Shown: piece by piece, positions 1-64,000 of the stretch
How the letters are laid out: each line of letters begins with the position of its first letter
Position numbering within the stretch: the stretch's first letter is position 1
Source of the DNA: Eubacteriales bacterium
Lineage (GTDB): Bacteria; Bacillota; Clostridia; Oscillospirales; CAG-272
NCBI GenBank assembly: GCA_045587025.1
Contig: JAZNBK010000053.1
Span: forward strand, 19,136-83,135
Length of the DNA: 64,000 nucleotides
Direction of reading: 5' to 3'
The notes under the pieces: model-generated
Seen by the model: the letters and a program-made list of their open reading frames with translations, nothing else
Told to the model about the DNA's origin: nothing
Databases searched by the model: none
Position numbers and translations under genes: made by a program

Positions 1-204
1 GGAAAAGGGAGTATGCATTTTTGCCAAAGATAAAACTGCCCACTCTGAACTATAGTTATTAGATTTGTATAACGAATACAGCATATCACATTCAGGATGA
101 ATTGTCAATAAATTCCCCCAAATATAGGACACATAATCCTATAAAAATATGATTTTAGGGAACCGGACAAGGAGTGAGATATACACCTTGCGATAATTAT
201 GTGT

Positions 205-1122
205 TCAATCGTTAAACGGTATGTCAAAATACTTTAACAACGCTTTATATGTGTCTTGACCGTCAAGACAGGTTTCGATAAGAAATACCCTCTCTCTATT
301 CCATTCCTTTAACCCACGATAATAAAACATCTTTTTGCTATCTTCAATGATGAATGGAACAATATTAAAGCGTAGGCATTCTTTGAAGGTTATCAATCTT
401 CCGACTCTGCCGTTTCCGTCCTGAAACGGATGGATCTTCTCAAAATCGTGATGCATTTTGATGATATCTTCAATGCTTGTATCGGATATTTCAGCATACA
501 CATCAAGAAGTTTTTTCATTTCTCCCGCAACCTCAGCCGGTGGCGTGGTGTCCTGACCACCTACAACGTTAGCTCTTGCTTTATATTCGCCTACATTAAA
601 CCAAGATAAATGCGAATCCTTTGTGCCGGTCTTTAAGATTTTGTGCAATGTCTTAATAACATCTTCTGTAAGCGGTTCTTCGGCACAGTCAATGATATAA
701 TCAATGGCGCGGAAGTGATTTGCTGTTTCGATAATATCGTCAACAGGAACGCCTTGTTCCGCTCCGATAGTATTCGTTTCAAATATAAGACGGGTTTGAT
801 CTTCCGAAAGCTTACTGCCTTCAATGCGGTTAGAATTATACGTAAGCCGCACTTGCGTTTCGTGATAAAGTCCACCGCTAATTTTGGCATATTTTTCTTC
901 TCTTAACACTTGCAGTATTTTATTGTCACTCACTTCGATAACGATATCTTCCTTTTCGCAATCAAAAAAATCGCACAAGCGAACGATAACGTTATCGGAA
1001 AGCTTTTCACCTTTGCCAATTTTGGCAATCGTACGCGAGGATATGCCAAGCTCCCTTGTAAGTTCGGATTTTTTCATGCCTTTTAATTTGAGCAGATGAT
1101 TTAAGCCATCATAAGAATACAT
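205..1122 (-). CDS. Fic/DOC family protein with N-terminal XRE-type HTH (putative AMPylase, class II autoinhibited type)
   Basis: 305-aa ORF. ATG at 1122 follows an AGGGGGGTG RBS. Fic active-site motif HPFQDGNGRVGRL (HxFx[D/E]GNGRxxR). Inhibitory-type motif SNRIEG ([S/T]xxxE[G/N]) lies N-terminal of it. N-terminal HTH MKKSELTRELGISSRTIAKIGKG. Confidence 0.85.
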   Translation of the reverse strand: MYSYDGLNHLLKLKGMKKSELTRELGISSRTIAKIGKGEKLSDNVIVRLCDFFDCEKEDIVIEVSDNKILQVLREEKYAKISGGLYHETQVRLTYNSNRIEGSKLSEDQTRLIFETNTIGAEQGVPVDDIIETANHFRAIDYIIDCAEEPLTEDVIKTLHKILKTGTKDSHLSWFNVGEYKARANVVGGQDTTPPAEVAGEMKKLLDVYAEISDTSIEDIIKMHHDFEKIHPFQDGNGRVGRLITFKECLRFNIVPFIIEDSKKMFYYRGLKEWNRERVFLIETCLDGQDTYKALLKYFDIPFND

Positions 1123-1234
1123 AGTACACCCCCCTAAATTCTTTACTTATTATAACATATTATTCCCAAAAAGTAAAGATATTATTGCAAAATAATAATA
1201 AAAAGTAAAGAAAAAGCATGCCTTTTAGCGTGCT

Positions 1235-1309
1235 TGGCACCCGCAACAGGAATCGAACCTGTAACTAACCCTTAGGAGGGGTTTATTATATCCATTTAAC
1301 TATGCAGGC
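1235..1309 (-). tRNA. tRNA-Arg (anticodon CCU), CCA encoded
   Basis: Reverse complement folds by hand as a cloverleaf: acceptor GCCTGCA/TGCGGGT (two G-U pairs), D arm GTTA-AATGGATA-TAAT, anticodon stem AACCC/GGGTT with loop CTCCTAA, T arm ACAGG-TTCGATT-CCTGT, then discriminator G and CCA. 75 nt. Confidence 0.8.
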
Positions 1310-1557
1310 GTGATATTTAATTGTTTTTTTCGCTCTATTATTGTATCATATTTAATTTTGCTTTGCAAGGGCTTTTTGGAAATTATTTTGCTATTTATAA
1401 TTGTTAACAAAATGTAAAGATTAAGAGTTTATGGACAAAAATTCCCAAAAAAGTGGAAATTATTGCTTATTTATGTTATAATAACTGATGCGATTGTTGT
1501 TTTTATATTAAAAAAGGAAAAACAAAATATTACATTTTAAAATGGAGGATTAGAAAG

Positions 1558-4188
1558 ATGAGCAAAAAGTATGTTTATCTCTTCACCGAGGGCAACGGTT
1601 CTATGCGTGAGCTTCTCGGCGGTAAAGGCGCTAACCTTGCCGAAATGACCAACCTTGGTCTTCCTGTACCTCAGGGCTTCACAATTTCTACCGAAGCTTG
1701 TACACAGTACTATGAGGACGGACAAAAAATTAACGCTGATATTCAGGCGGAAATCATGGAAAATATCGAGAAGATGGAGCAGATTACCGGCAAAAAGTTC
1801 GGCGACCTTGAAAATCCCCTTCTCGTTTCCGTTCGTTCCGGCGCACGCGCTTCTATGCCCGGTATGATGGATACAATTCTTAACCTCGGCTTGAACGAGG
1901 ACGTCGTTGAGGTTATAGCGAAAAAGTCGGGCAATCCCAGATGGGCTTACGACTGCTACAGAAGATTTATTCAGATGTACTCCGACGTAGTTATGGAAGT
2001 AGGTAAAAAGTATTTCGAAGAGCTTATCGACGAAATGAAGGCGAAAAAGGGCGTTACTCAGGACGTTGATCTTTCGGCTGACGACCTCAAGGAGCTTGCT
2101 AATCAGTTCAAAGCAGAATACAAGAACAAGATCGGCTCTGACTTCCCCTCCGACCCCAAGGAACAGCTTCTTGGCGCAGTTAAAGCAGTATTCCGTTCTT
2201 GGGACAACCCCAGAGCTAACGTATACCGCCGCGACAACGATATCCCCTATAGCTGGGGTACGGCAGTAAACGTACAGGCAATGGCATTCGGTAACATGGG
2301 CGATAACTGCGGTACAGGCGTTGCCTTTACCCGTGATCCCTCTACCGGTGAGAAGAAGCTCATGGGCGAATTCCTTACCAATGCGCAGGGCGAGGACGTT
2401 GTTGCAGGCGTTCGTACTCCTATGCCTATCGCAGAAATGGCTAACAAATTCCCCGCTGCCTTCGAACAGTTCAAGAAGGTTTGCGAAATTCTCGAAAATC
2501 ACTATCATGATATGCAGGATATGGAGTTCACCGTTGAAAACGAAAAGCTCTATATGCTCCAGACCAGAAACGGTAAGAGAACTGCTCCCGCAGCTCTCCA
2601 GATCGCAGTTGACCTCGTAGCAGAGGGACACAAGACCAAGGAAGAGGCCGTTCTTATGATCGACCCCAGAAACCTTGACACTCTCCTTCACCCCCAATTT
2701 GACGCAAAGGCACTCAAAGCCGCTACTCCTATGGGACGCGGTCTTGGCGCATCTCCCGGAGCTGCTTGCGGTCAGGTAGTATTCTCCGCAGAGGATGCTG
2801 AAAAGTGGAAGGAAGCAGGCAAGAAGGTTGTTCTTGTTCGTCTCGAAACCTCTCCCGAGGACATTACGGGTATGAAGGCATCTCAGGGTATCCTCACCGT
2901 TCGTGGCGGTATGACCTCTCATGCAGCAGTTGTTGCAAGAGGTATGGGTAAGTGCTGCGTTTCCGGATGCGGCGAAATCGCTATGGACGAGGAGAACAAA
3001 AAGTTCACTCTCGCAGGTAAAACCTTCCACGAGGGCGACTACATCTCTATCGATGGCTCTACCGGTAACATTTACGACGGTATCATTCCTACCGTTGACG
3101 CAGAAATTTCCGGAAACTTCGGCACAATCATGGGTTGGGCTGATGAGTTCCGTACTCTTAAGGTAAGAACAAACGCTGATACTCCCGCAGACGCTAAGAG
3201 AGCTCGTGTGCTCGGCGCAGAGGGTATCGGTCTTTGCCGTACCGAGCATATGTTCTTTGAAGCTGACAGAATTGCCGCTTTCAGAGAAATGATTTGCGCA
3301 GATACTGCTGAAGCAAGAGAAATAGCTCTTGAAAAGATTCTTCCCTATCAGCAGTCCGACTTTGAAGGAATCTACGAGGCGCTCGAGGGCACACCCGTAT
3401 GTATAAGATTCCTTGATCCTCCGCTTCACGAATTCGTTCCTCAGACCGAGGAGGACATTGCTCTTCTCGCTAAGGCGCAGGGCAAGACCGTTGAGGACAT
3501 CAAGGCAATCATCGCTTCTCTGCATGAATTCAACCCCATGATGGGACACAGAGGATGCCGTCTTGCAGTTACCTATCCTGAAATTGCGAAGATGCAGACC
3601 AAGGCAGTTATTCGCGCTGCTATAAACGTTCAGAAGAAGCACCCCGAATGGACTATGGTTCCTGAAATTATGATTCCTCTCGTAGGCGACGTTAAGGAGC
3701 TTAAGTTCGTTAAGAACGTAGTTGTCGCTACCGCAGACGCTGAAATCGCAGCTGCAGGCGTATCCCTCAAGTACGAGGTTGGTACGATGATCGAGATTCC
3801 TCGTGCATGCCTTACCGCAGATGAAATCGCAGCAAACGCTGACTTCTTCTGCTTCGGTACTAACGACCTTACCCAGATGACTTACGGCTTCTCCCGTGAT
3901 GACGCAGGTAAGTTCCTCGGCGCTTACTACGACGCTAAGATTTTTGAAAACGATCCCTTCGCAAAGCTCGACCAGACCGGTGTCGGCAAGCTTATGAATA
4001 TGGCGGTTGCCCTCGGCAGACCCGTAAATAAGAACCTCCACGTAGGTATTTGCGGTGAGCACGGCGGCGATCCCACGTCGGTAGAATTCTGCCATGAAAT
4101 TGGTCTTGACTACGTTTCCTGCTCGCCCTTCCGTGTTCCGATCGCAAGACTTGCGGCAGCACAGGCAGCTATTAAGGAATCCAAGTAA
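1558..4188 (+). CDS. ppdK: pyruvate, phosphate dikinase
   Basis: 876-aa ORF with a GGAGG RBS upstream. N-terminal GGKGANLAEM ATP-grasp motif. Phosphohistidine swivel motif GGMTSHAAVVARGMGK. C-terminal PEP-utilising TIM-barrel (CRTEHMFF, FFCFGTNDLTQ). Confidence 0.97.
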   Translation: MSKKYVYLFTEGNGSMRELLGGKGANLAEMTNLGLPVPQGFTISTEACTQYYEDGQKINADIQAEIMENIEKMEQITGKKFGDLENPLLVSVRSGARASMPGMMDTILNLGLNEDVVEVIAKKSGNPRWAYDCYRRFIQMYSDVVMEVGKKYFEELIDEMKAKKGVTQDVDLSADDLKELANQFKAEYKNKIGSDFPSDPKEQLLGAVKAVFRSWDNPRANVYRRDNDIPYSWGTAVNVQAMAFGNMGDNCGTGVAFTRDPSTGEKKLMGEFLTNAQGEDVVAGVRTPMPIAEMANKFPAAFEQFKKVCEILENHYHDMQDMEFTVENEKLYMLQTRNGKRTAPAALQIAVDLVAEGHKTKEEAVLMIDPRNLDTLLHPQFDAKALKAATPMGRGLGASPGAACGQVVFSAEDAEKWKEAGKKVVLVRLETSPEDITGMKASQGILTVRGGMTSHAAVVARGMGKCCVSGCGEIAMDEENKKFTLAGKTFHEGDYISIDGSTGNIYDGIIPTVDAEISGNFGTIMGWADEFRTLKVRTNADTPADAKRARVLGAEGIGLCRTEHMFFEADRIAAFREMICADTAEAREIALEKILPYQQSDFEGIYEALEGTPVCIRFLDPPLHEFVPQTEEDIALLAKAQGKTVEDIKAIIASLHEFNPMMGHRGCRLAVTYPEIAKMQTKAVIRAAINVQKKHPEWTMVPEIMIPLVGDVKELKFVKNVVVATADAEIAAAGVSLKYEVGTMIEIPRACLTADEIAANADFFCFGTNDLTQMTYGFSRDDAGKFLGAYYDAKIFENDPFAKLDQTGVGKLMNMAVALGRPVNKNLHVGICGEHGGDPTSVEFCHEIGLDYVSCSPFRVPIARLAAAQAAIKESK

Positions 4189-4204
4189 TTACTTTTGTTT
4201 GCAA

Positions 4205-4238
4205 TCAAGCCCCCTTGAATAAATTCTAGGGGGCTTGA
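4205..4238 (+). terminator. hairpin terminator candidate after ppdK
   Basis: 11-bp perfect stem TCAAGCCCCCT / AGGGGGCTTGA with a 12-nt loop, starting 17 nt after the ppdK stop. The T-tract is weak. Confidence 0.55.
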
Positions 4239-4289
4239 GTTATAAAATAATATTTATATATAAAACAACGTTTAAAGAGGAAATATTTT

Positions 4290-4631
4290 ATGACTACTGT
4301 TCTCACAATATTAATCGGCTGTTATATCCTTTACTTTGTTTTTATGAATATATACTCTGCCTTTGATCATTGCGGCTGGGATACAGATTCAAATCCTGAC
4401 CCAAATGCTAAAATTATCGACATTTCAAGCAAGGAAGTTCAATATGCCAAAAATGGAGTAAAATACAAAACAACAGTAAAATTTTCAGATGGTTTTTACT
4501 TTGTAACATATAAAACCGATCGCAAAGATAAGTTATTTACATATCAAATTTCTATCGATCAACAATTATATGATAAAATAATTTCTAAAGCCGTACAAAA
4601 GCACCTCGAAGCCATAAAAAAACGATTTTGA
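4290..4631 (+). CDS. hypothetical small membrane protein
   Basis: 113-aa ORF with an AAGAGGAAA RBS. One N-terminal TM helix (VLTILIGCYILYFVFMNIY). AT-rich codon usage. No recognisable motif. Confidence 0.5.
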   Translation: MTTVLTILIGCYILYFVFMNIYSAFDHCGWDTDSNPDPNAKIIDISSKEVQYAKNGVKYKTTVKFSDGFYFVTYKTDRKDKLFTYQISIDQQLYDKIISKAVQKHLEAIKKRF

Positions 4632-4764
4632 TAGCAAAAAGGCCTTGAAGCTTTTTTCAGGTTCTTTTTGTTTTTTTGCTTTGTTTTTGTGATTTTTTGA
4701 AAGCTCTTGCTTTTACTTGCAAATTATTGTATACTTATATATAGTTAAAAAAAGGTGGCAAAAA

Positions 4765-5277
4765 ATGAGAAAATTCAGAAAATATAAACCTTTCTTTACA
4801 AATCTTTTAGTATTTCTTGTTTTGCTTGCTGCTTTGTTTTTCTTTCTAAACAAGGAATTCAGGTCTAATATTCCAAGCTGGGAAAACAATCTTTCGCTCG
4901 AAGAGCTGATAAAGCTACATAAATATACTCTGCCGAAAGCGCCCGAGGGCTACGTGAGTATAGGTACGTTTAAGCTCACCGCATATTGCCCCTGTGAAAA
5001 GTGCTGTGGCGTATGGGCTGAAGGGCGTCCGACCGATGAAAACGGAGAAATCGTAATTACCGCATCGGGAGAAAGAGCCGAGCAGGGATTAACCGTAGCG
5101 GCTGATATCGACCTTTTGCCCTTCGGCACCTCGCTTTTGATAGACGGCAAGGAGTATATAGTGCAGGACAGAGGCGGCGCAATCAAGAAAAAACGCCTGG
5201 ACGTCTATTTTGAGGACCACGAGCAAGCCCGTAACTTTGGCGTTCAATATAGAGAGGTCTATATAAAGATTGAATAA
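4765..5277 (+). CDS. 3D domain-containing protein (cell-wall associated, RlpA/MltA-like barrel)
   Basis: The track ORF starts at 4717, but ATG 4765 follows an AAAGGTGG RBS. N-terminal TM/signal anchor. C-terminal 3D-type region FKLTAYCPCEKCCG...TVAADIDLLPFGT...VQDRGGAIKKKRLDVYF. Confidence 0.75.
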   Translation: MRKFRKYKPFFTNLLVFLVLLAALFFFLNKEFRSNIPSWENNLSLEELIKLHKYTLPKAPEGYVSIGTFKLTAYCPCEKCCGVWAEGRPTDENGEIVITASGERAEQGLTVAADIDLLPFGTSLLIDGKEYIVQDRGGAIKKKRLDVYFEDHEQARNFGVQYREVYIKIE

Positions 5278-5282
5278 TAACG

Positions 5283-5323
5283 AAAAAAGCAACGGAAGTC
5301 AAATGAAAATCCGTTGCTTTTTA
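5283..5323. terminator. bidirectional intrinsic terminator
   Basis: A-tract, then 10-bp stem AAGCAACGGA / TCCGTTGCTT, then T-tract. It lies between convergent genes (3D protein on +, ABC exporter on -). Confidence 0.8.
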
Positions 5324-5334
5324 TATTTAAAGGT

Positions 5335-7242
5335 TTATTCAAGCTCAAACGCGCCCGTATAAAGACGGTAATAGGTTCCCTTTTCGCTTATCAGCTTCTC
5401 GTGGTTACCGCGCTCGATAATTTTTCCGTGGTCAAGAACCATAATGACGTCGGAATTTTTTACGGTGGAAAGGCGGTGAGCGATAACGAATACTGTGCGT
5501 CCCTCCATGAGCTTATCCATACCTCGCTGAACTATCGCTTCGGTACGGGTATCTATCGACGAGGTCGCCTCGTCGAGTATCATAACGGGGGGATCGGCTA
5601 CCGCCGCTCTCGCAATAGCGATAAGCTGTCTTTGTCCTTGAGAGAGATTAGAGCCGTTATTTGTAAGCTCGGTATTATATCCGTTCGGCAATCTCGTGAT
5701 AAAATCGTCCGCGCCCGCAAGCTTTGCGGCAGCGATACATTCCTCGTCGGTCGCCTCAAGATTTCCGTAGCGAATATTCTCCATTACGGTTCCCGTAAAG
5801 AGATTCGTATCCTGTAGCACTATTCCGAGAGAACGGCGCAAATCCGATTTCTTTATTTTGTTTATATTTATTCCGTCGTAACGGATTTTTCCGTCGGCAA
5901 TATCGTAGAAGCGATTTATGAGGTTGGTTATCGTGGTTTTTCCCGCGCCCGTCGCGCCAACGAAAGCGACCTTCTGTCCCGGCTCGGCATAGACCGAAAC
6001 GCCGAAAAGAACCGGCTTACCCTCCTCGTAGGAGAAATCGACCTCGTTCAACCTTACGTCGCCTCGCAAGAGCGTGTAGGTGAGACTTCCGTCCTTGTGC
6101 GGATGCTTCCATGCCCAAACGCCTGTGCGCTCGTTTGTTTCGATAATAGAGCCATCCTCGCCGAGCTTCGCGTTTACAAGAGTTACGTATCCGTCGTCCG
6201 CCTCCGGCTTTTCATCCATTAACGAGAACAGTCGCTCGCCACCTGCCAAGCCCATTACGATAGCATTTATCTGCTGCGAGAGCTGATTTATATTTCCTGT
6301 AAACTGTTTAGTCATATTCAGGAAAGGAACGAGCACGCTAACGTCAAAAATCATTCCTGAAATGCTGAAATTCTTCACGCCCGAAACGACGAACAAGCCG
6401 CCTACTATGGCAATCAGCACGTACAAAATATTACCTATATTCATTATGATAGGTCCAAGGGTATTGGCGAAGGCGTGCGCCCTATAGCTATCCTCAAACA
6501 AGGTGTTATTTATTTCATCAAATTCGTCTATGCTTCTCTCTTCATGGCAAAAAACCTTGATGACCTTCTGTCCGTTCATGCTTTCCTGAACGAAGCCCTC
6601 TGTTCGTCCTATCGCCTTTTGCTGACGGATAAAATATTTTGCCGAGCCGCCACCTATTTTCTTGGAAACGAACATCATCGCAATTACGCCGACTAGCAGA
6701 ACCAAGGTCAGCCATACGCTGAAATAAAGCATAATTACGAAAACGCAAAGAACTATCGAAACCGACTGCAAAAGAGCCGGCAAGGACTGCGAAACAAGCT
6801 CACGCAATGCGTCGATATCATTCGTGTAACGGCTCATAATGTCGCCGTGCTTATTGGTATCAAAATATTTAATCGGCAGATTCTGCATTCCGTCAAACAT
6901 AGTGCGACGAAGCTTACTCAAAAAGCCCTGCGTAATATGCGCCATAAGCAACGCCTGCGCAGTTATTGCAATCAGGGAAAGTAAATACAGCGAAGCGAGA
7001 AGAATTATTTTAGGCAATATCTCCTCATACGCCATAACCCAGTTTCGTGTTTCTGCCCACTTATCAATTACGGCAATTACCTTCTGCAAAAACAAGGCGG
7101 GAACTGCCGAGGTAACTGCGGAAAAAAGTATGCAAAATATTGTAACAGGCACTAAGACAGGATAATAATGAAAAAGCAATTTCAAAATTCTGCCGAGTGC
7201 ATTTGCGTTAAATTTTCTTTTCGGCGGTGCGTTTTTATTCAT
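5335..7242 (-). CDS. ABC exporter permease/ATPase, consensus-site half of a heterodimer
   Basis: 635 aa. ATG 7242 follows an AAGGAGAG RBS. N-terminal 6-TM exporter domain. Walker A GATGAGKTT, Walker B VMILDEATS (catalytic E present), deviant signature LSQGQRQ. Overlaps the upstream partner by 8 nt. Confidence 0.9.
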   Translation of the reverse strand: MNKNAPPKRKFNANALGRILKLLFHYYPVLVPVTIFCILFSAVTSAVPALFLQKVIAVIDKWAETRNWVMAYEEILPKIILLASLYLLSLIAITAQALLMAHITQGFLSKLRRTMFDGMQNLPIKYFDTNKHGDIMSRYTNDIDALRELVSQSLPALLQSVSIVLCVFVIMLYFSVWLTLVLLVGVIAMMFVSKKIGGGSAKYFIRQQKAIGRTEGFVQESMNGQKVIKVFCHEERSIDEFDEINNTLFEDSYRAHAFANTLGPIIMNIGNILYVLIAIVGGLFVVSGVKNFSISGMIFDVSVLVPFLNMTKQFTGNINQLSQQINAIVMGLAGGERLFSLMDEKPEADDGYVTLVNAKLGEDGSIIETNERTGVWAWKHPHKDGSLTYTLLRGDVRLNEVDFSYEEGKPVLFGVSVYAEPGQKVAFVGATGAGKTTITNLINRFYDIADGKIRYDGININKIKKSDLRRSLGIVLQDTNLFTGTVMENIRYGNLEATDEECIAAAKLAGADDFITRLPNGYNTELTNNGSNLSQGQRQLIAIARAAVADPPVMILDEATSSIDTRTEAIVQRGMDKLMEGRTVFVIAHRLSTVKNSDVIMVLDHGKIIERGNHEKLISEKGTYYRLYTGAFELE

Positions 7243-8977
7243 TGCTCTCTCCTTTGTATGCTTGTTGTGTATATACTTCTCTATAAATGTCGTTATTTTT
7301 CAGCAATTCATCGTGCGTACCTACGCCGCAAATAGCGCCGTTATCCATAACCAATATCATATCGGCGTCCTGTACGGAGGATATTCTCTGCGCGATTATA
7401 ATCTTCGTAGTTCCTGCGATATATTTTGAAAATCCCGCTCTGATAAGAGAATCCGTCTTGGTATCTACTGCGCTCGTGGAATCGTCCAAAATAAGTATCT
7501 TCGGCTTTTTGAGCAACGCTCTTGCAATACAAAGACGCTGCTTCTGACCGCCCGAAACGTTAGTTCCGCCCTGCTCTATTTTGGTATCGTAGCCATCGGG
7601 GAAGGAGGACACAAAATCATCTGCCTGAGCCAATTTACACGCCTCTATAATTTCCTCGTCGGTCGCATCCTTGTTGCCCCAACGCAAATTTTCCTTAATA
7701 GTGCCCGAAAAGAGCAGATTTTTCTGCAAAACCATAGCAACCGACGAGCGAAGCGCCTCAACGTCGTACTCGCGCACGTCGACACCACCTACTCGCACAC
7801 TTCCCTCGCTTACGTCATAAAGACGTGGAATAAGCTGTACTAACGTAGATTTGCTCGAGCCGGTGCCGCCTATAATTCCTACCGTCATTCCGCTTTCTAT
7901 ATGCAGATTGACGCCCGAAAGCGCATACTTCTCTGCCTTTGAGGAATATTTGAAGCTGACGTTTTCAAAATCAATAGAGCCGTCCTTAACCTCGGTTATA
8001 GCGTCCACCTTCTGCTCAAGGGCAGGTGTCTCGTCAAGAACCTCGCAAATTCGCTTCATAGATTCGGCGGACATAGTCAGCATAACGTAAATCATAGATA
8101 GCATCATAAGGGACATAAGTATCTGCATACCGTACGTGAGCATTGCTGAAATCTGTCCGACGTCTACTATCTCTCCGCCGCTTGTAATAGCCATTTTTGA
8201 GCCGACGAACAGCACGAAAATCATATTGAAATAAAGGCAGAACTGCATTATCGGGCGGTTCATTGCCACTATTTTTTCAGCGCGTGTAAAGTCGTTTCTT
8301 ATTTCCTCGGCAGCATTTCCGAACTTTTCCTTTTCGTATTCCTCCCGGGAAAAGCCCTTTACCACTCTCATTGCTCGAACGTTTTCCTCAATAGATTCGT
8401 TTAGGCGGTCGTATTTTTTGAAAACTCTGCGAAAGGCAGGCATTGCCTTTCTGCTTACGAGGAGAAGTCCGAATATAAGCACGGGTACTACGACAACGAA
8501 TGCGGTAGCGAGAGCGCCACCCATTATATACGCCATAACAATAGAAAAAATGAACATCAGGGGGCTGCGTATCGCCGTTCTGATAAGCATCATAAAGGAC
8601 ATCTGAACGTTTGAAATGTCGGTCGTCATTCGAGTAACGAGTGACGAGGACGAAAATTTATCTATGTTTTCAAACGAGAAGGATTGAATCTTTCTGAAAA
8701 CGTCGCCCCTCAGATTTTTGGCGAAGCCCGCCGACGCCTTGGCGCAGGTAAAGCCGGCAATTCCTCCGCAGGAAAGCGAAATAATCGCCATAAGCGTCAA
8801 AAGCAAGCCGGTTTTCAAAATGCCCTGCATATCCACGCCGTTTTTAATTCTGTTAACCAAGTCCGCGGTAATAAACGGAATAAGCGATTCGATAATTACC
8901 TCGGCTATAATAAAAATTAACGTAAGGAGAGTCGGCTTCTTATACTCTCGCACGCAGGAAGCCATTTTCTTAAACAT
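7235..8977 (-). CDS. ABC exporter permease/ATPase, degenerate-site half of a heterodimer
   Basis: 580 aa with an AAGGA RBS. TMD plus NBD. Walker A GGTGSSKST, canonical signature VSGGQKQR, Walker B ILILDDSTS (D replaces the catalytic E). This asymmetry is typical of LmrCD/BmrCD/TM287-288-type exporters. Confidence 0.9.
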   Translation of the reverse strand: MFKKMASCVREYKKPTLLTLIFIIAEVIIESLIPFITADLVNRIKNGVDMQGILKTGLLLTLMAIISLSCGGIAGFTCAKASAGFAKNLRGDVFRKIQSFSFENIDKFSSSSLVTRMTTDISNVQMSFMMLIRTAIRSPLMFIFSIVMAYIMGGALATAFVVVVPVLIFGLLLVSRKAMPAFRRVFKKYDRLNESIEENVRAMRVVKGFSREEYEKEKFGNAAEEIRNDFTRAEKIVAMNRPIMQFCLYFNMIFVLFVGSKMAITSGGEIVDVGQISAMLTYGMQILMSLMMLSMIYVMLTMSAESMKRICEVLDETPALEQKVDAITEVKDGSIDFENVSFKYSSKAEKYALSGVNLHIESGMTVGIIGGTGSSKSTLVQLIPRLYDVSEGSVRVGGVDVREYDVEALRSSVAMVLQKNLLFSGTIKENLRWGNKDATDEEIIEACKLAQADDFVSSFPDGYDTKIEQGGTNVSGGQKQRLCIARALLKKPKILILDDSTSAVDTKTDSLIRAGFSKYIAGTTKIIIAQRISSVQDADMILVMDNGAICGVGTHDELLKNNDIYREVYTQQAYKGESNE

Positions 8978-9123
8978 ATGTTTTTCCTTTCTTACAAAAT
9001 AACACCTTTTATTGATAAAATTAACTCTTTAATTATAATACTTTACCTACTGTATGTCAAGTGAATCCAATTGCCCTTTTTGTAACTTTTATTGAAACAA
9101 ATATATATTTTTTTGTTTCTATA

Positions 9124-9153
9124 AAGAGGTACGGCGTTTGAGCCGTACCTCTT
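9124..9153. terminator. hairpin (possible terminator after mtnN)
   Basis: 12-bp perfect stem AAGAGGTACGGC / GCCGTACCTCTT with a 6-nt loop, between the mtnN 3' end and the ABC operon start. The flanking T-tract is poor. Confidence 0.45.
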
Positions 9154-9178
9154 TATAACTATTCTATGGCACTTGTTT

Positions 9179-9892
9179 TCAAATACGGGGAATGACCTCG
9201 CATAAAACGTCAACGGCTCTCTTTGCCGCCTCTCTTGCGAACCTCGGATAATCCAGAGTTGCGTTCTCGTCACCCCCGTCGGAAATTGCCCTGATAGCGC
9301 AAAATTCAACCTTGTTCACGTAGCAGACCTGACCTATAGCCGCGCCCTCCATTTCGCACGCCGAGGCGTCGAATATTTTCTTTATTCTTTCTTTTTCCTC
9401 GCTTGCGCTTATGAATTTGTCACCCGACGCAATTCTTCCGTATATGTATGGTATTTTAAGCTTTTCGGCGGCTTCACCTACCAAGCTCGCTATCTTTTTT
9501 GAGGAGGGTATGCTCACTACGTTTATTCCCGAAATCAATCCGACGGGATCACCGATAGCAGAAGTGTCCATATCGTGTTGAACAACGTCTGTCGCAATTA
9601 CCATGCCCCCGATACTGACTTTCTCTGTAAGAGTTCCCGCAACTCCCGTATTTATAATATATTCGGGAGCGAAGCTAAGTATCATCGTTTGCGCGCACAT
9701 AGACGCAAAAACCTTTCCTATCCCGCAAATTGCAACTACGGTATCCTTTCCAAGCAGATTCCCATAATGGAAGCTGACACCACCTAACGTAACCGATTCG
9801 CTGTCGCCCATTCGTGAAAGATAGCCCTCTGCTTCAAGCTCCATTGCGCAAATTATACCTAATTGCATTTTTTTAATCATCGTATTTACCAT
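9179..9892 (-). CDS. mtnN: 5'-methylthioadenosine/S-adenosylhomocysteine nucleosidase
   Basis: MQLGIICAMELEAEG N-terminus and ACEMEGAAIGQV motif are typical of Pfs/MtnN. The start is ambiguous: ATG at 9892, 9880 or 9868. The longest form overlaps the luxS stop. Confidence 0.9.
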   Translation of the reverse strand: MVNTMIKKMQLGIICAMELEAEGYLSRMGDSESVTLGGVSFHYGNLLGKDTVVAICGIGKVFASMCAQTMILSFAPEYIINTGVAGTLTEKVSIGGMVIATDVVQHDMDTSAIGDPVGLISGINVVSIPSSKKIASLVGEAAEKLKIPYIYGRIASGDKFISASEEKERIKKIFDASACEMEGAAIGQVCYVNKVEFCAIRAISDGGDENATLDYPRFAREAAKRAVDVLCEVIPRI

Positions 9893-10340
9893 CCGTTCGA
9901 CCGTATTTTTCTATATCTGACAAGTATTGTTTACATTCCTTCTTTGCGGCGCTCAGGTCGAGGTCAAGATAATTTCCACATTCCTTTCGGCTGGCGCCAA
10001 AAACCTCTCCCTCGTATTCCAATATATCGGATAGCGTCTTTTTGATATAAAATACCGCCTCGTCTATATCGGTATTACGGAGCAAAAGGTAAAATCCCGT
10101 TCTGCATCCCATAGGGCCGAAATAGATAACCCTATCACCTATATCCGAGTTTCTTATCATTGTCGCAAACATATGCTCGACTGTATGCATAGTGGTACTG
10201 TCCATATAGCTGTCGCAATTCGGCCTTCTCGTACGTAAATCATAGGTAGTAATATCTCCGTCAACTCTCGATACGTATATCCCCGGAAGAATTTTGTCGT
10301 GATCAACACGAAAGCTTTGTATTTTTGTAATTTCCTTCAT
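9873..10340 (-). CDS. luxS: S-ribosylhomocysteine lyase (AI-2 synthase)
   Basis: 155 aa. Metal-binding HTVEH (HxxEH) and the conserved GPMGCRTGFY cysteine region. Immediately upstream of mtnN on the same strand. Confidence 0.95.
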   Translation of the reverse strand: MKEITKIQSFRVDHDKILPGIYVSRVDGDITTYDLRTRRPNCDSYMDSTTMHTVEHMFATMIRNSDIGDRVIYFGPMGCRTGFYLLLRNTDIDEAVFYIKKTLSDILEYEGEVFGASRKECGNYLDLDLSAAKKECKQYLSDIEKYGRTDGKYDD

Positions 10341-10590
10341 TTGTCAGCTCCGTTTTATAATTTTTATATATGAGGTTAATTATGAATAACGCTTTTATTC
10401 TAAGCTTGTTCACTCAAATTAAATATTGAACGTGAAATCATACGAAGTTAAATCTCTCGCCTACATTATATCATTTTTTTCTGTTAATTTCAATGCAATA
10501 GAGAAAAAATAGAAAGATGTTTTACATAAATCTTTACTTTTGTCGGATTATATGGTAAAATATAACATAATGAGAAATGGGAGCATAGAA

Positions 10591-11310
10591 ATGGAATTTA
10601 AAAGCATTTTTTCAAATCTTCTTGACGTATATGACAGTATAATCGTTTTTGACACCGAAACCTCCGGTCTCGACAGCAAAAAAGAGGATATAATAGAAAT
10701 TTCTTTAATTAAGCTTGAAAACAAGAAAAAACCGTGTGTTACGCTTGAGCTTGACAGATATATTTTCCTCGGCAGACCTCTTGATCCTGCGGTCGTGGAG
10801 CTGACGGGAATTACTGACGAGAAGCTTAACACCGACGGCCTTGACAGAAACGAAGTAGCAAAAGAGGTTTCGGACGCTTTCCGCGGGCATAATCTTATTG
10901 TAGCTCACAACGCAAACTTTGATTTACATTTTTTAACTGAGCTTTTCAGAAAAACAGGAATGGGCATAGACCTGTCGCAGTCCGACTTCTTAGACACCTT
11001 GACAATATACAAGGACCGTCGCCAATTTCCGCACAAGCTGTGCAACGCCATTGCCGAATACGGTCTTGAAGGAAAGGCAGTAAACTCTCACACCTCTATT
11101 GACGACGCATACGCCGCCTTGCTCGTTTTAGACGAGATGGTCTGTGAGCGTGATGACATACCGCTTTATATAAATTTGTTTGGCTTTAATCCTAAATATT
11201 CCTTCACTCCCGTCGAGGAATTGCCAAAATTGACGTATTGCCCCCAGCCGTTTACTTCTCCGTTACCGCTTTATTTTGATATAGCTCATTTTTGTAAGAA
11301 ACCCAATTGA
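10591..11310 (+). CDS. DEDDh 3'-5' exonuclease (DnaQ/epsilon-like)
   Basis: Exo I VFDTETSGLD, Exo II AHNANFDLHFL, Exo III HTSIDDAYA. The track ORF begins with TTG at 10540. ATG 10591 follows a GGGAG RBS, so the start is uncertain. Confidence 0.8.
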   Translation: MEFKSIFSNLLDVYDSIIVFDTETSGLDSKKEDIIEISLIKLENKKKPCVTLELDRYIFLGRPLDPAVVELTGITDEKLNTDGLDRNEVAKEVSDAFRGHNLIVAHNANFDLHFLTELFRKTGMGIDLSQSDFLDTLTIYKDRRQFPHKLCNAIAEYGLEGKAVNSHTSIDDAYAALLVLDEMVCERDDIPLYINLFGFNPKYSFTPVEELPKLTYCPQPFTSPLPLYFDIAHFCKKPN

Positions 11311-11329
11311 AATATAAGCGAGGAATTAT

Positions 11330-12331
11330 ATGAAAACCAAGAGAAACACTTCCGAAAACGCAGAGAAATATGTCCTGCAAGTGCTTGAAGAAGAAAAAGG
11401 ACATTACGTTTCCGGCAGTAAATTAGCGAAAAATTCCAACGTAAGCCGAAGCGCTATCTGGAAGGTTGTCAACTCCCTGCGTAAAAAGGGACATATAATA
11501 GAGGGCTCTACCAGAAAGGGCTATAACCTCATCCCCCGCGACTCCGTAATTTCCGAGGCGAGCATAAAAAAGCATATGCACATGTATGCCGACAGCGTAG
11601 GCATACGCGCCTTCGAAAAGGTGACCTCTACCAACACTGTAGCGAGAGATTTCGCAGAAAGGGGCTATGGACAATTCACCACTGTCGTCGCAGACGAGCA
11701 GACGAACGGAAGAGGACGGCTCGGAAGAAGCTTCTTTTCTCCCGGCGGATCGGGTATCTATATGAGCGTGATTTTACGTCCGACACTCCCGCCTGAAAAG
11801 GCGCTTTATATCACTACCGCCGCCGCTGCCGCCTGCGCAGAGGCGATAGAGTCGGTTTTTGGACTTAAAACCGAAATAAAATGGGTAAACGACGTACTAT
11901 ACCAAGGAAAAAAGGTGTGTGGCATTTTAACGGAAAGCGCTTTCGACGCTAAAAACAACATTTCATACGTCATACTTGGCATAGGCGTAAACGTTTTTCC
12001 GCCAAAAGAGGGCTTCCCAAAAGAAATTGAAGGCATTGCGTCGTGGCTTTCAAGCGAGCCGCTTTTTGAAGTCAGAAGCCGCCTTATTGCCGAAATTCTC
12101 GAACGCTTCATTTTTTACTATGACGGAATTTTGAGCAAATCCTTTATGAACAGCTATCGCAAGCGCCTTTGCTGGATAGGCGAAAAAATAAACGTTATTA
12201 ACGGAGAAACCGTAAGAGGCGCAACACTCGTCGGGCTCTCCGACAATCTGGAGCTCGAAGTCCGATTTGATGACGGCGAGTGGGGCTTAATATACTCCGG
12301 TGAGGTAAGCATACGAAAAACGTCAACTTAA
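11330..12331 (+). CDS. birA: bifunctional biotin-[acetyl-CoA-carboxylase] ligase / biotin operon repressor
   Basis: 333 aa. N-terminal winged HTH (SGSKLAKNSNVSRSAIWKVVNSLRKKG). Biotin ligase glycine-rich motif TNGRGRLGRSFFSPGGSGIYMS. Confidence 0.9.
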   Translation: MKTKRNTSENAEKYVLQVLEEEKGHYVSGSKLAKNSNVSRSAIWKVVNSLRKKGHIIEGSTRKGYNLIPRDSVISEASIKKHMHMYADSVGIRAFEKVTSTNTVARDFAERGYGQFTTVVADEQTNGRGRLGRSFFSPGGSGIYMSVILRPTLPPEKALYITTAAAAACAEAIESVFGLKTEIKWVNDVLYQGKKVCGILTESAFDAKNNISYVILGIGVNVFPPKEGFPKEIEGIASWLSSEPLFEVRSRLIAEILERFIFYYDGILSKSFMNSYRKRLCWIGEKINVINGETVRGATLVGLSDNLELEVRFDDGEWGLIYSGEVSIRKTST

Positions 12332-12336
12332 GCTAA

Positions 12337-12376
12337 AAGACGATATGTAAACGTTTAGTTACATATCGTCTTTATT
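12337..12376. terminator. bidirectional intrinsic terminator
   Basis: 14-bp perfect stem AAGACGATATGTAA / TTACATATCGTCTT with an 8-nt loop, flanked by A- and T-rich runs. Lies between convergent birA and dusB. Confidence 0.8.
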
Positions 12377-12382
12377 TGTATT

Positions 12383-13363
12383 CTAAAGCGCAGACGCTTT
12401 TTCTTCTAAAACCGCCTTTATCTCGCTATAACTCTCGAGTGAATTTATTTTCGCGCGGATTTCAGCCGCGCCATTAATACCCTTTATATACTCGGCTATT
12501 TGCTTTCTCGACTCGAATACCGCAATACGCTCGCCCTTGTCCTCTATCGCAAGGCGAAGCTGCAAGAGCGCCGTATCTATCTTCTCTCTTTGCGTAACGT
12601 GCGACACCTGTCTTCCTTCCAACAATGCCTTGATTTCCGCAAAAATGAAAGGGTTTCCCACAGCGCCTCTTCCGACTGCAACGCCGTCGCACTTCGTTTG
12701 TCGAAGCATTGAAATAGCGTCCTCGCCGCTTATTATATCGCCGTTTGCAATAACGGGAACAGAAACGCTCTCCTTTACCCTCGCAATAATCTCACGATCA
12801 GCTTTTCCCGAATACATCTGCGTTTTCGTCCTGCCGTGGACGCAAATCAAGGAAGCGCCTCCTGCCTGCGCCGCCTGCGCTACCTCGCACGCATTTATGC
12901 TTTTTTCATCGTAGCCGGCGCGGATTTTTACAGTTACGGGGAGCGGCGACGCCTTGGCAACGGCAGAAACAAGCCGCATTACGAGGTCGGGATCCTTCAT
13001 AAGATAACTCCCCTCGTGATTTCCCGTTATTTTAGGTACGGGACAGCCCATATTGATATCAATGGCGCAAGGCAAGACCTCTCCCGCATATCCCTCGTAA
13101 ATCATAGCCGTCGCCTCTGCCATAACGCTCTCCTCGTGCCCAAAAAGCTGCAAGGCGCAAGGCGCTTCATCTGCTTCAATGCGACAGAGCTCAACGGTTT
13201 TTTTATCACGATAGCATATCGCTTTTGCTGAAACCATTTCGGACGTCAGATATTCTGCGCCGTAACCCTTACAAATCAAGCGCATCGCTCTATCTGTAAA
13301 GCCCGCCATAGGCGCAAGGAAAAGCCCATATTTGATTTCAGTATTTCCTATACATATTCTCAA
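12383..13363 (-). CDS. dusB: tRNA-dihydrouridine synthase
   Basis: 326 aa. LAPMAGFTDRAMRLICKGYGAE N-terminus, DINMGCP catalytic-Cys region, and a TIM-barrel FMN pattern (HGRT..., ANGDI). Confidence 0.9.
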   Translation of the reverse strand: MRICIGNTEIKYGLFLAPMAGFTDRAMRLICKGYGAEYLTSEMVSAKAICYRDKKTVELCRIEADEAPCALQLFGHEESVMAEATAMIYEGYAGEVLPCAIDINMGCPVPKITGNHEGSYLMKDPDLVMRLVSAVAKASPLPVTVKIRAGYDEKSINACEVAQAAQAGGASLICVHGRTKTQMYSGKADREIIARVKESVSVPVIANGDIISGEDAISMLRQTKCDGVAVGRGAVGNPFIFAEIKALLEGRQVSHVTQREKIDTALLQLRLAIEDKGERIAVFESRKQIAEYIKGINGAAEIRAKINSLESYSEIKAVLEEKASAL

Positions 13364-13896
13364 TGTCGTAATTCCTCGGATAATACAGTTTTTTCATTGA
13401 ATTTGCACATTAATTTTACTGCCCGTGTCGTTGCTTCGAAATATACGGCGTATCCCTTCCCTTCGTTCAGATAATACGCTATATAAGAGTCGGGACTTTT
13501 TGCAGTACCTCTATAATCGTATACGACGGCGTTTTTTATCTGCTCATCGTCAAAGCACGCAACGGGGGCTATCTTTTCTGCATCTCTAATCTTGAAGCGG
13601 AGCTGTTCCTTCTTTTTCTTCGGAGAATATGCAATATAAAATACCATCTCGCCCTGCTCTATTTTATATTCGTAATCGTATTTTACAAGATGCCACGTGA
13701 AAAATATAAGCATCCAAATCAAAAGGGGCAGCACGGCAATTACCTGAGGCATCTTTACTGCGGTCAGAAAAAACACAATATAGCCAGAGCCGAAGAAAAC
13801 GTATAAAAGCACAAGCAATATTCTTTTCGTTAAATTATCGCCTTCCGCCTTTTTCGCTACGCCGTATTCTGCGTAATTCAATAATCCTTCACTCAT
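13360..13896 (-). CDS. hypothetical membrane protein
   Basis: 178-aa ORF with a 4-nt ATGA-type overlap with dusB downstream. Two predicted TM helices (ILLVLLYVFFGSGYIVFFL, VIAVLPLLIWMLIFF). No recognisable motif. Confidence 0.5.
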   Translation of the reverse strand: MSEGLLNYAEYGVAKKAEGDNLTKRILLVLLYVFFGSGYIVFFLTAVKMPQVIAVLPLLIWMLIFFTWHLVKYDYEYKIEQGEMVFYIAYSPKKKKEQLRFKIRDAEKIAPVACFDDEQIKNAVVYDYRGTAKSPDSYIAYYLNEGKGYAVYFEATTRAVKLMCKFNEKTVLSEELRH

Positions 13897-14032
13897 AACA
13901 GCTCTCCATACGATAAAATCTATGCGTTTTATCTGATACTTTTTTAATTCGGTATTCCATTTTTAATGAAATTATGATATACTTAAATTATAGCATGAGG
14001 TAATCTACAATTCAAGCATTTTGGAGAAAAAT

Positions 14033-16054
14033 ATGCAAAGAACCAATACTCTTCCCGAATTACTCGCCCCTGCGGGCTCATACGAAGCTCTGCTCGGCGC
14101 AATAGAGGCAGGCGCTGATGCAGTTTATTTAGGCGGTAAGAGCTTTAATGCGCGGGCATACGCCAAAAATCTCGACGACGAAGACGTAAAAAGAGCTATA
14201 ACCTACGCGCATCTGCATAACGTAAAGGTATACGTAACGCTGAACACTCTGCTTTTTGATAAAGAGCTTTCCTCCTTTCTTGAATATGCTAAATATTTAT
14301 ATGAAATCGGTGCGGATGCAGTAATCGTCGCCGACATGGGCGCTATTTCGCTTTTGCGACGTGAGCTTCCTTTCCTCGAAATTCACGCAAGCACACAGGC
14401 GACCGTGCAGTCCTCGGCGGGAGCTGACGAGCTGTACGCAATGGGAGTTCGCCGAGTTGTTCTCTCCCGTGAGCTTTCTCTTGAAAACATCAAAAAAACA
14501 ACCGAAATATGCAAGGGCGAAACCGAAATTTTTCTTCACGGAGCTCTATGCGTTTGTCACTCGGGGCAATGCCTTTTCAGCTCGCTTGTCGGAGATAGGA
14601 GCGGAAACCGAGGAGAGTGCGCTCAGCCCTGCCGACTGCCATATAAAAACGGATATCCCCTGAGCTTAAAGGACCTCTCGCTATGCTCTCACATACCCGA
14701 GCTTATCGAGAGTGGCGTTTCCTCGCTCAAAATCGAGGGTAGAATGAAATCTCCCGAATACGTATACGGCGTAACGAAAATCTACCGCCGTCTGCTCGAC
14801 GAAAGAAGAAACGCAACGAAGGAAGAAAAGGAAGCGCTCGCATCTCTGTTTTCAAGGGGCGGATTTACCGACGGATATTTTGTCGGAAAGCTTGGTCCCG
14901 AGATGGAGGGCGTGCGAAGCGAGACGGACAAAGAGAAAACAAGAAGCTTGGAGCAAAGAAGCTTTAAGGAGCGAAAGTTAAAGATAAGCGCCGTCTGCAA
15001 GATAAAAACAGGTTGTCCTGCGCTCTTAGAGCTTTCGTACAAGGATAAAAAAGCGGTTTTCGAGGGCGAAATTCCCGAAACGGCGAAAAGCTTTGCGCTT
15101 ACAGAAGAAGGTGTTATTTCTCAAATTTCAAAAATGGGAAATACCTTTTTCACTCTTGAAAAAGACGACGTTTCTTTATATCTTGACGACGGTCTCAACC
15201 TTCCTGTTTCTGCCTTAAATTCTCTTCGCAGAGGCGCCTCGCAAGCGCTATTAGAGCAGTTCAATAAAAAAGCGGAGAAAAACCCACCGCAACAGCAGGT
15301 GATAGAAAAGATTACCGCAAAATCGCCCGACGCATACACTGCACTCTGCTTCAATTATTCTCAATTTGAAGCAATTTCGGACGAGAATTTCTTTGATATA
15401 ATTTATCTTCCGCTACTTGAAATTTCCGACACGAAAAAAATACCGAACGGCGTTTATATCCCACCCGTAATTACCGAGAGCGAGACGGACGAGGTTCTCT
15501 CTCTTATGAAGAAGGTCAAGTCGTTGGGCGTAAAATACGCGCTTGTCGGTAATTTATCCCACATCTCTCTGGCAAGAGAGGCAGGGCTTATTCCAAACGG
15601 AGATTTTCGACTTAACGTCGCTAACAATGAAGCGCAAAAAGCGTGGCGAAGCTTAGGGGTTGAAAGATTTGTACTCTCCCCAGAGCTTACGTTAGCTAAG
15701 ATACGTGACATACATGACGGCTCGCCGATAGTTTACGGAAGAATACCTCTTATGCTTCTCGAGCGCTGTTATATGAAGATTAACTTCGGATGCAGAACCT
15801 GTTCAAAATGCCACTTGACCGACAGGCGAGGGGTTAAATTCCCTCTTATCCGAGAATATAAGCACCGTAACCTGCTCCTTAATAGCAGTATCACCTATAT
15901 GGGAGATAAAAAAGAGCTTCTCTCGCAGTATGGAATCAGGGGAGGTCATTTCATATTCACTGTAGAAACGCCAGATGAATGTATAAGGGCTATATCCGCC
16001 TATAAAAGCGGGCGCGCTCTGCAAAATACTCAAATAAGAAGAATATCAAAATAA
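14033..16054 (+). CDS. U32 family peptidase-like protein
   Basis: ELLAPAGSYEALLGAIEAGADAVYLGG N-terminus and EIFLHGALCVCHSGQC motif match the U32 family. The track ORF begins with TTG at 14021. The first ATG, 14033, follows GGAG. Confidence 0.85.
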   Translation: MQRTNTLPELLAPAGSYEALLGAIEAGADAVYLGGKSFNARAYAKNLDDEDVKRAITYAHLHNVKVYVTLNTLLFDKELSSFLEYAKYLYEIGADAVIVADMGAISLLRRELPFLEIHASTQATVQSSAGADELYAMGVRRVVLSRELSLENIKKTTEICKGETEIFLHGALCVCHSGQCLFSSLVGDRSGNRGECAQPCRLPYKNGYPLSLKDLSLCSHIPELIESGVSSLKIEGRMKSPEYVYGVTKIYRRLLDERRNATKEEKEALASLFSRGGFTDGYFVGKLGPEMEGVRSETDKEKTRSLEQRSFKERKLKISAVCKIKTGCPALLELSYKDKKAVFEGEIPETAKSFALTEEGVISQISKMGNTFFTLEKDDVSLYLDDGLNLPVSALNSLRRGASQALLEQFNKKAEKNPPQQQVIEKITAKSPDAYTALCFNYSQFEAISDENFFDIIYLPLLEISDTKKIPNGVYIPPVITESETDEVLSLMKKVKSLGVKYALVGNLSHISLAREAGLIPNGDFRLNVANNEAQKAWRSLGVERFVLSPELTLAKIRDIHDGSPIVYGRIPLMLLERCYMKINFGCRTCSKCHLTDRRGVKFPLIREYKHRNLLLNSSITYMGDKKELLSQYGIRGGHFIFTVETPDECIRAISAYKSGRALQNTQIRRISK

Positions 16055-16067
16055 TATCGGATTTATT

Positions 16068-16652
16068 ATGAAAAACGAAGCTTTAAACAAAACAAAAATC
16101 ATTCTTGCGTCTGCCTCTCCGAGACGAAAGGAAATCATGGAGAGAATGGGATTAAGATTTGAAATCGTCACTTCTGATGTAAATGAAAGTTTACCTCCCG
16201 AGATTTCCGCATCTGAAGCTACAAAAATTTTAGCTCATAAAAAATCGGATGCCGTCGCTAAAATTTGCGGAGATGACTGCGTCGTTATCGGCTCCGATAC
16301 CCTGTTAGAGCATAACGGCGAGCCGCTTGGGAAGCCGAGGGACGAAAATCACGCCTTCGATATGCTTATGTCGCTTTCAGGCAAAAGGCATCTCGTACAT
16401 ACCGCCGTTGCAGTAATCTACAAGGGGCGCACGCTTGTCGATATAGACACGACCTCGGTATATATGCGCGCCTTTTCCGAAGATGAAGCCAAAGAATATA
16501 TTGAAACGAAGGAGCCAATGGACAAGGCGGGAGCTTACGCAATTCAAGGGATAGGCGCAAAGCTGGTAGAAAAAATCGAGGGAGAATTTGATACTGTCGT
16601 GGGACTGCCCTCAAAGCTGCTTATTAAAATGCTCACGGAGATTACAAAATGA
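16068..16652 (+). CDS. maf: Maf-like nucleoside triphosphate pyrophosphatase
   Basis: 194 aa. ILASASPRRKEIM, GSDT and AGAYAIQG motifs. Confidence 0.9.
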   Translation: MKNEALNKTKIILASASPRRKEIMERMGLRFEIVTSDVNESLPPEISASEATKILAHKKSDAVAKICGDDCVVIGSDTLLEHNGEPLGKPRDENHAFDMLMSLSGKRHLVHTAVAVIYKGRTLVDIDTTSVYMRAFSEDEAKEYIETKEPMDKAGAYAIQGIGAKLVEKIEGEFDTVVGLPSKLLIKMLTEITK

Positions 16653-17329
16653 GAGAAACGGAAAAGAAGAAACGCCTTTTCGAAATTGAAAAGGTCTTAA
16701 AACGCCTCTACCCTGACGCAAAATGCTCGCTTGAATATGAAAACGATCCATGGAAGCTCTTAATAATGGGACGGCTCTCTGCCCAATGCACCGATGAAAG
16801 AGTAAATATCGTCTGCCGTGAGCTTTTCAAGGTATTGCCTGATGCGTACGCTATGGCAAAAGCAGAGCTTTCCACAATCGAAAACCTGATAAAGCCCTGC
16901 GGTCTTTATCATATGAAGGCGAAAAATCTAAAGGAGTCCTCACAAATGTTGATTGACAAATTCGATGGGCGGCTCCCTGACACTATGGATGAGCTTTTAA
17001 TGCTTCCGGGCGTGGGAAGGAAGATTGCCAATCTGATTTTAGGCGACGTTTTCCATAAAAGCGCGATAGTTACCGATACTCATTGTATAAGAATTTGTGG
17101 CAGATTTGGAATGTACCCCGAAAGCGAAAAAAATCCGTATAAAATTGAAAAAATACTTACGCCGCTCGCAACTCCCGAAACGTCGAGCGACCTGTGCCAC
17201 CGCCTTGTTCTTTTCGGGCGTGAGATATGTACCGCGCGCTCCCCGAAATGCAACGAATGTCCTATGGGCGCTATGGACTTGTGCGAAAAATATAATAAGG
17301 CGAGCAAGAGAAAACGCTCGGAGGTTTAA
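16649..17329 (+). CDS. nth: endonuclease III
   Basis: HhH-GPD motif LPGVGRKIANLILGD and a C-terminal [4Fe-4S] cluster loop CTARSPKCNECPMGAMDLC. 4-nt overlap with maf. Confidence 0.9.
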   Translation: MRETEKKKRLFEIEKVLKRLYPDAKCSLEYENDPWKLLIMGRLSAQCTDERVNIVCRELFKVLPDAYAMAKAELSTIENLIKPCGLYHMKAKNLKESSQMLIDKFDGRLPDTMDELLMLPGVGRKIANLILGDVFHKSAIVTDTHCIRICGRFGMYPESEKNPYKIEKILTPLATPETSSDLCHRLVLFGREICTARSPKCNECPMGAMDLCEKYNKASKRKRSEV

Positions 17330-17330
17330 A

Positions 17331-17930
17331 ATGGAAAAGCTAAAAATAGACAGACCTATCATTGTCGAGGGAAAATACGACAAAATAACGCTCCTCTCAG
17401 TTTTAGACGCGCATATTATTACCACGGGCGGTTTTTCGCTGTTCAATAAAAAGGAAAAGCTCTCGCTTATCAAGCAGCTCGGCGAAAAGCACGGAATTAT
17501 TCTGCTGACAGACAGCGACGGAGGTGGTAGACAGATACGCTCTTATCTATCATCTGCCCTACCAAAAGAAAAAATAACTCATCTCTATATACCTCAGATC
17601 GAGGGCAAGGAGAAAAGAAAAAAATCACCCTCAAAATCAGGGCTCTTGGGCGTTGAGGGAATGAAAAAAGAGCTTCTTTACTGCCTCTTCAAGCCGTATT
17701 CAAACGGCGAAGGCGCTACCTTGCATTACGGCGGCATAACGAAGAACGATTTTTATTTTGACGGGCTTTCGGGCGGTAGTGGAAGCAAGGAAAAGAGAGC
17801 TTGCCTTGCAAGGAGATTTTCACTACCCGAAGATATGAGCGCAAACTCGCTTTTAGAAGCGCTGAATCTCTTGATAACTCTCGACGAATATAAGGATTGC
17901 GTCGGGGAGATAGCCCAAAATGTCAACTAA
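17331..17930 (+). CDS. Toprim domain protein (RNase M5-like / DUF4093-type)
   Basis: ATG 17331 lies just after the nth stop. Toprim signature IIVEGKYD ... ILLTDSDGGGRQIR. The longer track ORF from 17097 overlaps nth out of frame and is not supported. Confidence 0.7.
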   Translation: MEKLKIDRPIIVEGKYDKITLLSVLDAHIITTGGFSLFNKKEKLSLIKQLGEKHGIILLTDSDGGGRQIRSYLSSALPKEKITHLYIPQIEGKEKRKKSPSKSGLLGVEGMKKELLYCLFKPYSNGEGATLHYGGITKNDFYFDGLSGGSGSKEKRACLARRFSLPEDMSANSLLEALNLLITLDEYKDCVGEIAQNVN

Positions 17931-17957
17931 ACATTACAAACAAAAAGAGGAGAATTT

Positions 17958-18398
17958 ATGCTGACACATTCTTTCTACGGTGCGAAATATCTGACCACCC
18001 TTCGCCTTCAGCCGAACGGAAAGTTAATAAAAACGCTGGGAGAGCTTTTCAAGGTTCTTCTTTCCTGCTGGTCGAAGGACACCTCAAATCCTACCCATAA
18101 CGAAAAATGGAACAGAGCCAACCCCACTGTCGCGCAATCCGACGTTACATCAATGCTGGTATGCGATATGTTCGGAGGAACTATCCATAAAATAGAGGTA
18201 GACGGTTTTACGCATTATTTCAATAAAATAAACGGAAATTACATAGATATGACAAGAGAACAGTTCGAAATTTCAAAGACGCCTATAGCTTACGAGGAAA
18301 ACGTAGAAGTTGCGCGCGCCTCTCTAAACGACGACGAAGCCGTAACGAGCCGATATAAGCTGCTTTTAAAAAGAATTTCGGATTATTTGGCGGTTTAA
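17958..18398 (+). CDS. hypothetical protein, YunG-like
   Basis: 146 aa with a GAGGAG RBS. The pattern CWSKDTS...W...NP...Q..VTSMLVCDMFGG...HYFNKINGNYIDMTREQF resembles the YunG family as I recall it. Confidence 0.5.
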   Translation: MLTHSFYGAKYLTTLRLQPNGKLIKTLGELFKVLLSCWSKDTSNPTHNEKWNRANPTVAQSDVTSMLVCDMFGGTIHKIEVDGFTHYFNKINGNYIDMTREQFEISKTPIAYEENVEVARASLNDDEAVTSRYKLLLKRISDYLAV

Positions 18399-18440
18399 TT
18401 GTTTAACATTTATAAAATTCATTTGTAAAGGAAAAAAATT

Positions 18441-18998
18441 ATGCTAACGTTAAGAAAAGGACGCCCTGAAAACGAAGAAGGAAGATTAGAAAAGGAAATA
18501 AAGGTTTACGACCTGCTCGACAAGCTCGGCGTAGAATATTGGCAGATTGATCACGAGCCGGCAATGACGATGCAGGTATGCGCGGAAATAGACAAGGTTC
18601 TCTTGACCTCAACCTGCAAGAATTTATTTTTGTGTAACCGTCAACAAACCGACTTCTATCTTTTGCTTATAGATGCCGATAAGATTTTCAAAACGAAATT
18701 TCTTTCCTCACAGCTTGGAGTAGCGCGGCTTTCCTTTGCGGGCGAGGAATTTATGTCAGAGCTTTTAGACCTCACGCCCGGCTCTGTAAGCGTTATGGGA
18801 CTTGCAAATGACAAGGAAGGAAGGGTCCGTCTGGTAATAGATAAGGATATTCTTAAAAACGAGTATCTCGGATTTCACCCCTGCATAAACACCTCAAGCT
18901 TCAAAATAAAGACGACGGACCTCTTGGACGTGGTTATCCCCGCATTAAATCACACCCCCGTTATCGTAGACCTTCCCTCTGTCGAGGAAGCACAATAA
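18441..18998 (+). CDS. YbaK/ProX-type aminoacyl-tRNA editing domain protein
   Basis: 185 aa. Similar to stand-alone prolyl-tRNA-synthetase-associated editing proteins (CKNLFLCNRQQ..., PGSVSVMGL, HPCINTSS). Confidence 0.75.
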   Translation: MLTLRKGRPENEEGRLEKEIKVYDLLDKLGVEYWQIDHEPAMTMQVCAEIDKVLLTSTCKNLFLCNRQQTDFYLLLIDADKIFKTKFLSSQLGVARLSFAGEEFMSELLDLTPGSVSVMGLANDKEGRVRLVIDKDILKNEYLGFHPCINTSSFKIKTTDLLDVVIPALNHTPVIVDLPSVEEAQ

Positions 18999-19026
18999 AA
19001 AATTTTTATTTTTTTTAAAAAACCTA

Positions 19027-19063
19027 TTGACAAAGTAAAAATCCTCTGTTATAATAATGATAA
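19027..19063 (+). promoter_or_regulatory. sigma-A promoter with overlapping Fur/PerR-type box upstream of perR
   Basis: TTGACA (19027-19032), 17 nt, TATAAT (19050-19055). The 15-mer TTATAATAATGATAA (19049-19063) differs at one position from the 7-1-7 PerR/Fur consensus TTATAATnATTATAA. Confidence 0.65.
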
Positions 19064-19088
19064 CCATTACTGATAAGGAGGGTGATTG

Positions 19089-19454
19089 ATGAGATATTCA
19101 CATCAAAGAGAGCTCATCCGCGAAGTAGTAAAGGGAAGATTTGATCATCCTACGGCAGATATGATATATGACGCCGTAAGAGAACGAGAAGCAACGATAA
19201 GTTTAGGCACGGTGTATCGCAACCTGAAGCAGCTTTCTGAGGAAAACTGCATTGATACCCTTGAGACCGTGGACAAAAAAATCCATTACGACGGCAGAAC
19301 TGAACCACACGTTCATTTCATATGTACGGCTTGTAATCAGATTTTTGACTTCATGCTTCCCTTGAAGGTTCCCGATGAGATATCAAAAAAGGGATTTTCG
19401 GTTGATTCCGAAAAATGTGTTTATTACGGCTCATGCGACGCCTGTAGAAAGTAA
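19089..19454 (+). CDS. perR: Fur family transcriptional regulator (PerR-like peroxide repressor)
   Basis: 121 aa from ATG 19089 with a GGAGG RBS. Winged-helix ISLGTVYRNLKQL. Structural zinc CxxC pairs (CTACNQ..., CDACRK). Sits directly upstream of rubrerythrin. Confidence 0.75.
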   Translation: MRYSHQRELIREVVKGRFDHPTADMIYDAVREREATISLGTVYRNLKQLSEENCIDTLETVDKKIHYDGRTEPHVHFICTACNQIFDFMLPLKVPDEISKKGFSVDSEKCVYYGSCDACRK

Positions 19455-19487
19455 ATATGCGAGTTTTCGCTAAAAAATATTAAAAAA

Positions 19488-19499
19488 TTATCATTATTA
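19488..19499 (-). promoter_or_regulatory. second PerR-type half box upstream of rubrerythrin
   Basis: The reverse complement of 19488-19499 is TAATAATGATAA, identical to the 12 3'-terminal nt of the perR-promoter box. It ends 13 nt before the rbr start codon. Confidence 0.5.
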
Positions 19500-19512
19500 A
19501 AGGAGAATTATT

Positions 19513-20055
19513 ATGAAAAAATTTGTTTGTTCCATTTGCGGTTACGTTCACGAGGGAGATTCCGCTCCCGAAAAATGCCCACAGTGCAAAGCGCCCGCTT
19601 CTAAGTTTGCAGAGCAGAAGGAAGGACTTGCTTGGGCTGCCGAGCACGTAGTAGGCGTCGCTCAGGGCGTAGATGAAGAAATCATCGAAGGGCTCAGAAT
19701 GAACTTCACAGGCGAATGTACCGAGGTTGGTATGTATCTCGCTATGGCAAGAGTAGCGCACAGAGAGGGCTATCCCGAAATCGGTCTTTACTGGGAAAAG
19801 GCGGCTTACGAGGAAGCAGAGCACGCCGCTAAATTTGCAGAGCTTCTCGGAGAGGTAGTTACCGATTCCACAAAGAAAAATCTCGAATTGAGAGTTGCGG
19901 CTGAAAACGGCGCGACCGAGGGCAAGTTTGCTATCGCAAAAAGAGCGAAGGAGCTTGGACTCGACGCTATCCATGACACCGTTCATGAAATGGCAAGAGA
20001 TGAGGCAAGACACGGTAAAGCATTCGAAGGACTTCTTAAGAGATACTTCAAATAA
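19513..20055 (+). CDS. rbr: reverse rubrerythrin (N-terminal rubredoxin-like domain plus diiron four-helix bundle)
   Basis: 180 aa. N-terminal CSICGY...CPQCKA FeCys4 motif, followed by a ferritin-like domain with ExxH motifs (EAEH, EARH). This is the reversed domain order known from clostridial revRbr. Confidence 0.9.
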
Positions 20056-20131
20056 AAAGCAAACGGCTGAATAATACCGATTGTATAACGGCTATAATTA
20101 ATAAAAACAAATCATAGTAAAGGAGTTCATT

Positions 20132-20287
20132 ATGGATAAATACGTATGCCCCTGCGGATATGAATACGACCCCGCTCTTGGCGATCCCGATAACGGAGTT
20201 GCTCCCGGCACGGCGTGGGAGGATGTTCCTGAGGATTGGGTATGTCCTGTATGCGGTCTTGGCAAGGACGCCTTCGATAAGGCATAA
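20132..20287 (+). CDS. rubredoxin
   Basis: Not in the ORF track (51 aa). AAGGAG RBS, then ATG 20132. Translation [51 protein letters not shown], with the two CxxCG knuckles and the conserved W/DW pattern. Confidence 0.9.
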
Positions 20288-20405
20288 ATTAAAACGCCCC
20301 TTTGATTCGGATGCTTTACGTTTCGGATTAAACGGGGCGTTTCTATTGGAATAACCGACATTTATACGGTAAAAAAGGAGTTTCGCAGAAGCGAAACTCC
20401 TTTTT
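20286..20405. repeat. left copy of ~120-bp direct repeat (DR-L)
   Basis: Core 20294-20405 matches 22697-22807 apart from one C indel (CCCC vs CCC) and one substitution (A20318 vs G22720). It contains a long-loop hairpin (AAACGCCCC...GGGGCGTTT) plus a canonical terminator. Confidence 0.95.
20371..20405. terminator. bidirectional intrinsic terminator (in DR-L)
   Basis: AAAAAA, then 10-bp stem GGAGTTTCGC, loop AGAA, stem GCGAAACTCC, then TTTTT. Confidence 0.9.
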
Positions 20406-20424
20406 CCTATTTCCTTTGAAGTGA

Positions 20425-20453
20425 TTGATTTTTTGGAAATGCTGTGATATAAT
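20425..20453 (+). promoter_or_regulatory. cassette-internal sigma-A promoter with extended -10
   Basis: TTGATT (20425-20430), 17 nt, TGaTATAAT (TG at 20445-20446, TATAAT at 20448-20453). The -10 ends 36 nt upstream of the methyltransferase ATG. Confidence 0.6.
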
Positions 20454-20489
20454 GTTAATAAGTGTAACTATATTTAGGAGTAGATATAT

Positions 20490-21560
20490 ATGGAAGGAAC
20501 AAGAGATTTACAGACTGCAAAAAATGCTAAAAAAGATGAGTTTTATACTCAACTTGAAGATATAGAGTTAGAGTTAAAGCATTACAGAAAAGAGTTTAAG
20601 GACAAGGTTATTTTCTGCAACTGTGATGACCCTTTTGAAAGCAACTTTTTTAAATATTTTGCAATGAACTTTAATGCTTTTGGTTTAAAAAAGTTAATTG
20701 CTACTTGTTATGCTACTTCTCCAATAGCAAACGTTCAACTTTCTTTATTCGACATTATAGAACCCCATACAGAAGGAGATAACAAGAAACCATATAAAAT
20801 TGAGATTACAGAAGTTAAGGACTTAAACCAAGATGGAGCAATAGACCTTTTTGATGTTGAATATCTGCTCAAAAATGACAAAAATACTCTTTCCTTACTC
20901 AATGGAGATGGAGATTTTAGAAGTGAAGAGTGCATAGAACTTTTAAAGCAAGCAGATATTGTTATAACTAACCCTCCTTTTTCTTTGTTTAGAGAATATG
21001 TTGCTCAACTTGTAGAATATGATAAAAAGTTTATCATTATAGGAAATGTTAATGCCCTAACATATAAAGAAATATTTACACTGTTTAAAAACAATAAAAT
21101 GTGGTTGGGTTATAGCATACATAGTGGAGATAGAGAGTTTAGAGTGCCTGATGACTACCCTTTAAATGCATCAGGTTATAGAGTTGATAGTGAAGGAAAT
21201 AAATACATAAGAGTTAAAGGTGTTAGGTGGTATACAAATATTGACTATGAAGAAAGACATCAAGATTTAATATTGTATAAACCATATACAAAAGAAGAAT
21301 ACCCTAAATATGATAACTATGATGCTATAAATGTTGATAAAACAGTAGAAATACCTTGTGATTATGAAGGTGTTATGGGTGTTCCAATTACATTTATTGA
21401 TAAGTTTAACCCCGACCAATTTGAAATATTAGGTATGTCTGCATCAGCAGGTTATAATGCAGATATTGTAGGTATTCCATTTATGGGAGTAAAAGATGCA
21501 AGACCCTTGATAAATGGAAAAAATACTTATGCAAGAGTTTTTATTAAGAAAAAGAGGTAA
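20490..21560 (+). CDS. N6-adenine DNA methyltransferase, EcoRI-methylase family
   Basis: 356 aa with a GGAG RBS. N-terminal KKDEFYTQ motif and catalytic NPPF (ADIVITNPPFSLFREY), as I recall for the M.EcoRI-like family. Strongly AT-rich relative to its neighbours. Confidence 0.8.
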   Translation: MEGTRDLQTAKNAKKDEFYTQLEDIELELKHYRKEFKDKVIFCNCDDPFESNFFKYFAMNFNAFGLKKLIATCYATSPIANVQLSLFDIIEPHTEGDNKKPYKIEITEVKDLNQDGAIDLFDVEYLLKNDKNTLSLLNGDGDFRSEECIELLKQADIVITNPPFSLFREYVAQLVEYDKKFIIIGNVNALTYKEIFTLFKNNKMWLGYSIHSGDREFRVPDDYPLNASGYRVDSEGNKYIRVKGVRWYTNIDYEERHQDLILYKPYTKEEYPKYDNYDAINVDKTVEIPCDYEGVMGVPITFIDKFNPDQFEILGMSASAGYNADIVGIPFMGVKDARPLINGKNTYARVFIKKKR

Positions 21561-21564
21561 GTTT

Positions 21565-22674
21565 ATGGAAATAAAATTGACTGAAATATTAGTTAAAGAT
21601 TTAGTTGCTGGTTATGTTGACAGTGCAGAAAATGGAGTTGTTGCGTATGGGGGTAAACTCAATGTAAGACCTGCCTTTCAAAGAGAATTTGTTTACAGTG
21701 GTAAACAGAGAGATGCCGTCATAGAAACCATAAAAAAGGACTTCCCATTAAATGTAATGTATTGGGTTAAAAGTGAAAACGGTGGTTTTGAATTACTTGA
21801 TGGACAACAAAGAACCATAAGCATTTGTCAATATGTCAATGGAGAATATTCAATAGACCACAGAGCATTTGGAAACTTAACAAAAACAGAGCAGGACGAG
21901 ATTTTAGACTACAAGCTTATGGTTTATATTTGCGAAGGTAATGACAAAGAGAAATTAGATTGGTTTAAAATCATAAACATAGCGGGCGAAAAATTGACAG
22001 ACCAAGAGTTGAGAAATGCCATTTACACAGGAGAGTGGTTATCAAATGCAAAGGCATATTTCAGTAAAAATGGTTGCCCTGCTTATCAGGTAGCAAGTAA
22101 GTATATGAAAGGAACACCCATAAGGCAAGACTACCTTGAGACTGTCTTAAAATGGATTTCTGCAAGAGACAATATTGACTTGGAAGATTATATGGCAGAA
22201 CACCAGAACACAACAAATGCAAGTGAATTATGGTTGTATTTCAACAGTGTTATTACTTGGGTAAAAACTATATTCCCTAATTACAGAAAAGAAATGCAAG
22301 GCATTGAGTGGGGACTGCTCTATAACAAGTATGGTAATGACAAACTTGACCCCCAGAAACTTGAAAAAAGAATAGTTGAACTTATGCAAGATGATGACAT
22401 AACAAAGAGAAGTGGCATATATGAATACTTATTAAGTGGAGAAGAAAAACACCTTAATATAAGAACTTTCACAGACACAATGAAAAGAAAAGTTTATGAG
22501 AAACAAAAAGGTATATGCCCACATTGTGTAATGGAAAAGAAAGAAAAAACACATTGGGAGATTGAAGAAATGGAGGCAGACCATATTACTCCTTGGTGTG
22601 AAGGAGGAAAAACAGAAATTGAAAACTGTCAAATGCTCTGCAAAGAACACAACAGAAGAAAATCAAGCAACTAA
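21565..22674 (+). CDS. DUF262 (ParB-like NTPase) domain protein fused to a C-terminal HNH nuclease
   Basis: 369 aa from ATG 21565. The AGAGG RBS lies inside the MTase 3' end, with a 4-nt gap after the MTase TAA. DUF262 motifs RPAFQREFVY and LLDGQQRT. C-terminal HNH: CPHC...ADHITPW...ENCQMLCKEHNRRK. Confidence 0.8.
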   Translation: MEIKLTEILVKDLVAGYVDSAENGVVAYGGKLNVRPAFQREFVYSGKQRDAVIETIKKDFPLNVMYWVKSENGGFELLDGQQRTISICQYVNGEYSIDHRAFGNLTKTEQDEILDYKLMVYICEGNDKEKLDWFKIINIAGEKLTDQELRNAIYTGEWLSNAKAYFSKNGCPAYQVASKYMKGTPIRQDYLETVLKWISARDNIDLEDYMAEHQNTTNASELWLYFNSVITWVKTIFPNYRKEMQGIEWGLLYNKYGNDKLDPQKLEKRIVELMQDDDITKRSGIYEYLLSGEEKHLNIRTFTDTMKRKVYEKQKGICPHCVMEKKEKTHWEIEEMEADHITPWCEGGKTEIENCQMLCKEHNRRKSSN

Positions 22675-22685
22675 AAATCAAGCTG

Positions 22686-22807
22686 AAATTTAAATAACGC
22701 CCTTTGATTCGGATGCTTTGCGTTTCGGATTAAACGGGGCGTTTCTATTGGAATAACCGACATTTATACGGTAAAAAAGGAGTTTCGCAGAAGCGAAACT
22801 CCTTTTT
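22686..22807. repeat. right copy of ~120-bp direct repeat (DR-R)
   Basis: See DR-L. Begins about 12 nt after the DUF262-HNH stop and ends 14 nt before the MATE gene stop codon. Confidence 0.95.
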
Positions 22808-22808
22808 T
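22773..22808. terminator. bidirectional intrinsic terminator (in DR-R)
   Basis: Same GGAGTTTCGC-AGAA-GCGAAACTCC hairpin, flanked by A6 and T6. It serves the cassette on + and the MATE gene on -. Confidence 0.9.
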
Positions 22809-22821
22809 CTTTTTAATTTGC

Positions 22822-24210
22822 TTAATCGAGCTTTAAGTTACCGCCCTTAAATCCTATTTTATGGTAATAGATAAGATAAATCAAAGTACAGACAAGCCAA
22901 CCGGCAGGATACCCCATAGCGATATTCATAACGGTATTGCTTATATAGTTCGCCATAACGAACATATAGACCTGTCTGAAAAGGACGAAGCTGAAAAGCA
23001 TAATAACCATAGGCGCGCGACTGTTTCCCGAGCCGCGAAGCGCTCCCGCATAAACCTGATTTACGCAGCAAAGCGCGTAAAAGGGAGTGATGTAGCGCAA
23101 AAACATCGTTCCGTATTTTATGATTTCGGGGTTTTCGTTAAAGAACCTTACCATAAACGGAGCGAATGCCATTATCGGTATCATGACAACAATTGTTGTC
23201 AAGGTCGCTATGACGAGAGATATTCTGACACCCTTTTCGGCGCGAGCGGAATTCTTATTTCCAAGGTTCTGTCCTACAAAGGTAGTAGCCGCGAGAGAAA
23301 CCGCCTGCATAGGCATAAACATAAATTGGTCTATCTTCGTATAGGCGGTCCAACCACCCATAACGGTATCTCCGAAGAAATTTATGTAGGACTGAACGAA
23401 AACGTTAGAAAAAGCGGTAATCGAAAGCTGAATGGCGGCGGGTATTCCCACTATTACTATTTTCTTCAAAATTGAAGCGTCGAAATCCAAATAGGGAGAA
23501 GTCAGACGGATGCAGCCCTTATGAGACAACAGCGTTATGACAACCAGCACCGCCGAGCAGCCCTGCGCTATAACCGTAGCGTAGGCGACACCCTCAACGC
23601 CCATATTGAACACTAAAACGAAAAGAAGGTCGAGTGCGATGTTTATAAGCGCGGAGCAGGTAAGGAAGTAGAACGGCTTTTTTGAATCTCCGATAGCGCG
23701 CAAAATTCCCGCGCCCATATTGTAGACCATAAGCCCTATCATACCCGCAAAGTAAATAGTTAAATAACTCTTTGCCTCGAAAAATACGCTTTCGGGCGTA
23801 TTCATCATATTAAGCATATAAGGAACGGTAACTATGCCCAAAACGCTAAGGAGCACACCGCAAACGAGCGTGATGAGCGCAGACGTTCTCACCGCCTCGG
23901 ACACCTTGTCGTATCTCTTTGCGCCGTAGTATTGCGAAATTACTACACCTGCGCCGCTTGCAAGGCCTGTAAAAAATCCTATCAGCATATTGATAATAGG
24001 TCCGACGGTTCCAACGGCGGAAAAGGCCTGGTCGCTTACGTAGCGCCCTAAAACCCAGGTATCTACCGTATTATATAGCTGTTGAAAAACACTTCCCAAA
24101 AGCAACGGAAGTGAAAAAACGATTATATGCTTCCATATATTGCCGTCGGTCATATCGACATCTTCTTTTTGTCTTAGAAAAAATCTCTTAATAGTAGCTG
24201 TTATAGACAT
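22822..24210 (-). CDS. MATE family efflux transporter
   Basis: About 462 aa from ATG 24210 (GAAGG RBS). The track start at 24234 is TTG. 12-TM profile. N-terminal FSLPLLLGSVFQQLYNTVDTWVLGRYV is typical of MATE. Confidence 0.9.
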   Translation of the reverse strand: MSITATIKRFFLRQKEDVDMTDGNIWKHIIVFSLPLLLGSVFQQLYNTVDTWVLGRYVSDQAFSAVGTVGPIINMLIGFFTGLASGAGVVISQYYGAKRYDKVSEAVRTSALITLVCGVLLSVLGIVTVPYMLNMMNTPESVFFEAKSYLTIYFAGMIGLMVYNMGAGILRAIGDSKKPFYFLTCSALINIALDLLFVLVFNMGVEGVAYATVIAQGCSAVLVVITLLSHKGCIRLTSPYLDFDASILKKIVIVGIPAAIQLSITAFSNVFVQSYINFFGDTVMGGWTAYTKIDQFMFMPMQAVSLAATTFVGQNLGNKNSARAEKGVRISLVIATLTTIVVMIPIMAFAPFMVRFFNENPEIIKYGTMFLRYITPFYALCCVNQVYAGALRGSGNSRAPMVIMLFSFVLFRQVYMFVMANYISNTVMNIAMGYPAGWLVCTLIYLIYYHKIGFKGGNLKLD

Positions 24211-24288
24211 TAAAAAAACCTTCTTTGCAAACAAGCCAATGCTTCAAGTGTGATTATGTAGGTAAACTATTTAAAGGCGACGCCTTTA

Positions 24289-24999
24289 TTAATTATATTC
24301 AAACATCCTGCGTACAGTTTCCAGATTGCGCGCGTGATTTCTCTCTGCCGTTTTTCGCTCGAATAACGAAGCAATCGTGCTTACCCGTCTTACGCAGATG
24401 ATAGTATCGTCGGGAAGGACCGACAATCCCGAAAGGTTGCCGAACTTCGTACTACTCAATTTTACTCCGTATTCGCCAACAAACTCAACGTCTGCATCGC
24501 CAACAAATTCAGCAATCGGCAAAAATCCGTCTGCTTCACATACTCTTTCAAAAAGGAAGGGGCTTAAAAGGCATATCGTCGCCTCTCCTGCGAGAATTTC
24601 CTGGTCAAAAACCTCAATATTGTTTGCAATCAAGGTGGTATTCGCCTCATAACCGTTATCAAGCTCGTTAAGCTCTCGGATTTCCTCGGGAGACATTATA
24701 AAAAGCTCTCTTATAGCGACGTTCGTTTTTCCGTCGCCGTCCTCATCGTCAACCACGTTATAGAAGTCGCCTTCCACGTCAAGCAACTGCTTGCGACTCA
24801 TCTGACATGGCCCTGCATACATAATGTAAGAATCGTAGCTATTATTTTCTGCCGCCTGAACTATACATATAATTCCCGCAACAATAAAAAACAGCGCGAA
24901 AAGAGTCACCAATTTATAATGATACCAATAGTTTTCAATCCAAAGACGAAAGGCGGATTTCGGCCTTTCAAATACCTTTTCGTTATTATCCATTTCCAT
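24289..24999 (-). CDS. hypothetical membrane-anchored protein
   Basis: ATG at 24999 or 24993 follows GAAAGGA. The track start at 25053 is TTG. One N-terminal TM helix (LVTLFALFFIVAGIICIV), then a soluble domain with no motif I recognise. Confidence 0.5.
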   Translation of the reverse strand: MEMDNNEKVFERPKSAFRLWIENYWYHYKLVTLFALFFIVAGIICIVQAAENNSYDSYIMYAGPCQMSRKQLLDVEGDFYNVVDDEDGDGKTNVAIRELFIMSPEEIRELNELDNGYEANTTLIANNIEVFDQEILAGEATICLLSPFLFERVCEADGFLPIAEFVGDADVEFVGEYGVKLSSTKFGNLSGLSVLPDDTIICVRRVSTIASLFERKTAERNHARNLETVRRMFEYN

Positions 25000-25095
25000 T
25001 CCTTTCAACACAAATGACAGGGCTTTTGCCAAAAAAAGCAGCAAGCTTCGCAAACGGAAGAAAAGATATGCTTTTCAGGCAAAAGCCCTGCGTAT

Positions 25096-26598
25096 TTATT
25101 CAGATGCCTTTTCCGGCTTCATCGTGGGGAAAAGCAATACGTCACGAATAGAAGCGCTATCAGTAAGAAGCATAACAAGTCGGTCTATTCCAAAGCCAAG
25201 TCCGCCCGTAGGAGCGAGACCGTATTCGAGCGCAGTTACGTAATCGTAATCTACCTGCGCCGTCGTGTTCGGATCTTCCGCCTTTTTAAGCGCTACCTGA
25301 CGCTCAAATCTCTCTTTCTGGTCGATAGGATCGTTAAGCTCGCTGAAGGCGTTTCCAAACTCGGTAGCGTCTATGAAGTACTCGAACCGTTCTGTGAATG
25401 CAGGTTCACTCGGCTTTCTCTTTGCAAGAGGACTGTTTTCAACGGGATAGTCATAAATGAACGTAGGTTGAATAAGTTTTTCCTCTACGTATGCATCGAA
25501 AAGCTCTATCAAAACCGTGCCCTTCGTAGCATTCTTCGGAACCTCGACGCGCATTTTCTTTGCGCACTCTCTCGCGTCCTCGTCAGATTTCCATTCATAG
25601 TAGTCGCAACCGGCGTGCTTCTTAACTGCCTCAGCCATTGTAAGACGTTCCCAATTTCCCATATGAATTTCTTTGCCCTGATAAGTAATATCCAAGCTTC
25701 CGCAAATCTTTAACGCAAGTAATTTATAAAGCTCCTCTACCAAGTCCATCATACCCTTGTAATCTGTGTATGCTTGGTATAACTCTATTGTAGTAAATTC
25801 AGGATTATGCTTGGTATCCATTCCTTCGTTACGGAAGATACGACCTACCTCGTACACTCTATCAATACCGCCGACGATCAGGCGCTTGAGATAAAGCTCC
25901 GTTTCGATACGAAGATACATATCCATATCAAGAGTATTGTGATGAGTAATAAAAGGTCTCGCAGATGCGCCAATCTCAAAGGGGGTAAGTATCGGGGTAT
26001 CTACCTCGAGGAAGCCCTTTCCATCAAGATAGTTACGGATTTCTCTTAAAATCTGACTGCGCTTAATGAAGGTGTCCTTGACCTCAGGATTTGCTATCAA
26101 ATCCACGTATCTCTGTCTGTAACGAAGATCGGTGTTGGTCAAGCCGTGGAACTTTTCAGGCAAAGGAAGCAAGGATTTTGAAAGAAGCACGAGCTTCTGC
26201 GCGTGCACGGAAACCTCGCCCGTCTGAGTTTTGAAAACGAAGCCCTCCAAGCCAATAATATCTCCTACGTCCCACTTTTTAAAATCAGCGTAAACGTCCT
26301 CTCCGACGTCGTCGCGCTTTACGTAGGACTGAATTTTACCGCTACCGTCCAAAACGTGCATAAAGGACGCCTTGCCCATAATACGACGGCTGACTATTCT
26401 TCCCGCAATGCTTACGGTTTTTCCCTCGTATTGTTCAAAATCAGAAATTATTTCAGAGCTTTTTGCGTTTACGTCGTACTTAGTTATTTCAAAGGGGTTC
26501 TTGCCCGCTTCGATCAATGCGGCAAGCTTGTCGCGTCTTACCTGAAGCTCGTTTGTTACGTTGTTCTCTGCTATATTTGCATTATTGTTTGCGCTCAT
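25096..26598 (-). CDS. lysS: lysine--tRNA ligase (class II)
   Basis: About 500 aa from ATG 26598 (MSANNNANIAEN...). OB-fold anticodon-binding N-domain, class II core, and C-terminal GLGFGIDRLVMLLT. Confidence 0.95.
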   Translation of the reverse strand: MSANNNANIAENNVTNELQVRRDKLAALIEAGKNPFEITKYDVNAKSSEIISDFEQYEGKTVSIAGRIVSRRIMGKASFMHVLDGSGKIQSYVKRDDVGEDVYADFKKWDVGDIIGLEGFVFKTQTGEVSVHAQKLVLLSKSLLPLPEKFHGLTNTDLRYRQRYVDLIANPEVKDTFIKRSQILREIRNYLDGKGFLEVDTPILTPFEIGASARPFITHHNTLDMDMYLRIETELYLKRLIVGGIDRVYEVGRIFRNEGMDTKHNPEFTTIELYQAYTDYKGMMDLVEELYKLLALKICGSLDITYQGKEIHMGNWERLTMAEAVKKHAGCDYYEWKSDEDARECAKKMRVEVPKNATKGTVLIELFDAYVEEKLIQPTFIYDYPVENSPLAKRKPSEPAFTERFEYFIDATEFGNAFSELNDPIDQKERFERQVALKKAEDPNTTAQVDYDYVTALEYGLAPTGGLGFGIDRLVMLLTDSASIRDVLLFPTMKPEKASE

Positions 26599-26617
26599 AA
26601 TGTATCCTCTCAAAGTT

Positions 26618-27100
26618 TTACGCTCTCGAAACGGAAAGAATATGCAAATGCACGACATTTCCGTTAGGAAGCTCTACTGCAACCTGATCGCCCGTAATCG
26701 CGCCGAGCAATGCCTGACCTATCGGTGACTGGTCGGAAATTTTACCGTGAACGGGGTCCGTTTCATAAGAGCCGACGATATGATAGGTAACGTCCTTGTT
26801 CTTCTCTTGATTATGAACCTCGACGATAGAGCCGACGCTGACAACCGAGGAATCTATCTCGCTATCGTCAACAACGTGAGCGTTCTTTATAAGCTCCTCA
26901 AGCTCAAACGCTCTTGCCGCAAGCTTCGCCTGCTCGTTCTTAGCCTCATCGTACTCGCTGTTTTCCGAAAGGTCGCCGAAGCTTCTCGCCTGAGCTATTT
27001 CTCGCTTGTTTCTCTCCATCTCCACGTGCTTTATGTGGTCCAACTCGTCCTGCAACGCCTTAAAGCCCGCGGCGGTATAATTTCTCTGCTTATCTGACAT
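26618..27100 (-). CDS. greA: transcription elongation factor GreA
   Basis: 160 aa. Coiled-coil N-domain with the acidic tip FGDLSENSEYDEAK, and a C-terminal FKBP-like domain. Confidence 0.95.
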   Translation of the reverse strand: MSDKQRNYTAAGFKALQDELDHIKHVEMERNKREIAQARSFGDLSENSEYDEAKNEQAKLAARAFELEELIKNAHVVDDSEIDSSVVSVGSIVEVHNQEKNKDVTYHIVGSYETDPVHGKISDQSPIGQALLGAITGDQVAVELPNGNVVHLHILSVSRA

Positions 27101-27134
27101 GACAATTCTCCTTTAAAGGTTTTATATAATGTTT

Positions 27135-28553
27135 TTAGTTTCCGAGAGTATTCATTATCCGTATAATACGGTTAATTTCTTCTACGCCCGCCTGAAGCTG
27201 TGTGTCCTCTTCATAGGTGAGCTTGTAGATGTTTTTATTTTGAGCTTCCTCTGAAAGCTCAACCTCAATATCGGGGGTTATACCTATTCCGTCATAGTTG
27301 GGACTATACGGGGGAGCATAGTGGAAGTAGGTTATCGTAACTACCGAGCCGTCCTCTTTTCCGTTTACGTCGGTAAGCGGTACGCTCGTTTGTCCGACGC
27401 CCTTTCCGTAGGTTTTTACACCTATAAGCGTCGCCGCATTATAGTCGTTCAACGACGAAGTGAAAAGCTCTCCCGCACTGGCGGTATTCTGGTTCGTAAT
27501 AACCGCCATAGGCAGATTTATCTGATGATTTTCATAATATTCATTAAAAATTCTGAACGACCAGCTGCAATCGTCAACGGAAGAAATAGTATAATTGTGC
27601 GTCTCATCCTTATATTCCATATGAACGATAGGACCGTCGGGCAAAATATATTCCAAAATTGCTACAACCGAGTCGAGCGAGCCGCCGGGATTGTTTCTTA
27701 AATCAAAAATCAAGCCCTTTGCGCCCATGCTATCAAGAGACGTATACGCGTCGACGAACTGACCGTAGGTTTTGCCGTCAAAGCCGGTAATTCTTATATA
27801 GCCGATATTATCGGGCATCATCTCAAAATCTATCGTCTGCTCTATTACCTTTTCTCTTATAACGTCAAAGGTGATACGCTCGCCGTCTCGCATAACGGTA
27901 ATGTTTACGCTCGTTCCAAGCTCGCCTCTGACCTTATCAATAGTTTCATAATATCCGATTTTCGCAATGTCCTCTCCGCCTACTTCAACGAGAACATCGC
28001 CCGGCAAAATTCCAACTCTGTCGGCAGGGCTGTCTTCAAAGACCATAAGAATATCGATATATTTGTCCTCGTTCATCGTAACCTGAACGCCTATGCCTGC
28101 ATATTCGCCGTTCATATCGTCCTTATAGTCCTCGTATGCATCCGCATCGTAATAATACGCATACTTGTCACCCATTACGTGAAGATAGGAATCTATAAAC
28201 ACCGTAGTAGCGTCATCAACCGTCTCAATGTCTCCTATATCAACGTTTTGAACGATGAACTTGATAACGTCTGCGCTAATCTCGGAATATTCTTTATATT
28301 CGCCGACGTAAAGCGAGGCAAATATCTCCTCGACCTGCAAAAGCTTGTTATAATCAACTAAAGAAAGGAACGCATTCATTTCTTCCTTATCAAAGGTATA
28401 GTCAACTATGGGAGTAGTTATCAACGGATTTTGAGTCGTCGGAGCGTCCGACGGCTTTTTCCCCATATCGCAAGAAAGCAGTGAAAGGGATATAGCTATA
28501 ACGATAAGAAGAACTGCAATTCTTCTAAGGGAAATTTTCTTTGTATTATTCAT
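27135..28553 (-). CDS. S41 family C-terminal processing peptidase with PDZ domain
   Basis: ATG 28553 follows GGAGA. The track start at 28577 is TTG. Lipoprotein-like signal ending LLSC. PDZ region GILPGDVLVEVGGEDI. S41 catalytic region NQNTASAGELF ... KTYGKG. Confidence 0.85.
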   Translation of the reverse strand: MNNTKKISLRRIAVLLIVIAISLSLLSCDMGKKPSDAPTTQNPLITTPIVDYTFDKEEMNAFLSLVDYNKLLQVEEIFASLYVGEYKEYSEISADVIKFIVQNVDIGDIETVDDATTVFIDSYLHVMGDKYAYYYDADAYEDYKDDMNGEYAGIGVQVTMNEDKYIDILMVFEDSPADRVGILPGDVLVEVGGEDIAKIGYYETIDKVRGELGTSVNITVMRDGERITFDVIREKVIEQTIDFEMMPDNIGYIRITGFDGKTYGQFVDAYTSLDSMGAKGLIFDLRNNPGGSLDSVVAILEYILPDGPIVHMEYKDETHNYTISSVDDCSWSFRIFNEYYENHQINLPMAVITNQNTASAGELFTSSLNDYNAATLIGVKTYGKGVGQTSVPLTDVNGKEDGSVVTITYFHYAPPYSPNYDGIGITPDIEVELSEEAQNKNIYKLTYEEDTQLQAGVEEINRIIRIMNTLGN

Positions 28554-28606
28554 ATTTTTCTCCGTGCTGCAAATCAAACGTCAGTTTGATTTAACGCATA
28601 AATGAA

Positions 28607-29698
28607 TTAGAACTTAGTCGGACGGTTTACAAGATATCTCTTTACCATAAGAGCGACCTTGAAGGTGACCGCCTGATCAAATTCACGCAAATCAAGACCT
28701 GTAATCTTGCGAATCTTCTCTAATCTGTAAACCAAGGTGTTTCTGTGAACGAAAAGCTTTCTCGACGCCTCGGATACGTTCAGGTTGTTCTCAAAGAAGG
28801 TCTGCACCGTCGCCAGCGTTTCTCTGTCAAGAGACTCGAGCGGTCCTTTTTTGAACACCTCCTGCAAGAATATCTCGCAAAGAGTGGTAGGAAGCTGATA
28901 TATAAGACGGCCGATACCCAAATTGTCGTAGCTTATTACGTCCTTTTCGGTATCAAACACCTTTCCGACCTCGATAGAAATTCTCGCTTCCTTATACGCT
29001 CTCGCCAAATCCTTCAAGGAGTCCGAAATCGTACTTACGCCGATATACGCCTTGGCAAAAAATTCCGTGTTCAAGGTCTGAACGATAGATTCAGCCAATT
29101 CCTCCGCTTCTGAAATTTCGTAATTTTCAGGAACCTGTTTAACGAGAACGATATCCTGCTCGCTTATGCTGATTATATAATCGTGCGCTCTGTCGGGGAA
29201 CATTCCCTGAATAATATCGTAGGGGAGCATATCGGTCTTAACGCCAAATTTGATAATCAAAACGACGTGCTTTCCCTCTTCCTCAAAATGAAGCTCCTTG
29301 CTTTTTACGTAAATATCGCTCGGTAGGATATTATCAAGCATTATATTCTTGACAAAGGACGTCTTATCATGCTTTTCATAATAGAGACTTTTTATGCCGT
29401 CAAGAGTTACGGCGAGAATGCCCGTCGCCATTTCTGCGCGCTCATCTGTGCCTTCAACGAAAACGGTATATTCCTCGTTTTCTGCGCCGCTACCTACTAC
29501 GTAACGATATGTATATCCGCCAATAAGGGCAATGTTTCCCGAATAAGCAAGCTCTTCTCTAACTCCAAGTCGAGTTTCTCCTATTTGTGAATACTCGCTG
29601 CATGCAATAACAATCCCATTCTCGTCAATCACGCCGACAGTGCGTCCAACTGTGTCTCTTGTGCGTTGCATAACTCCTTGAAATATACGATTAGACAT
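28607..29698 (-). CDS. PucR/CdaR family transcriptional regulator
   Basis: ATG 29698 follows GTGAGGA. C-terminal PucR-type HTH SEASRKLFVHRNTLVYRLEKIRKITGLDL. Confidence 0.8.
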   Translation of the reverse strand: MSNRIFQGVMQRTRDTVGRTVGVIDENGIVIACSEYSQIGETRLGVREELAYSGNIALIGGYTYRYVVGSGAENEEYTVFVEGTDERAEMATGILAVTLDGIKSLYYEKHDKTSFVKNIMLDNILPSDIYVKSKELHFEEEGKHVVLIIKFGVKTDMLPYDIIQGMFPDRAHDYIISISEQDIVLVKQVPENYEISEAEELAESIVQTLNTEFFAKAYIGVSTISDSLKDLARAYKEARISIEVGKVFDTEKDVISYDNLGIGRLIYQLPTTLCEIFLQEVFKKGPLESLDRETLATVQTFFENNLNVSEASRKLFVHRNTLVYRLEKIRKITGLDLREFDQAVTFKVALMVKRYLVNRPTKF

Positions 29699-29946
29699 AT
29701 TTTTCCTCACTTTCAAAGCTTTCATGAATTTTAGTAGTCAAAAGCATTATATCTGCATAAAATCCAAAACGGTCAAATTTCACGGACAAAACGGTTTTGA
29801 GAATTTCGCTTTCTTATATTTGTGCCGTTTTAGTAATACTGTACTACATTGTAATATATTTTTTGTCGTTTTTCAATAGAAAAAATTAAAAAAATATAAA
29901 AATTTACAAATTTTTAGTCGTTTTTTTATACATTTTGCCCTGAAAA

Positions 29947-30684
29947 TTACAATTCATAAAAAAAGGATATGCAGGAAAGCGCAAAAATAGGAGCAGTTTC
30001 GCACCTTAAAATTCGTTTTCCGAGTGTGACAGGAATTGCGCCCTTCGCCTTCGCCTCGTTCGCTTCCCTTTCGGAAAAACCGCCCTCGCTTCCTATAATG
30101 ATAGCGAGAGAGCTTATATTTCTTCCCTTTTCATCAAGAAGCTGTTTTATCGTATCGGTATGGCAGTCCTCATAACAAAAAAGCGCCATATCGCACGCAG
30201 ATGCCCGTTCGAGCATAGCGTCGAAGGAAAGGGGGGCGCAAATCTCGGGTATGCGGGAGCGCCCGCACTGCTTCGCCGCCTCGCGCGCAATTTTGTTCAT
30301 TCTTGTGAGCTGTTTATCTATCTTTTCAGCTTTTGGGCGCTTAACGCATCTCTCGCTTTCAAAGGGCGTGACGCTAAAAACGCCGAGCTCTACCGACTTT
30401 TGAATTATAAGCTCGAGCTTATCGCCCTTCGGAAACGCCTGAAAAAGATGCACGAACAGGGGAGCTTCTCCCGCGCCGTCCCTCTCTTCGCATATCTCTG
30501 CCGTAACGGCTTCCCCGTCCATATGGCAAAGCTTGCACAGGTATTCTCTGCCGTCTTTATCGCAGACGGTAATGCTGTCGCCTACCGCCATACGCAAGGA
30601 ATAGGAAATATGATGAGCGTCCTCTCTGTCGAGCGTTACTATCTTGTCTTTGATTTTTTCGTTATCTACAAAAAATCTCGGCAT
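29947..30684 (-). CDS. rsmE: 16S rRNA (uracil1498-N3)-methyltransferase
   Basis: 245 aa with a GGAGG RBS. MPRFFV N-terminus and the SPOUT C-terminal motif IIIGSEGGFSEREA. Confidence 0.9.
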   Translation of the reverse strand: MPRFFVDNEKIKDKIVTLDREDAHHISYSLRMAVGDSITVCDKDGREYLCKLCHMDGEAVTAEICEERDGAGEAPLFVHLFQAFPKGDKLELIIQKSVELGVFSVTPFESERCVKRPKAEKIDKQLTRMNKIAREAAKQCGRSRIPEICAPLSFDAMLERASACDMALFCYEDCHTDTIKQLLDEKGRNISSLAIIIGSEGGFSEREANEAKAKGAIPVTLGKRILRCETAPIFALSCISFFYEL

Positions 30685-30697
30685 AAGCCCTCCAAGT

Positions 30698-31615
30698 TTA
30701 TTTTCTCTTCGCTAAAATTGCGAGCCAATCGTTCTCTCGCTTTTCCTCCACGGCAACATAGCCGTGCTCCTCTAACGCATTATATATTTCCGCCGCTCTC
30801 GGCTCAATTATACCCGAAAGAATTATTTTTCCGTCATCTGCGAGATAATCCTTCATTTCGGGCAACATTCTCAAAATTATGTCGGCGACGATATTCGCCA
30901 AAATCAGATCGTATTTTCCGTTTGAAAGGTCGACCGATTTGAACAAGTCCGACGTGTCGCAGGTGATATTCTTTGCGCCGTCCGCCGCTATATTCTCTCT
31001 CGCCACCTTAACTGCGACAGGATCGACGTCGTAAGCCGCGCAGCTTTTTGCGCCGAGCTTTGCGGCGCATATAGCGAGTATACCGCTTCCGCATCCCATA
31101 TCAAGAACTCTTTCATTTCCCGTCATTTTATCCTGCATAAGCTCGATTACCAAGCGGGTGGTTTCGTGCGTGCCCGTGCCGAACGCCATTCCGGGATCCA
31201 TACGCAAGACGATCTCGCCCTCGCCCGAGGTATATTCCTCCCAAGCGGGAACTATCGTTATCTTTCCGAGCTTTATCGGCTTATAATACTTTTTCCAGCT
31301 CTCCGCCCAGTCCTCCTCGCAAACACCCTCGTACCTGATTTCCGCGTCTATATTGAGCAAGGAAAGGCGTTCCTTCAAGAACGCCGTGTATTCGGGCAAG
31401 CTTTTGTCCTCTGAAACAAAGATAGAGACCTCCGCGTAATTTTTGTCCGCGTTTAAAATGCTTTCGTCTATCAGGTCGCCGTACATGCCGTTTACAGATA
31501 GGTCGCTGTAATCCTCTATCATAAGTCCGCTATCGAGCATGCACATAAGAGCGCAAAGGGCGTCGAAATCCTCTTTTTTTGCTCTTGCGGTCAATTTCGT
31601 CCACTGTTCTGCCAT
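30698..31615 (-). CDS. prmA: ribosomal protein L11 methyltransferase
   Basis: 305 aa. DPGMAFGTGTHETT and SAM motif VLDMGCGSGILA. Confidence 0.9.
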   Translation of the reverse strand: MAEQWTKLTARAKKEDFDALCALMCMLDSGLMIEDYSDLSVNGMYGDLIDESILNADKNYAEVSIFVSEDKSLPEYTAFLKERLSLLNIDAEIRYEGVCEEDWAESWKKYYKPIKLGKITIVPAWEEYTSGEGEIVLRMDPGMAFGTGTHETTRLVIELMQDKMTGNERVLDMGCGSGILAICAAKLGAKSCAAYDVDPVAVKVARENIAADGAKNITCDTSDLFKSVDLSNGKYDLILANIVADIILRMLPEMKDYLADDGKIILSGIIEPRAAEIYNALEEHGYVAVEEKRENDWLAILAKRK

Positions 31616-32523
31616 TTTTCTGCCTCTTTCATATCCTTATAGATTTGTTTTTTCAGCTCGTCAACGCTCGAAAAGCGCATCTCTTCACGAATAAAGTCAA
31701 GAAATTCCACCGTCACTTCCCTGCCGTACAGGTCGCCGTTATATCCCATTATATGAGTTTCGCAATTAACGCGGCCGTCGCTATCCACGGTAGGTCTGAC
31801 ACCGACGTTGGTGACCGAATAGTAATGCTCGCCGTCTATATAAGCTCTCGTTACGTAAACGCCGTTTTTGATTTTGACGATATTATCGTCGATATACTGA
31901 TTTGCGGTAGGCGAGCCGAGCGTATGCCCGAGCCCCTTGCCGTGATAGACCTCGCCCGTAACAGAAAAAGGTCTGCCTAAAAGCTCTCTCGCTTTTTTTA
32001 CGTCGCCTATCTCGACACAACGCCTTATAGCAGTCGAGCTTACGGGGCTTCCATTAATATTAAAGGCGGGGTATACTATGCACTCCGCGTTTTCCTTATT
32101 CATCAAAGAAACGAGAGTATCCGCATCTCCCGCGGCGCCGCGTCCAAATCTGAAATTATAACCGCACACGGAAAGCCGCGCGTTACAGACGCCGACGACT
32201 ATATGGCGCACAAATTCCTCGGGCGACATATTTTTTACCGACTGAAAATCCAAAATAACGGCGTAATCAATCCCCAATTCTCTGAAAAGCTCAAGCTTTT
32301 CTCTTTCAGAAGAGAGGCGCATTGCGCCGTTTTTCAAGCCCGTGCCCCCACTCTCCGAAAATGTGAGCACGGCAGAAGAGAGACCTCTGCTCTTCGCCTC
32401 AGAAACGGCGAGCGACAAAAGCTCCCGATGCCCCAGATGAACGCCGTCAAAAAATCCAAGCGCCACCACCGTATGCTCTGTAACGGTAGTGGCTTCCCGG
32501 CTTTGTAAATTCAGTATTCTCAA
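31591..32523 (-). CDS. ribF: bifunctional riboflavin kinase / FMN adenylyltransferase
   Basis: 310 aa. [12 protein letters not shown] adenylyltransferase motif and a C-terminal riboflavin kinase region (GSPTANQ). Apparent TTG start overlapping the ireB stop (TTGA). Confidence 0.9.
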
Positions 32524-32777
32524 AAGTTAGAATTTAAATAACTCTTAAGCAACAACGCAAGTAGCTCGTCTCTGTCTATCTTGCGGATAAGTCCGCGCGC
32601 GCCGTTGTGATTAGTTATATATGTCGGGTCCTCGGAGATAATATACCCAACGAGCTGATTGATAGGGTTGTAGCCCTTTTCCGTCAACGCCTGATAAACC
32701 GTACCTAATATACGGCGAATTTCTATATCCTGGTCCGACGGCTTTGAAAACGTTATGGTTTTATTTTCATTATTCAT
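32520..32777 (-). CDS. ireB: IreB family regulatory phosphoprotein (UPF0297)
   Basis: 85 aa. [34 protein letters not shown] is highly characteristic of the family. Confidence 0.8.
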
Positions 32778-32954
32778 TTTGCAATTCCTTTCTCTTTCGG
32801 AATTCCGTTTTATTTATTATACACTTTTTTTCTCTCTAAGTCAATACATTTCCCCAATAAATGAATTTATAAAGTAAAATTGAAAGATATGCTCCGTTTA
32901 TTGACAAAATACCGTCATTGTGGTAAAATATGAAAAAAACTAAAGAGGTTATAT

Positions 32955-34076
32955 ATGAGATTTGAGCTTGTCGCTACCTGCCTTTTCGGTCTTGAGCATT
33001 TGCTTGGCGAGGAAATTGACAATTTAGGATACGAGCGCATAAAAACGATAGACGGCAGAGTCAGCTTTTTAGGCGATTTTGAGGCGGTCGCAATTGCTAA
33101 CGTGTTTTTGAGATACGCCGAAAGAGTATATATCAAGCTCGGCGAGTTTGAGGCGGATACCTTCGACGCCCTCTTTGAAGGCACGAAGGCGCTCCCATGG
33201 GAAACCTGGATAGGAAAGAACGACGCCTTCCCCGTGAAGGGACATTCTATAAACAGCGCTCTTTTTTCGATACCCGACTGTCAGAAAATAGTCAAAAAGG
33301 CGATAGTTTCCCGTCTTTCCGACGCCTACGGGATAAAATGGTTTGAGGAAATCGGTGTTAAATATCAGGTCGAGTTCTTCATCTTGAAAAATTCCGCCTC
33401 GCTTATGATAGATACCTCGGGCGTACCCCTGCACAAGAGAGGATATCGAACGGAAGCGAATATGGCGCCTATCAGAGAAACTCTTGCGGCGGCAATAGCG
33501 ACTATCTCCCGTCCTCGTGAGGACGTATTGCTATGGGACCCGCTCTGCGGCAGCGGAACTATCGCGATAGAGGCGGCAATGCTGATAAACAAAATCGCCC
33601 CCGGTAAAAATCGCTCTTTTTCAGCCGAGCAGTTCCCTCTTATTCCAAAAGCGCATTGGAAAAACGCAAGAGAGGAGGCGAGCGACACCGAGCTTCACAC
33701 AAAATTTGAGGCGTTCGCCTCGGATATCGACGCCGAGTGCGTAAAAATAGCCGAAAGCAACTGTAAGAGAGCGGGCGTTTCGCAGTATGTAAAATGCTTT
33801 CAGGCGGACGCAAGAAAAATAACTTCGGACGGCAGGCGAGGAACAATAGTAACAAATCCGCCTTACGGAGAAAGATTACAAACGAAAGAGGAGGCGCAAC
33901 GCCTGTACCGTGAGTTAGGCGTCAAATTCAGATCTCTCGCTCCCTGGCAGGTATACGTAATTACCTCGGACGACCGCTTTGAATCCCTCTACGGAAAGCG
34001 CGCCGACAAGGTGAGAAAGATATATAACGGAATGATTCCCTGCTATTTGTATCAATTTTTCAAAAACAACAAATAA
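32955..34076 (+). CDS. THUMP domain-containing class I SAM-dependent RNA methyltransferase
   Basis: 373 aa with an AAGAGG RBS. THUMP N-domain, SAM motif DPLCGSGTIAIEA, and catalytic NPPYGERL. Confidence 0.85.
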   Translation: MRFELVATCLFGLEHLLGEEIDNLGYERIKTIDGRVSFLGDFEAVAIANVFLRYAERVYIKLGEFEADTFDALFEGTKALPWETWIGKNDAFPVKGHSINSALFSIPDCQKIVKKAIVSRLSDAYGIKWFEEIGVKYQVEFFILKNSASLMIDTSGVPLHKRGYRTEANMAPIRETLAAAIATISRPREDVLLWDPLCGSGTIAIEAAMLINKIAPGKNRSFSAEQFPLIPKAHWKNAREEASDTELHTKFEAFASDIDAECVKIAESNCKRAGVSQYVKCFQADARKITSDGRRGTIVTNPPYGERLQTKEEAQRLYRELGVKFRSLAPWQVYVITSDDRFESLYGKRADKVRKIYNGMIPCYLYQFFKNNK

Positions 34077-34136
34077 TTAAATAGAATAATCCTCTTTCTT
34101 TAGGGCAAACTTTAGCTATATAGAAAGAGGATTTTT

Positions 34137-35606
34137 ATGAATACGTTATCAAAAGAATATAATAAAAATACGAAAAACCTTAGTGAAATTTTACGGGTAA
34201 GCGAAAGCTTCGACCTGATATGCCGAAAGCTGAGCATAGGAAAGGACGAGGCGACCTTCTATTACATCGACGGCTTCGTAAAGGACGGAGTAATGCAAAA
34301 AATGATGCTGTATTTCCTATCCTTGAAGGAGCTTTGTCCGGGCAAAAACTCCGCCCAAAATTTTGCGGATAAGCACGTCCCTTACGTAGAGGTTGATATC
34401 AGCTCGGACGTCGACGCCCTGGTTCTGGCGGTTCTCTCGGGCGCCGTGGTTATGCTTGGAAGCACCTTTGAGGACAAGGCGATTATAATAGACGCGAGAA
34501 GCTATCCCGCGAGAAGCACGGAAGAGCCGAACAATGACAGAGTTATGCAGGGAGCGAAGGACGGCTTTGTCGAAACGCTGGTTTTCAACACTGCGCTCTT
34601 GCGGCGCAGAGTTCGTGATACACGGCTTACCATGATGTATAAAAACGTGGGAGGAGCTTCGAAAACCGACGTAGTTATATGCTATATGGAGGGGCTTGCA
34701 AAGAAAAGCTACGTGGATGCGCTATCGAAAAAGTTAGACGAAATTACACCGAAGGCAATGACTATGGGCGCAATGAGCTTGACAGAATGTCTGATAAAGC
34801 GCAGGTGGTATAACCCGTTCCCGAAGATAAGAACGCTTGAGCGTCCCGACGCCGCCGCTGCCGAAATTATGGAAGGAAAAATTTTGATAATTTGCGACAC
34901 CTCGCCTCAGGTATTGGTGTTGCCTACCTCGATTTTCGACTTCTGGCAGGAAACGAATGACTATTATTTTCCGCCACTCACCGGCTGTTATTTAAGAATA
35001 ATCAGACACTTCGTATTTCTCCTCTCACTCGTCTTGACGCCGACATGGCTTCTGCTTTTGCAAAATTCAGATATCCTATCTCCGAAATTAAGCTTTATTA
35101 TCCCCGAATCCCCGGGCGGAATGCCGATACTTTTACAGCTGATTTTATGCGAGCTTGCGATAGACGGGTTGAAGCTCGCTTCGATGAACACGCCAAATAT
35201 GCTCTCGAACTCGCTCAGCGTAATAGGCGGTCTGATTTTAGGTGACTTCGCCGTACAAATCGGCTGGCTCTGCGGAGACGTAATTTTTTATTCTGCTATT
35301 GTCGCCATTACGGGATTTTCCCAACAGAACTATGAGCTTGGTTACGCATTTAAATTTTTAAGAGTGTTGCTTTTGCTTCTGACGGCATCATTAGGTCTTA
35401 TAGGTTATATTTTAGGAATTTTGCTCGTGCCGATATTGCTGATAACGAACAAAACCATAAACGGCGGTCACAGTTATCTTTATCCTGTGTTCCCCTTTAA
35501 TGCGAAAGCGCTCCTCAGGTTGTATTTTCGTGTAAAAAAAGACGATTTTGAGGATAAAACGGAAAAAACGGGAAATTTTGATAAAAAAATGCTTGACAAA
35601 CGCTAA
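34137..35606 (+). CDS. GerA-family spore germination protein (SpoVAF-like)
   Basis: 489 aa. Soluble N-domain (FYYIDGFVKDGVMQKMM, PARSTEEPNNDRVMQGAKDGFVE) plus a C-terminal multi-TM region typical of the GerA/SpoVAF A-subunit family. No B or C subunits are adjacent. Confidence 0.75.
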   Translation: MNTLSKEYNKNTKNLSEILRVSESFDLICRKLSIGKDEATFYYIDGFVKDGVMQKMMLYFLSLKELCPGKNSAQNFADKHVPYVEVDISSDVDALVLAVLSGAVVMLGSTFEDKAIIIDARSYPARSTEEPNNDRVMQGAKDGFVETLVFNTALLRRRVRDTRLTMMYKNVGGASKTDVVICYMEGLAKKSYVDALSKKLDEITPKAMTMGAMSLTECLIKRRWYNPFPKIRTLERPDAAAAEIMEGKILIICDTSPQVLVLPTSIFDFWQETNDYYFPPLTGCYLRIIRHFVFLLSLVLTPTWLLLLQNSDILSPKLSFIIPESPGGMPILLQLILCELAIDGLKLASMNTPNMLSNSLSVIGGLILGDFAVQIGWLCGDVIFYSAIVAITGFSQQNYELGYAFKFLRVLLLLLTASLGLIGYILGILLVPILLITNKTINGGHSYLYPVFPFNAKALLRLYFRVKKDDFEDKTEKTGNFDKKMLDKR

Positions 35607-35652
35607 AATCGTGCTATAATATACAAGTACCCTTGCAATAGCGGGGGGATAA

Positions 35653-35728
35653 TGCGGCATCGCCAAGCGGTAAGGCACCAGACTCTGACTCTGGCATTAC
35701 CTAGGTTCGAATCCTAGTGCCGCAGCCA
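35653..35728 (+). tRNA. tRNA-Gln (anticodon CUG), CCA encoded
   Basis: Acceptor TGCGGCA/TGCCGCA (U1-A72, as in bacterial tRNA-Gln). Anticodon stem CCAGA/TCTGG with loop CTCTGAC. T arm CTAGG-TTCGAAT-CCTAG. By my parse the variable region is 6 nt. Confidence 0.85.
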
Positions 35729-35735
35729 ACGCAAA

Positions 35736-35760
35736 GGACACCTTCGGGTGTCCTTTTTTT
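35736..35760 (+). terminator. intrinsic terminator after tRNA-Gln
   Basis: Stem GGACACC, loop TTCG, stem GGTGTCC, then T7. The stem can extend outward into the tRNA 3' end (see findings). Confidence 0.85.
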
Positions 35761-35939
35761 GCGTTGGTTGCGGCACTTCGGCTTCGTACCTAGCCCTTTT
35801 CGCTTTGCGAAAAGGTTAGGTTCGCATTTCCCACCCGAAGATCGACAAGCTCGCTTGTCAGGCGCAGGGCGAGAAAATCCTCGCCATAGGCGAGACCCCT
35901 AGTGCAAAAACCCAAATCGATAAAATTTCTAAAAAGGCA

Positions 35940-35968
35940 TTTACAATTATTTGAAATTGTGATATACT
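35940..35968 (+). promoter_or_regulatory. sigma-A promoter with extended -10 driving the lipoprotein leader
   Basis: TTTACA (35940-35945), 17 nt, TGaTATACT (TATACT at 35963-35968). Confidence 0.6.
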
Positions 35969-35973
35969 AAATT

Positions 35974-36148
35974 CGCCAGACAGTCTTAATATCATAGTTA
36001 TAGGTTTTTCTCATTATAGAAAAGCTATAACTTTTTTCGCTATACAATTAGGCCAATTCGTTTTGGTAAAAACGCGACTCCTGCTTGATTGTATAGATAA
36101 CCTATGCTATGAAGAGATTGTTTGGCGACAATTGGAGTTTGCGTTTTT
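35974..36148 (+). ncRNA. candidate structured 5' leader (riboswitch-like, class unknown)
   Basis: Nested helices: P1 35974-35986/36115-36127 (13 bp, 2 G-U); P2 35993-36005/36100-36111 (12 bp, 1 G-U, 1 bulge); P3 36040-36048/36088-36096 (9 bp); hairpin 36014-36030. All non-Watson-Crick pairs are G-U only when read on the + strand. Confidence 0.4.
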
Positions 36149-36150
36149 CG

Positions 36151-36179
36151 GTGCGCTAACTTCGGTTGGCGCACTTTTT
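36151..36179 (+). terminator. leader (attenuator) terminator immediately upstream of the lipoprotein RBS
   Basis: 10-bp stem GTGCGCTAAC / GTTGGCGCAC (one G-U), UUCG tetraloop, T5. It ends 6 nt before the AGGAGG RBS (36186-36191) and 23 nt before ATG 36203. Confidence 0.7.
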
Positions 36180-36202
36180 AATTTTAGGAGGAATTATAAA
36201 AA

Positions 36203-37795
36203 ATGAGAAAAATTTTATCTTTCTGTCTTGCTCTGTTGTGTATTGCTTTTGTTTTTTGTATTTCTGGGTGCAATTCGTCCAGCACCTCTGATTACATAGA
36301 AGAAAAACCAATTACACCGTATTCAGCAAGCGAATGTATAGGAAAAACCTATTCAGATGTTGCTTCTGCTTTTTCAAAAACTGGATTTTTAAATGTTACT
36401 AAAGAATACGTTTATGACCTTGAGTTATATGAAACAGAAAAAGACTCTACGGTAAAATCTATATCAATAAACGGAATAACTGATTTTGCGGGAAATATGG
36501 AGTTTAACAAGCTTTCAAATGTAATTATAATATGCCATTCAATTAAAAAGATAAACGCTCCTACTTCTTCAAATGAAGCAAACGAGATAGATGCATCATT
36601 GCTTTTGGAAAAGTTTAAAAATGCGGGATTTACAAATGTATCAATAACAGAAAAACTTGACCTCGATCCAGACAAAACAGACAAACTTTTTGAAAATGAG
36701 ATTATAATAGGTGGTAAATCTTCGTTTAGCACTCAAGATCAATTTCAACACACCGAAGAAGTAAAAATCATTACACATAAGCCGTTTCAAAAGCACAAAG
36801 TGAAGGTAATAATTGATTTCGTTCCTAACCTCTTATTCAACAGATATAGCGTCGTTGTTGAACTTGGTGATAAAAAAATAAATTTGGGGCACGGTGAAGA
36901 TGCAGAATTTGAATGTTCATTAAAATCCGATTTTTACTATGTAAAAGTTTATAGCAAAACAGAACCATCTATAAAAGGCTCTTTGAAAATACAGGTTAAC
37001 GGCGAAACGGAAGCTGCATATAAAATAACCTGTTATTCAGAAGAAATTGACATAACAGAGCAATATATAATTAACAAAGGAGAAATAGGCGCTAACGAAG
37101 CCATTATACCCATTTCTTCGTCAAATTGTAAGTATAAAAATTATAGAGATATAGAACAACATTTCATTCAAGCAGGGTTTTCTAATATTTCAACCAAGAT
37201 TTTATATGATATATATTGGGGCTTGACGGCTGAAGGAGAAGTCGATAGCGTTTCAGTTGATGGTAATACAAAATTTGAAATGGGTGATATATTCAATAAA
37301 TCAGCGCCAATTGTAATCACCTATCATATGAAAGAAGAAGATGACCCATCTAGACCTGTTGTCACAGCACAACCAGCAGTAACGACAAAAGCTCCGAGCG
37401 AAACCACGCCCCAGCCTTTATACTATTCCACCAACACTAGAGAAAGTGCCAAAAACGGAAATACAGGTGTGTTCTCTTATAGAGATAGAGGTAGCTCTTA
37501 TGACATTTACTGGATAATTGACTTTGACGAAGGATATGTATATTATTTCACCGAAGGGAACGGCGAGTCATCTTGTGACAGAGTGAAAATTGTTTCTGGA
37601 ACCTTAAATGATGCTGTCACTATCACATATCACGACGGGGGGGATGTTTGGTCCTACAAATTGCATTTCAAATATGTTGGACATCCTGAAACTTTAATAA
37701 TGGTAGACCAAAACGGTTTTGATTGGAAATATTCAACAACCGATTTGGACAATGCTTTGGCTTTATTGGCAACAAAAAAGATAAAAGATTATTAA
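36203..37795 (+). CDS. hypothetical lipoprotein with three internal ~70-aa repeats
   Basis: 530 aa. Signal peptide with lipobox FCISGC. Three related modules containing (K/Q)(T/A)GF-x-N(V/I)(T/S) ... V-x-S(I/V)S(I/V)(N/D)G ... H. Pro/Thr linker PVVTAQPAVTTKAPSETTPQP. AT-rich. Confidence 0.7.
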   Translation: MRKILSFCLALLCIAFVFCISGCNSSSTSDYIEEKPITPYSASECIGKTYSDVASAFSKTGFLNVTKEYVYDLELYETEKDSTVKSISINGITDFAGNMEFNKLSNVIIICHSIKKINAPTSSNEANEIDASLLLEKFKNAGFTNVSITEKLDLDPDKTDKLFENEIIIGGKSSFSTQDQFQHTEEVKIITHKPFQKHKVKVIIDFVPNLLFNRYSVVVELGDKKINLGHGEDAEFECSLKSDFYYVKVYSKTEPSIKGSLKIQVNGETEAAYKITCYSEEIDITEQYIINKGEIGANEAIIPISSSNCKYKNYRDIEQHFIQAGFSNISTKILYDIYWGLTAEGEVDSVSVDGNTKFEMGDIFNKSAPIVITYHMKEEDDPSRPVVTAQPAVTTKAPSETTPQPLYYSTNTRESAKNGNTGVFSYRDRGSSYDIYWIIDFDEGYVYYFTEGNGESSCDRVKIVSGTLNDAVTITYHDGGDVWSYKLHFKYVGHPETLIMVDQNGFDWKYSTTDLDNALALLATKKIKDY

Positions 37796-37880
37796 TGAAA
37801 TTTAAAATGTCATACTTGATTTTTATTACAACTGAATTGAAACTGGGATAACTTGTCATCTATTTCGGTCGCCAAACACA

Positions 37881-37915
37881 AAAAAGGGGCTGTCTCATTA
37901 AGATAGCCCCTTTTT
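37881..37915 (+). terminator. intrinsic terminator after the lipoprotein gene
   Basis: A5, stem GGGGCTGTCT, loop CATTA, stem AGATAGCCCC (one G-U), then T5. Confidence 0.85.
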
Positions 37916-38054
37916 CAGTTATATTCGCCTTGTGGCGAGTGATATGCACAAATGCGTGATATGTCCTTCTGCTTATTCCTCTTTCTTTTCGTAATTTTTC
38001 GATGACAAATCAAAATTCTATCAGGCAGTATTATAAAATTTACTTTACCACTTG

Positions 38055-38083
38055 TTGACAACCAATGAAAAATTTGCTATACT
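38055..38083 (+). promoter_or_regulatory. sigma-A promoter for glycerate kinase
   Basis: TTGACA (38055-38060), 17 nt, TATACT (38078-38083). Confidence 0.6.
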
Positions 38084-38118
38084 GTTATAAACACATTTTC
38101 ATGGGAGAAGTTGTACGT

Positions 38119-39264
38119 ATGAAAAAGGTTTTAGTCGCAATAGATTCTTTTAAAGGAAGCTTGTCCACCTTCCAGGCAAACGGCGCAATTTCGGATGCGG
38201 CAAAAAGAGTTTTCTCTGACGTCGAGGTGATAAGCTGTCCTTTGGCAGATGGGGGCGAGGGAACGGTAGACGCAATTGTTTCCGCCTGCGGCGGTGAGAT
38301 ACACACTATATCAGTCACAGGACCTCTCGGAGAAAAGGTAAATGCAAAATACGGAGTTATCCCGAAAACAAAAACCGCTATAATCGAAATGGCGGAGGCG
38401 GCGGGAATAACCCTGATTTCTCCCGAAAAAAGAAATCCTATGCTCACTACAACCTTTGGTGTCGGTGAGCTTATAAAAGACGCTATCGAAAAGGGCTACC
38501 GCAGCTTTATCGTCGCCATAGGCGGAAGCGCCACGAACGACGGCGGTATAGGTATGCTTCAGGCGCTCGGCTTTTCTTTTTTGGACAAGGCGGGGAATGA
38601 GGTTGCGTTTGGCGCAGAGGGGCTTTCGCAAATAGATAAAATTATTACAGACAATGCGCTCCCCGAGCTTCGAAACTGTAATTTCTGCGTGGCGTGCGAC
38701 GTAAAAAATCCTCTCTGCGGTCCGAACGGTTGCTCGTATATATTCGCTCCCCAAAAGGGTGGCACTCCGCAGATGATAGAGAAAATGGACAAGGATATGA
38801 AGCACTTCGCCGACCTTAGCAAGACGGTATGCAAAAACGCGGACGAAACCGCTGCGGGCAGTGGCGCGGCAGGCGGGCTCGGCTTTGCCCTGCTCTCCTA
38901 TCTGGACGCAAAAATGCAGTCGGGAATTTCTCTTGTCATAGAGCAGACAAATATAGAGGAAAAAATAAAGAACGTCGACCTCGTCGTAACGGGAGAGGGA
39001 CGGCTCGACCATCAGAGCGCAATGGGAAAAGCTCCTATAGGAATTGCTTCCCTTGCGAAAAAGTACGGCAAAAAGGTCATCGCCTTTGCAGGATGTGTTA
39101 CCGATAATGCAGTTGTTTGTAACGAGTGTGACATAGACGCATTCTTCCCGATATTGAGAACACCCTGCTCGCTCGCAGAGGCCATGGACACGGATAACGC
39201 AATAAAAAACATGACTGCGACCGCAGAGCAGGTCTTTCTGCTTATTAAAACGATAGAAAAATAA
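38119..39264 (+). CDS. glxK: glycerate kinase
   Basis: 381 aa from ATG 38119 (GGGAGAAG RBS). MKKVLVAIDSFKGSLS N-terminus, ADGGEGT, and the C-terminal TGEGRLDHQS motif. Confidence 0.9.
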   Translation: MKKVLVAIDSFKGSLSTFQANGAISDAAKRVFSDVEVISCPLADGGEGTVDAIVSACGGEIHTISVTGPLGEKVNAKYGVIPKTKTAIIEMAEAAGITLISPEKRNPMLTTTFGVGELIKDAIEKGYRSFIVAIGGSATNDGGIGMLQALGFSFLDKAGNEVAFGAEGLSQIDKIITDNALPELRNCNFCVACDVKNPLCGPNGCSYIFAPQKGGTPQMIEKMDKDMKHFADLSKTVCKNADETAAGSGAAGGLGFALLSYLDAKMQSGISLVIEQTNIEEKIKNVDLVVTGEGRLDHQSAMGKAPIGIASLAKKYGKKVIAFAGCVTDNAVVCNECDIDAFFPILRTPCSLAEAMDTDNAIKNMTATAEQVFLLIKTIEK

Positions 39265-39360
39265 CTGCCTGTTTATCCTTAAAAAATATTGACTTTTTCC
39301 TTTTTATTGTGATATAATATCCGCAGATAAAATAATTTATGCTGTATGAGAGGTACAAAA

Positions 39361-39996
39361 ATGAACAAGAGGATAAACTCAAGGATTTTACAAATGGTGC
39401 AGCTTGCGGTTCTTACTGCGCTCGTTATCTTGCTTCAAGCACTCGGCTCGATAATTAAAATAGGACCTCTTCCCCTTTCGCTCGTGCTTGTGCCTATCGT
39501 AATGGGCGCCTGCCTGTTAGGACCTAAATCGGGCGCGTTTCTGGGCTTTGTTTTCGGTCTCATCACTATGATTGCGGGAATATCGGGTGTCGACGCATTT
39601 TCAAACCTTCTTTGGCTCGCAAACCCCGTATGGTTTGTAATCCTTTGTTTACTAAAAGCTACTATGGCGGGCTTTGGCTCCGGTTTGATTTACAAGGCGC
39701 TTGAAAAGCCCCTTCACCAAAAATCGAAGCTGGCTCAAACCGTAATCGCTTCTGTTTCCGCTCCTATAATCAACACCGGAATTTTCGCTGTCGGTATGCT
39801 TTTGTTCTTCTTTGATACAATGAGCGAATTGCCTTCTATGTCCCCCGACGCATTCGGTGTCTACGAAAACGCATTTCAGCTCCTGTTCTTAGGTCTTGCG
39901 GGTATTAACTTTATCGGCGAGTTTATAGTAAACCTCGTTCTTTCTCCGCTGATTGTAAGAGTTCTTGACGTGGTAAAGAAAAGATTTGATATATAA
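39361..39996 (+). CDS. ECF transporter S component-like membrane protein (substrate unknown)
   Basis: About 211 aa from ATG 39361 (GAGAGG RBS). 5-6 TM helices with an S-component-like N-terminus (LAVLTALVILLQALG...). TTGACT/TATAAT promoter upstream. I see no riboswitch. Confidence 0.6.
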   Translation: MNKRINSRILQMVQLAVLTALVILLQALGSIIKIGPLPLSLVLVPIVMGACLLGPKSGAFLGFVFGLITMIAGISGVDAFSNLLWLANPVWFVILCLLKATMAGFGSGLIYKALEKPLHQKSKLAQTVIASVSAPIINTGIFAVGMLLFFFDTMSELPSMSPDAFGVYENAFQLLFLGLAGINFIGEFIVNLVLSPLIVRVLDVVKKRFDI

Positions 39997-40079
39997 TTCA
40001 ATCTCAAATTACAAAACAAAATGCCTATCCCGTTGGGACAACCAACCTGATAGGCGTTTTTTGTAAATTTTTATTTACA

Positions 40080-40277
40080 TTATTTTTTTAATTTTTCTCG
40101 GCTTCCGTCAGGACGTACTATTACGGTATTATCAAGTGTCGCGCCAAAGGAAAGGCGGATTTCCGCTATATATTCCTGTCTCAGCGCCTGTTGCTCCGCC
40201 TTCTCCTCGGGGGAAAGCTCTTCTACCTTGGCCTTTCTCGCCAACTCGTTTATTCTGTCTATCTTTTTCTTTTCCAA
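40080..40277 (-). CDS. DUF896 (UPF0291/YnzC-like) protein
   Basis: 65 aa. IDRINELARKAK...LSPEEKAEQQALRQEYI pattern. Confidence 0.8.
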   Translation of the reverse strand: MEKKKIDRINELARKAKVEELSPEEKAEQQALRQEYIAEIRLSFGATLDNTVIVRPDGSREKLKK

Positions 40278-40417
40278 AATTATATCCCCTTATCAACAAC
40301 CTTAGTATATCTACTTTATCACAAAAAAAGCTCCCTGTCAAGAAATTTTATATGCGTATTGATTTTATAACAAGAAAATGCTATAATTATAATAGGAAAA
40401 TAAAAAGGAGGGCTACT

Positions 40418-40618
40418 ATGGTAAACGAAGCAAAAAAGAAACCGCAAAAGAATTGTGAAAGCTGTATTCACTACGTATACGACGAAATCTTCTTTTGCTA
40501 CACCTGCGACCAGCATTTAGATCAGGATGAAATGCTTTCATATTCATTAAATCCCATAAGAACCTGCCCCTTTTACCAATTTAACGACGAGCATATAAAC
40601 GTGCGCAAGCAAATCTAA
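40418..40618 (+). CDS. small Cys-rich hypothetical protein
   Basis: 66 aa from ATG 40418 with a GGAGGG RBS. CESC...CYTC...C pattern suggests a zinc ribbon. The longer track ORF from 40136 runs antisense to the DUF896 gene and is not supported. Confidence 0.5.
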   Translation: MVNEAKKKPQKNCESCIHYVYDEIFFCYTCDQHLDQDEMLSYSLNPIRTCPFYQFNDEHINVRKQI

Positions 40619-40645
40619 GGTGAAATTTAAATATTTTTTCTATCG

Positions 40646-40679
40646 AACGAGCCGATTTTTTGTCGGCTCGTTTCTTTTT
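40646..40679 (+). terminator. intrinsic terminator
   Basis: 10-bp stem AACGAGCCGA / TCGGCTCGTT followed by a T-rich tail. Confidence 0.8.
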
Positions 40680-40747
40680 GACGAAATTCGCGTTATATAC
40701 TTAATTTCAACTGAATATAAATATTAAAAAACGAAAGGGGCTAAAAA

Positions 40748-41029
40748 ATGGATAAGCTTTATTCAAGTGCGGAAAAAAACAAGGAATTATCCGAGACCGA
40801 AATCGAAAAGAACGGAGTTTTTTCACTTCTGCTCTCACTCGCCCTTATCTGCTCTTCCTTCTTTGTTTTTAATCTTTCAATTCGACTTAACGGAGAAGAA
40901 AGGGCGGGCGGCGTAATCAAGGAAGCAATTCTTGCAGCGAGCGAAAAGTTAGAGGAAAACGAAGCTATCGCCGTCTTTTTAGGACTTGACGACTACCCCG
41001 CAGGATATGACGAAAAAGAAATCTATTGA
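40748..41029 (+). CDS. hypothetical small membrane protein
   Basis: 93 aa with an AAGGGG RBS. One TM helix (VFSLLLSLALICSSFFVF). Overlaps the start of the downstream M50 gene. Confidence 0.4.
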   Translation: MDKLYSSAEKNKELSETEIEKNGVFSLLLSLALICSSFFVFNLSIRLNGEERAGGVIKEAILAASEKLEENEAIAVFLGLDDYPAGYDEKEIY

Positions 41030-41603
41030 TTTTTTATTCCCTCTGCTCCCCCCTCTCGCCTGGCTCCTTACTCTGCTGATTTTCGAGCCGCTTTCGGTAA
41101 CCCTCGCGCTCCTTTCCGCAATGCTCGCGCACGAGGGAGGGCATCTTTTTGCGTTTTTCATAACTCGGTCGGGCGCGCCCCGCCTTGTAGGCGAGCCCTG
41201 CGGCTTTGTCCTTATGCCAAAAAGACCTCTTTCCTACCTTTCCGAAGTTATAGTCGCTCTTTTCGGTCCGCTTATTAACCTTTTACTTGCGCTAACGGTA
41301 ATTCTGACGTCCCGTCCTATGCCAAACGGCACTGAATATCTCTTCTTTTTCTTGAATTTGGCGAGCGCGTTATATAATCTGCTCCCCATCTCCTTTTTAG
41401 ACGGCGGAAGAATTATTTTTTCTCTCTGCGCTATGATTTTCCCTCTCCCGATAGCAGAAAAAATCATCTCGCTTCTCTCTGTTTTATTCCTATCGGCGCT
41501 CCTCTTTTTTTCTCTTTTTCTTATAATGCGCTACGATAGCGGCTACGGAATTTTTATCAGCGTCGTTCTCCTTATCACTCTCTCTGCCAAAAAGCAAACA
41601 TAA
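41007..41603 (+). CDS. M50 family (site-2 protease) metallopeptidase
   Basis: HExxH in a TM helix (LAHEGGHLFAF) and a second motif NLLPISFLDGGRI. Multi-TM. The start is uncertain (ATG 41007 or 40986). Confidence 0.7.
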   Translation: MTKKKSIDFLFPLLPPLAWLLTLLIFEPLSVTLALLSAMLAHEGGHLFAFFITRSGAPRLVGEPCGFVLMPKRPLSYLSEVIVALFGPLINLLLALTVILTSRPMPNGTEYLFFFLNLASALYNLLPISFLDGGRIIFSLCAMIFPLPIAEKIISLLSVLFLSALLFFSLFLIMRYDSGYGIFISVVLLITLSAKKQT

Positions 41604-41806
41604 GTGAGATTTCAAGAGAAAAAGGAAGTTAAATAGAGTTTTTGGGTAGAAAATCGCGTTTTCTTAGGGCTAATTCCGATTATTTCGTCTTTTTTGTGAT
41701 TTTTTTCAACTTTTTTTGCAATATGTATTGCATTTTCATATGATATTTGCTATAATGCTCTCGATTTGGATTTTAATTTTTTGAAAGGAGCATTTTGCTG
41801 GTATAA

Positions 41807-42931
41807 ATGGAAAAAATTATCGAGTTAAAAGGAATTTCAAAAGAATTTGACGGAGAACAGGTGTTAAATTCTATTAATCTATATATAAGGGATAACGAGT
41901 TCGTTACTCTGCTTGGCCCATCCGGATGCGGAAAAACCACTACCCTCAGAATAATCGGCGGCTTTGAAACGCCTGACGAGGGGGCGGTTTTCTTTGACGG
42001 CAAGGATATAACCTCTCTGCCTCCCTACAAGAGACAGGTAAATACCGTCTTTCAAAAGTACGCATTATTCCCTCATCTCAACGTTTTTGACAACGTTGCG
42101 TTTGCGTTGCGTCTTAAAAAAGTACCGGAGCAGGAGGTAGCCCGCAGAGTTAAGGAGCTGCTCGAGCTTGTCGCCCTCAAGGGCTTCGAGCGCAGAAACG
42201 TAAATCTGCTGTCGGGCGGTCAGCAGCAGCGAGTTGCCATTGCAAGAGCGCTTATCAGCAATCCTCGTGTTCTTTTGCTCGACGAGCCGCTCGGTGCGCT
42301 TGACTTAAAGCTACGCAAGGATATGCAGAACGAATTGAAAAAAATACAGAAGCAGACGGGAATTGCCTTCATTTACGTAACGCACGACCAGGAGGAAGCT
42401 CTTTCTATGTCTGATACCGTCGTCGTTATGGCAGACGGAGTTATACAGCAGATAGGTACGCCTACAGACATATACAACGAGCCGAAAAATGCCTTTGTCG
42501 CAGATTTTATTGGTGAAAGTAATATAGTCGACGGAATTATGAGAGAGGACTTCAAGGTTTCATTCTCCCATCACACCTTTGAATGTGTTGACAGCGGCTT
42601 TGAAAAGAACGAGCAGGTAGACGTAGTCGTTCGCCCCGAGGACGTCGACGTCGTTCCCGTCAGCCGTGGTATGCTCAAGGGAAACGTCACCTCGGTCACC
42701 TTCAAGGGTGTGCATTATGAAATTATAGTCGACATTGACGGCTTTAAGTGGATGATACAGTCCACCGATTACGTAGAGGTAGGCGCAAATATAGGTCTCT
42801 ATATCGAGCCGGACGCTATACATATTATGAAGAAATCGGAATATTCAGGTCAGTTCGGAGATTACAGCTCGTTCAGCGATGAGCTCGAGGAGCTATCCAA
42901 TCCCGAGGTGGAGGAAGAAGATGAACGGTAA
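41807..42931 (+). CDS. potA: spermidine/putrescine ABC transporter ATP-binding protein
   Basis: 374 aa. Walker [18 protein letters not shown], Walker [13 protein letters not shown]-terminal TOBE-like domain, and an acidic tail EVEEEDER. Confidence 0.9.
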
Positions 42932-43751
42932 AAGATCCTTTCTTCAAACCGTCGCTGCATATCCGCATATCGTATGGAGCGTTTTGTTCATTATCGCCCC
43001 TTTGCTTTTCGTAATTTACTATACCTTTACGGATAGCGAAGGACAATTTACAATTCAGAATATTGTAAATCTTGCGGATCCCAACTATCTTTCTATTTTC
43101 GCCCGCTCGATATGCTTCGCCATAGTTGCGACGTTTATATGTCTTTTAATTGCCTATCCTCTCGCTTATTTCATTTCCCGTATGAGCGCGGGCAGACAGC
43201 GCATTTTGCTCCTTTTGGTGATGCTCCCTATGTGGATGAACCTGCTTATCCGCACTTATTCCTGGATGAATATTCTTGAAAATAACGGATTAATAAATAC
43301 GCTGCTCTCCAAAATCGGCGTAGGTCCTTTTCAGATGCTCGGAAACAGCGGAGCCGTCGTGCTCGGTATGGTTTACAATTTCCTGCCCTATATGGTTCTT
43401 CCTATCTGTACCGTAATGAGTAAAATTGATATCCGCCTTATAGAAGCGGCGGGGGACCTCGGATGCAACTCCTTCTATACTATGACGAAGGTAATTATGC
43501 CTCTCAGCGTTTCGGGAATTATATCCGGAATTACCATGGTTTTCGTTCCCTCGGTCAGTACCTTCTATATTTCGCAGAAAATGGGCGGCGGAAACTTCGA
43601 CCTCATAGGCGATACGATAGAGCGCCAATTTATGCTCAACTATAACTATAATATGGGCGCTTCCCTTTCGTTCGTGCTTATGATACTTATCTTCATCAGT
43701 CTCGCCGTTATGAATAAATTCGGCGACGAGGAAGGAGGCATCGTAGTATGA
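42921..43751 (+). CDS. potB: spermidine/putrescine ABC transporter permease
   Basis: ATG 42921 overlaps the potA end. 6 TM helices. EAA loop [21 protein letters not shown]. Confidence 0.88.
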
Positions 43752-44593
43752 AATCGTTATCAAAGCTTTACACAGCGCTCATTATGCTCTTTTTGTACGC
43801 GCCTATCGTAGTAATGATAGTTTTCTCCTTCAACTCCTCGAACAGCTTGGCGGTTATGGAGGGATTCTCACTCGCTTGGTATAAGGAGCTTTTCCGCAGC
43901 GAAGAGGTTCTTAACGCCCTGTATAACACCCTTATTCTTGCGGTTACCTCAGCCGCCGTCTCTACCGTTATCGGCACTGCGGCTGCTGTGGGAATTGACA
44001 AAATGAAAAGCAAAAGGACGAAGGGCTTGATTTTAGGCGTTTCCGACATCCCTATGATGAACCCTGATATAGTTACGGGTATTTCGATGGCGTTGCTCTT
44101 TACCTTCGCCATGACTATGCTCGGTAAAGAGAGTATTCTCGGCTTCTGGACGGTTCTTATAGCGCACATCACCTTTAATATTCCCTACGTTCTTCTTTCG
44201 GTGCTTCCGAAAATTCGTCAGATGGACAAGCATCTGCCCGAGGCGGCGATGGACCTTGGCTGTACGAAGCTGCAGTCCTTCTTTAAGGTAGAGCTTCCGA
44301 GCATTATGCCGGGTATCTTCAGCGGATTTATTATGGCGTTCACGCTTTCGCTTGACGACTTTATTATAAGCTACTTCACGGCGGAGGAATTTCAAACCCT
44401 GCCGATAGTAATTTACGGTATGACGAAGCGTACCGTTACACCTGATATGTATGCGCTTTCCACTCTGATTTTCGGTACCGTATTAGTTCTTTTGATAATT
44501 TCAAACGTAACTCAGGCGCGCTCCGAAAAGCACAAGACGAGGGACAATAAGCGCCGTCGCAGAGTAATAAAGGCAAAGGGGGAAATGGTATGA
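43748..44593 (+). CDS. potC: spermidine/putrescine ABC transporter permease
   Basis: 281 aa with a 4-nt overlap with potB. EAA loop EAAMDLGCTKLQSFFKVELP. Unusually basic C-terminal tail (KHKTRDNKRRRRVIKAKG). Confidence 0.88.
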   Translation: MKSLSKLYTALIMLFLYAPIVVMIVFSFNSSNSLAVMEGFSLAWYKELFRSEEVLNALYNTLILAVTSAAVSTVIGTAAAVGIDKMKSKRTKGLILGVSDIPMMNPDIVTGISMALLFTFAMTMLGKESILGFWTVLIAHITFNIPYVLLSVLPKIRQMDKHLPEAAMDLGCTKLQSFFKVELPSIMPGIFSGFIMAFTLSLDDFIISYFTAEEFQTLPIVIYGMTKRTVTPDMYALSTLIFGTVLVLLIISNVTQARSEKHKTRDNKRRRRVIKAKGEMV

Positions 44594-45831
44594 AAAAAAT
44601 TATAGTTTTTCTTCTTTTGATTACGCTTTTACTTTCCAGCGTCTTGCTTTTTTCTTCATGCGGAAGCAAGGTGAGAAAGTTCTATATTTACAACTGGGGA
44701 GAATACATGCCTCTCGGTGAAGAGGGTGGCGTACACATTCCAAAAGAATTTGAAGCGTATTATAACGCTACTCACGAGGATAAAATAAAGGTAGTTTACT
44801 CAATATTCTCGAGCAATGAGGATATGTATGCTAAAATGAAAAACGGCACGAGCAAAATTGACCTTGTAATCCCCTCCGACTATATGGTGGCGCGACTTAT
44901 AAATGAAAATTTGCTCCAGAAGCTCGATTTTGAAAACATTCCCAATTTTTCGTATATCGACGCGCAATTCAAAAACACCGAAGGACAGGGCGACGGCCCC
45001 TACTACGATCCGTTTTGCGAATACAGCGTGCCGTACACCTACGGTACTGTCGGTCTTATCTATAATTCAACTATGGTAGACGAAGAGGACGTAGATACCT
45101 GGAGAGTTCTTTGGAACGAGAAATATACGGGTATGATACTGAACTTCAATAACAGCCGCGACGCCTTCGGTATCGCTCAATACATTTTGAGCGCCGAAAC
45201 CGGACATACCGCAAGCGACGACAACTATGTAAACACGTCTGACAAATCCCGTTGGGACGAGGCGCTTCTGCTTTTGCAGGAGCAACGCCCCTTTATGCAG
45301 GCATACGTAATGGACGAGGTTTATAACAAGATGGAGAGCGGCGCCGCAGCCCTCGCCCCCTATTACGCAGGCGACTTCTACACTATGCAGGAGGTAAACG
45401 AGGACTTGGCTTTCGCCTACCCGAAGGAAGGAACTAACATTTTCGTCGACGCCCTGTGCGTTCCCGCTTCCTCGAAGAACAAGGATATTGCCGAAGAATT
45501 TATCAATTTCATTTTGGAGCCGGAGTGGGCTTTGGAGATTGCGGAATATATCTGCTATGCCTGCCCAAATACCGCCGTTTCCGAGAACGAGGACTATAGC
45601 TTTATCGGCGACGAAATCCTCTACCCCGATACGAGCTCAATGCCATTCTACTATTTTGAAAACCTCGATAACGATACGCTTCAATACTCAAACTCCCTTT
45701 GGGAAAAGCTCAAGGTAGAAAGCTCGTCGGGCATCGGAATTTACGTTTTTGCGGGAGCTATCGTGCTCGGTTGTATCGTTTTTGCGTTAGTTTTGGCGAT
45801 AAGAAAAAGAAATCTCAGGAAATATTACTAA
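44590..45831 (+). CDS. potD: spermidine/putrescine ABC transporter substrate-binding lipoprotein
   Basis: 413 aa with a 4-nt overlap with potC. Lipobox LFSSCG. PotD-type SBP core. Has an additional C-terminal hydrophobic helix (see findings). Confidence 0.85.
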   Translation: MKKIIVFLLLITLLLSSVLLFSSCGSKVRKFYIYNWGEYMPLGEEGGVHIPKEFEAYYNATHEDKIKVVYSIFSSNEDMYAKMKNGTSKIDLVIPSDYMVARLINENLLQKLDFENIPNFSYIDAQFKNTEGQGDGPYYDPFCEYSVPYTYGTVGLIYNSTMVDEEDVDTWRVLWNEKYTGMILNFNNSRDAFGIAQYILSAETGHTASDDNYVNTSDKSRWDEALLLLQEQRPFMQAYVMDEVYNKMESGAAALAPYYAGDFYTMQEVNEDLAFAYPKEGTNIFVDALCVPASSKNKDIAEEFINFILEPEWALEIAEYICYACPNTAVSENEDYSFIGDEILYPDTSSMPFYYFENLDNDTLQYSNSLWEKLKVESSSGIGIYVFAGAIVLGCIVFALVLAIRKRNLRKYY

Positions 45832-45837
45832 AAACTC

Positions 45838-45866
45838 TTGACAACTCAAATCTTTTAATGTATAAT
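45838..45866 (+). promoter_or_regulatory. sigma-A promoter of the rpmH operon
   Basis: TTGACA (45838-45843), 17 nt, TATAAT (45861-45866). Confidence 0.7.
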
Positions 45867-45951
45867 ATTTAGTGCGTTTATACGGGACGCGTACGTTAAC
45901 TTTAGTATAATCAAAACATATACTTTCAAACTTTAAGAAGGAGGTGCCACA

Positions 45952-46086
45952 ATGAAACGCACATATCAGCCAAAGAAGAGACAAAGAAAAGTAGAGCATG
46001 GCTTCAGAAAAAGAATGGCAACCGCTAACGGCAGAAAAGTTCTAAAGAGAAGACGCGCAAAGGGTAGAGCTCAGCTCACCTATTGA
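45952..46086 (+). CDS. rpmH: 50S ribosomal protein L34
   Basis: Not in the ORF track (44 aa). AAGGAGG RBS. Translation [44 protein letters not shown]. Confidence 0.95.
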
Positions 46087-46178
46087 TTGTCACATAAGTG
46101 ACCTTACAAAACTCCGATATCTCACTTTTGTGCCGTATCGGGGTTTTTGCTTTATCGCAACAAAATGGCAGGTGTATT

Positions 46179-46559
46179 ATGAAATTCAAAGCAATCTGCG
46201 AAAACCACTTGTATACGAAGGCCTATACTAAAGGAAAACGGGCGGTAATGAGCGCGATAGCCGTTCATATTCTTCCCGACTATGCATCGGAGAGGTTGAA
46301 GAAAGAGCATCCTCTCAAAATCCGTGTGAACCGTATCGGACTGACAGTTTCTAAAAAATTGGGTAATGCCGTTATTCGCAACCGTACAAAGCGTATTATT
46401 CGTGAGGGCTACCGCGCTGTCGTAACCGAAAACAAACTGAAAACCGGCTTTCTTATCGTTATTGTAGCGAGAGAAAAGGCCGTCGGTATGAAATCGCAAG
46501 AAATTGCCAAGGAGATTTATACCGCATTTAAAAAGCTGAATATGCTTGAAAGTCACTGA
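46179..46559 (+). CDS. rnpA: ribonuclease P protein component
   Basis: 126 aa from ATG 46179. RNR motif region [18 protein letters not shown]. Follows rpmH. Confidence 0.9.
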
Positions 46560-46560
46560 T

Positions 46561-46818
46561 ATGAAGTATATTTGCATCGCGCTTATAAAGGCGTACAGAA
46601 AATTCATCTCACCCATAAAACCGTCCTGCTGCAGGTTCACTCCTACCTGCTCCTGCTATGCCCTCGAGGCATTTAGTAAACGTGGCTTTTTTATAGGATT
46701 TGCTCTCACGGTTTGGCGCATTTTGCGCTGCAACCCCTTTTGTCGAGGCGGTTATGACCCCGTACCCGAGAAAAAATCCCGCAAATCTGACAGGAACATG
46801 GCTGAAGATGATAAATAA
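46561..46818 (+). CDS. yidD: membrane protein insertion efficiency factor
   Basis: [27 protein letters not shown]...[13 protein letters not shown] is a classic YidD sequence. Confidence 0.9.
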
Positions 46819-46838
46819 AGAGAGATTGGAATAAAAAA

Positions 46839-47954
46839 ATGAAAAACATTTTCGACATCATCAATATCCCTTTTGGATATTTTATGCGTTTTTGCTATTC
46901 CATTACAGGGAATTATGCTATTGCGCTTTTGCTTTTCGCATTGGCAGTAAAAATTCTTTTCCTTCCCTTTGGAATCAAGCAACAGAAAAATCAAATTCAA
47001 AGTGCGAAGCTTCGCCCCAAAATGATGGCTATTGAGAAAAAGTACGCGGGACGAAACGACAAGGCAACCTTAAATAAAAAGCAACAGGAAATTATGGAAT
47101 TGCAGCAAAGAGAGGGCTATTCTCCGCTTGCCGGCTGTCTTCCTATGCTCATTCAGCTTCCCGTAATTTTGGCGCTCTACAATATCATTCGCAAGCCGTT
47201 AACCTATATCTGCCGCTTCTCGTCAGACCTTATAAAAACGCTTGCCGCAAAGGTAAACGAGCTCTCCCCTGAAGCAATCAAGGACGTTGCAAACGAAGAA
47301 ATCAAGCTTATTTCCAAGATGAAGGAGCTTGGCTTTTCAAATTTCGAAGCAATTGACGGTTTCAACGCAAATTTAATTCCTCACTTTGAAATGTTCCGCG
47401 GCTTCGACCTTGCGATTAACCCCACTATTACAAGTATTCTTGTAATCATTCCTATCTTGGTTTTTGCTACTCAGTTCTTCACAATGAAGCTGTCGCGAAA
47501 ATTAAATCCCATGGCGCAGATGACCACAGGCGCGGATGAGAACGTCAAGATGTCTAACGCTATTATGGACTTCTCTATGCCGCTTATGACCTTGTTTTTT
47601 GCATTCAATATGTCGGCAGCAATAGGTCTTTACTGGATTTATCAGTCGCTTATCAGTATGCTCCAGACGGTGCTTTTGGCTAAGTTTATGCCTCTTCCCG
47701 TTTATACCGAGGAGGATTTGCGTAAAGCCGAAAAGGAAATGAAGGTAAAGCCGCAGAAGTCCTCTGACAGACCTAAGGTCCGTTCGCTTCACCACATCGA
47801 CGACGATGACGACGACATTGCGTCTGCGCCCAAATCCCCTACGCAAGCTAAGTCAAAAAGCGGCAAGACCGCATCTATGATTGAAAAAGCTCCCGTCAAG
47901 GAAGACAAAAAGGACGACGAACAAAACGAAAATAACAACGTAGACGTTGAATAA
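46839..47954 (+). CDS. yidC: YidC/Oxa1 family membrane protein insertase
   Basis: 371 aa. Core 5-TM insertase (PLAGCLPMLIQLPVILALY) and a long charged C-terminal tail. Confidence 0.9.
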   Translation: MKNIFDIINIPFGYFMRFCYSITGNYAIALLLFALAVKILFLPFGIKQQKNQIQSAKLRPKMMAIEKKYAGRNDKATLNKKQQEIMELQQREGYSPLAGCLPMLIQLPVILALYNIIRKPLTYICRFSSDLIKTLAAKVNELSPEAIKDVANEEIKLISKMKELGFSNFEAIDGFNANLIPHFEMFRGFDLAINPTITSILVIIPILVFATQFFTMKLSRKLNPMAQMTTGADENVKMSNAIMDFSMPLMTLFFAFNMSAAIGLYWIYQSLISMLQTVLLAKFMPLPVYTEEDLRKAEKEMKVKPQKSSDRPKVRSLHHIDDDDDDIASAPKSPTQAKSKSGKTASMIEKAPVKEDKKDDEQNENNNVDVE

Positions 47955-47971
47955 AAATTGAGGATATAAAT

Positions 47972-48910
47972 ATGAGAAAAGAAATTATTGCATCAGGCAA
48001 AGACATTCAATCGGCTATCGACAATGCAAAGGAAGCGCTTGGAGTTAGCCCAATCGACGATATAGAATATGAAGTAATCGACTTGGGAAGCAAGGGTATA
48101 TTCGGAATTATAGGCGCAAAGCCCACGAAGGTCAAGGCGTATATCGAAATTCCCGACGCAAAGCCCGAGAGAAACCGCAGAAAAGATAACAGCGAAAAGA
48201 ACAATTCCAAAAACGACGGTAAAAATCAAAGGAATAATAAAAATCACAGAAACCATAACAGAAGAAACGACACCGTTTCCGACGAGCTTCTCGAAAAAAT
48301 CAAGAGCGAGCATAACGAAAAGGCGCCTTCGAAATCGGTGGCTATCCCAGAGGCAGAGCTTTCCTTTGAAAAGCTCGATATCGCCGAGGGCATTGATTTG
48401 TCCTACGACTTTGTAAACAAGCTCATTTCCAATTTGGGAATAGCTGCGACTGCAACGCTTTACGCTTGCAGTGACGGAACGAGAAGAATTACGATAGAGG
48501 GCGCGGACGCAAGCATCCTTATAGGTCATCACGGTGACACGTTGGACGCTTTGCAGTACCTTTCCAATCTCGCAAGCGCAAAGAAAAACAGCGAGGGCAC
48601 TAGGGACCACAGCAGAGTTACTATCGACATTGAGGGTTACCGTGCAAAAAGAGAGGAAACTCTGAGAGCTTTGGCTCGTAAAAAGGCAATGCAGGCGTTG
48701 AAAAACAACCGCAGCATAAAGCTCGAGCCGATGACACCCTATGAAAGAAGAATTATTCATTCCGAAATTCAGAGCATTGAGGGCGTTTCGACAAACTCGA
48801 TAGGTGCTGATAACAACAGACAGATAGTTATCTATCTCACCGACAAGGCGCAAAAAAACGCTTCTGTAAATAAGGAAGCTATCGAAAAGGATACAGAAGT
48901 CGATGAATAA
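47972..48910 (+). CDS. jag: Jag/KhpB-type RNA-binding protein (Jag_N, KH, R3H)
   Basis: 312 aa. Jag_N N-terminus (ASGKDIQSAIDNAKEALGV) and C-terminal R3H (PMTPYERRIIHSEIQ). An N/K/R-rich low-complexity linker lies between the domains. Confidence 0.85.
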   Translation: MRKEIIASGKDIQSAIDNAKEALGVSPIDDIEYEVIDLGSKGIFGIIGAKPTKVKAYIEIPDAKPERNRRKDNSEKNNSKNDGKNQRNNKNHRNHNRRNDTVSDELLEKIKSEHNEKAPSKSVAIPEAELSFEKLDIAEGIDLSYDFVNKLISNLGIAATATLYACSDGTRRITIEGADASILIGHHGDTLDALQYLSNLASAKKNSEGTRDHSRVTIDIEGYRAKREETLRALARKKAMQALKNNRSIKLEPMTPYERRIIHSEIQSIEGVSTNSIGADNNRQIVIYLTDKAQKNASVNKEAIEKDTEVDE

Positions 48911-50282
48911 TCCGACCTCAACAATAGCAGCAATCTCAACCCCGTCCGGCAAAGGCGGGGTTGCCCTTATAAGAACGTCAGGACAGGATGCTCTGAAAAT
49001 CGTTTCAAACTGCTTTATTCCCAGAAGTAAAAAGCCCCTCGCTGATTACCCCTCTCGCACCGCAATATACGGAGACGTAATTTTAGAGGGAGAAAAAATT
49101 GATGACGCCATTGCCGTAATCTTCCGCGCCCCCGCCTCTTACACCGGCGAGGACACCGTAGAAATTACCTGCCACGGCGGAACGCTTATCACAAAAACAG
49201 TGCTTGAAGCTATTCTTGCCTGTGGCGCAGTTCCCGCAACGGCGGGAGAATTTACAAAGCGCGCGTTTATGGCAGGAAAGCTAAGCTTGACCGACACCGA
49301 GGCAATTGCAACGTTATTGGAAGCGAAAACTCATTCTCAGATATTATTAAACTCTTCAAATGCAAGGGAAAAGCTAAACGATGAAATATCAAAGCTCCAC
49401 GACGAATTGATACTTCTTCTCTCCACCTTGTACGCAAAAATTGATTTTCCCGAGGAGGACCTTGCAGACCTCACGTCCGACGAGGTTCTCTCAAAATTGA
49501 ATGAGATATACAAAAGGGTAGAAAAGCTCTCTGCTACCTACAAAACGGGACACGCCGTAAACGAAGGAATACAAACCGTTATTTGCGGAAAGCCAAACGT
49601 AGGAAAAAGCACGCTCTACAACCTTCTCTGCCGAGGCGATTTTGCTATCGTCAGCGAATATGCGGGCACGACGAGAGACTTGCTCGAAAAAACGGTCTCA
49701 CTCGGCAAGGTGACGCTAAACCTCGTCGACACCGCAGGTATAAGGGAAACCGACGCTCCTGTTGAAAAGATAGGAATTTCGCTTTCAAGGAAGAAAATTG
49801 ATGAAAGCGAGCTTGTTTTTCTCGTATTTGACGGTTCGCTTCCGTTTGACAAGGAGGATTTTGAGCTTATAGAATACCTTTCTTCGTTAAGCGCTCCCAC
49901 TATTGCGATAGTAAACAAAGCAGACCTAAAGCAAGAGGCGGATATCTCGCTTTTAAAGAAAAAGTTTTCACATGTTATAACGATGAGCGCGAAAAACGGA
50001 GGAGCGGACGAGCTGTGCGATATAGTCAATAAGCTTTTCACCGACGATGAAATTTCGCTCGGTCACGACGCAGTCATATCAGGCGCAAGGCAGTACGCCT
50101 CTCTTATACGGACGAAGGGCTTCCTTTCCTCGTCTATCTCTGCATTAAAGGAAGGGCTTCCCTCAGATATCGTCTCGTCCGACATTGAATTGGCTGTTTC
50201 CGCTATTTCAGAGCTTGACGGAAGGGCGGTAAGCGAGGATATCGTTTCGGGCATTTTCAGTCATTTTTGCGTGGGAAAATAA
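48903..50282 (+). CDS. mnmE: tRNA modification GTPase
   Basis: 459 aa. G1 GKPNVGKST, G3 DTAG, NKAD, and the C-terminal FCVGK motif. Confidence 0.95.
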   Translation: MNNPTSTIAAISTPSGKGGVALIRTSGQDALKIVSNCFIPRSKKPLADYPSRTAIYGDVILEGEKIDDAIAVIFRAPASYTGEDTVEITCHGGTLITKTVLEAILACGAVPATAGEFTKRAFMAGKLSLTDTEAIATLLEAKTHSQILLNSSNAREKLNDEISKLHDELILLLSTLYAKIDFPEEDLADLTSDEVLSKLNEIYKRVEKLSATYKTGHAVNEGIQTVICGKPNVGKSTLYNLLCRGDFAIVSEYAGTTRDLLEKTVSLGKVTLNLVDTAGIRETDAPVEKIGISLSRKKIDESELVFLVFDGSLPFDKEDFELIEYLSSLSAPTIAIVNKADLKQEADISLLKKKFSHVITMSAKNGGADELCDIVNKLFTDDEISLGHDAVISGARQYASLIRTKGFLSSSISALKEGLPSDIVSSDIELAVSAISELDGRAVSEDIVSGIFSHFCVGK

Positions 50283-50287
50283 CAAAA

Positions 50288-50312
50288 AAATCCGACGTTC
50301 TGTCGGATTTTT
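50288..50312 (+). terminator. intrinsic terminator after mnmE
   Basis: Stem AAATCCGAC / GTCGGATTT with a 5-nt loop, followed by TT. Starts 6 nt after the mnmE stop. Confidence 0.8.
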
Positions 50313-50345
50313 AAGCCATATTCGTTTTGTAAACAAATATTTGCT

Positions 50346-50813
50346 TTACTTTCTTTTTTTAGGAACTGTCATATAGATAATGGCGATTACCGCTGCTGCG
50401 ATTACTATCGCAAGAACTACTCCCCAAACGGCAAATCTTGCGCCTTCCTCATCTGCAGCGCTCATAGTCGTTGTTTGATTAGTATTACTGGTCACGGGAG
50501 CGCTGGTGGTTGGGGCTTGAGTGCTCGTGCTCGGCTTATCTGTCGTGACCGTGTCATTTCCCAGCACGCCGTCAGGAGATAATATACCCCCGTCGTTCGA
50601 ATTATCTGTGACGTTCGGCGTCACCGGATCTTGATTTGAGGTTGTAATTTTCGGAAGAGTAATTTCGGGAGTATCGCCCTCAATTATTCCGTCCTTATCG
50701 GTAACTATACCGTCTCTTACAGACGGCATTGCATACGTCGGTATCTGCAAGCTAAACATCGCTACCGCCAAAAGCAACACCGCCAATATGACGCATTTTT
50801 TGTTTCGTTTCAT
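50346..50813 (-). CDS. hypothetical secreted protein with C-terminal membrane anchor
   Basis: 155 aa. N-terminal signal peptide (VILAVLLLAVAMFSLQIPTYA), Thr/Ser/Pro-rich middle, C-terminal TM helix plus a basic stop-transfer PKKRK. No LPXTG motif. Confidence 0.5.
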   Translation of the reverse strand: MKRNKKCVILAVLLLAVAMFSLQIPTYAMPSVRDGIVTDKDGIIEGDTPEITLPKITTSNQDPVTPNVTDNSNDGGILSPDGVLGNDTVTTDKPSTSTQAPTTSAPVTSNTNQTTTMSAADEEGARFAVWGVVLAIVIAAAVIAIIYMTVPKKRK

Positions 50814-50974
50814 TTTAGTTTTCCTTTAAGAATATTTTCTTAATATTAAAGCTTTGCTTTACAAATCTTTTATACTGCAGGTCATTCGGTTTTTGCTTTT
50901 GCTCGCTTGTATTTTGCCTGCAAATATATTATTTCACCTCAAAAAAACTTTAAACAGGATTTTATTTGGATATT

Positions 50975-51307
50975 ATGGAAACAAAAAGATTTAAAAAAAA
51001 TGACAACGGCTTCATTTGCATAAATTGCAAAAAAGAGGTTCATCCTCTCGGCTACAGCTCGAGAAATCACTGCCCGTTTTGCCTTTATTCGCTCCACGTC
51101 GATATTATGCCGGGCGACAGGGCAAATTCGTGTCAGGGCGTTTTAAAGCCGATAAAGGTAGAATTTAACTCTAAAAAGGGCTATGTAATTCTTCACAGAT
51201 GCGAAAAATGCGGAGAAATAGTGCGTAACCGTTGCGCAAACGAGGCGAAGGACCAGCCCGACGATATTTCGCTTTTGATACGCCTCAGCGTCGGAGAATA
51301 CAAATAA
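50975..51307 (+). CDS. RNHCP domain-containing protein
   Basis: About 110 aa from ATG 50975 (the track start at 50966 is TTG). SSRNHCPFCLYSLHVD motif plus additional CxxC pairs. Confidence 0.75.
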   Translation: METKRFKKNDNGFICINCKKEVHPLGYSSRNHCPFCLYSLHVDIMPGDRANSCQGVLKPIKVEFNSKKGYVILHRCEKCGEIVRNRCANEAKDQPDDISLLIRLSVGEYK

Positions 51308-51372
51308 TTGTAACTGTAAATAAAAGTTTCCCCCACCGACATTATCTGTTCGTCTGTGGGGGATTTTTGTTT

Positions 51373-52893
51373 TTATTTGCTTAGCGGAAGCTCAAACCAG
51401 AAGCGAGAGCCCTCGCCTATCTTGCTCTCAACGCCGTAGCTCGCCTTGTGGTACTCTAAAATGCCTCGTACTATCGAAAGTCCCAAGCCGCTTCCTATTC
51501 TGCTTCTTTCGTGGTTCTTGTCGACCTTATAGTACCTCTGCCATATATTCGGAAGCTCGCTGTCGGGTATTCCCTCTCCGTTATCTATTATATCAACGTG
51601 AACGGAATTCCCTCTGATAAAGCAATTGATATTTACTTCCTTGTCTTTGGTATAATTTATAGCGTTGTTTAGGAGATTGCAGATTACCTGCAATATTTTG
51701 CCCTTGTCGGCGTATACCGTAGCGCTTGGCGCAGAGCTAAGATTAAAGGTAAAGCCCTCCGCGCGTTTTAGACGGCGGTATCTGTCGACGGTCTCGGATA
51801 GCGCCGCTGCCAAATCGAAGCGTTCGAGGTCGTACTTCTCCTTGCCCTGCTGCGCTTTTGAAATAGACAAAATATCGTCTACAAGCTCGCTTAAGCGCTC
51901 CGACTCGTCAATTATCACCTGCACGTTTTCAGGCGTTCTCTCACTCTCTATATCCCGCATTACCTCGGCGTAGCCCTTTATCATAGTGAGCGGAGTACGA
52001 AGGTCGTGAGAGATATTCGATATCAGCTCTCTTTGAACTCTTTCGACTGCCGAGAGCTTCTCTGCCGTGTCATTCAGAGTTTCTCCAAGCTCGCATATCT
52101 CCCGATAACCATCACCCGAAAAATCAGCGTTGTAATTCCCCTCAGACAAAAGCCGCGCCTTGCGGTTTATCTTTACGATAGGGCGTGAGATTAACTCTGA
52201 AATCAGGAAGGCGAGCAAAAGCGAGAAGAAAAAAATAGCGACCGAAATAGCTATAAGCTGTGTTCTCAACGTATCCATGACAGGCGCAGAGGGAGAAAGC
52301 GCAGTGTCTAACAAAATCATTATCGCATTGTTTTCTTTTGTAAATACAAGTTTACAAAACAAGATACGTTCATCCGCAATTTCAAGCAATAGCGGATTGT
52401 CGTTGCCCAAATCCCCCTCGTAGCTCGGCAGATATGCGACAAGCTCTCTTTTCATATATATAGGATTTAACACCGTCTGCAAAAACGCTTTCGCACAAAA
52501 ATCTCCCCCGCCCGCCTTGCTCTGCTCATAAACCGTTTCGAGCTGCGAGCTTGAGAGCTTATGTACGATGCCGCCAATCGAAACTTCAGCGGACGCCAAC
52601 GTCTCTACGCTTTTTTCGCCTACCCGAAGCACGAGGATGCAGTATTGCCTTGCGAGTGCGCTCTCCTGCACGATATCGGAAAAATCTATCGCGTCGTATT
52701 CCTCGGCGAGCCGTTTTGCAGTTCTCTCCATGCCCTTTAACGTGTTTCTATAATAAAAGCCGTCGAGAAAAAGCGTCTGCATTGCCCACAAAATAGAGAT
52801 AACAACGAGAGAAAAAGCTATAAAACAAGAAAAAATTCGTTTTTTAATTTTCCCCCTCGCCCTTGTCTTTTTATTTTTCCGTAATTGGCGCAT
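51373..52893 (-). CDS. sensor histidine kinase
   Basis: Two TM helices flank an extracytoplasmic domain. HAMP domain, H-box SHDLRTPLT, N box LLNNAINYT, G boxes DNGEGI and GSGLGLSIV. Overlaps the upstream response-regulator gene. Confidence 0.9.
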   Translation of the reverse strand: MRQLRKNKKTRARGKIKKRIFSCFIAFSLVVISILWAMQTLFLDGFYYRNTLKGMERTAKRLAEEYDAIDFSDIVQESALARQYCILVLRVGEKSVETLASAEVSIGGIVHKLSSSQLETVYEQSKAGGGDFCAKAFLQTVLNPIYMKRELVAYLPSYEGDLGNDNPLLLEIADERILFCKLVFTKENNAIMILLDTALSPSAPVMDTLRTQLIAISVAIFFFSLLLAFLISELISRPIVKINRKARLLSEGNYNADFSGDGYREICELGETLNDTAEKLSAVERVQRELISNISHDLRTPLTMIKGYAEVMRDIESERTPENVQVIIDESERLSELVDDILSISKAQQGKEKYDLERFDLAAALSETVDRYRRLKRAEGFTFNLSSAPSATVYADKGKILQVICNLLNNAINYTKDKEVNINCFIRGNSVHVDIIDNGEGIPDSELPNIWQRYYKVDKNHERSRIGSGLGLSIVRGILEYHKASYGVESKIGEGSRFWFELPLSK

Positions 52894-53563
52894 CAAATCT
52901 GTACCCCATTCCTCTCAAGGTTACGATAAACGAGCTGTATCCGCCCAAGCTCTTTCGCAAAAGCTTTATATGCGTGTCAAGAGTTCTGTCGTCGCCGTAA
53001 AAATCATATCCCCACACCTCTGTAATCAGCTTTTCTCGGGAAAGCGCGAGACCTCTGTTTCTTATCATATAAAAAAGGAGGTCGTATTCCTTTGGCGAGA
53101 GCTCTATCTGTACGCCGTCAACGAACACCTTTCTCGCGGAAATATCCGCTATAAGTCCCGAAAAGGAATATATCTCTTTTCCGTCGCCTGTCTCGCTGCC
53201 CTTTTTATAGCGCCTTATTACCGCGTCAACTCTCAGCATAAGCTCTCTTGGGGAAAACGGCTTGACCACGTAATCATCCGCGCCTATTTCAAGCCCGTTT
53301 ATCTTGTCGTACTCCTCGCCTCTTGCGCTGAGTATAATGATAGGAACGTCAGACGTTTTTCTTATCTCTCGGCAAGCGGAAAAACCGTCAAGCTCGGGCA
53401 TCATAATATCGAGAATAATTGCGTCGAGCTTCTCGCTCCTTGCAATTTCGAGCGCCTGCATACCGTCCTCGGCTTCAACTATCGAATAGCCGCTGAACTC
53501 TGCGTATTTTCTCACTATGCTCCTTATCTGCGCCTCGTCGTCTGCGATTAAAAGCTTATACAT
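52871..53563 (-). CDS. OmpR/PhoB family response regulator
   Basis: 230 aa from ATG 53563 (AAGGAG RBS). Receiver domain (LLIADDE..., ILDIMMPELDG) and a winged-helix output domain (TLRGMGYRF). Confidence 0.9.
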   Translation of the reverse strand: MYKLLIADDEAQIRSIVRKYAEFSGYSIVEAEDGMQALEIARSEKLDAIILDIMMPELDGFSACREIRKTSDVPIIILSARGEEYDKINGLEIGADDYVVKPFSPRELMLRVDAVIRRYKKGSETGDGKEIYSFSGLIADISARKVFVDGVQIELSPKEYDLLFYMIRNRGLALSREKLITEVWGYDFYGDDRTLDTHIKLLRKSLGGYSSFIVTLRGMGYRFDAPITEK

Positions 53564-53623
53564 TTTTTCTCCTTTCAAGCAGATAAAGGGCGATAGTATA
53601 AAACTTCGCCCGTTATTTTTATT

Positions 53624-54925
53624 TTACGGCAGCGTAGGGTTGTACTCGTTTATTTCCACCTCTACCGTATAGGTTTCATATGACGAATATCCGAAATTGT
53701 TCGACGAGGTAAAGCGGTAAAGAGTGAGCTTCACCTTTTCGCCAATTTCTTTATTGCACAAAACCGTGCGTATATCGTCCATACTTGCTATCTTTTTATC
53801 GTCGATAAAAATGAGAATGTCGTCCTTTTCTATCATTTTTTGTCCACTTGCCAAGAGCTTGTCGTTATGTCTGTATTCCTGAATATACAGATAACTTCCA
53901 TTCGTTCTGAAGGTAATATCAAGAGACGGAATACCCGATGCAAAGCCGTTATTGATAATTTCATACGCTACTCTGTACGCCGTATTTACCGGTATTGCGA
54001 AGCCGATGCTCTCCACGCTCTCGCCCGAGGACTTCGCATTGACAATGCCTATAAGCTGTCCCTGCATATTGAAAAGTCCCCCACCCGAGTTTCCGGGGCT
54101 TACCGCAGCAGAATGCTGAATAAGCGTCATCGTTACGCCCTCGATAGTAATTTCTCTTTCTACTGCGCTGATAATGCCGGGGGTTATAGTTCCACCAAGA
54201 GTTCCAAGCGGATTTCCGATAGCCGCTATATTTTGCCCCGCCTTTATACTGTCGCTGTCGCCGATTTCGGCAACATAAAGCTTATCCTCCGTTTCGATAC
54301 GGAGAATTGCTATATCGTTCGTCCAGTCCTTTTCGACGACCGTCGCTTCATAGCCGTCGCCTCCGTCTGACGTGAACACCTTTACCGTATTAAATCCGTC
54401 TATTACGTGATTATTAGTTATAATATAATAAACGTTACCGGCGTTTGCAATAATAACTCCGCTGCCTGCACCGCTCTGCACAAAGCTTCCGTAAAAAACG
54501 CTGTAAACTGTGGCTTCCGTGGTAATAGAAACGACCGATTTCGCCGCCATTTCGTTTACGTAGACGTAATTTCCTTCCTGAGATACCGCCACGGGCGAAT
54601 CGTATTTAGGAATTTCAATAGTCGTCACAGGCGCTATTACAGCGGGAGCGGACGGCGTTTTTTCGGTATTGGAAAAGGGATTTTCAAGTGTTCCGCCAGG
54701 CAACTGCGTGTGGTCAACAGTGCTTTGTCCGAGCTTATAGCCGCCGAAAAGCGCGGCAAGCAGAAGAATTACGGTAAGAACCGCAAAAAGCGGAGCCATA
54801 TTCTGCATACGGACAGACTTTCTTTTTTCTTTTTCGGGCGAATACTCGATAGACGAGGATTCTCGTGTCGTTTTATATGAATTATATTCGTTATCCCATT
54901 CGTTTTTGTTATTAAGATCAGACAT
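53624..54925 (-). CDS. htrA: HtrA/DegP-type trypsin-like serine protease with PDZ domain
   Basis: 433 aa with a GGGGGAG RBS. N-terminal TM anchor. Catalytic triad context TNNHVI / NDIAIL / GNSGGGLF. C-terminal PDZ. Confidence 0.9.
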   Translation of the reverse strand: MSDLNNKNEWDNEYNSYKTTRESSSIEYSPEKEKRKSVRMQNMAPLFAVLTVILLLAALFGGYKLGQSTVDHTQLPGGTLENPFSNTEKTPSAPAVIAPVTTIEIPKYDSPVAVSQEGNYVYVNEMAAKSVVSITTEATVYSVFYGSFVQSGAGSGVIIANAGNVYYIITNNHVIDGFNTVKVFTSDGGDGYEATVVEKDWTNDIAILRIETEDKLYVAEIGDSDSIKAGQNIAAIGNPLGTLGGTITPGIISAVEREITIEGVTMTLIQHSAAVSPGNSGGGLFNMQGQLIGIVNAKSSGESVESIGFAIPVNTAYRVAYEIINNGFASGIPSLDITFRTNGSYLYIQEYRHNDKLLASGQKMIEKDDILIFIDDKKIASMDDIRTVLCNKEIGEKVKLTLYRFTSSNNFGYSSYETYTVEVEINEYNPTLP

Positions 54926-55000
54926 ATTATCTCCCCCTATATTTATTAACGCAATAAATATAACATCGCAATGTGAAATCTATGTGAAGACAAAATATTA

Positions 55001-55444
55001 TTATATTGAAGCTTGCCTGTTCCTGTCCAGATAGTCCTGCAAAATTATTTCGGCTGAAAGCGCGTCCACCACGTTTTTGCGCTTTTTTCCGCCCACGCCC
55101 GTCATGCTCAGAACTCTATGCGAGAGCATTGTCGAGAGACGCTCGTCGTACATTTTGATAGGCGTTTTCGTATATTCTGACAGGATACTGACGAAGCTAT
55201 GCACCAGCTCTGCGCGAGGGCCCTCGCTTCCGTCCATATTCTTTGGCAGTCCGATGACTATAAGACAAACTCCGTTTTTCTCCGCCTCCGACGCAACTCG
55301 AATGGCGGTGTTTCTCATTCCGCCCTCTTTTATCGTGCAGTAGGCGGAGGAGAGCGAGCCGCTTATATCGGAAAGGGCGAGCCCCGTCCTGACGTCTCCG
55401 TAATCAACTCCCATTGCTCTTTTATTTTTTGAATTAAGCTCCAT
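55001..55444 (-). CDS. ruvX: Holliday junction resolvase-like / pre-16S rRNA nuclease
   Basis: 147 aa. MGVDYGDVRTGLALSD (YqgF fold) and IVIGLPKNMDGSEG. Confidence 0.9.
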   Translation of the reverse strand: MELNSKNKRAMGVDYGDVRTGLALSDISGSLSSAYCTIKEGGMRNTAIRVASEAEKNGVCLIVIGLPKNMDGSEGPRAELVHSFVSILSEYTKTPIKMYDERLSTMLSHRVLSMTGVGGKKRKNVVDALSAEIILQDYLDRNRQASI

Positions 55445-55596
55445 ATTTTTTATCTTTCCTCATTTTTATATAAATAAACCTTTTTTATAGTATAGCACAA
55501 TATTTACCCTTTTGTCTATATTCCTTGACTTATTTTCTTTCATATTGTATAATTTATATGCTAACCGTTTTATCTTAACGCAAAAAAGGAGACGCC

Positions 55597-56412
55597 GTGA
55601 ATTATAAAGCCCTTATCTGCCCTATCTGCAAAAGCAAATTAGACGGAGACGAAAAGGTCTGCCGCTGCGAAAATAATCACTCCTTTGACCTTGCTCGGCA
55701 GGGATATCTGAATTTGCTCGTCTCCGCAAAACAGGCGCACGGCGACAACAAGCAAATGGCCTGCGCAAGAAGAAATTTTCTCTCGGGCGGTTATTATGCG
55801 CCCCTCTGCCAAGCTCTTTGCGAAAAGGTGAACGAATATACGACCGAACACGCCGTTTTGATAGACTGCGGATGTGGCGAATGCTATTATACCGACGCAA
55901 TAGAAAGGGCGTTAAAAAACGCAGGCAAAAGAGTCGTCTTCTACGGCTTCGACATTTCAAAGGAAGCTATCATTTTTGGCGCAAAGCGGAGCAGGTCGCT
56001 TTCTCTCTTGGTTTCGGGCGTTTATCATATGCCGTTTCTCGACGAAAGCGCGGATATGCTTTTCAGTATTTTTTCTCCGTTTGCGCAGGAGGAATTTCTC
56101 CGAGTTCTCAAAAAGGGCGGAATTCTTTTCTCGGTCATTCCCGCAAGAAAGCATCTTTGGGCGCTGAAGAAAGCGCTATACGATACGCCTTATGAAAACG
56201 AGGTTGCAGATTACGGCTTGGAGGGCTTTTCGCTTGAAGAAAAGATAGAAGTTAAAAATATAATCTCCCTTTCGGGAGAGGACCTGCAAAACCTTTTTAT
56301 GATGACGCCGTACTATTACCGAACCTCACAAAAAGACAAGGATAAAATAGCGAAGCTCTCCTCTCTTGACATAGAGACCGAGTTCGAGGTTCTCATTTAC
56401 CGAAAAGCATAA
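55597..56412 (+). CDS. rlmA: 23S rRNA (guanine-N1)-methyltransferase, RlmA family
   Basis: 271 aa. GTG start 5 nt after an AAAGGAG RBS. N-terminal zinc finger CPICKSKL...CRCENNHSFDLARQGYLNLL. SAM motif LIDCGCGECYY. Confidence 0.8.
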   Translation: MNYKALICPICKSKLDGDEKVCRCENNHSFDLARQGYLNLLVSAKQAHGDNKQMACARRNFLSGGYYAPLCQALCEKVNEYTTEHAVLIDCGCGECYYTDAIERALKNAGKRVVFYGFDISKEAIIFGAKRSRSLSLLVSGVYHMPFLDESADMLFSIFSPFAQEEFLRVLKKGGILFSVIPARKHLWALKKALYDTPYENEVADYGLEGFSLEEKIEVKNIISLSGEDLQNLFMMTPYYYRTSQKDKDKIAKLSSLDIETEFEVLIYRKA

Positions 56413-56604
56413 AAAGCGCCGCGCTCACGAGAAAATTTCTTTAGCGCGATAGAAAAAAGGAGGGAGAATATGGGTAGTGGCCTTAAGGACACTACGCATA
56501 TTCTTCGTCTTTTTTATTTACATTGATTAACTTAATTAAAAACATTCCGAGCATAATTTTAAAAATTGTATATAATAAGATTGCGTTGTCTAAAATAATC
56601 TTCA

Positions 56605-57063
56605 TTAGAGAAGCTCATAAATGTTAATTATTTTCTTTTTCTTCCACTTTGCCACTTGTAGTGATTTATATGCACCACCATAGCTATGATTTATATATGC
56701 TATTATCAAATCTGCATTTGCCATCATCCATTCGTTTCTCTTTGATATCGCAAATCTTAACGGCACTTTCTCAATAGGCGGATATATTGATGTATCACAT
56801 ACCCCCCAGCTTTGCATTTCTCTGATTTTTGTTTGCTCTGACAAAGTAATGTAGGGTGTAACATAAATAACCTCAATACCGTCGTATTCCTGTTTCAATT
56901 CTCTGCACGCGAGAGCACAAATTTCGTCAAAATCACCATATCCGCCAAGATAGCAAGTAATATGTGAGACATCAATAATACTATTCCTTATTTGCTCTTT
57001 TACCATCTCTTTTACCCTGTTACTTGAAGAAACAAATGAGTGTCCTGCAAAAGCAATTATCAT
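56605..57063 (-). CDS. SLOG-fold protein, DUF1273/YpsA-like (putative)
   Basis: 152 aa from ATG 57063 (GAGAGG RBS). The track ORF extends further 5' without support. MIIAFAGHSF ... YLGGYGDFDEICALACREL ... NADLIIAY resembles the Rossmann-like SLOG/DUF1273 pattern as I recall it. AT-rich (22/60 G+C in one counted line). Confidence 0.5.
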   Translation of the reverse strand: MIIAFAGHSFVSSSNRVKEMVKEQIRNSIIDVSHITCYLGGYGDFDEICALACRELKQEYDGIEVIYVTPYITLSEQTKIREMQSWGVCDTSIYPPIEKVPLRFAISKRNEWMMANADLIIAYINHSYGGAYKSLQVAKWKKKKIINIYELL

Positions 57064-57082
57064 ATTACACCTCTCGTCTTTT

Positions 57083-57200
57083 CGTGGAACACCACGATGT
57101 AGCAGATACATTATACATTCAAAGGGGAATTTTGTCAATATCGTGGAACTCCACGAGATAATAATTTTATATTTTCCTATAATTATTGTGGAATACCACA
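57083..57200. promoter_or_regulatory. divergent promoter region with three 14-bp palindromic operators
   Basis: CGTGGAACACCACG (57083-57096), CGTGGAACTCCACG (57142-57155), TGTGGAATACCACA (57187-57200). Minus-strand promoter: TTGACA (57138-57133), 17 nt, TATAAT (57115-57110). Plus-strand promoter: TTGTCA (57132-57137) ... GATAAT (57157-57162). Confidence 0.7.
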
Positions 57201-57222
57201 AAAATATAGGTAGGGTATAATT

Positions 57223-57459
57223 ATGAAATTAAACGATGCTATTGTCAAGCGGATAGAGGAAATTTGTAAGGAACGCAATAGTAACATATGCGATATTGCT
57301 TTGCGTGGTGGGATGTCGCCTTCAGCAATTTATGATCTCCTCAAGGGCAGAACGAAATGCTCAAAGGTTATCACCATAAAGCGCTTTTGTGAAGGCGCAG
57401 AAATAACTTTATCCCAATTTTTTGATAAAGATTATTTTAACAATCCGGAAGAAGATTAG
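57223..57459 (+). CDS. XRE family helix-turn-helix transcriptional regulator
   Basis: 78 aa with a TAGGTAGGG RBS region. HTH ICDIALRGGMSPSAIYDLLKGRT. Divergent from the SLOG-like gene. Confidence 0.75.
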   Translation: MKLNDAIVKRIEEICKERNSNICDIALRGGMSPSAIYDLLKGRTKCSKVITIKRFCEGAEITLSQFFDKDYFNNPEED

Positions 57460-57523
57460 TATTTATTACAGAACATTGCTCGCTGAAAGAAATAACAGTA
57501 TTTACTTTTCGAAAAATAAAAAG

Positions 57524-57559
57524 AGGCGCTTATGGAGCTTTTGCCATAAGTGCCTTTTT
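57524..57559 (+). terminator. intrinsic terminator after the HTH gene
   Basis: 12-bp stem AGGCGCTTATGG / CCATAAGTGCCT (one G-U), 8-nt loop, T4. Confidence 0.75.
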
Positions 57560-57635
57560 ACTTTTGTGATTCGCCTTTGACACAAACACAAAATACGGCA
57601 TACCCCTTTCGAGATATGCCGTATTCTTGTTTAAA

Positions 57636-58643
57636 TTACAAAAGCGTGATTCCTGCTGCTTTGCATTTATCAACGGTTTCTTTATCCCAAATGCTCGACT
57701 GTACCTCGCCTACGTGGGCGCAGCCAATCATAAGCATACAAAGACGGGACTGACCTATACCGCCGCCCATAGTAAGCGGCAATTCTCCGTTTAAGAGCAT
57801 TTTGTGGAAGGGCAGTTCTCTCCTGTCGTCACAGCCCTTTATCGCAAGCTGTCTGTCAAGCGCCGCCTCATCTACTCTTATACCCATTGAGGAAATCTCA
57901 ATAGCGCAGTCGAGAACCTCGTTATAAAACATAATATCGCAGTTCAAGCTCCAGTCGTCGTAGTCGGGCGCTCTTCCGTCGTGCGGCTTTCCCGATTTCA
58001 ATGCGCCGCCTATCTGCATAATAACTGCGGTCTTATGCTCCTTCAAATATGCGTTTTCCCTCTCCTTTGCGGTGAGGTCGGGATACATATCCTCAAGCTC
58101 CTGCGTGGTTATCGCAGACATCTTGCGGCTAAGACGGGTATTTATAGTAGGAAATTCAGCGATAAGCATATCGCAGGTATCGCAGATAGCGTCTATAATG
58201 CTCTGAGTTGTTTGCTTAAGATAATCGAGCGTTCTCTGTTCTTTTGTGATTATCTTCTCCCAGTCCCATTGGTCAACGTATATCGAATGAAGGTTATCCA
58301 AATCTTCATCACGGCGAATTGCGTTCATATCGGTATAGAGCCCCTTGCCTGCGCGGAAGTCGTAGCGCTTTAAGGCAAGACGCTTCCATTTTGCGAGAGA
58401 GTGAACCACCTGACCGACAGAGCCAACCGCAGGAATGTCAAAGGAAACAGGTCTTTCATGTCCGTTAAGGTTATCATTCAAGCCGGAATTTTCCTCGACA
58501 AAAAGCGGCGCTGAAACTCTGCGAAGATTAAGCGCTTCTGCAAGCTTTACTTGGAAATTCTTTTTGATAAATTCAATTGCCCTCTGCGTTTCATAAATTG
58601 GCAGAGGAGATTTATAATTTTTAGGAATGATAATACGGTTCAT
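57636..58643 (-). CDS. asnA: aspartate--ammonia ligase
   Basis: 335 aa with a GGAGGGAG RBS. Full-length AsnA pattern (ETQRAIEFIKKNF, RVSAPLFV, HSIYVDQWDWEK, GGGIGQSRLCMLM). Confidence 0.95.
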   Translation of the reverse strand: MNRIIIPKNYKSPLPIYETQRAIEFIKKNFQVKLAEALNLRRVSAPLFVEENSGLNDNLNGHERPVSFDIPAVGSVGQVVHSLAKWKRLALKRYDFRAGKGLYTDMNAIRRDEDLDNLHSIYVDQWDWEKIITKEQRTLDYLKQTTQSIIDAICDTCDMLIAEFPTINTRLSRKMSAITTQELEDMYPDLTAKERENAYLKEHKTAVIMQIGGALKSGKPHDGRAPDYDDWSLNCDIMFYNEVLDCAIEISSMGIRVDEAALDRQLAIKGCDDRRELPFHKMLLNGELPLTMGGGIGQSRLCMLMIGCAHVGEVQSSIWDKETVDKCKAAGITLL

Positions 58644-58938
58644 AATAACTCCCTCCTTAATAACACTTTATTTTAACACATTATATCTCATTTATCAAGA
58701 TATCTGACAAAAAAATGTTTTTTTCAGAATTTTGTGTTGTAATAAAATAATATGTGATTTTATAGCAAAAATAGCCGTTTTTTTTCAATATGTTTCCCTA
58801 AACTGCTGTATTTTGATTTTCGACCATAGGTTGAAAATCACATTTGTCCTTAACTGTTTTCTTTCGCGGTGACAGAGAAAGCAATATTATTGCTCGCTCC
58901 GTAAGGATATATTTATACTGATATGAAACACCCCAAAA

Positions 58939-59439
58939 TCATTTGTATTTTTCGGACACGATTATCCCGTCCTCAACCAAAGCTTCCTTAACTGTGCCGT
59001 AGCAGCTTTCATTAAAGGGACACTCTTTTGCATAATCGTTTTTTGGGTAACACTGTTTCCTGAAATCCTTAGCGAGCACGAGCGAGCCGCTAAAGCTTGA
59101 CCTTTGACCTATCTCATAAATATACATACGAGGGTTATCACAGCCGTATTTGCCGCTTTTCTTACAGTTAACGATTTGACTGCCGTATATTTTTGGAAAC
59201 GGCTTAAGCCCTTTTCGAAACTCCCCCAAAACGTAAGATAAATATAAGGTATTATCCTTTAACTCATATCCGATTTCGTAAGAATAATATTGAGTTCTTC
59301 TCGGCTTTAATCCAAGAGAATAAATGTCTACGTATAACGACGGAGCGGCAGACAAGATTACGAAATCATTGTCCGTTTGATAACCTATCGCATATTTAAC
59401 GCCATATTTATCGACAAAATGGTTTTGAGATGATTCCAT
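58939..59439 (-). CDS. hypothetical protein
   Basis: 166 aa with an AAGGAGGA RBS. Cytoplasmic-looking and Tyr/Lys-rich. No motif I recognise. Confidence 0.5.
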   Translation of the reverse strand: MESSQNHFVDKYGVKYAIGYQTDNDFVILSAAPSLYVDIYSLGLKPRRTQYYSYEIGYELKDNTLYLSYVLGEFRKGLKPFPKIYGSQIVNCKKSGKYGCDNPRMYIYEIGQRSSFSGSLVLAKDFRKQCYPKNDYAKECPFNESCYGTVKEALVEDGIIVSEKYK

Positions 59440-59679
59440 TGCGTCCTCCTTTGTTATGTATTATGCGTAGCTTGTCCCAAGGTGAAATTGGGGTGGTTAG
59501 CTGAAGTAAACATATATTCCGTTAAAGGATATATGTTGCTCTCGCGCCGAGGGCGTTACACGGTGCGTTGAAAGCGTGTTCCATTCTCGCAGGTATGCGA
59601 GAATGCCGCCCGACTCGCGATGCTGCGTCTTTGTGTGCAAGCCCCCATGCCGCCGCTTGCGGTCGTGTTTACGTTTGTC

Positions 59680-61053
59680 TTACTCGCGAGTAAGACAAAC
59701 CACGCTTTCGACGTGCCCCGTGCGAGGAAACATATCAAACGGGTAAACCTCGCCCATTTGATACCCGTTTTTCAGCAGGTATGCGGCATCCCTCGCTAAC
59801 GTATCCGCATTGCATGAAATGTAAACAATTTTTTCGCAGTTGATATTTGCTATATACTCTAAAAGCTGCTGCGAGCAGCCCTTTCTCGGCGGGTCAAGGA
59901 TTATAACGTCGGGGGATATTTTTCTTTTTGCGCTTTTCTCTGCTTCCTGTATTATATTTTGCGCCGTCGTCGCATCCGCGCAAAAGAAGCTCGCATTTTT
60001 TATACCGTTTATTTTTGCGTTCTCTTTCGCACATTCTACCGCCTCCGGAACTACCTCTATACCTATGAGCTCAGAAACGTGCTTCGCCATAGAAAGACCA
60101 ATGCTTCCTATCCCGCAATATAGGTCTAACAAGCATTCATTTCCCTTCAGGTCCGCAAGCTCTCTTGCCTTCGTATATATTTTCTCTGCTACCTCTCTGT
60201 TTACCTGATAAAACGACGCAGGCGAAATTTTCAATTCAACTCCGCATAGAACGTCGGTAATCGAGCCATTGCCATATAAATTAACGTATTCGTCCGTGCA
60301 AACCACGTTTGTATCAAGTTGGTTTATATTAAGCATAATAGAAAAAACGGAAGGAAATCTTTCTCTTATTTCCTCTATAAGCAATTCGGACCTCGGAAGC
60401 GTCTTTGCGTTTATTACTAAAACGAGAGAACATTCTTTTTCGTCCTTTGAGCTTCTCAGATATATGTGTCTTAAAATTCCTTCTCCCGTTTTTTCGTCGT
60501 ATACCGAAATTTTATGCCTGTAAAAAAACTCCGAAAGGAAGGATAATATCTCGGAAAAGAGCTTCGGCTGAAGGGGGCATCCCCTCGCCTCTACTACTCT
60601 ATGACTTTTTGGCGCATAGAAGCCGATTATATATTCTCCGTTTTTAGTCATCGACACAGGGTACTGCGCCTTGTTTCTATAGTGCTTAATTTTTTTGGTA
60701 GAAAAAACATCAGCTACTCTTGCGTCCTTTATTCCGCTTTTGCGAAATGCCATCCTGACACGCTCTCGTTTCAACTCAAGCTCGTGCTTATACTCAATAT
60801 CCGCATAGGCGCAACCACCGCACCCAATAGCGTCGCAGAATTTTTCCTTACATCTGAAGGGCGACGGCTCCAAAATTTTTTCAACTCTGGCTACCGCGTA
60901 ATTTTTCTTTACGAGAATAATCTTGGCGAGCACGGTATCACCCTCAACCGCGCCCGAAACGAAAACTACGGCGCCCTCAATTCTACCCACGCCGTAGCCC
61001 AGATTGTTCAAATCCTCTATTTTAATTTCGTATTCCTTGTTTTTTAATATCAT
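59680..61053 (-). CDS. rlmD: 23S rRNA (uracil-C5)-methyltransferase RlmD/RumA family
   Basis: About 457 aa from ATG 61053 (GGGGAG RBS). TRAM N-domain, [4Fe-4S] cysteines (C-x6-C-x2-C: CDAIGCGGC), SAM motif LDLYCGIGSIG, and catalytic VYISCN. Confidence 0.9.
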   Translation of the reverse strand: MILKNKEYEIKIEDLNNLGYGVGRIEGAVVFVSGAVEGDTVLAKIILVKKNYAVARVEKILEPSPFRCKEKFCDAIGCGGCAYADIEYKHELELKRERVRMAFRKSGIKDARVADVFSTKKIKHYRNKAQYPVSMTKNGEYIIGFYAPKSHRVVEARGCPLQPKLFSEILSFLSEFFYRHKISVYDEKTGEGILRHIYLRSSKDEKECSLVLVINAKTLPRSELLIEEIRERFPSVFSIMLNINQLDTNVVCTDEYVNLYGNGSITDVLCGVELKISPASFYQVNREVAEKIYTKARELADLKGNECLLDLYCGIGSIGLSMAKHVSELIGIEVVPEAVECAKENAKINGIKNASFFCADATTAQNIIQEAEKSAKRKISPDVIILDPPRKGCSQQLLEYIANINCEKIVYISCNADTLARDAAYLLKNGYQMGEVYPFDMFPRTGHVESVVCLTRE

Positions 61054-61132
61054 ACCCTGCTCCCCGTGCATACTTAACGTCTTATTCTAACATTTTATAT
61101 GTTTTCTGTCAAGCAAAAATGAAAACAATTAT

Positions 61133-63007
61133 TTACTGCCCGAGGTATATAATAAGTACGCTTATATCGGCAGGATTTACGCCGCTTATGCGTGACGCCT
61201 GCCCTATGTTCACAGGTCTGATTTTTTGCAGCTTCTGCATTGCTTCAATTCGAAGCCCCTTTATTTGCGAATAATCTATATCGGGCGGCAGTAATTTGTT
61301 CTCGAGCTTCTCCTGTTTTGCAACCTCGGAAAGCTCTCTTTTTATATATCCGTCGTATTTTACGTTTATCTGCGCTGTAAGGCGAACGCTTTCAGGCAAG
61401 GTCGGGCGCTCCCTGTCAAGCGGCGCTAAATTGTCATAATTAAGCTCAGGGCGGCGAAGCAGCTCCGAGAGCTTTATACCCGTTACTATATTGGTAGAGC
61501 CGAGAGACGTGAGATAGTCGTTATTTTCCTTCGAGGGATTTACTATCACCTTGTTTAACCTCTTGACCTCGTCGTCTATCATTCTTTTTCTTTCACAAAA
61601 GGCGTCATACCTTTTTTTGCTCAAAAGTCCCACCTTATATCCGATTTCGCTAAGACGCAAATCAGCATTATCCTGTCGCAGAAGAAGACGGTATTCCGAG
61701 CGGGAGGTCATAATTCGATACGGCTCGTTCGTACCCTTGGTTACGAGGTCGTCGATAAGCGTTCCGATATACGAGGAGCTTCTGGTCAGCACTATGCTCT
61801 CTCGCCCTTGCTCTGCAAGCGAGGCGTTAATTCCCGCTATCAAGCCCTGCGCCGCCGCTTCTTCATAGGCGGACGTACCGTAATACTGTCCTGCGCCGTA
61901 AAGTCCCTTTATATCCTTAAATTCAAGCGTAGGCAGAAGCTGCGTGGGATCTATGCAATCATATTCTATCGCATACGCATATCGCATAATCTCCGCCCTC
62001 TCGAAGCCATCGAGAGAATGTATTAGCTTATATTGAACGTCGGTCGGCAAAGAGGTGCTAAATCCCTGTATATACATCTCCTCGGTATTTGCGCCCGTCG
62101 GTTCAACGAAGAGCTGATGCCTTTCCTTGTCTGAAAAACGGACTATTTTATCCTCTATCGAGGGGCAATAGCGAGGCCCTGTGCCGTGAATTTTTCCCGA
62201 ATACATTGCGCTTCGGTGCAGATTTTCTTTTATTATTTCGTGAGTTTTTCCGTTCGTATATACGATATGACAGGGGAGCTGCTCGATTTCATTCAGCGCC
62301 GTCCGGTCGCTATCAACGGAATAGGGGATTATATGCTCCTCGCCGTCCTGCCTTTCGAGCTTGGAAAAATCTATGCTTCCCCGTTTTACTCTCGCAGGCG
62401 TACCCGTCTTAAATCGCATAAGGGTAACACCCTCGCGGATAAGCGCAGAGGAGAGGTCGTTTGCGGGCAACATTCCGTCAGGGCCGCTCTCGTAGGAGAT
62501 ATCTCCGACGAAAATCTTTCCCTTTAAATAGGTGCCCGCGCAAATGATAACACGGTTCACCTGCCAATGCTCGCCCAGCTTTGTAACTATGCCGCAAACG
62601 TGCTTTTTGCCGTTTCTTTCCTCGGTTTTTATATCTGTAATTTCGGCTTGGATAAGACGCAGGTTTTTCTCTTGCTCCAAGGTATGCTTCATAATGCTTC
62701 TGTACTCGCTTCTGTCCGCTTGCACACGCTTGGAATGTACCGCCGCCCCCTTGCCTAAATTGAGGGTTCTCGACTGTAACGTTACCTTGTCTGCGGCAAC
62801 GCCCATTTCGCCTCCTAAAGCGTCAATTTCATATACCAAATGACCTTTTCCCGTTCCCCCAATAGAAGGGTTGCAGGGCAAATTGCCGACTGCGTCAAGG
62901 TTAATTGTGAAAATAACGGTGTCAAGTCCCATTCTTGCGCAAGCAAGCGCCGCTTCAATTCCTGCGTGTCCTGCGCCAACTATCGCAACGTCTGCTTTGT
63001 ATTCCAT
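61133..63007 (-). CDS. mnmG: tRNA uridine-5-carboxymethylaminomethyl(34) synthesis enzyme
   Basis: 624 aa with a GGAG RBS. FAD motif VVGAGHAGIEAA. Full-length GidA/MnmG pattern including GQINGTTGYEEAAAQG-like GAGQYYGTSAYEEAAAQG. Confidence 0.97.
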   Translation of the reverse strand: MEYKADVAIVGAGHAGIEAALACARMGLDTVIFTINLDAVGNLPCNPSIGGTGKGHLVYEIDALGGEMGVAADKVTLQSRTLNLGKGAAVHSKRVQADRSEYRSIMKHTLEQEKNLRLIQAEITDIKTEERNGKKHVCGIVTKLGEHWQVNRVIICAGTYLKGKIFVGDISYESGPDGMLPANDLSSALIREGVTLMRFKTGTPARVKRGSIDFSKLERQDGEEHIIPYSVDSDRTALNEIEQLPCHIVYTNGKTHEIIKENLHRSAMYSGKIHGTGPRYCPSIEDKIVRFSDKERHQLFVEPTGANTEEMYIQGFSTSLPTDVQYKLIHSLDGFERAEIMRYAYAIEYDCIDPTQLLPTLEFKDIKGLYGAGQYYGTSAYEEAAAQGLIAGINASLAEQGRESIVLTRSSSYIGTLIDDLVTKGTNEPYRIMTSRSEYRLLLRQDNADLRLSEIGYKVGLLSKKRYDAFCERKRMIDDEVKRLNKVIVNPSKENNDYLTSLGSTNIVTGIKLSELLRRPELNYDNLAPLDRERPTLPESVRLTAQINVKYDGYIKRELSEVAKQEKLENKLLPPDIDYSQIKGLRIEAMQKLQKIRPVNIGQASRISGVNPADISVLIIYLGQ

Positions 63008-63086
63008 AGATACTCCACTTATTTATAAGAGATTTTTTGCATTTTAGATAAACATTCGATATTGTAAATATTTATTTACAAGTCGC

Positions 63087-64000
63087 TCATCTGAACGTGT
63101 TCCGTCCTACGATTTCAACTCTAAGCGTATTTGTGCTTCCGGGGGTGTCAAGCGGAAATCCCGCCGCAATTACAACGCAATCACCGTCTTTTACGACGTC
63201 GAGCTGCTTCGCGCAATCTATAGCGTGCATAAACAGCTCCTCTGACGAGCTTTGATACCTTGCTAATACAGGGAAAATTCCCCAGGAAAGCGCAAGCTGA
63301 TGATAGGTTTTTTCAACGGGGGTCGCCGCCACGAGCGCTTCATAAGGGCGGAACTTGGACATTCTTCTTGCCGTTTGTCCATATTTCGAGACGGCTATAA
63401 TCGCCTTCGCCTTAAGGTCGCGCGCGGTAGTACAAGCGGCGTCACAAAGGGCGTTCGTAGTATCGCTGTAATCTATTTCGTAATTAATATCCTTATAAAC
63501 GTTCATTTCAAAGGCGTCTTTTTCTGCCTGCTCGGCAATTTTCGCCATAGTTTCTACCGCCAACGTAGGATATTTTCCCATAGCGGTCTCCCCTGAAAGC
63601 ATTATAGCCGACGTGCCGTCAAAGACCGCATTCGCAACGTCTGTGATTTCTGCTCTCGTGGGCTGCGGATGATTAATCATAGATTCGAGCATCTGTGTTG
63701 CCGTTATAACCATTTTTCCCGACTGATAGCACCTCTTAATGAAGCGCTTCTGGAGTCCCGGGAGCTTCTCATATTCAATTTCCACTCCCATGTCGCCTCT
63801 TGCGACCATAATGCCGTCGACTTCTTCCAATATCTCATCGAAGTTGTTTATTCCTTCGGCGTTTTCTATCTTTGCAATAATACGTATGCTGTGTCCGCCG
63901 TTGAAGTCAATAAATTTTCGGAGCGCTATCATATCTTCCCTGCAACGCACGAACGAGGCGGCTATAAAATCAACGTCGTTTTCAATTCCGAAAAGCAAGT
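63087..64000 (-). CDS. pyk: pyruvate kinase (3' part; the gene continues beyond the window end)
   Basis: The ORF is open to the window edge. MVARGDMGVEI and MLSGETAMGKYP motifs plus a C-terminal regulatory domain. Confidence 0.9.
   Translation of the reverse strand, partial: LLFGIENDVDFIAASFVRCREDMIALRKFIDFNGGHSIRIIAKIENAEGINNFDEILEEVDGIMVARGDMGVEIEYEKLPGLQKRFIKRCYQSGKMVITATQMLESMINHPQPTRAEITDVANAVFDGTSAIMLSGETAMGKYPTLAVETMAKIAEQAEKDAFEMNVYKDINYEIDYSDTTNALCDAACTTARDLKAKAIIAVSKYGQTARRMSKFRPYEALVAATPVEKTYHQLALSWGIFPVLARYQSSSEELFMHAIDCAKQLDVVKDGDCVVIAAGFPLDTPGSTNTLRVEIVGRNTFR

Follow-up and report, generated by a model that had tools for sequence, protein, structure and literature searches.

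A predicted Type II restriction-modification cassette between two copies of a host terminator spacer in an uncultured gut Clostridia bacterium

How does a two-gene cassette come to stand between two nearly identical copies of the same host spacer? The locus studied here raises this question in an uncultured, Oscillospiraceae-like Clostridia bacterium of a gut lineage. We analysed a window of 64 kb, by which we mean the whole stretch of DNA under study (64,000 nucleotides), and positions below are counted from its first nucleotide. The annotated features of the locus are as follows:

20132 to 20287, plus strand: rubredoxin gene, 51 aa (Pfam: PF00301, E = 4.8e-22), with a host-like GC of 0.545.
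20288 to 20418, plus strand: left direct repeat (DR-L), a copy of the rubredoxin/MATE spacer, with its core at 20298-20405.
20292 to 20342, plus strand: hairpin 1 of DR-L, a stem of ~20 bp with G.U pairs and one bulge, followed by TTTCTATT.
20372 to 20405, no strand assigned: hairpin 2 of DR-L, a predicted bidirectional terminator of the form A5-GGAGTTTCGC-AGAA-GCGAAACTCC-T5 (inverted repeat, terminator scan and fold).
20425 to 20453, plus strand: predicted cassette promoter, TTGATT (20425-20430), a 17-nt spacer and TG-n-TATAAT (20448-20453, extended -10).
20490 to 21560, plus strand: EcoRI-family N6-adenine DNA methyltransferase, 356 aa (Pfam: PF13651, E = 2e-152, full length).
21565 to 22674, plus strand: DUF262 (GmrSD_N) protein with a C-terminal HNH nuclease domain, 369 aa, a predicted restriction endonuclease.
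22691 to 22820, plus strand: right direct repeat (DR-R), the second spacer copy, with its core at 22700-22807.
22696 to 22743, plus strand: hairpin 1 of DR-R, its 5' arm one C shorter than in DR-L.
22773 to 22808, no strand assigned: hairpin 2 of DR-R, a predicted bidirectional terminator with a 16-bp stem (inverted repeat, terminator scan and fold).
22822 to 24210, minus strand: gene for a MATE efflux transporter, the convergent host gene (Pfam: PF01554, 8.4e-63).

The rubredoxin gene closes a Fur - rubrerythrin - rubredoxin block and its stop codon (20285-20287) directly adjoins the left repeat; the stop codon of the MATE gene lies at 22822-24. The MATE protein is 100% identical over 462 aa to one database protein (P0001), and the next-best homologue is 77% identical. 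The gene order lysS - hyp254 - MATE is kept in the relatives L001-L003, and in the GTDB relatives found by a MATE scan (73-75% identity) synteny ends exactly at the MATE stop codon, with unrelated genes beyond it. The cassette site is the convergent rubredoxin/MATE spacer, which is part of a core, origin-proximal region of the chromosome. Exact-protein look-ups of rubrerythrin, rubredoxin, the methylase and the MATE protein P0001 for an empty-site locus returned no record. We infer the direction of the event, an insertion with duplication, from the base composition and from the mobility of the cassette, which are described below.

The two direct repeats, 20298-20405 and 22700-22807, are identical at 107 of 108 positions (blastn E = 5e-56) and their starts are spaced by 2402 nt. 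The sole substitution in this core is an A/G difference at 20319/22721. Weaker similarity continues rightward to 20418/22820 (121 nt at 96%) and leftward to about 20288/22691, and the edges of DR-L (20288-20297 and 20406-20418) accordingly match DR-R only weakly. Each repeat is almost the whole spacer between the rubredoxin stop and the MATE stop, including two terminators: it begins at the rubredoxin stop and reaches to within 14 nt of the MATE stop, and DR-R, taken up to 22820, ends 1-2 nt short of the MATE stop codon. The GC of DR-L is 0.40, between that of the host genes (0.46) and that of the cassette (0.32).

The ends of the high-identity repeat, 20298 and 20405, fall at the hairpin feet, which are at 20292 for hairpin 1 and at 20405 for hairpin 2. 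On the plus strand the RNA of 20285-20420 folds with -53.7 kcal/mol (z = -7.3). The stem of hairpin 1 is weaker on the minus strand and the terminator scan detects this hairpin in part. Since it folds better on the plus strand, hairpin 1 of DR-L is most likely the rho-independent terminator of rubredoxin. Hairpin 2 has a perfect stem of 15/16 bp, which is closed by an AGAA loop and flanked by runs of A and T. A search of the repeats against Rfam found no RNA family. A first-pass annotation of this DNA had placed the repeats at 20294-20405 and 22697-22807, differing by one C indel and one A/G change, and had read them as a duplicated host spacer; the alignment confirms the former and the data support the latter. 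The perfect bidirectional terminator which it described also stands, but its hairpin with a 9-bp stem and a 33-nt loop is replaced by the longer, bulged stem of the fold. Furthermore, it had placed the cassette inside a terminator, which is not the case, as a near-complete spacer with both terminators stands on each side.

The interior between the repeat cores (20406-22699, ~2.28 kb) has a GC of 0.323, which is the lowest of any 2.3-kb stretch of the window. The GC3 is 0.20 for the methylase and 0.31 for the nuclease, compared with a GC of 0.464 +/- 0.031 and a GC3 of 0.50 +/- 0.04 for 20 host genes. The predicted promoter matches the consensus at 10 of 12 positions, with the TG present. It falls within the conserved part of the cassette, as homology to the cassettes L079 and L080 starts at 20424, and at the other end the 3' tail is conserved with other cassettes up to about 22690. 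An apparent extension of the right repeat leftward into a degenerate 3' end of rubredoxin (GCTGAAAT resembles GCATAAAT) was rejected because other cassettes align with this stretch in their 3' tails. The foreign, AT-rich cassette proposed at first pass is borne out by composition, its TTGATT-17-TGnTATAAT promoter was found again, and profile searches agree that it codes for the methyltransferase and the DUF262-HNH protein only.

The methylase carries an NPPF motif and matches the PADLOC model MTase_II (1.3e-134). The nuclease matches PF03235 (9.5e-19) and PF01844 (2.9e-07), and its residues 1-368 align with positions 1-371 of the 372 positions of the PADLOC profile REase_II PDLC03418 (4.5e-136). 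Its sequence carries a DH...N...HN motif (catalytic) and a DGQQR motif. The nuclease gene starts 4 nt past the methylase stop codon on the same strand. This start, 21565, is most likely the correct one rather than the first ATG of the open reading frame (21514), which had been chosen before, as the closest homologues among the matches listed (100% query coverage) are 369 aa long. An EcoRI-family methylase is encoded upstream of the nuclease homologue and on the same strand in 75 of the 86 other loci, nearly always directly adjacent; in the remaining 11 the contig mostly ends too near the nuclease gene to show a methylase.

Judged by these sequence comparisons, methylase and nuclease are a predicted Type II restriction-modification (R-M) pair of separate, adjacent and co-inherited genes. 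The short protein, the HNH domain, the methylase partner and the full-length match to a Type II profile make it most likely that the DUF262-HNH protein cuts unmethylated rather than modified DNA. The pairing of an EcoRI-family methylase with a DUF262-HNH protein is very common in gut metagenomes. Sequence searches of the PDB gave no relative of either protein, and in the literature and solved structures searched we found no experimental study of this pairing.

The same pair recurs in dozens of chromosomal settings unrelated to one another, and it is also carried by plasmids, among them the 8.4-kb circular pRGI00069, and by a phage contig. Its G+C is lower than that of the flanking DNA in 34 of 37 contexts. 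The nearest cassettes (80% at the nucleotide level, 90% at the amino acid level for the nuclease) are homologous over 20424-22677 only, and the DNA around them is unrelated, with GGGtGRT/YgjV genes in L078, an rve transposase plus rubredoxin in L079 and infC in L082. The rubredoxin beside the module in L079 was dismissed as a coincidence, since its position differs and nothing else is in common. These contexts indicate that the methylase-nuclease cassette is a mobile, horizontally acquired unit. About 44 of the 46 other copies for which both flanks are available have no long flanking repeats, therefore the duplication is not obligatory for movement of the module.

One of the exceptions comes from a sister species of the human gut (L111), in which a module of the same family lies between 280-bp direct repeats made of spacer hairpin arrays. 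In the conspecific locus L110, a hairpin array is present on the right of the module only, and the module directly follows the upstream stop codon. When an empty site was sought for the sister species, every contig with the upstream Mrp gene turned out to break inside the hairpin array, and the 90%-identical relative lacks an array and carries another gene downstream. We considered a shared target motif, CGCCCCTT(T)GATT, which starts hairpin 1 here and every array unit in L108-L117. It was rejected as chance because its alignment score is equalled by 35% of dinucleotide shuffles and by 17% of segments drawn at random from the window.

If the spacer had already been tandemly duplicated, or were a member of a dispersed family, the cassette could simply have landed between existing copies. 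Such an origin corresponds to the third class of repeat-flanked R-M genes in Furuta 2010 (PMC2853133), and the assembly-breaking arrays of the sister species indicate that spacers of this kind can be intrinsically repetitive. However, two 39-mers from the core have two matches each in the 64-kb window with up to 3 mismatches, and 0 in 100 shuffles. Neither the 39-mers (3 mismatches) nor blastn with 7-nt words detected further copies in the window or in the loci of 77 relatives. Moreover, each copy lies within a few nucleotides of a cassette end, and an identity of 107/108 speaks for young copies. We consider pre-existing repeats unlikely. Within the 64 kb of the genome that were searched, the core is not a dispersed repeat. 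It was also absent from the plasmid, phage and viral contig collections searched, and a 29-mer from it had no match in the JGI metagenomes.

No integrase, transposase or recombinase was matched by Pfam in the ~57 open reading frames across the 64-kb window, which widens the check made at first pass. Terminal inverted repeats were not found at the cassette ends, there is no short target-site duplication (the duplication is 108+ bp), and no tRNA or tmRNA is located at the site, the only tRNAs in the window being at 1235-1309 and 35653-35728. A DNA transposon or insertion sequence was rejected for want of a transposase and terminal inverted repeats and for the length of the duplication. An integrase-mediated element with attL and attR was rejected for want of a tyrosine or serine recombinase in the window and of a tRNA/tmRNA-derived att repeat. 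An integron cassette or attC cluster was likewise rejected: there is no IntI in the window, no R''/R' consensus by eye, the cassette has its own promoter and there are only two sites.

A recombinase acting in trans could still have integrated the cassette site-specifically, with the repeats as attL and attR or in an integron-like manner. Integrated elements can lie between direct repeats that measure from tens to >100 bp, and the imperfect hairpins in each repeat superficially recall attC sites. But besides the missing recombinase and tRNA or tmRNA, the hairpin as judged by eye lacks the attC consensus (RYYYAAC ... GTTRRRY), a cassette with its own promoter differs from typical integron cassettes, no common flanking site is seen among other copies of the module, and the motif seemingly shared with the sister-species arrays is not significant. 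This makes site-specific integration in trans extremely unlikely.

The repeats might also be a product of assembly or of a mixed population, with a single spacer on the chromosome and the cassette plus a spacer present as a circle or in part of the population. The integrated form and an empty site plus circle yield the same four junction sequences. The A/G difference lies 22 nt in from the repeat's left end, therefore it links to the left junctions only, and the source is apparently a single 91-kb contig of an uncultured lineage. Against this, the copies differ at their edges as true junctions would, and other samples independently yielded assemblies with repeat-flanked versions of the module (L108 and L111). 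A repeat of 108 bp is shorter than the largest common k-mers and than read lengths, and ordinary assemblies are expected to span it. An artefact or mixture is very unlikely.

The reading we prefer, with a probability of roughly 0.6, is that an acquired R-M cassette inserted into the rubredoxin/MATE spacer and duplicated a target of about 110-120 bp, through staggered breaks or through a circle crossover. With staggered breaks, the incoming DNA would arrive on a plasmid or phage and be joined at two breaks on opposite strands, separated by about 110 nt and placed at the outer foot of each terminator hairpin. Gap filling would then copy the interval to both sides of the cassette, and an element-encoded recombinase would play no part. 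We know of no experimental demonstration of the staggered-break step for any R-M system. Alternatively, a circle with the cassette and one spacer copy would integrate via a single RecA crossover.

Such a Campbell-type crossover into the chromosomal spacer, with a circle possibly excised from a conspecific strain, was the model favoured at first pass; as an explanation in its own right it is possible but clearly less probable. The repeat is near-identical and long enough for RecA, the four junctions predicted match those observed exactly, and the module does occur on small circular plasmids. Furthermore, L110, with its array on the right only, coexists with the repeat-flanked L111 and so provides the two-step series which the model requires. 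On the other hand, the spacer is absent from the plasmids, phages, viral contigs and JGI metagenomes searched, therefore the circle would have to derive from the same species, and the model accounts for the spread of the cassette, not for its first linkage to the spacer.

After insertion into the spacer, the left repeat would terminate rubredoxin and protect the cassette from read-through. The cassette promoter would drive the methylase gene ahead of the nuclease gene, which is tightly coupled to it. Hairpin 1 of DR-R would now be a terminator behind the nuclease gene, and hairpin 2 would end the cassette transcript on the plus strand and the convergent MATE transcript on the minus strand. The repeats may allow RecA-mediated deletion or tandem amplification. 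Post-segregational killing by R-M systems would oppose loss of the cassette through the repeats.

The position of the repeat ends at the hairpin feet, together with a second, independent family copy flanked by duplicated hairpin arrays, suggests a more speculative idea, which we regard as decidedly unlikely: that this cassette is one of a group of recombinase-free mobile units which enter DNA at extruded terminator hairpins. Structure-specific nicks at both hairpin feet, possibly the work of the His-Me (HNH) nuclease that the cassette encodes or of an enzyme of the host, would give a stagger of roughly 110 nt which is later filled in. If true, long target duplication would gain a defined, structure-directed mechanism.

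With one substitution in 108 bp, the locus appears as a clean and recent case of an R-M pair as a minimal mobile element, and would extend the host range of R-M long target duplication to a gut Clostridia lineage. It is a candidate strain-variable methylome and defence marker, and illustrates a DUF262-HNH protein as the predicted restriction partner of an EcoRI-family methylase. Cases with sharp junctions, with both ends at hairpin feet, are raw material for the mechanism of a class described 25 years ago.

Long target duplication was first seen in Helicobacter. Insertions of R-M genes in which a long target is duplicated form a class known from the literature (Nobusato, Uchiyama, Ohashi & Kobayashi, Gene 2000; Furuta, Abe & Kobayashi, NAR 2010, PMC2853133) but not named at first pass; the latter paper defines it, with examples for R-M Types I-IV. 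Its criteria are homologues of R and M, an insert of <20 kb, a direct repeat of >30 bp which is not multi-copy, no mobility genes, and an empty site in a related genome (PMC2853133). Here we found R and M genes, an insert of ~2.28 kb, a repeat of 108 bp and no mobility genes in 64 kb. We assign the locus to this class, with the mechanism inferred; the published cases are defined by comparison with an empty site, whereas membership here rests on the gene content, the insert size, the repeat length and the lack of mobility genes, with two copies of the repeat in the 64 kb searched.

As in the published class, the insert consists of R and M genes only and is AT-richer than the host, and the repeat of 108-121 bp is within the published range of 46 to about 420 bp (PMC2853133). 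The repeats are again a host spacer whose start coincides with, or lies close to, the 3' end of an adjacent gene. The examples given in PMC2853133 include Proteobacteria, cyanobacteria, Thermus and an actinobacterium, whereas the host here belongs to Clostridia and the nuclease has a DUF262+HNH architecture. Also unlike the published cases, the duplicated segment is a complete terminator pair and ends at hairpin feet.

The nuclease shares the N-terminal DUF262 with DGQQR and the C-terminal His-Me/HNH domain with the modification-dependent Type IV enzymes GmrSD and BrxU (PMC12707154). It differs from them in being much shorter (369 aa), with PF01844 rather than DUF1524 at the C-terminus, in lying next to a cognate-looking methyltransferase and in matching a Type II REase profile along its whole length. 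IS1630 (1999; ref. 83 in PMC2853133), as cited there, also duplicates a hairpin/terminator target of unusual and variable length, but has a transposase and terminal inverted repeats, neither of which is found in the cassette here. According to the same source, an R-M pair between long direct repeats, with tandem amplification, was shown by Sadykov et al. (Mol Microbiol 2003; ref. 84 in PMC2853133); that system is an engineered/observed laboratory amplification, whereas here the cassette is a single integrated copy.

Between two young copies of a host intergenic spacer, in a core chromosomal region, lies a foreign restriction-modification (R-M) gene pair with its own promoter. The repeat finder returned one long direct-repeat family, 20298-20418 and 22700-22820 (121 nt, 96%, spacing 2402). 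Pairwise alignment and blastn narrowed this to a 108-nt repeat core whose two copies differ only by A/G at 20319/22721 (E = 5e-56). The right copy lacks one C at its 5' edge, and in both copies the similarity drops about 10-13 nt past each end. The first-pass annotation had described these repeats as near-identical, and its outline of the locus at 20286-22807 is in general borne out. The features of the locus are:

Left flank: Fur, rubrerythrin and rubredoxin genes
20292-20342: hairpin 1 of the left repeat copy, + strand folds better; stem of about 20 bp requiring G.U pairs, then TTTCTATT
20372-20405: hairpin 2 of the left repeat copy; bidirectional terminator with a perfect 15/16-bp stem
20425-20453: cassette promoter; TTGATT, 17 nt, TG-n-TATAAT
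20490-21560: gene 1, full-length EcoRI-family adenine methyltransferase (Pfam E = 2e-152; PADLOC MTase_II)
21565-22674: gene 2, DUF262/GmrSD_N and HNH domains (PADLOC Type II REase profile, end to end, E = 4.5e-136)
Right flank: MATE, hypothetical, lysS and greA genes

Two 39-mers of the repeat core were each found exactly twice in the window with up to three mismatches, where zero occurrences are expected. With blastn (7-nt word), the window and 77 loci of relatives showed no additional repeat copy, so within the searched data the core is not a dispersed repeat. A core 29-mer had no match in the JGI metagenomes, and the repeat had none in the plasmid, phage and viral collections. The repeat starts a few nucleotides from the rubredoxin stop (20287), and the right copy reaches to within 1-2 nt of the MATE stop codon (22822). 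The duplicated unit is therefore essentially the entire convergent rubredoxin/MATE spacer and not a site within a terminator, where the insertion had originally been placed.

Each repeat copy carries two hairpins, and the RNA folds of both copies are much stabler than those of shuffled sequences (z = -7.3 and -6.4). Hairpin 1 is most likely the rubredoxin terminator, because the + strand folds better and TTTCTATT comes next. This hairpin had been recognised in the first-pass annotation, but the 9-bp stem given there is only the top of the longer one, while the perfect bidirectional terminator stands as read. No RNA families were found in the repeats with Rfam. Both repeat ends coincide with hairpin feet, a detail possibly worth pursuing.

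The interior between the repeats has a GC content of 0.323, the lowest of all 2.3-kb stretches in the window, in agreement with the AT-richness noted before. GC3 is 0.20 in gene 1 and 0.31 in gene 2, compared to 0.50 +/- 0.04 in 20 surrounding genes. The promoter and the restriction of the coding content to the methylase and the DUF262-HNH protein were likewise confirmed, with gene 2 starting 4 nt past gene 1. Neither protein has sequence relatives in the PDB. Of 86 other nuclease loci, 75 have an EcoRI-family methylase upstream in the same orientation, almost always as the immediate neighbour, and most contigs of the remaining 11 loci end too near the nuclease gene to reveal a methylase. Because of this recurrent arrangement, the two genes carry the signature of a cognate R-M pair and are predicted to function as such, rather than as a Type IV, GmrSD-like enzyme encoded on its own. 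Compared with its best relatives (copies of the module at loci L078-L081), the nuclease has 90% identity, whereas the methylase has only 64-66%, and thus the module is itself mosaic. Such a pattern suggests recombination within the R-M pair, in which the methylase may have been replaced or its specificity changed.

The nuclease family comprises at least 8000 database clusters at E < 1e-30. Among the matches listed, the closest module copies (nuclease 90% aa) have unrelated contexts:

L078: between a GGGtGRT protein and a YgjV-like gene
L079: after an rve transposase and before rubredoxin
L082: directly upstream of infC

L079 is one of the two closest module copies. Its rubredoxin (L079:3831-3986) is 84% identical (aa) to that of the window; it lies downstream of the module, with the rve-family transposase upstream, whereas the rubredoxin of the window lies upstream of the module. 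This shared neighbour is probably a coincidence. Nucleotide homology to the window covers only 20424-22677, an interval that opens at the -35 box and closes just beyond the nuclease stop, and in the aligned cassettes of relatives similarity stops at about 20415-20424 and about 22690, positions that coincide with the inner repeat edges. Usable flanks were available for 37 contexts, and in 34 of them the module has a higher AT content than the DNA around it (mean difference -0.086). It was also found on plasmids of distant phyla, in Chryseobacterium, Macrococcoides, Mammaliicoccus and Aeromonas (matches H1-H16, which include phage), on the Macrococcoides plasmid beside the mef(F)/msr(G) resistance genes, as well as on the 8.4-kb circular plasmid pRGI00069 and on a 49-kb human-faecal phage contig (MT835503).

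About 57 ORFs over the full 64 kb were compared to Pfam and are housekeeping or transport genes; the presence of yidC, mnmE and mnmG among them places the cassette in a core region near the chromosomal replication origin. These yidC, mnmE and mnmG homologues lie at 46839-63007. In line with what had been noted for the cassette, it has no integrase, transposase or other recombinase and no inverted repeats at its ends; no recombinase of any kind was found among the ORFs of the window either. No tRNA lies near the insertion site, the only tRNAs of the window being far off. The Fur, rubrerythrin and rubredoxin block begins with a Fur-family gene, and the promoter ahead of it, at 19027-19055, fits the consensus perfectly (TTGACA, 17 nt, TG-n-TATAAT), which points to a putative strongly expressed oxidative-stress operon. 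Elsewhere in the window, a second low-GC stretch (35653-37795, about 0.34-0.37) directly follows tRNA-Gln (35653-35728); its 530-aa ORF (36203-37795) has no match in Pfam or PADLOC and may be another acquired gene, and a flanking direct repeat of the tRNA-Gln end was not found. An HTH + Fic/DOC protein (205-1122, - strand) adjoining tRNA-Arg (1235-1309) matches the PADLOC candidate defence family PDC-S04 (E = 1.9e-106) and SoFic.

Exact-sequence look-ups with four window proteins gave no match. For the MATE protein, the next match after a 100%-identical copy is 77% identical. The best relatives in GTDB (73-75% aa; Oscillospiraceae/Eubacteriales MAGs) retain the order lysS, hyp254 and MATE; within a few dozen nucleotides of the MATE stop codon no similarity is left, and other genes are found there.

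In the 46 loci with both flanks available, we looked for similarity between the 2-kb stretches on the upstream and downstream sides of the module; mismatched flank pairs served as control and scored no more than 32 bits. This level was clearly exceeded only in the window (197 bits) and in a group of six loci from a single human-gut species (L108, L110-L113 and L117). Long duplication is therefore recurrent, but not obligatory, for this module. In this sister species the module has an Mrp-type ATPase gene on one side and dnaG on the other. Direct repeats of 280 bp, 85.7% identical, enclose the module in L111 (L111:2145-2418 and 5134-5406); these repeats consist of tandem 51-57-nt hairpin units and start at the stop codon of the upstream gene. 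Since the conspecific L110 has the hairpin array only to the right of the module, single-spacer and repeat-flanked forms can coexist in one species. Every short contig of this species with the upstream gene breaks inside the hairpin array. The ends of L112, a 3006-bp contig with only the module and arrays, overlap (11-77 and 2940-3006, 94% identity); the assembly may have broken at the flanking repeats, or the overlap may hint that the module also exists as a circle or in tandem. A motif common to these arrays and hairpin 1 of the window was rejected as no better than chance.

Insertions of R-M genes with long target duplication were defined as a class by Nobusato et al. (2000) and Furuta et al. 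(2010) (PMC2853133); its defining features are R and M genes, an insert <20 kb, direct repeats >30 bp that occur nowhere else in the genome, and the absence of other mobile elements. The features checkable here, namely gene content, insert size, repeat length and absence of mobile elements, are all found at the window locus, and the repeat has two copies in the 64 kb and none in the collections searched. We infer that the duplication was created by the insertion event itself, with a probability of roughly 0.6, which matches this class. It would have arisen from staggered breaks about 110 nt apart and subsequent fill-in. A RecA single crossover with a circle bearing the cassette and one spacer copy fits the observed junctions equally well and is made plausible by the L110/L111 pair, but it requires a conspecific donor, as the spacer was found nowhere else in the collections searched, and we regard it as the less likely of the two. 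Pre-existing repeats, an assembly artefact and trans-acting site-specific recombination jointly take up the small remainder.

With the spacer duplicated, each transcript, that of rubredoxin, of the cassette and of MATE, is left with a terminator, and the cassette is insulated against read-through. Deletion of the cassette via the repeats is possible, but post-segregational killing, an established property of R-M systems, should oppose such loss. As proposed in the first-pass annotation, the locus may vary between strains.

For R-M systems, a life cycle of insertion, amplification via the repeats and release was proposed, of which only amplification has experimental support (PMC2853133). The phenomenon itself is already known, having been described a quarter-century ago; new here is the host lineage, and the predicted restriction partner is a DUF262-HNH protein. 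In its R and M content, insert size, repeat length and lack of mobility genes, the window cassette is like the long-target-duplication class of Furuta et al. (2010).
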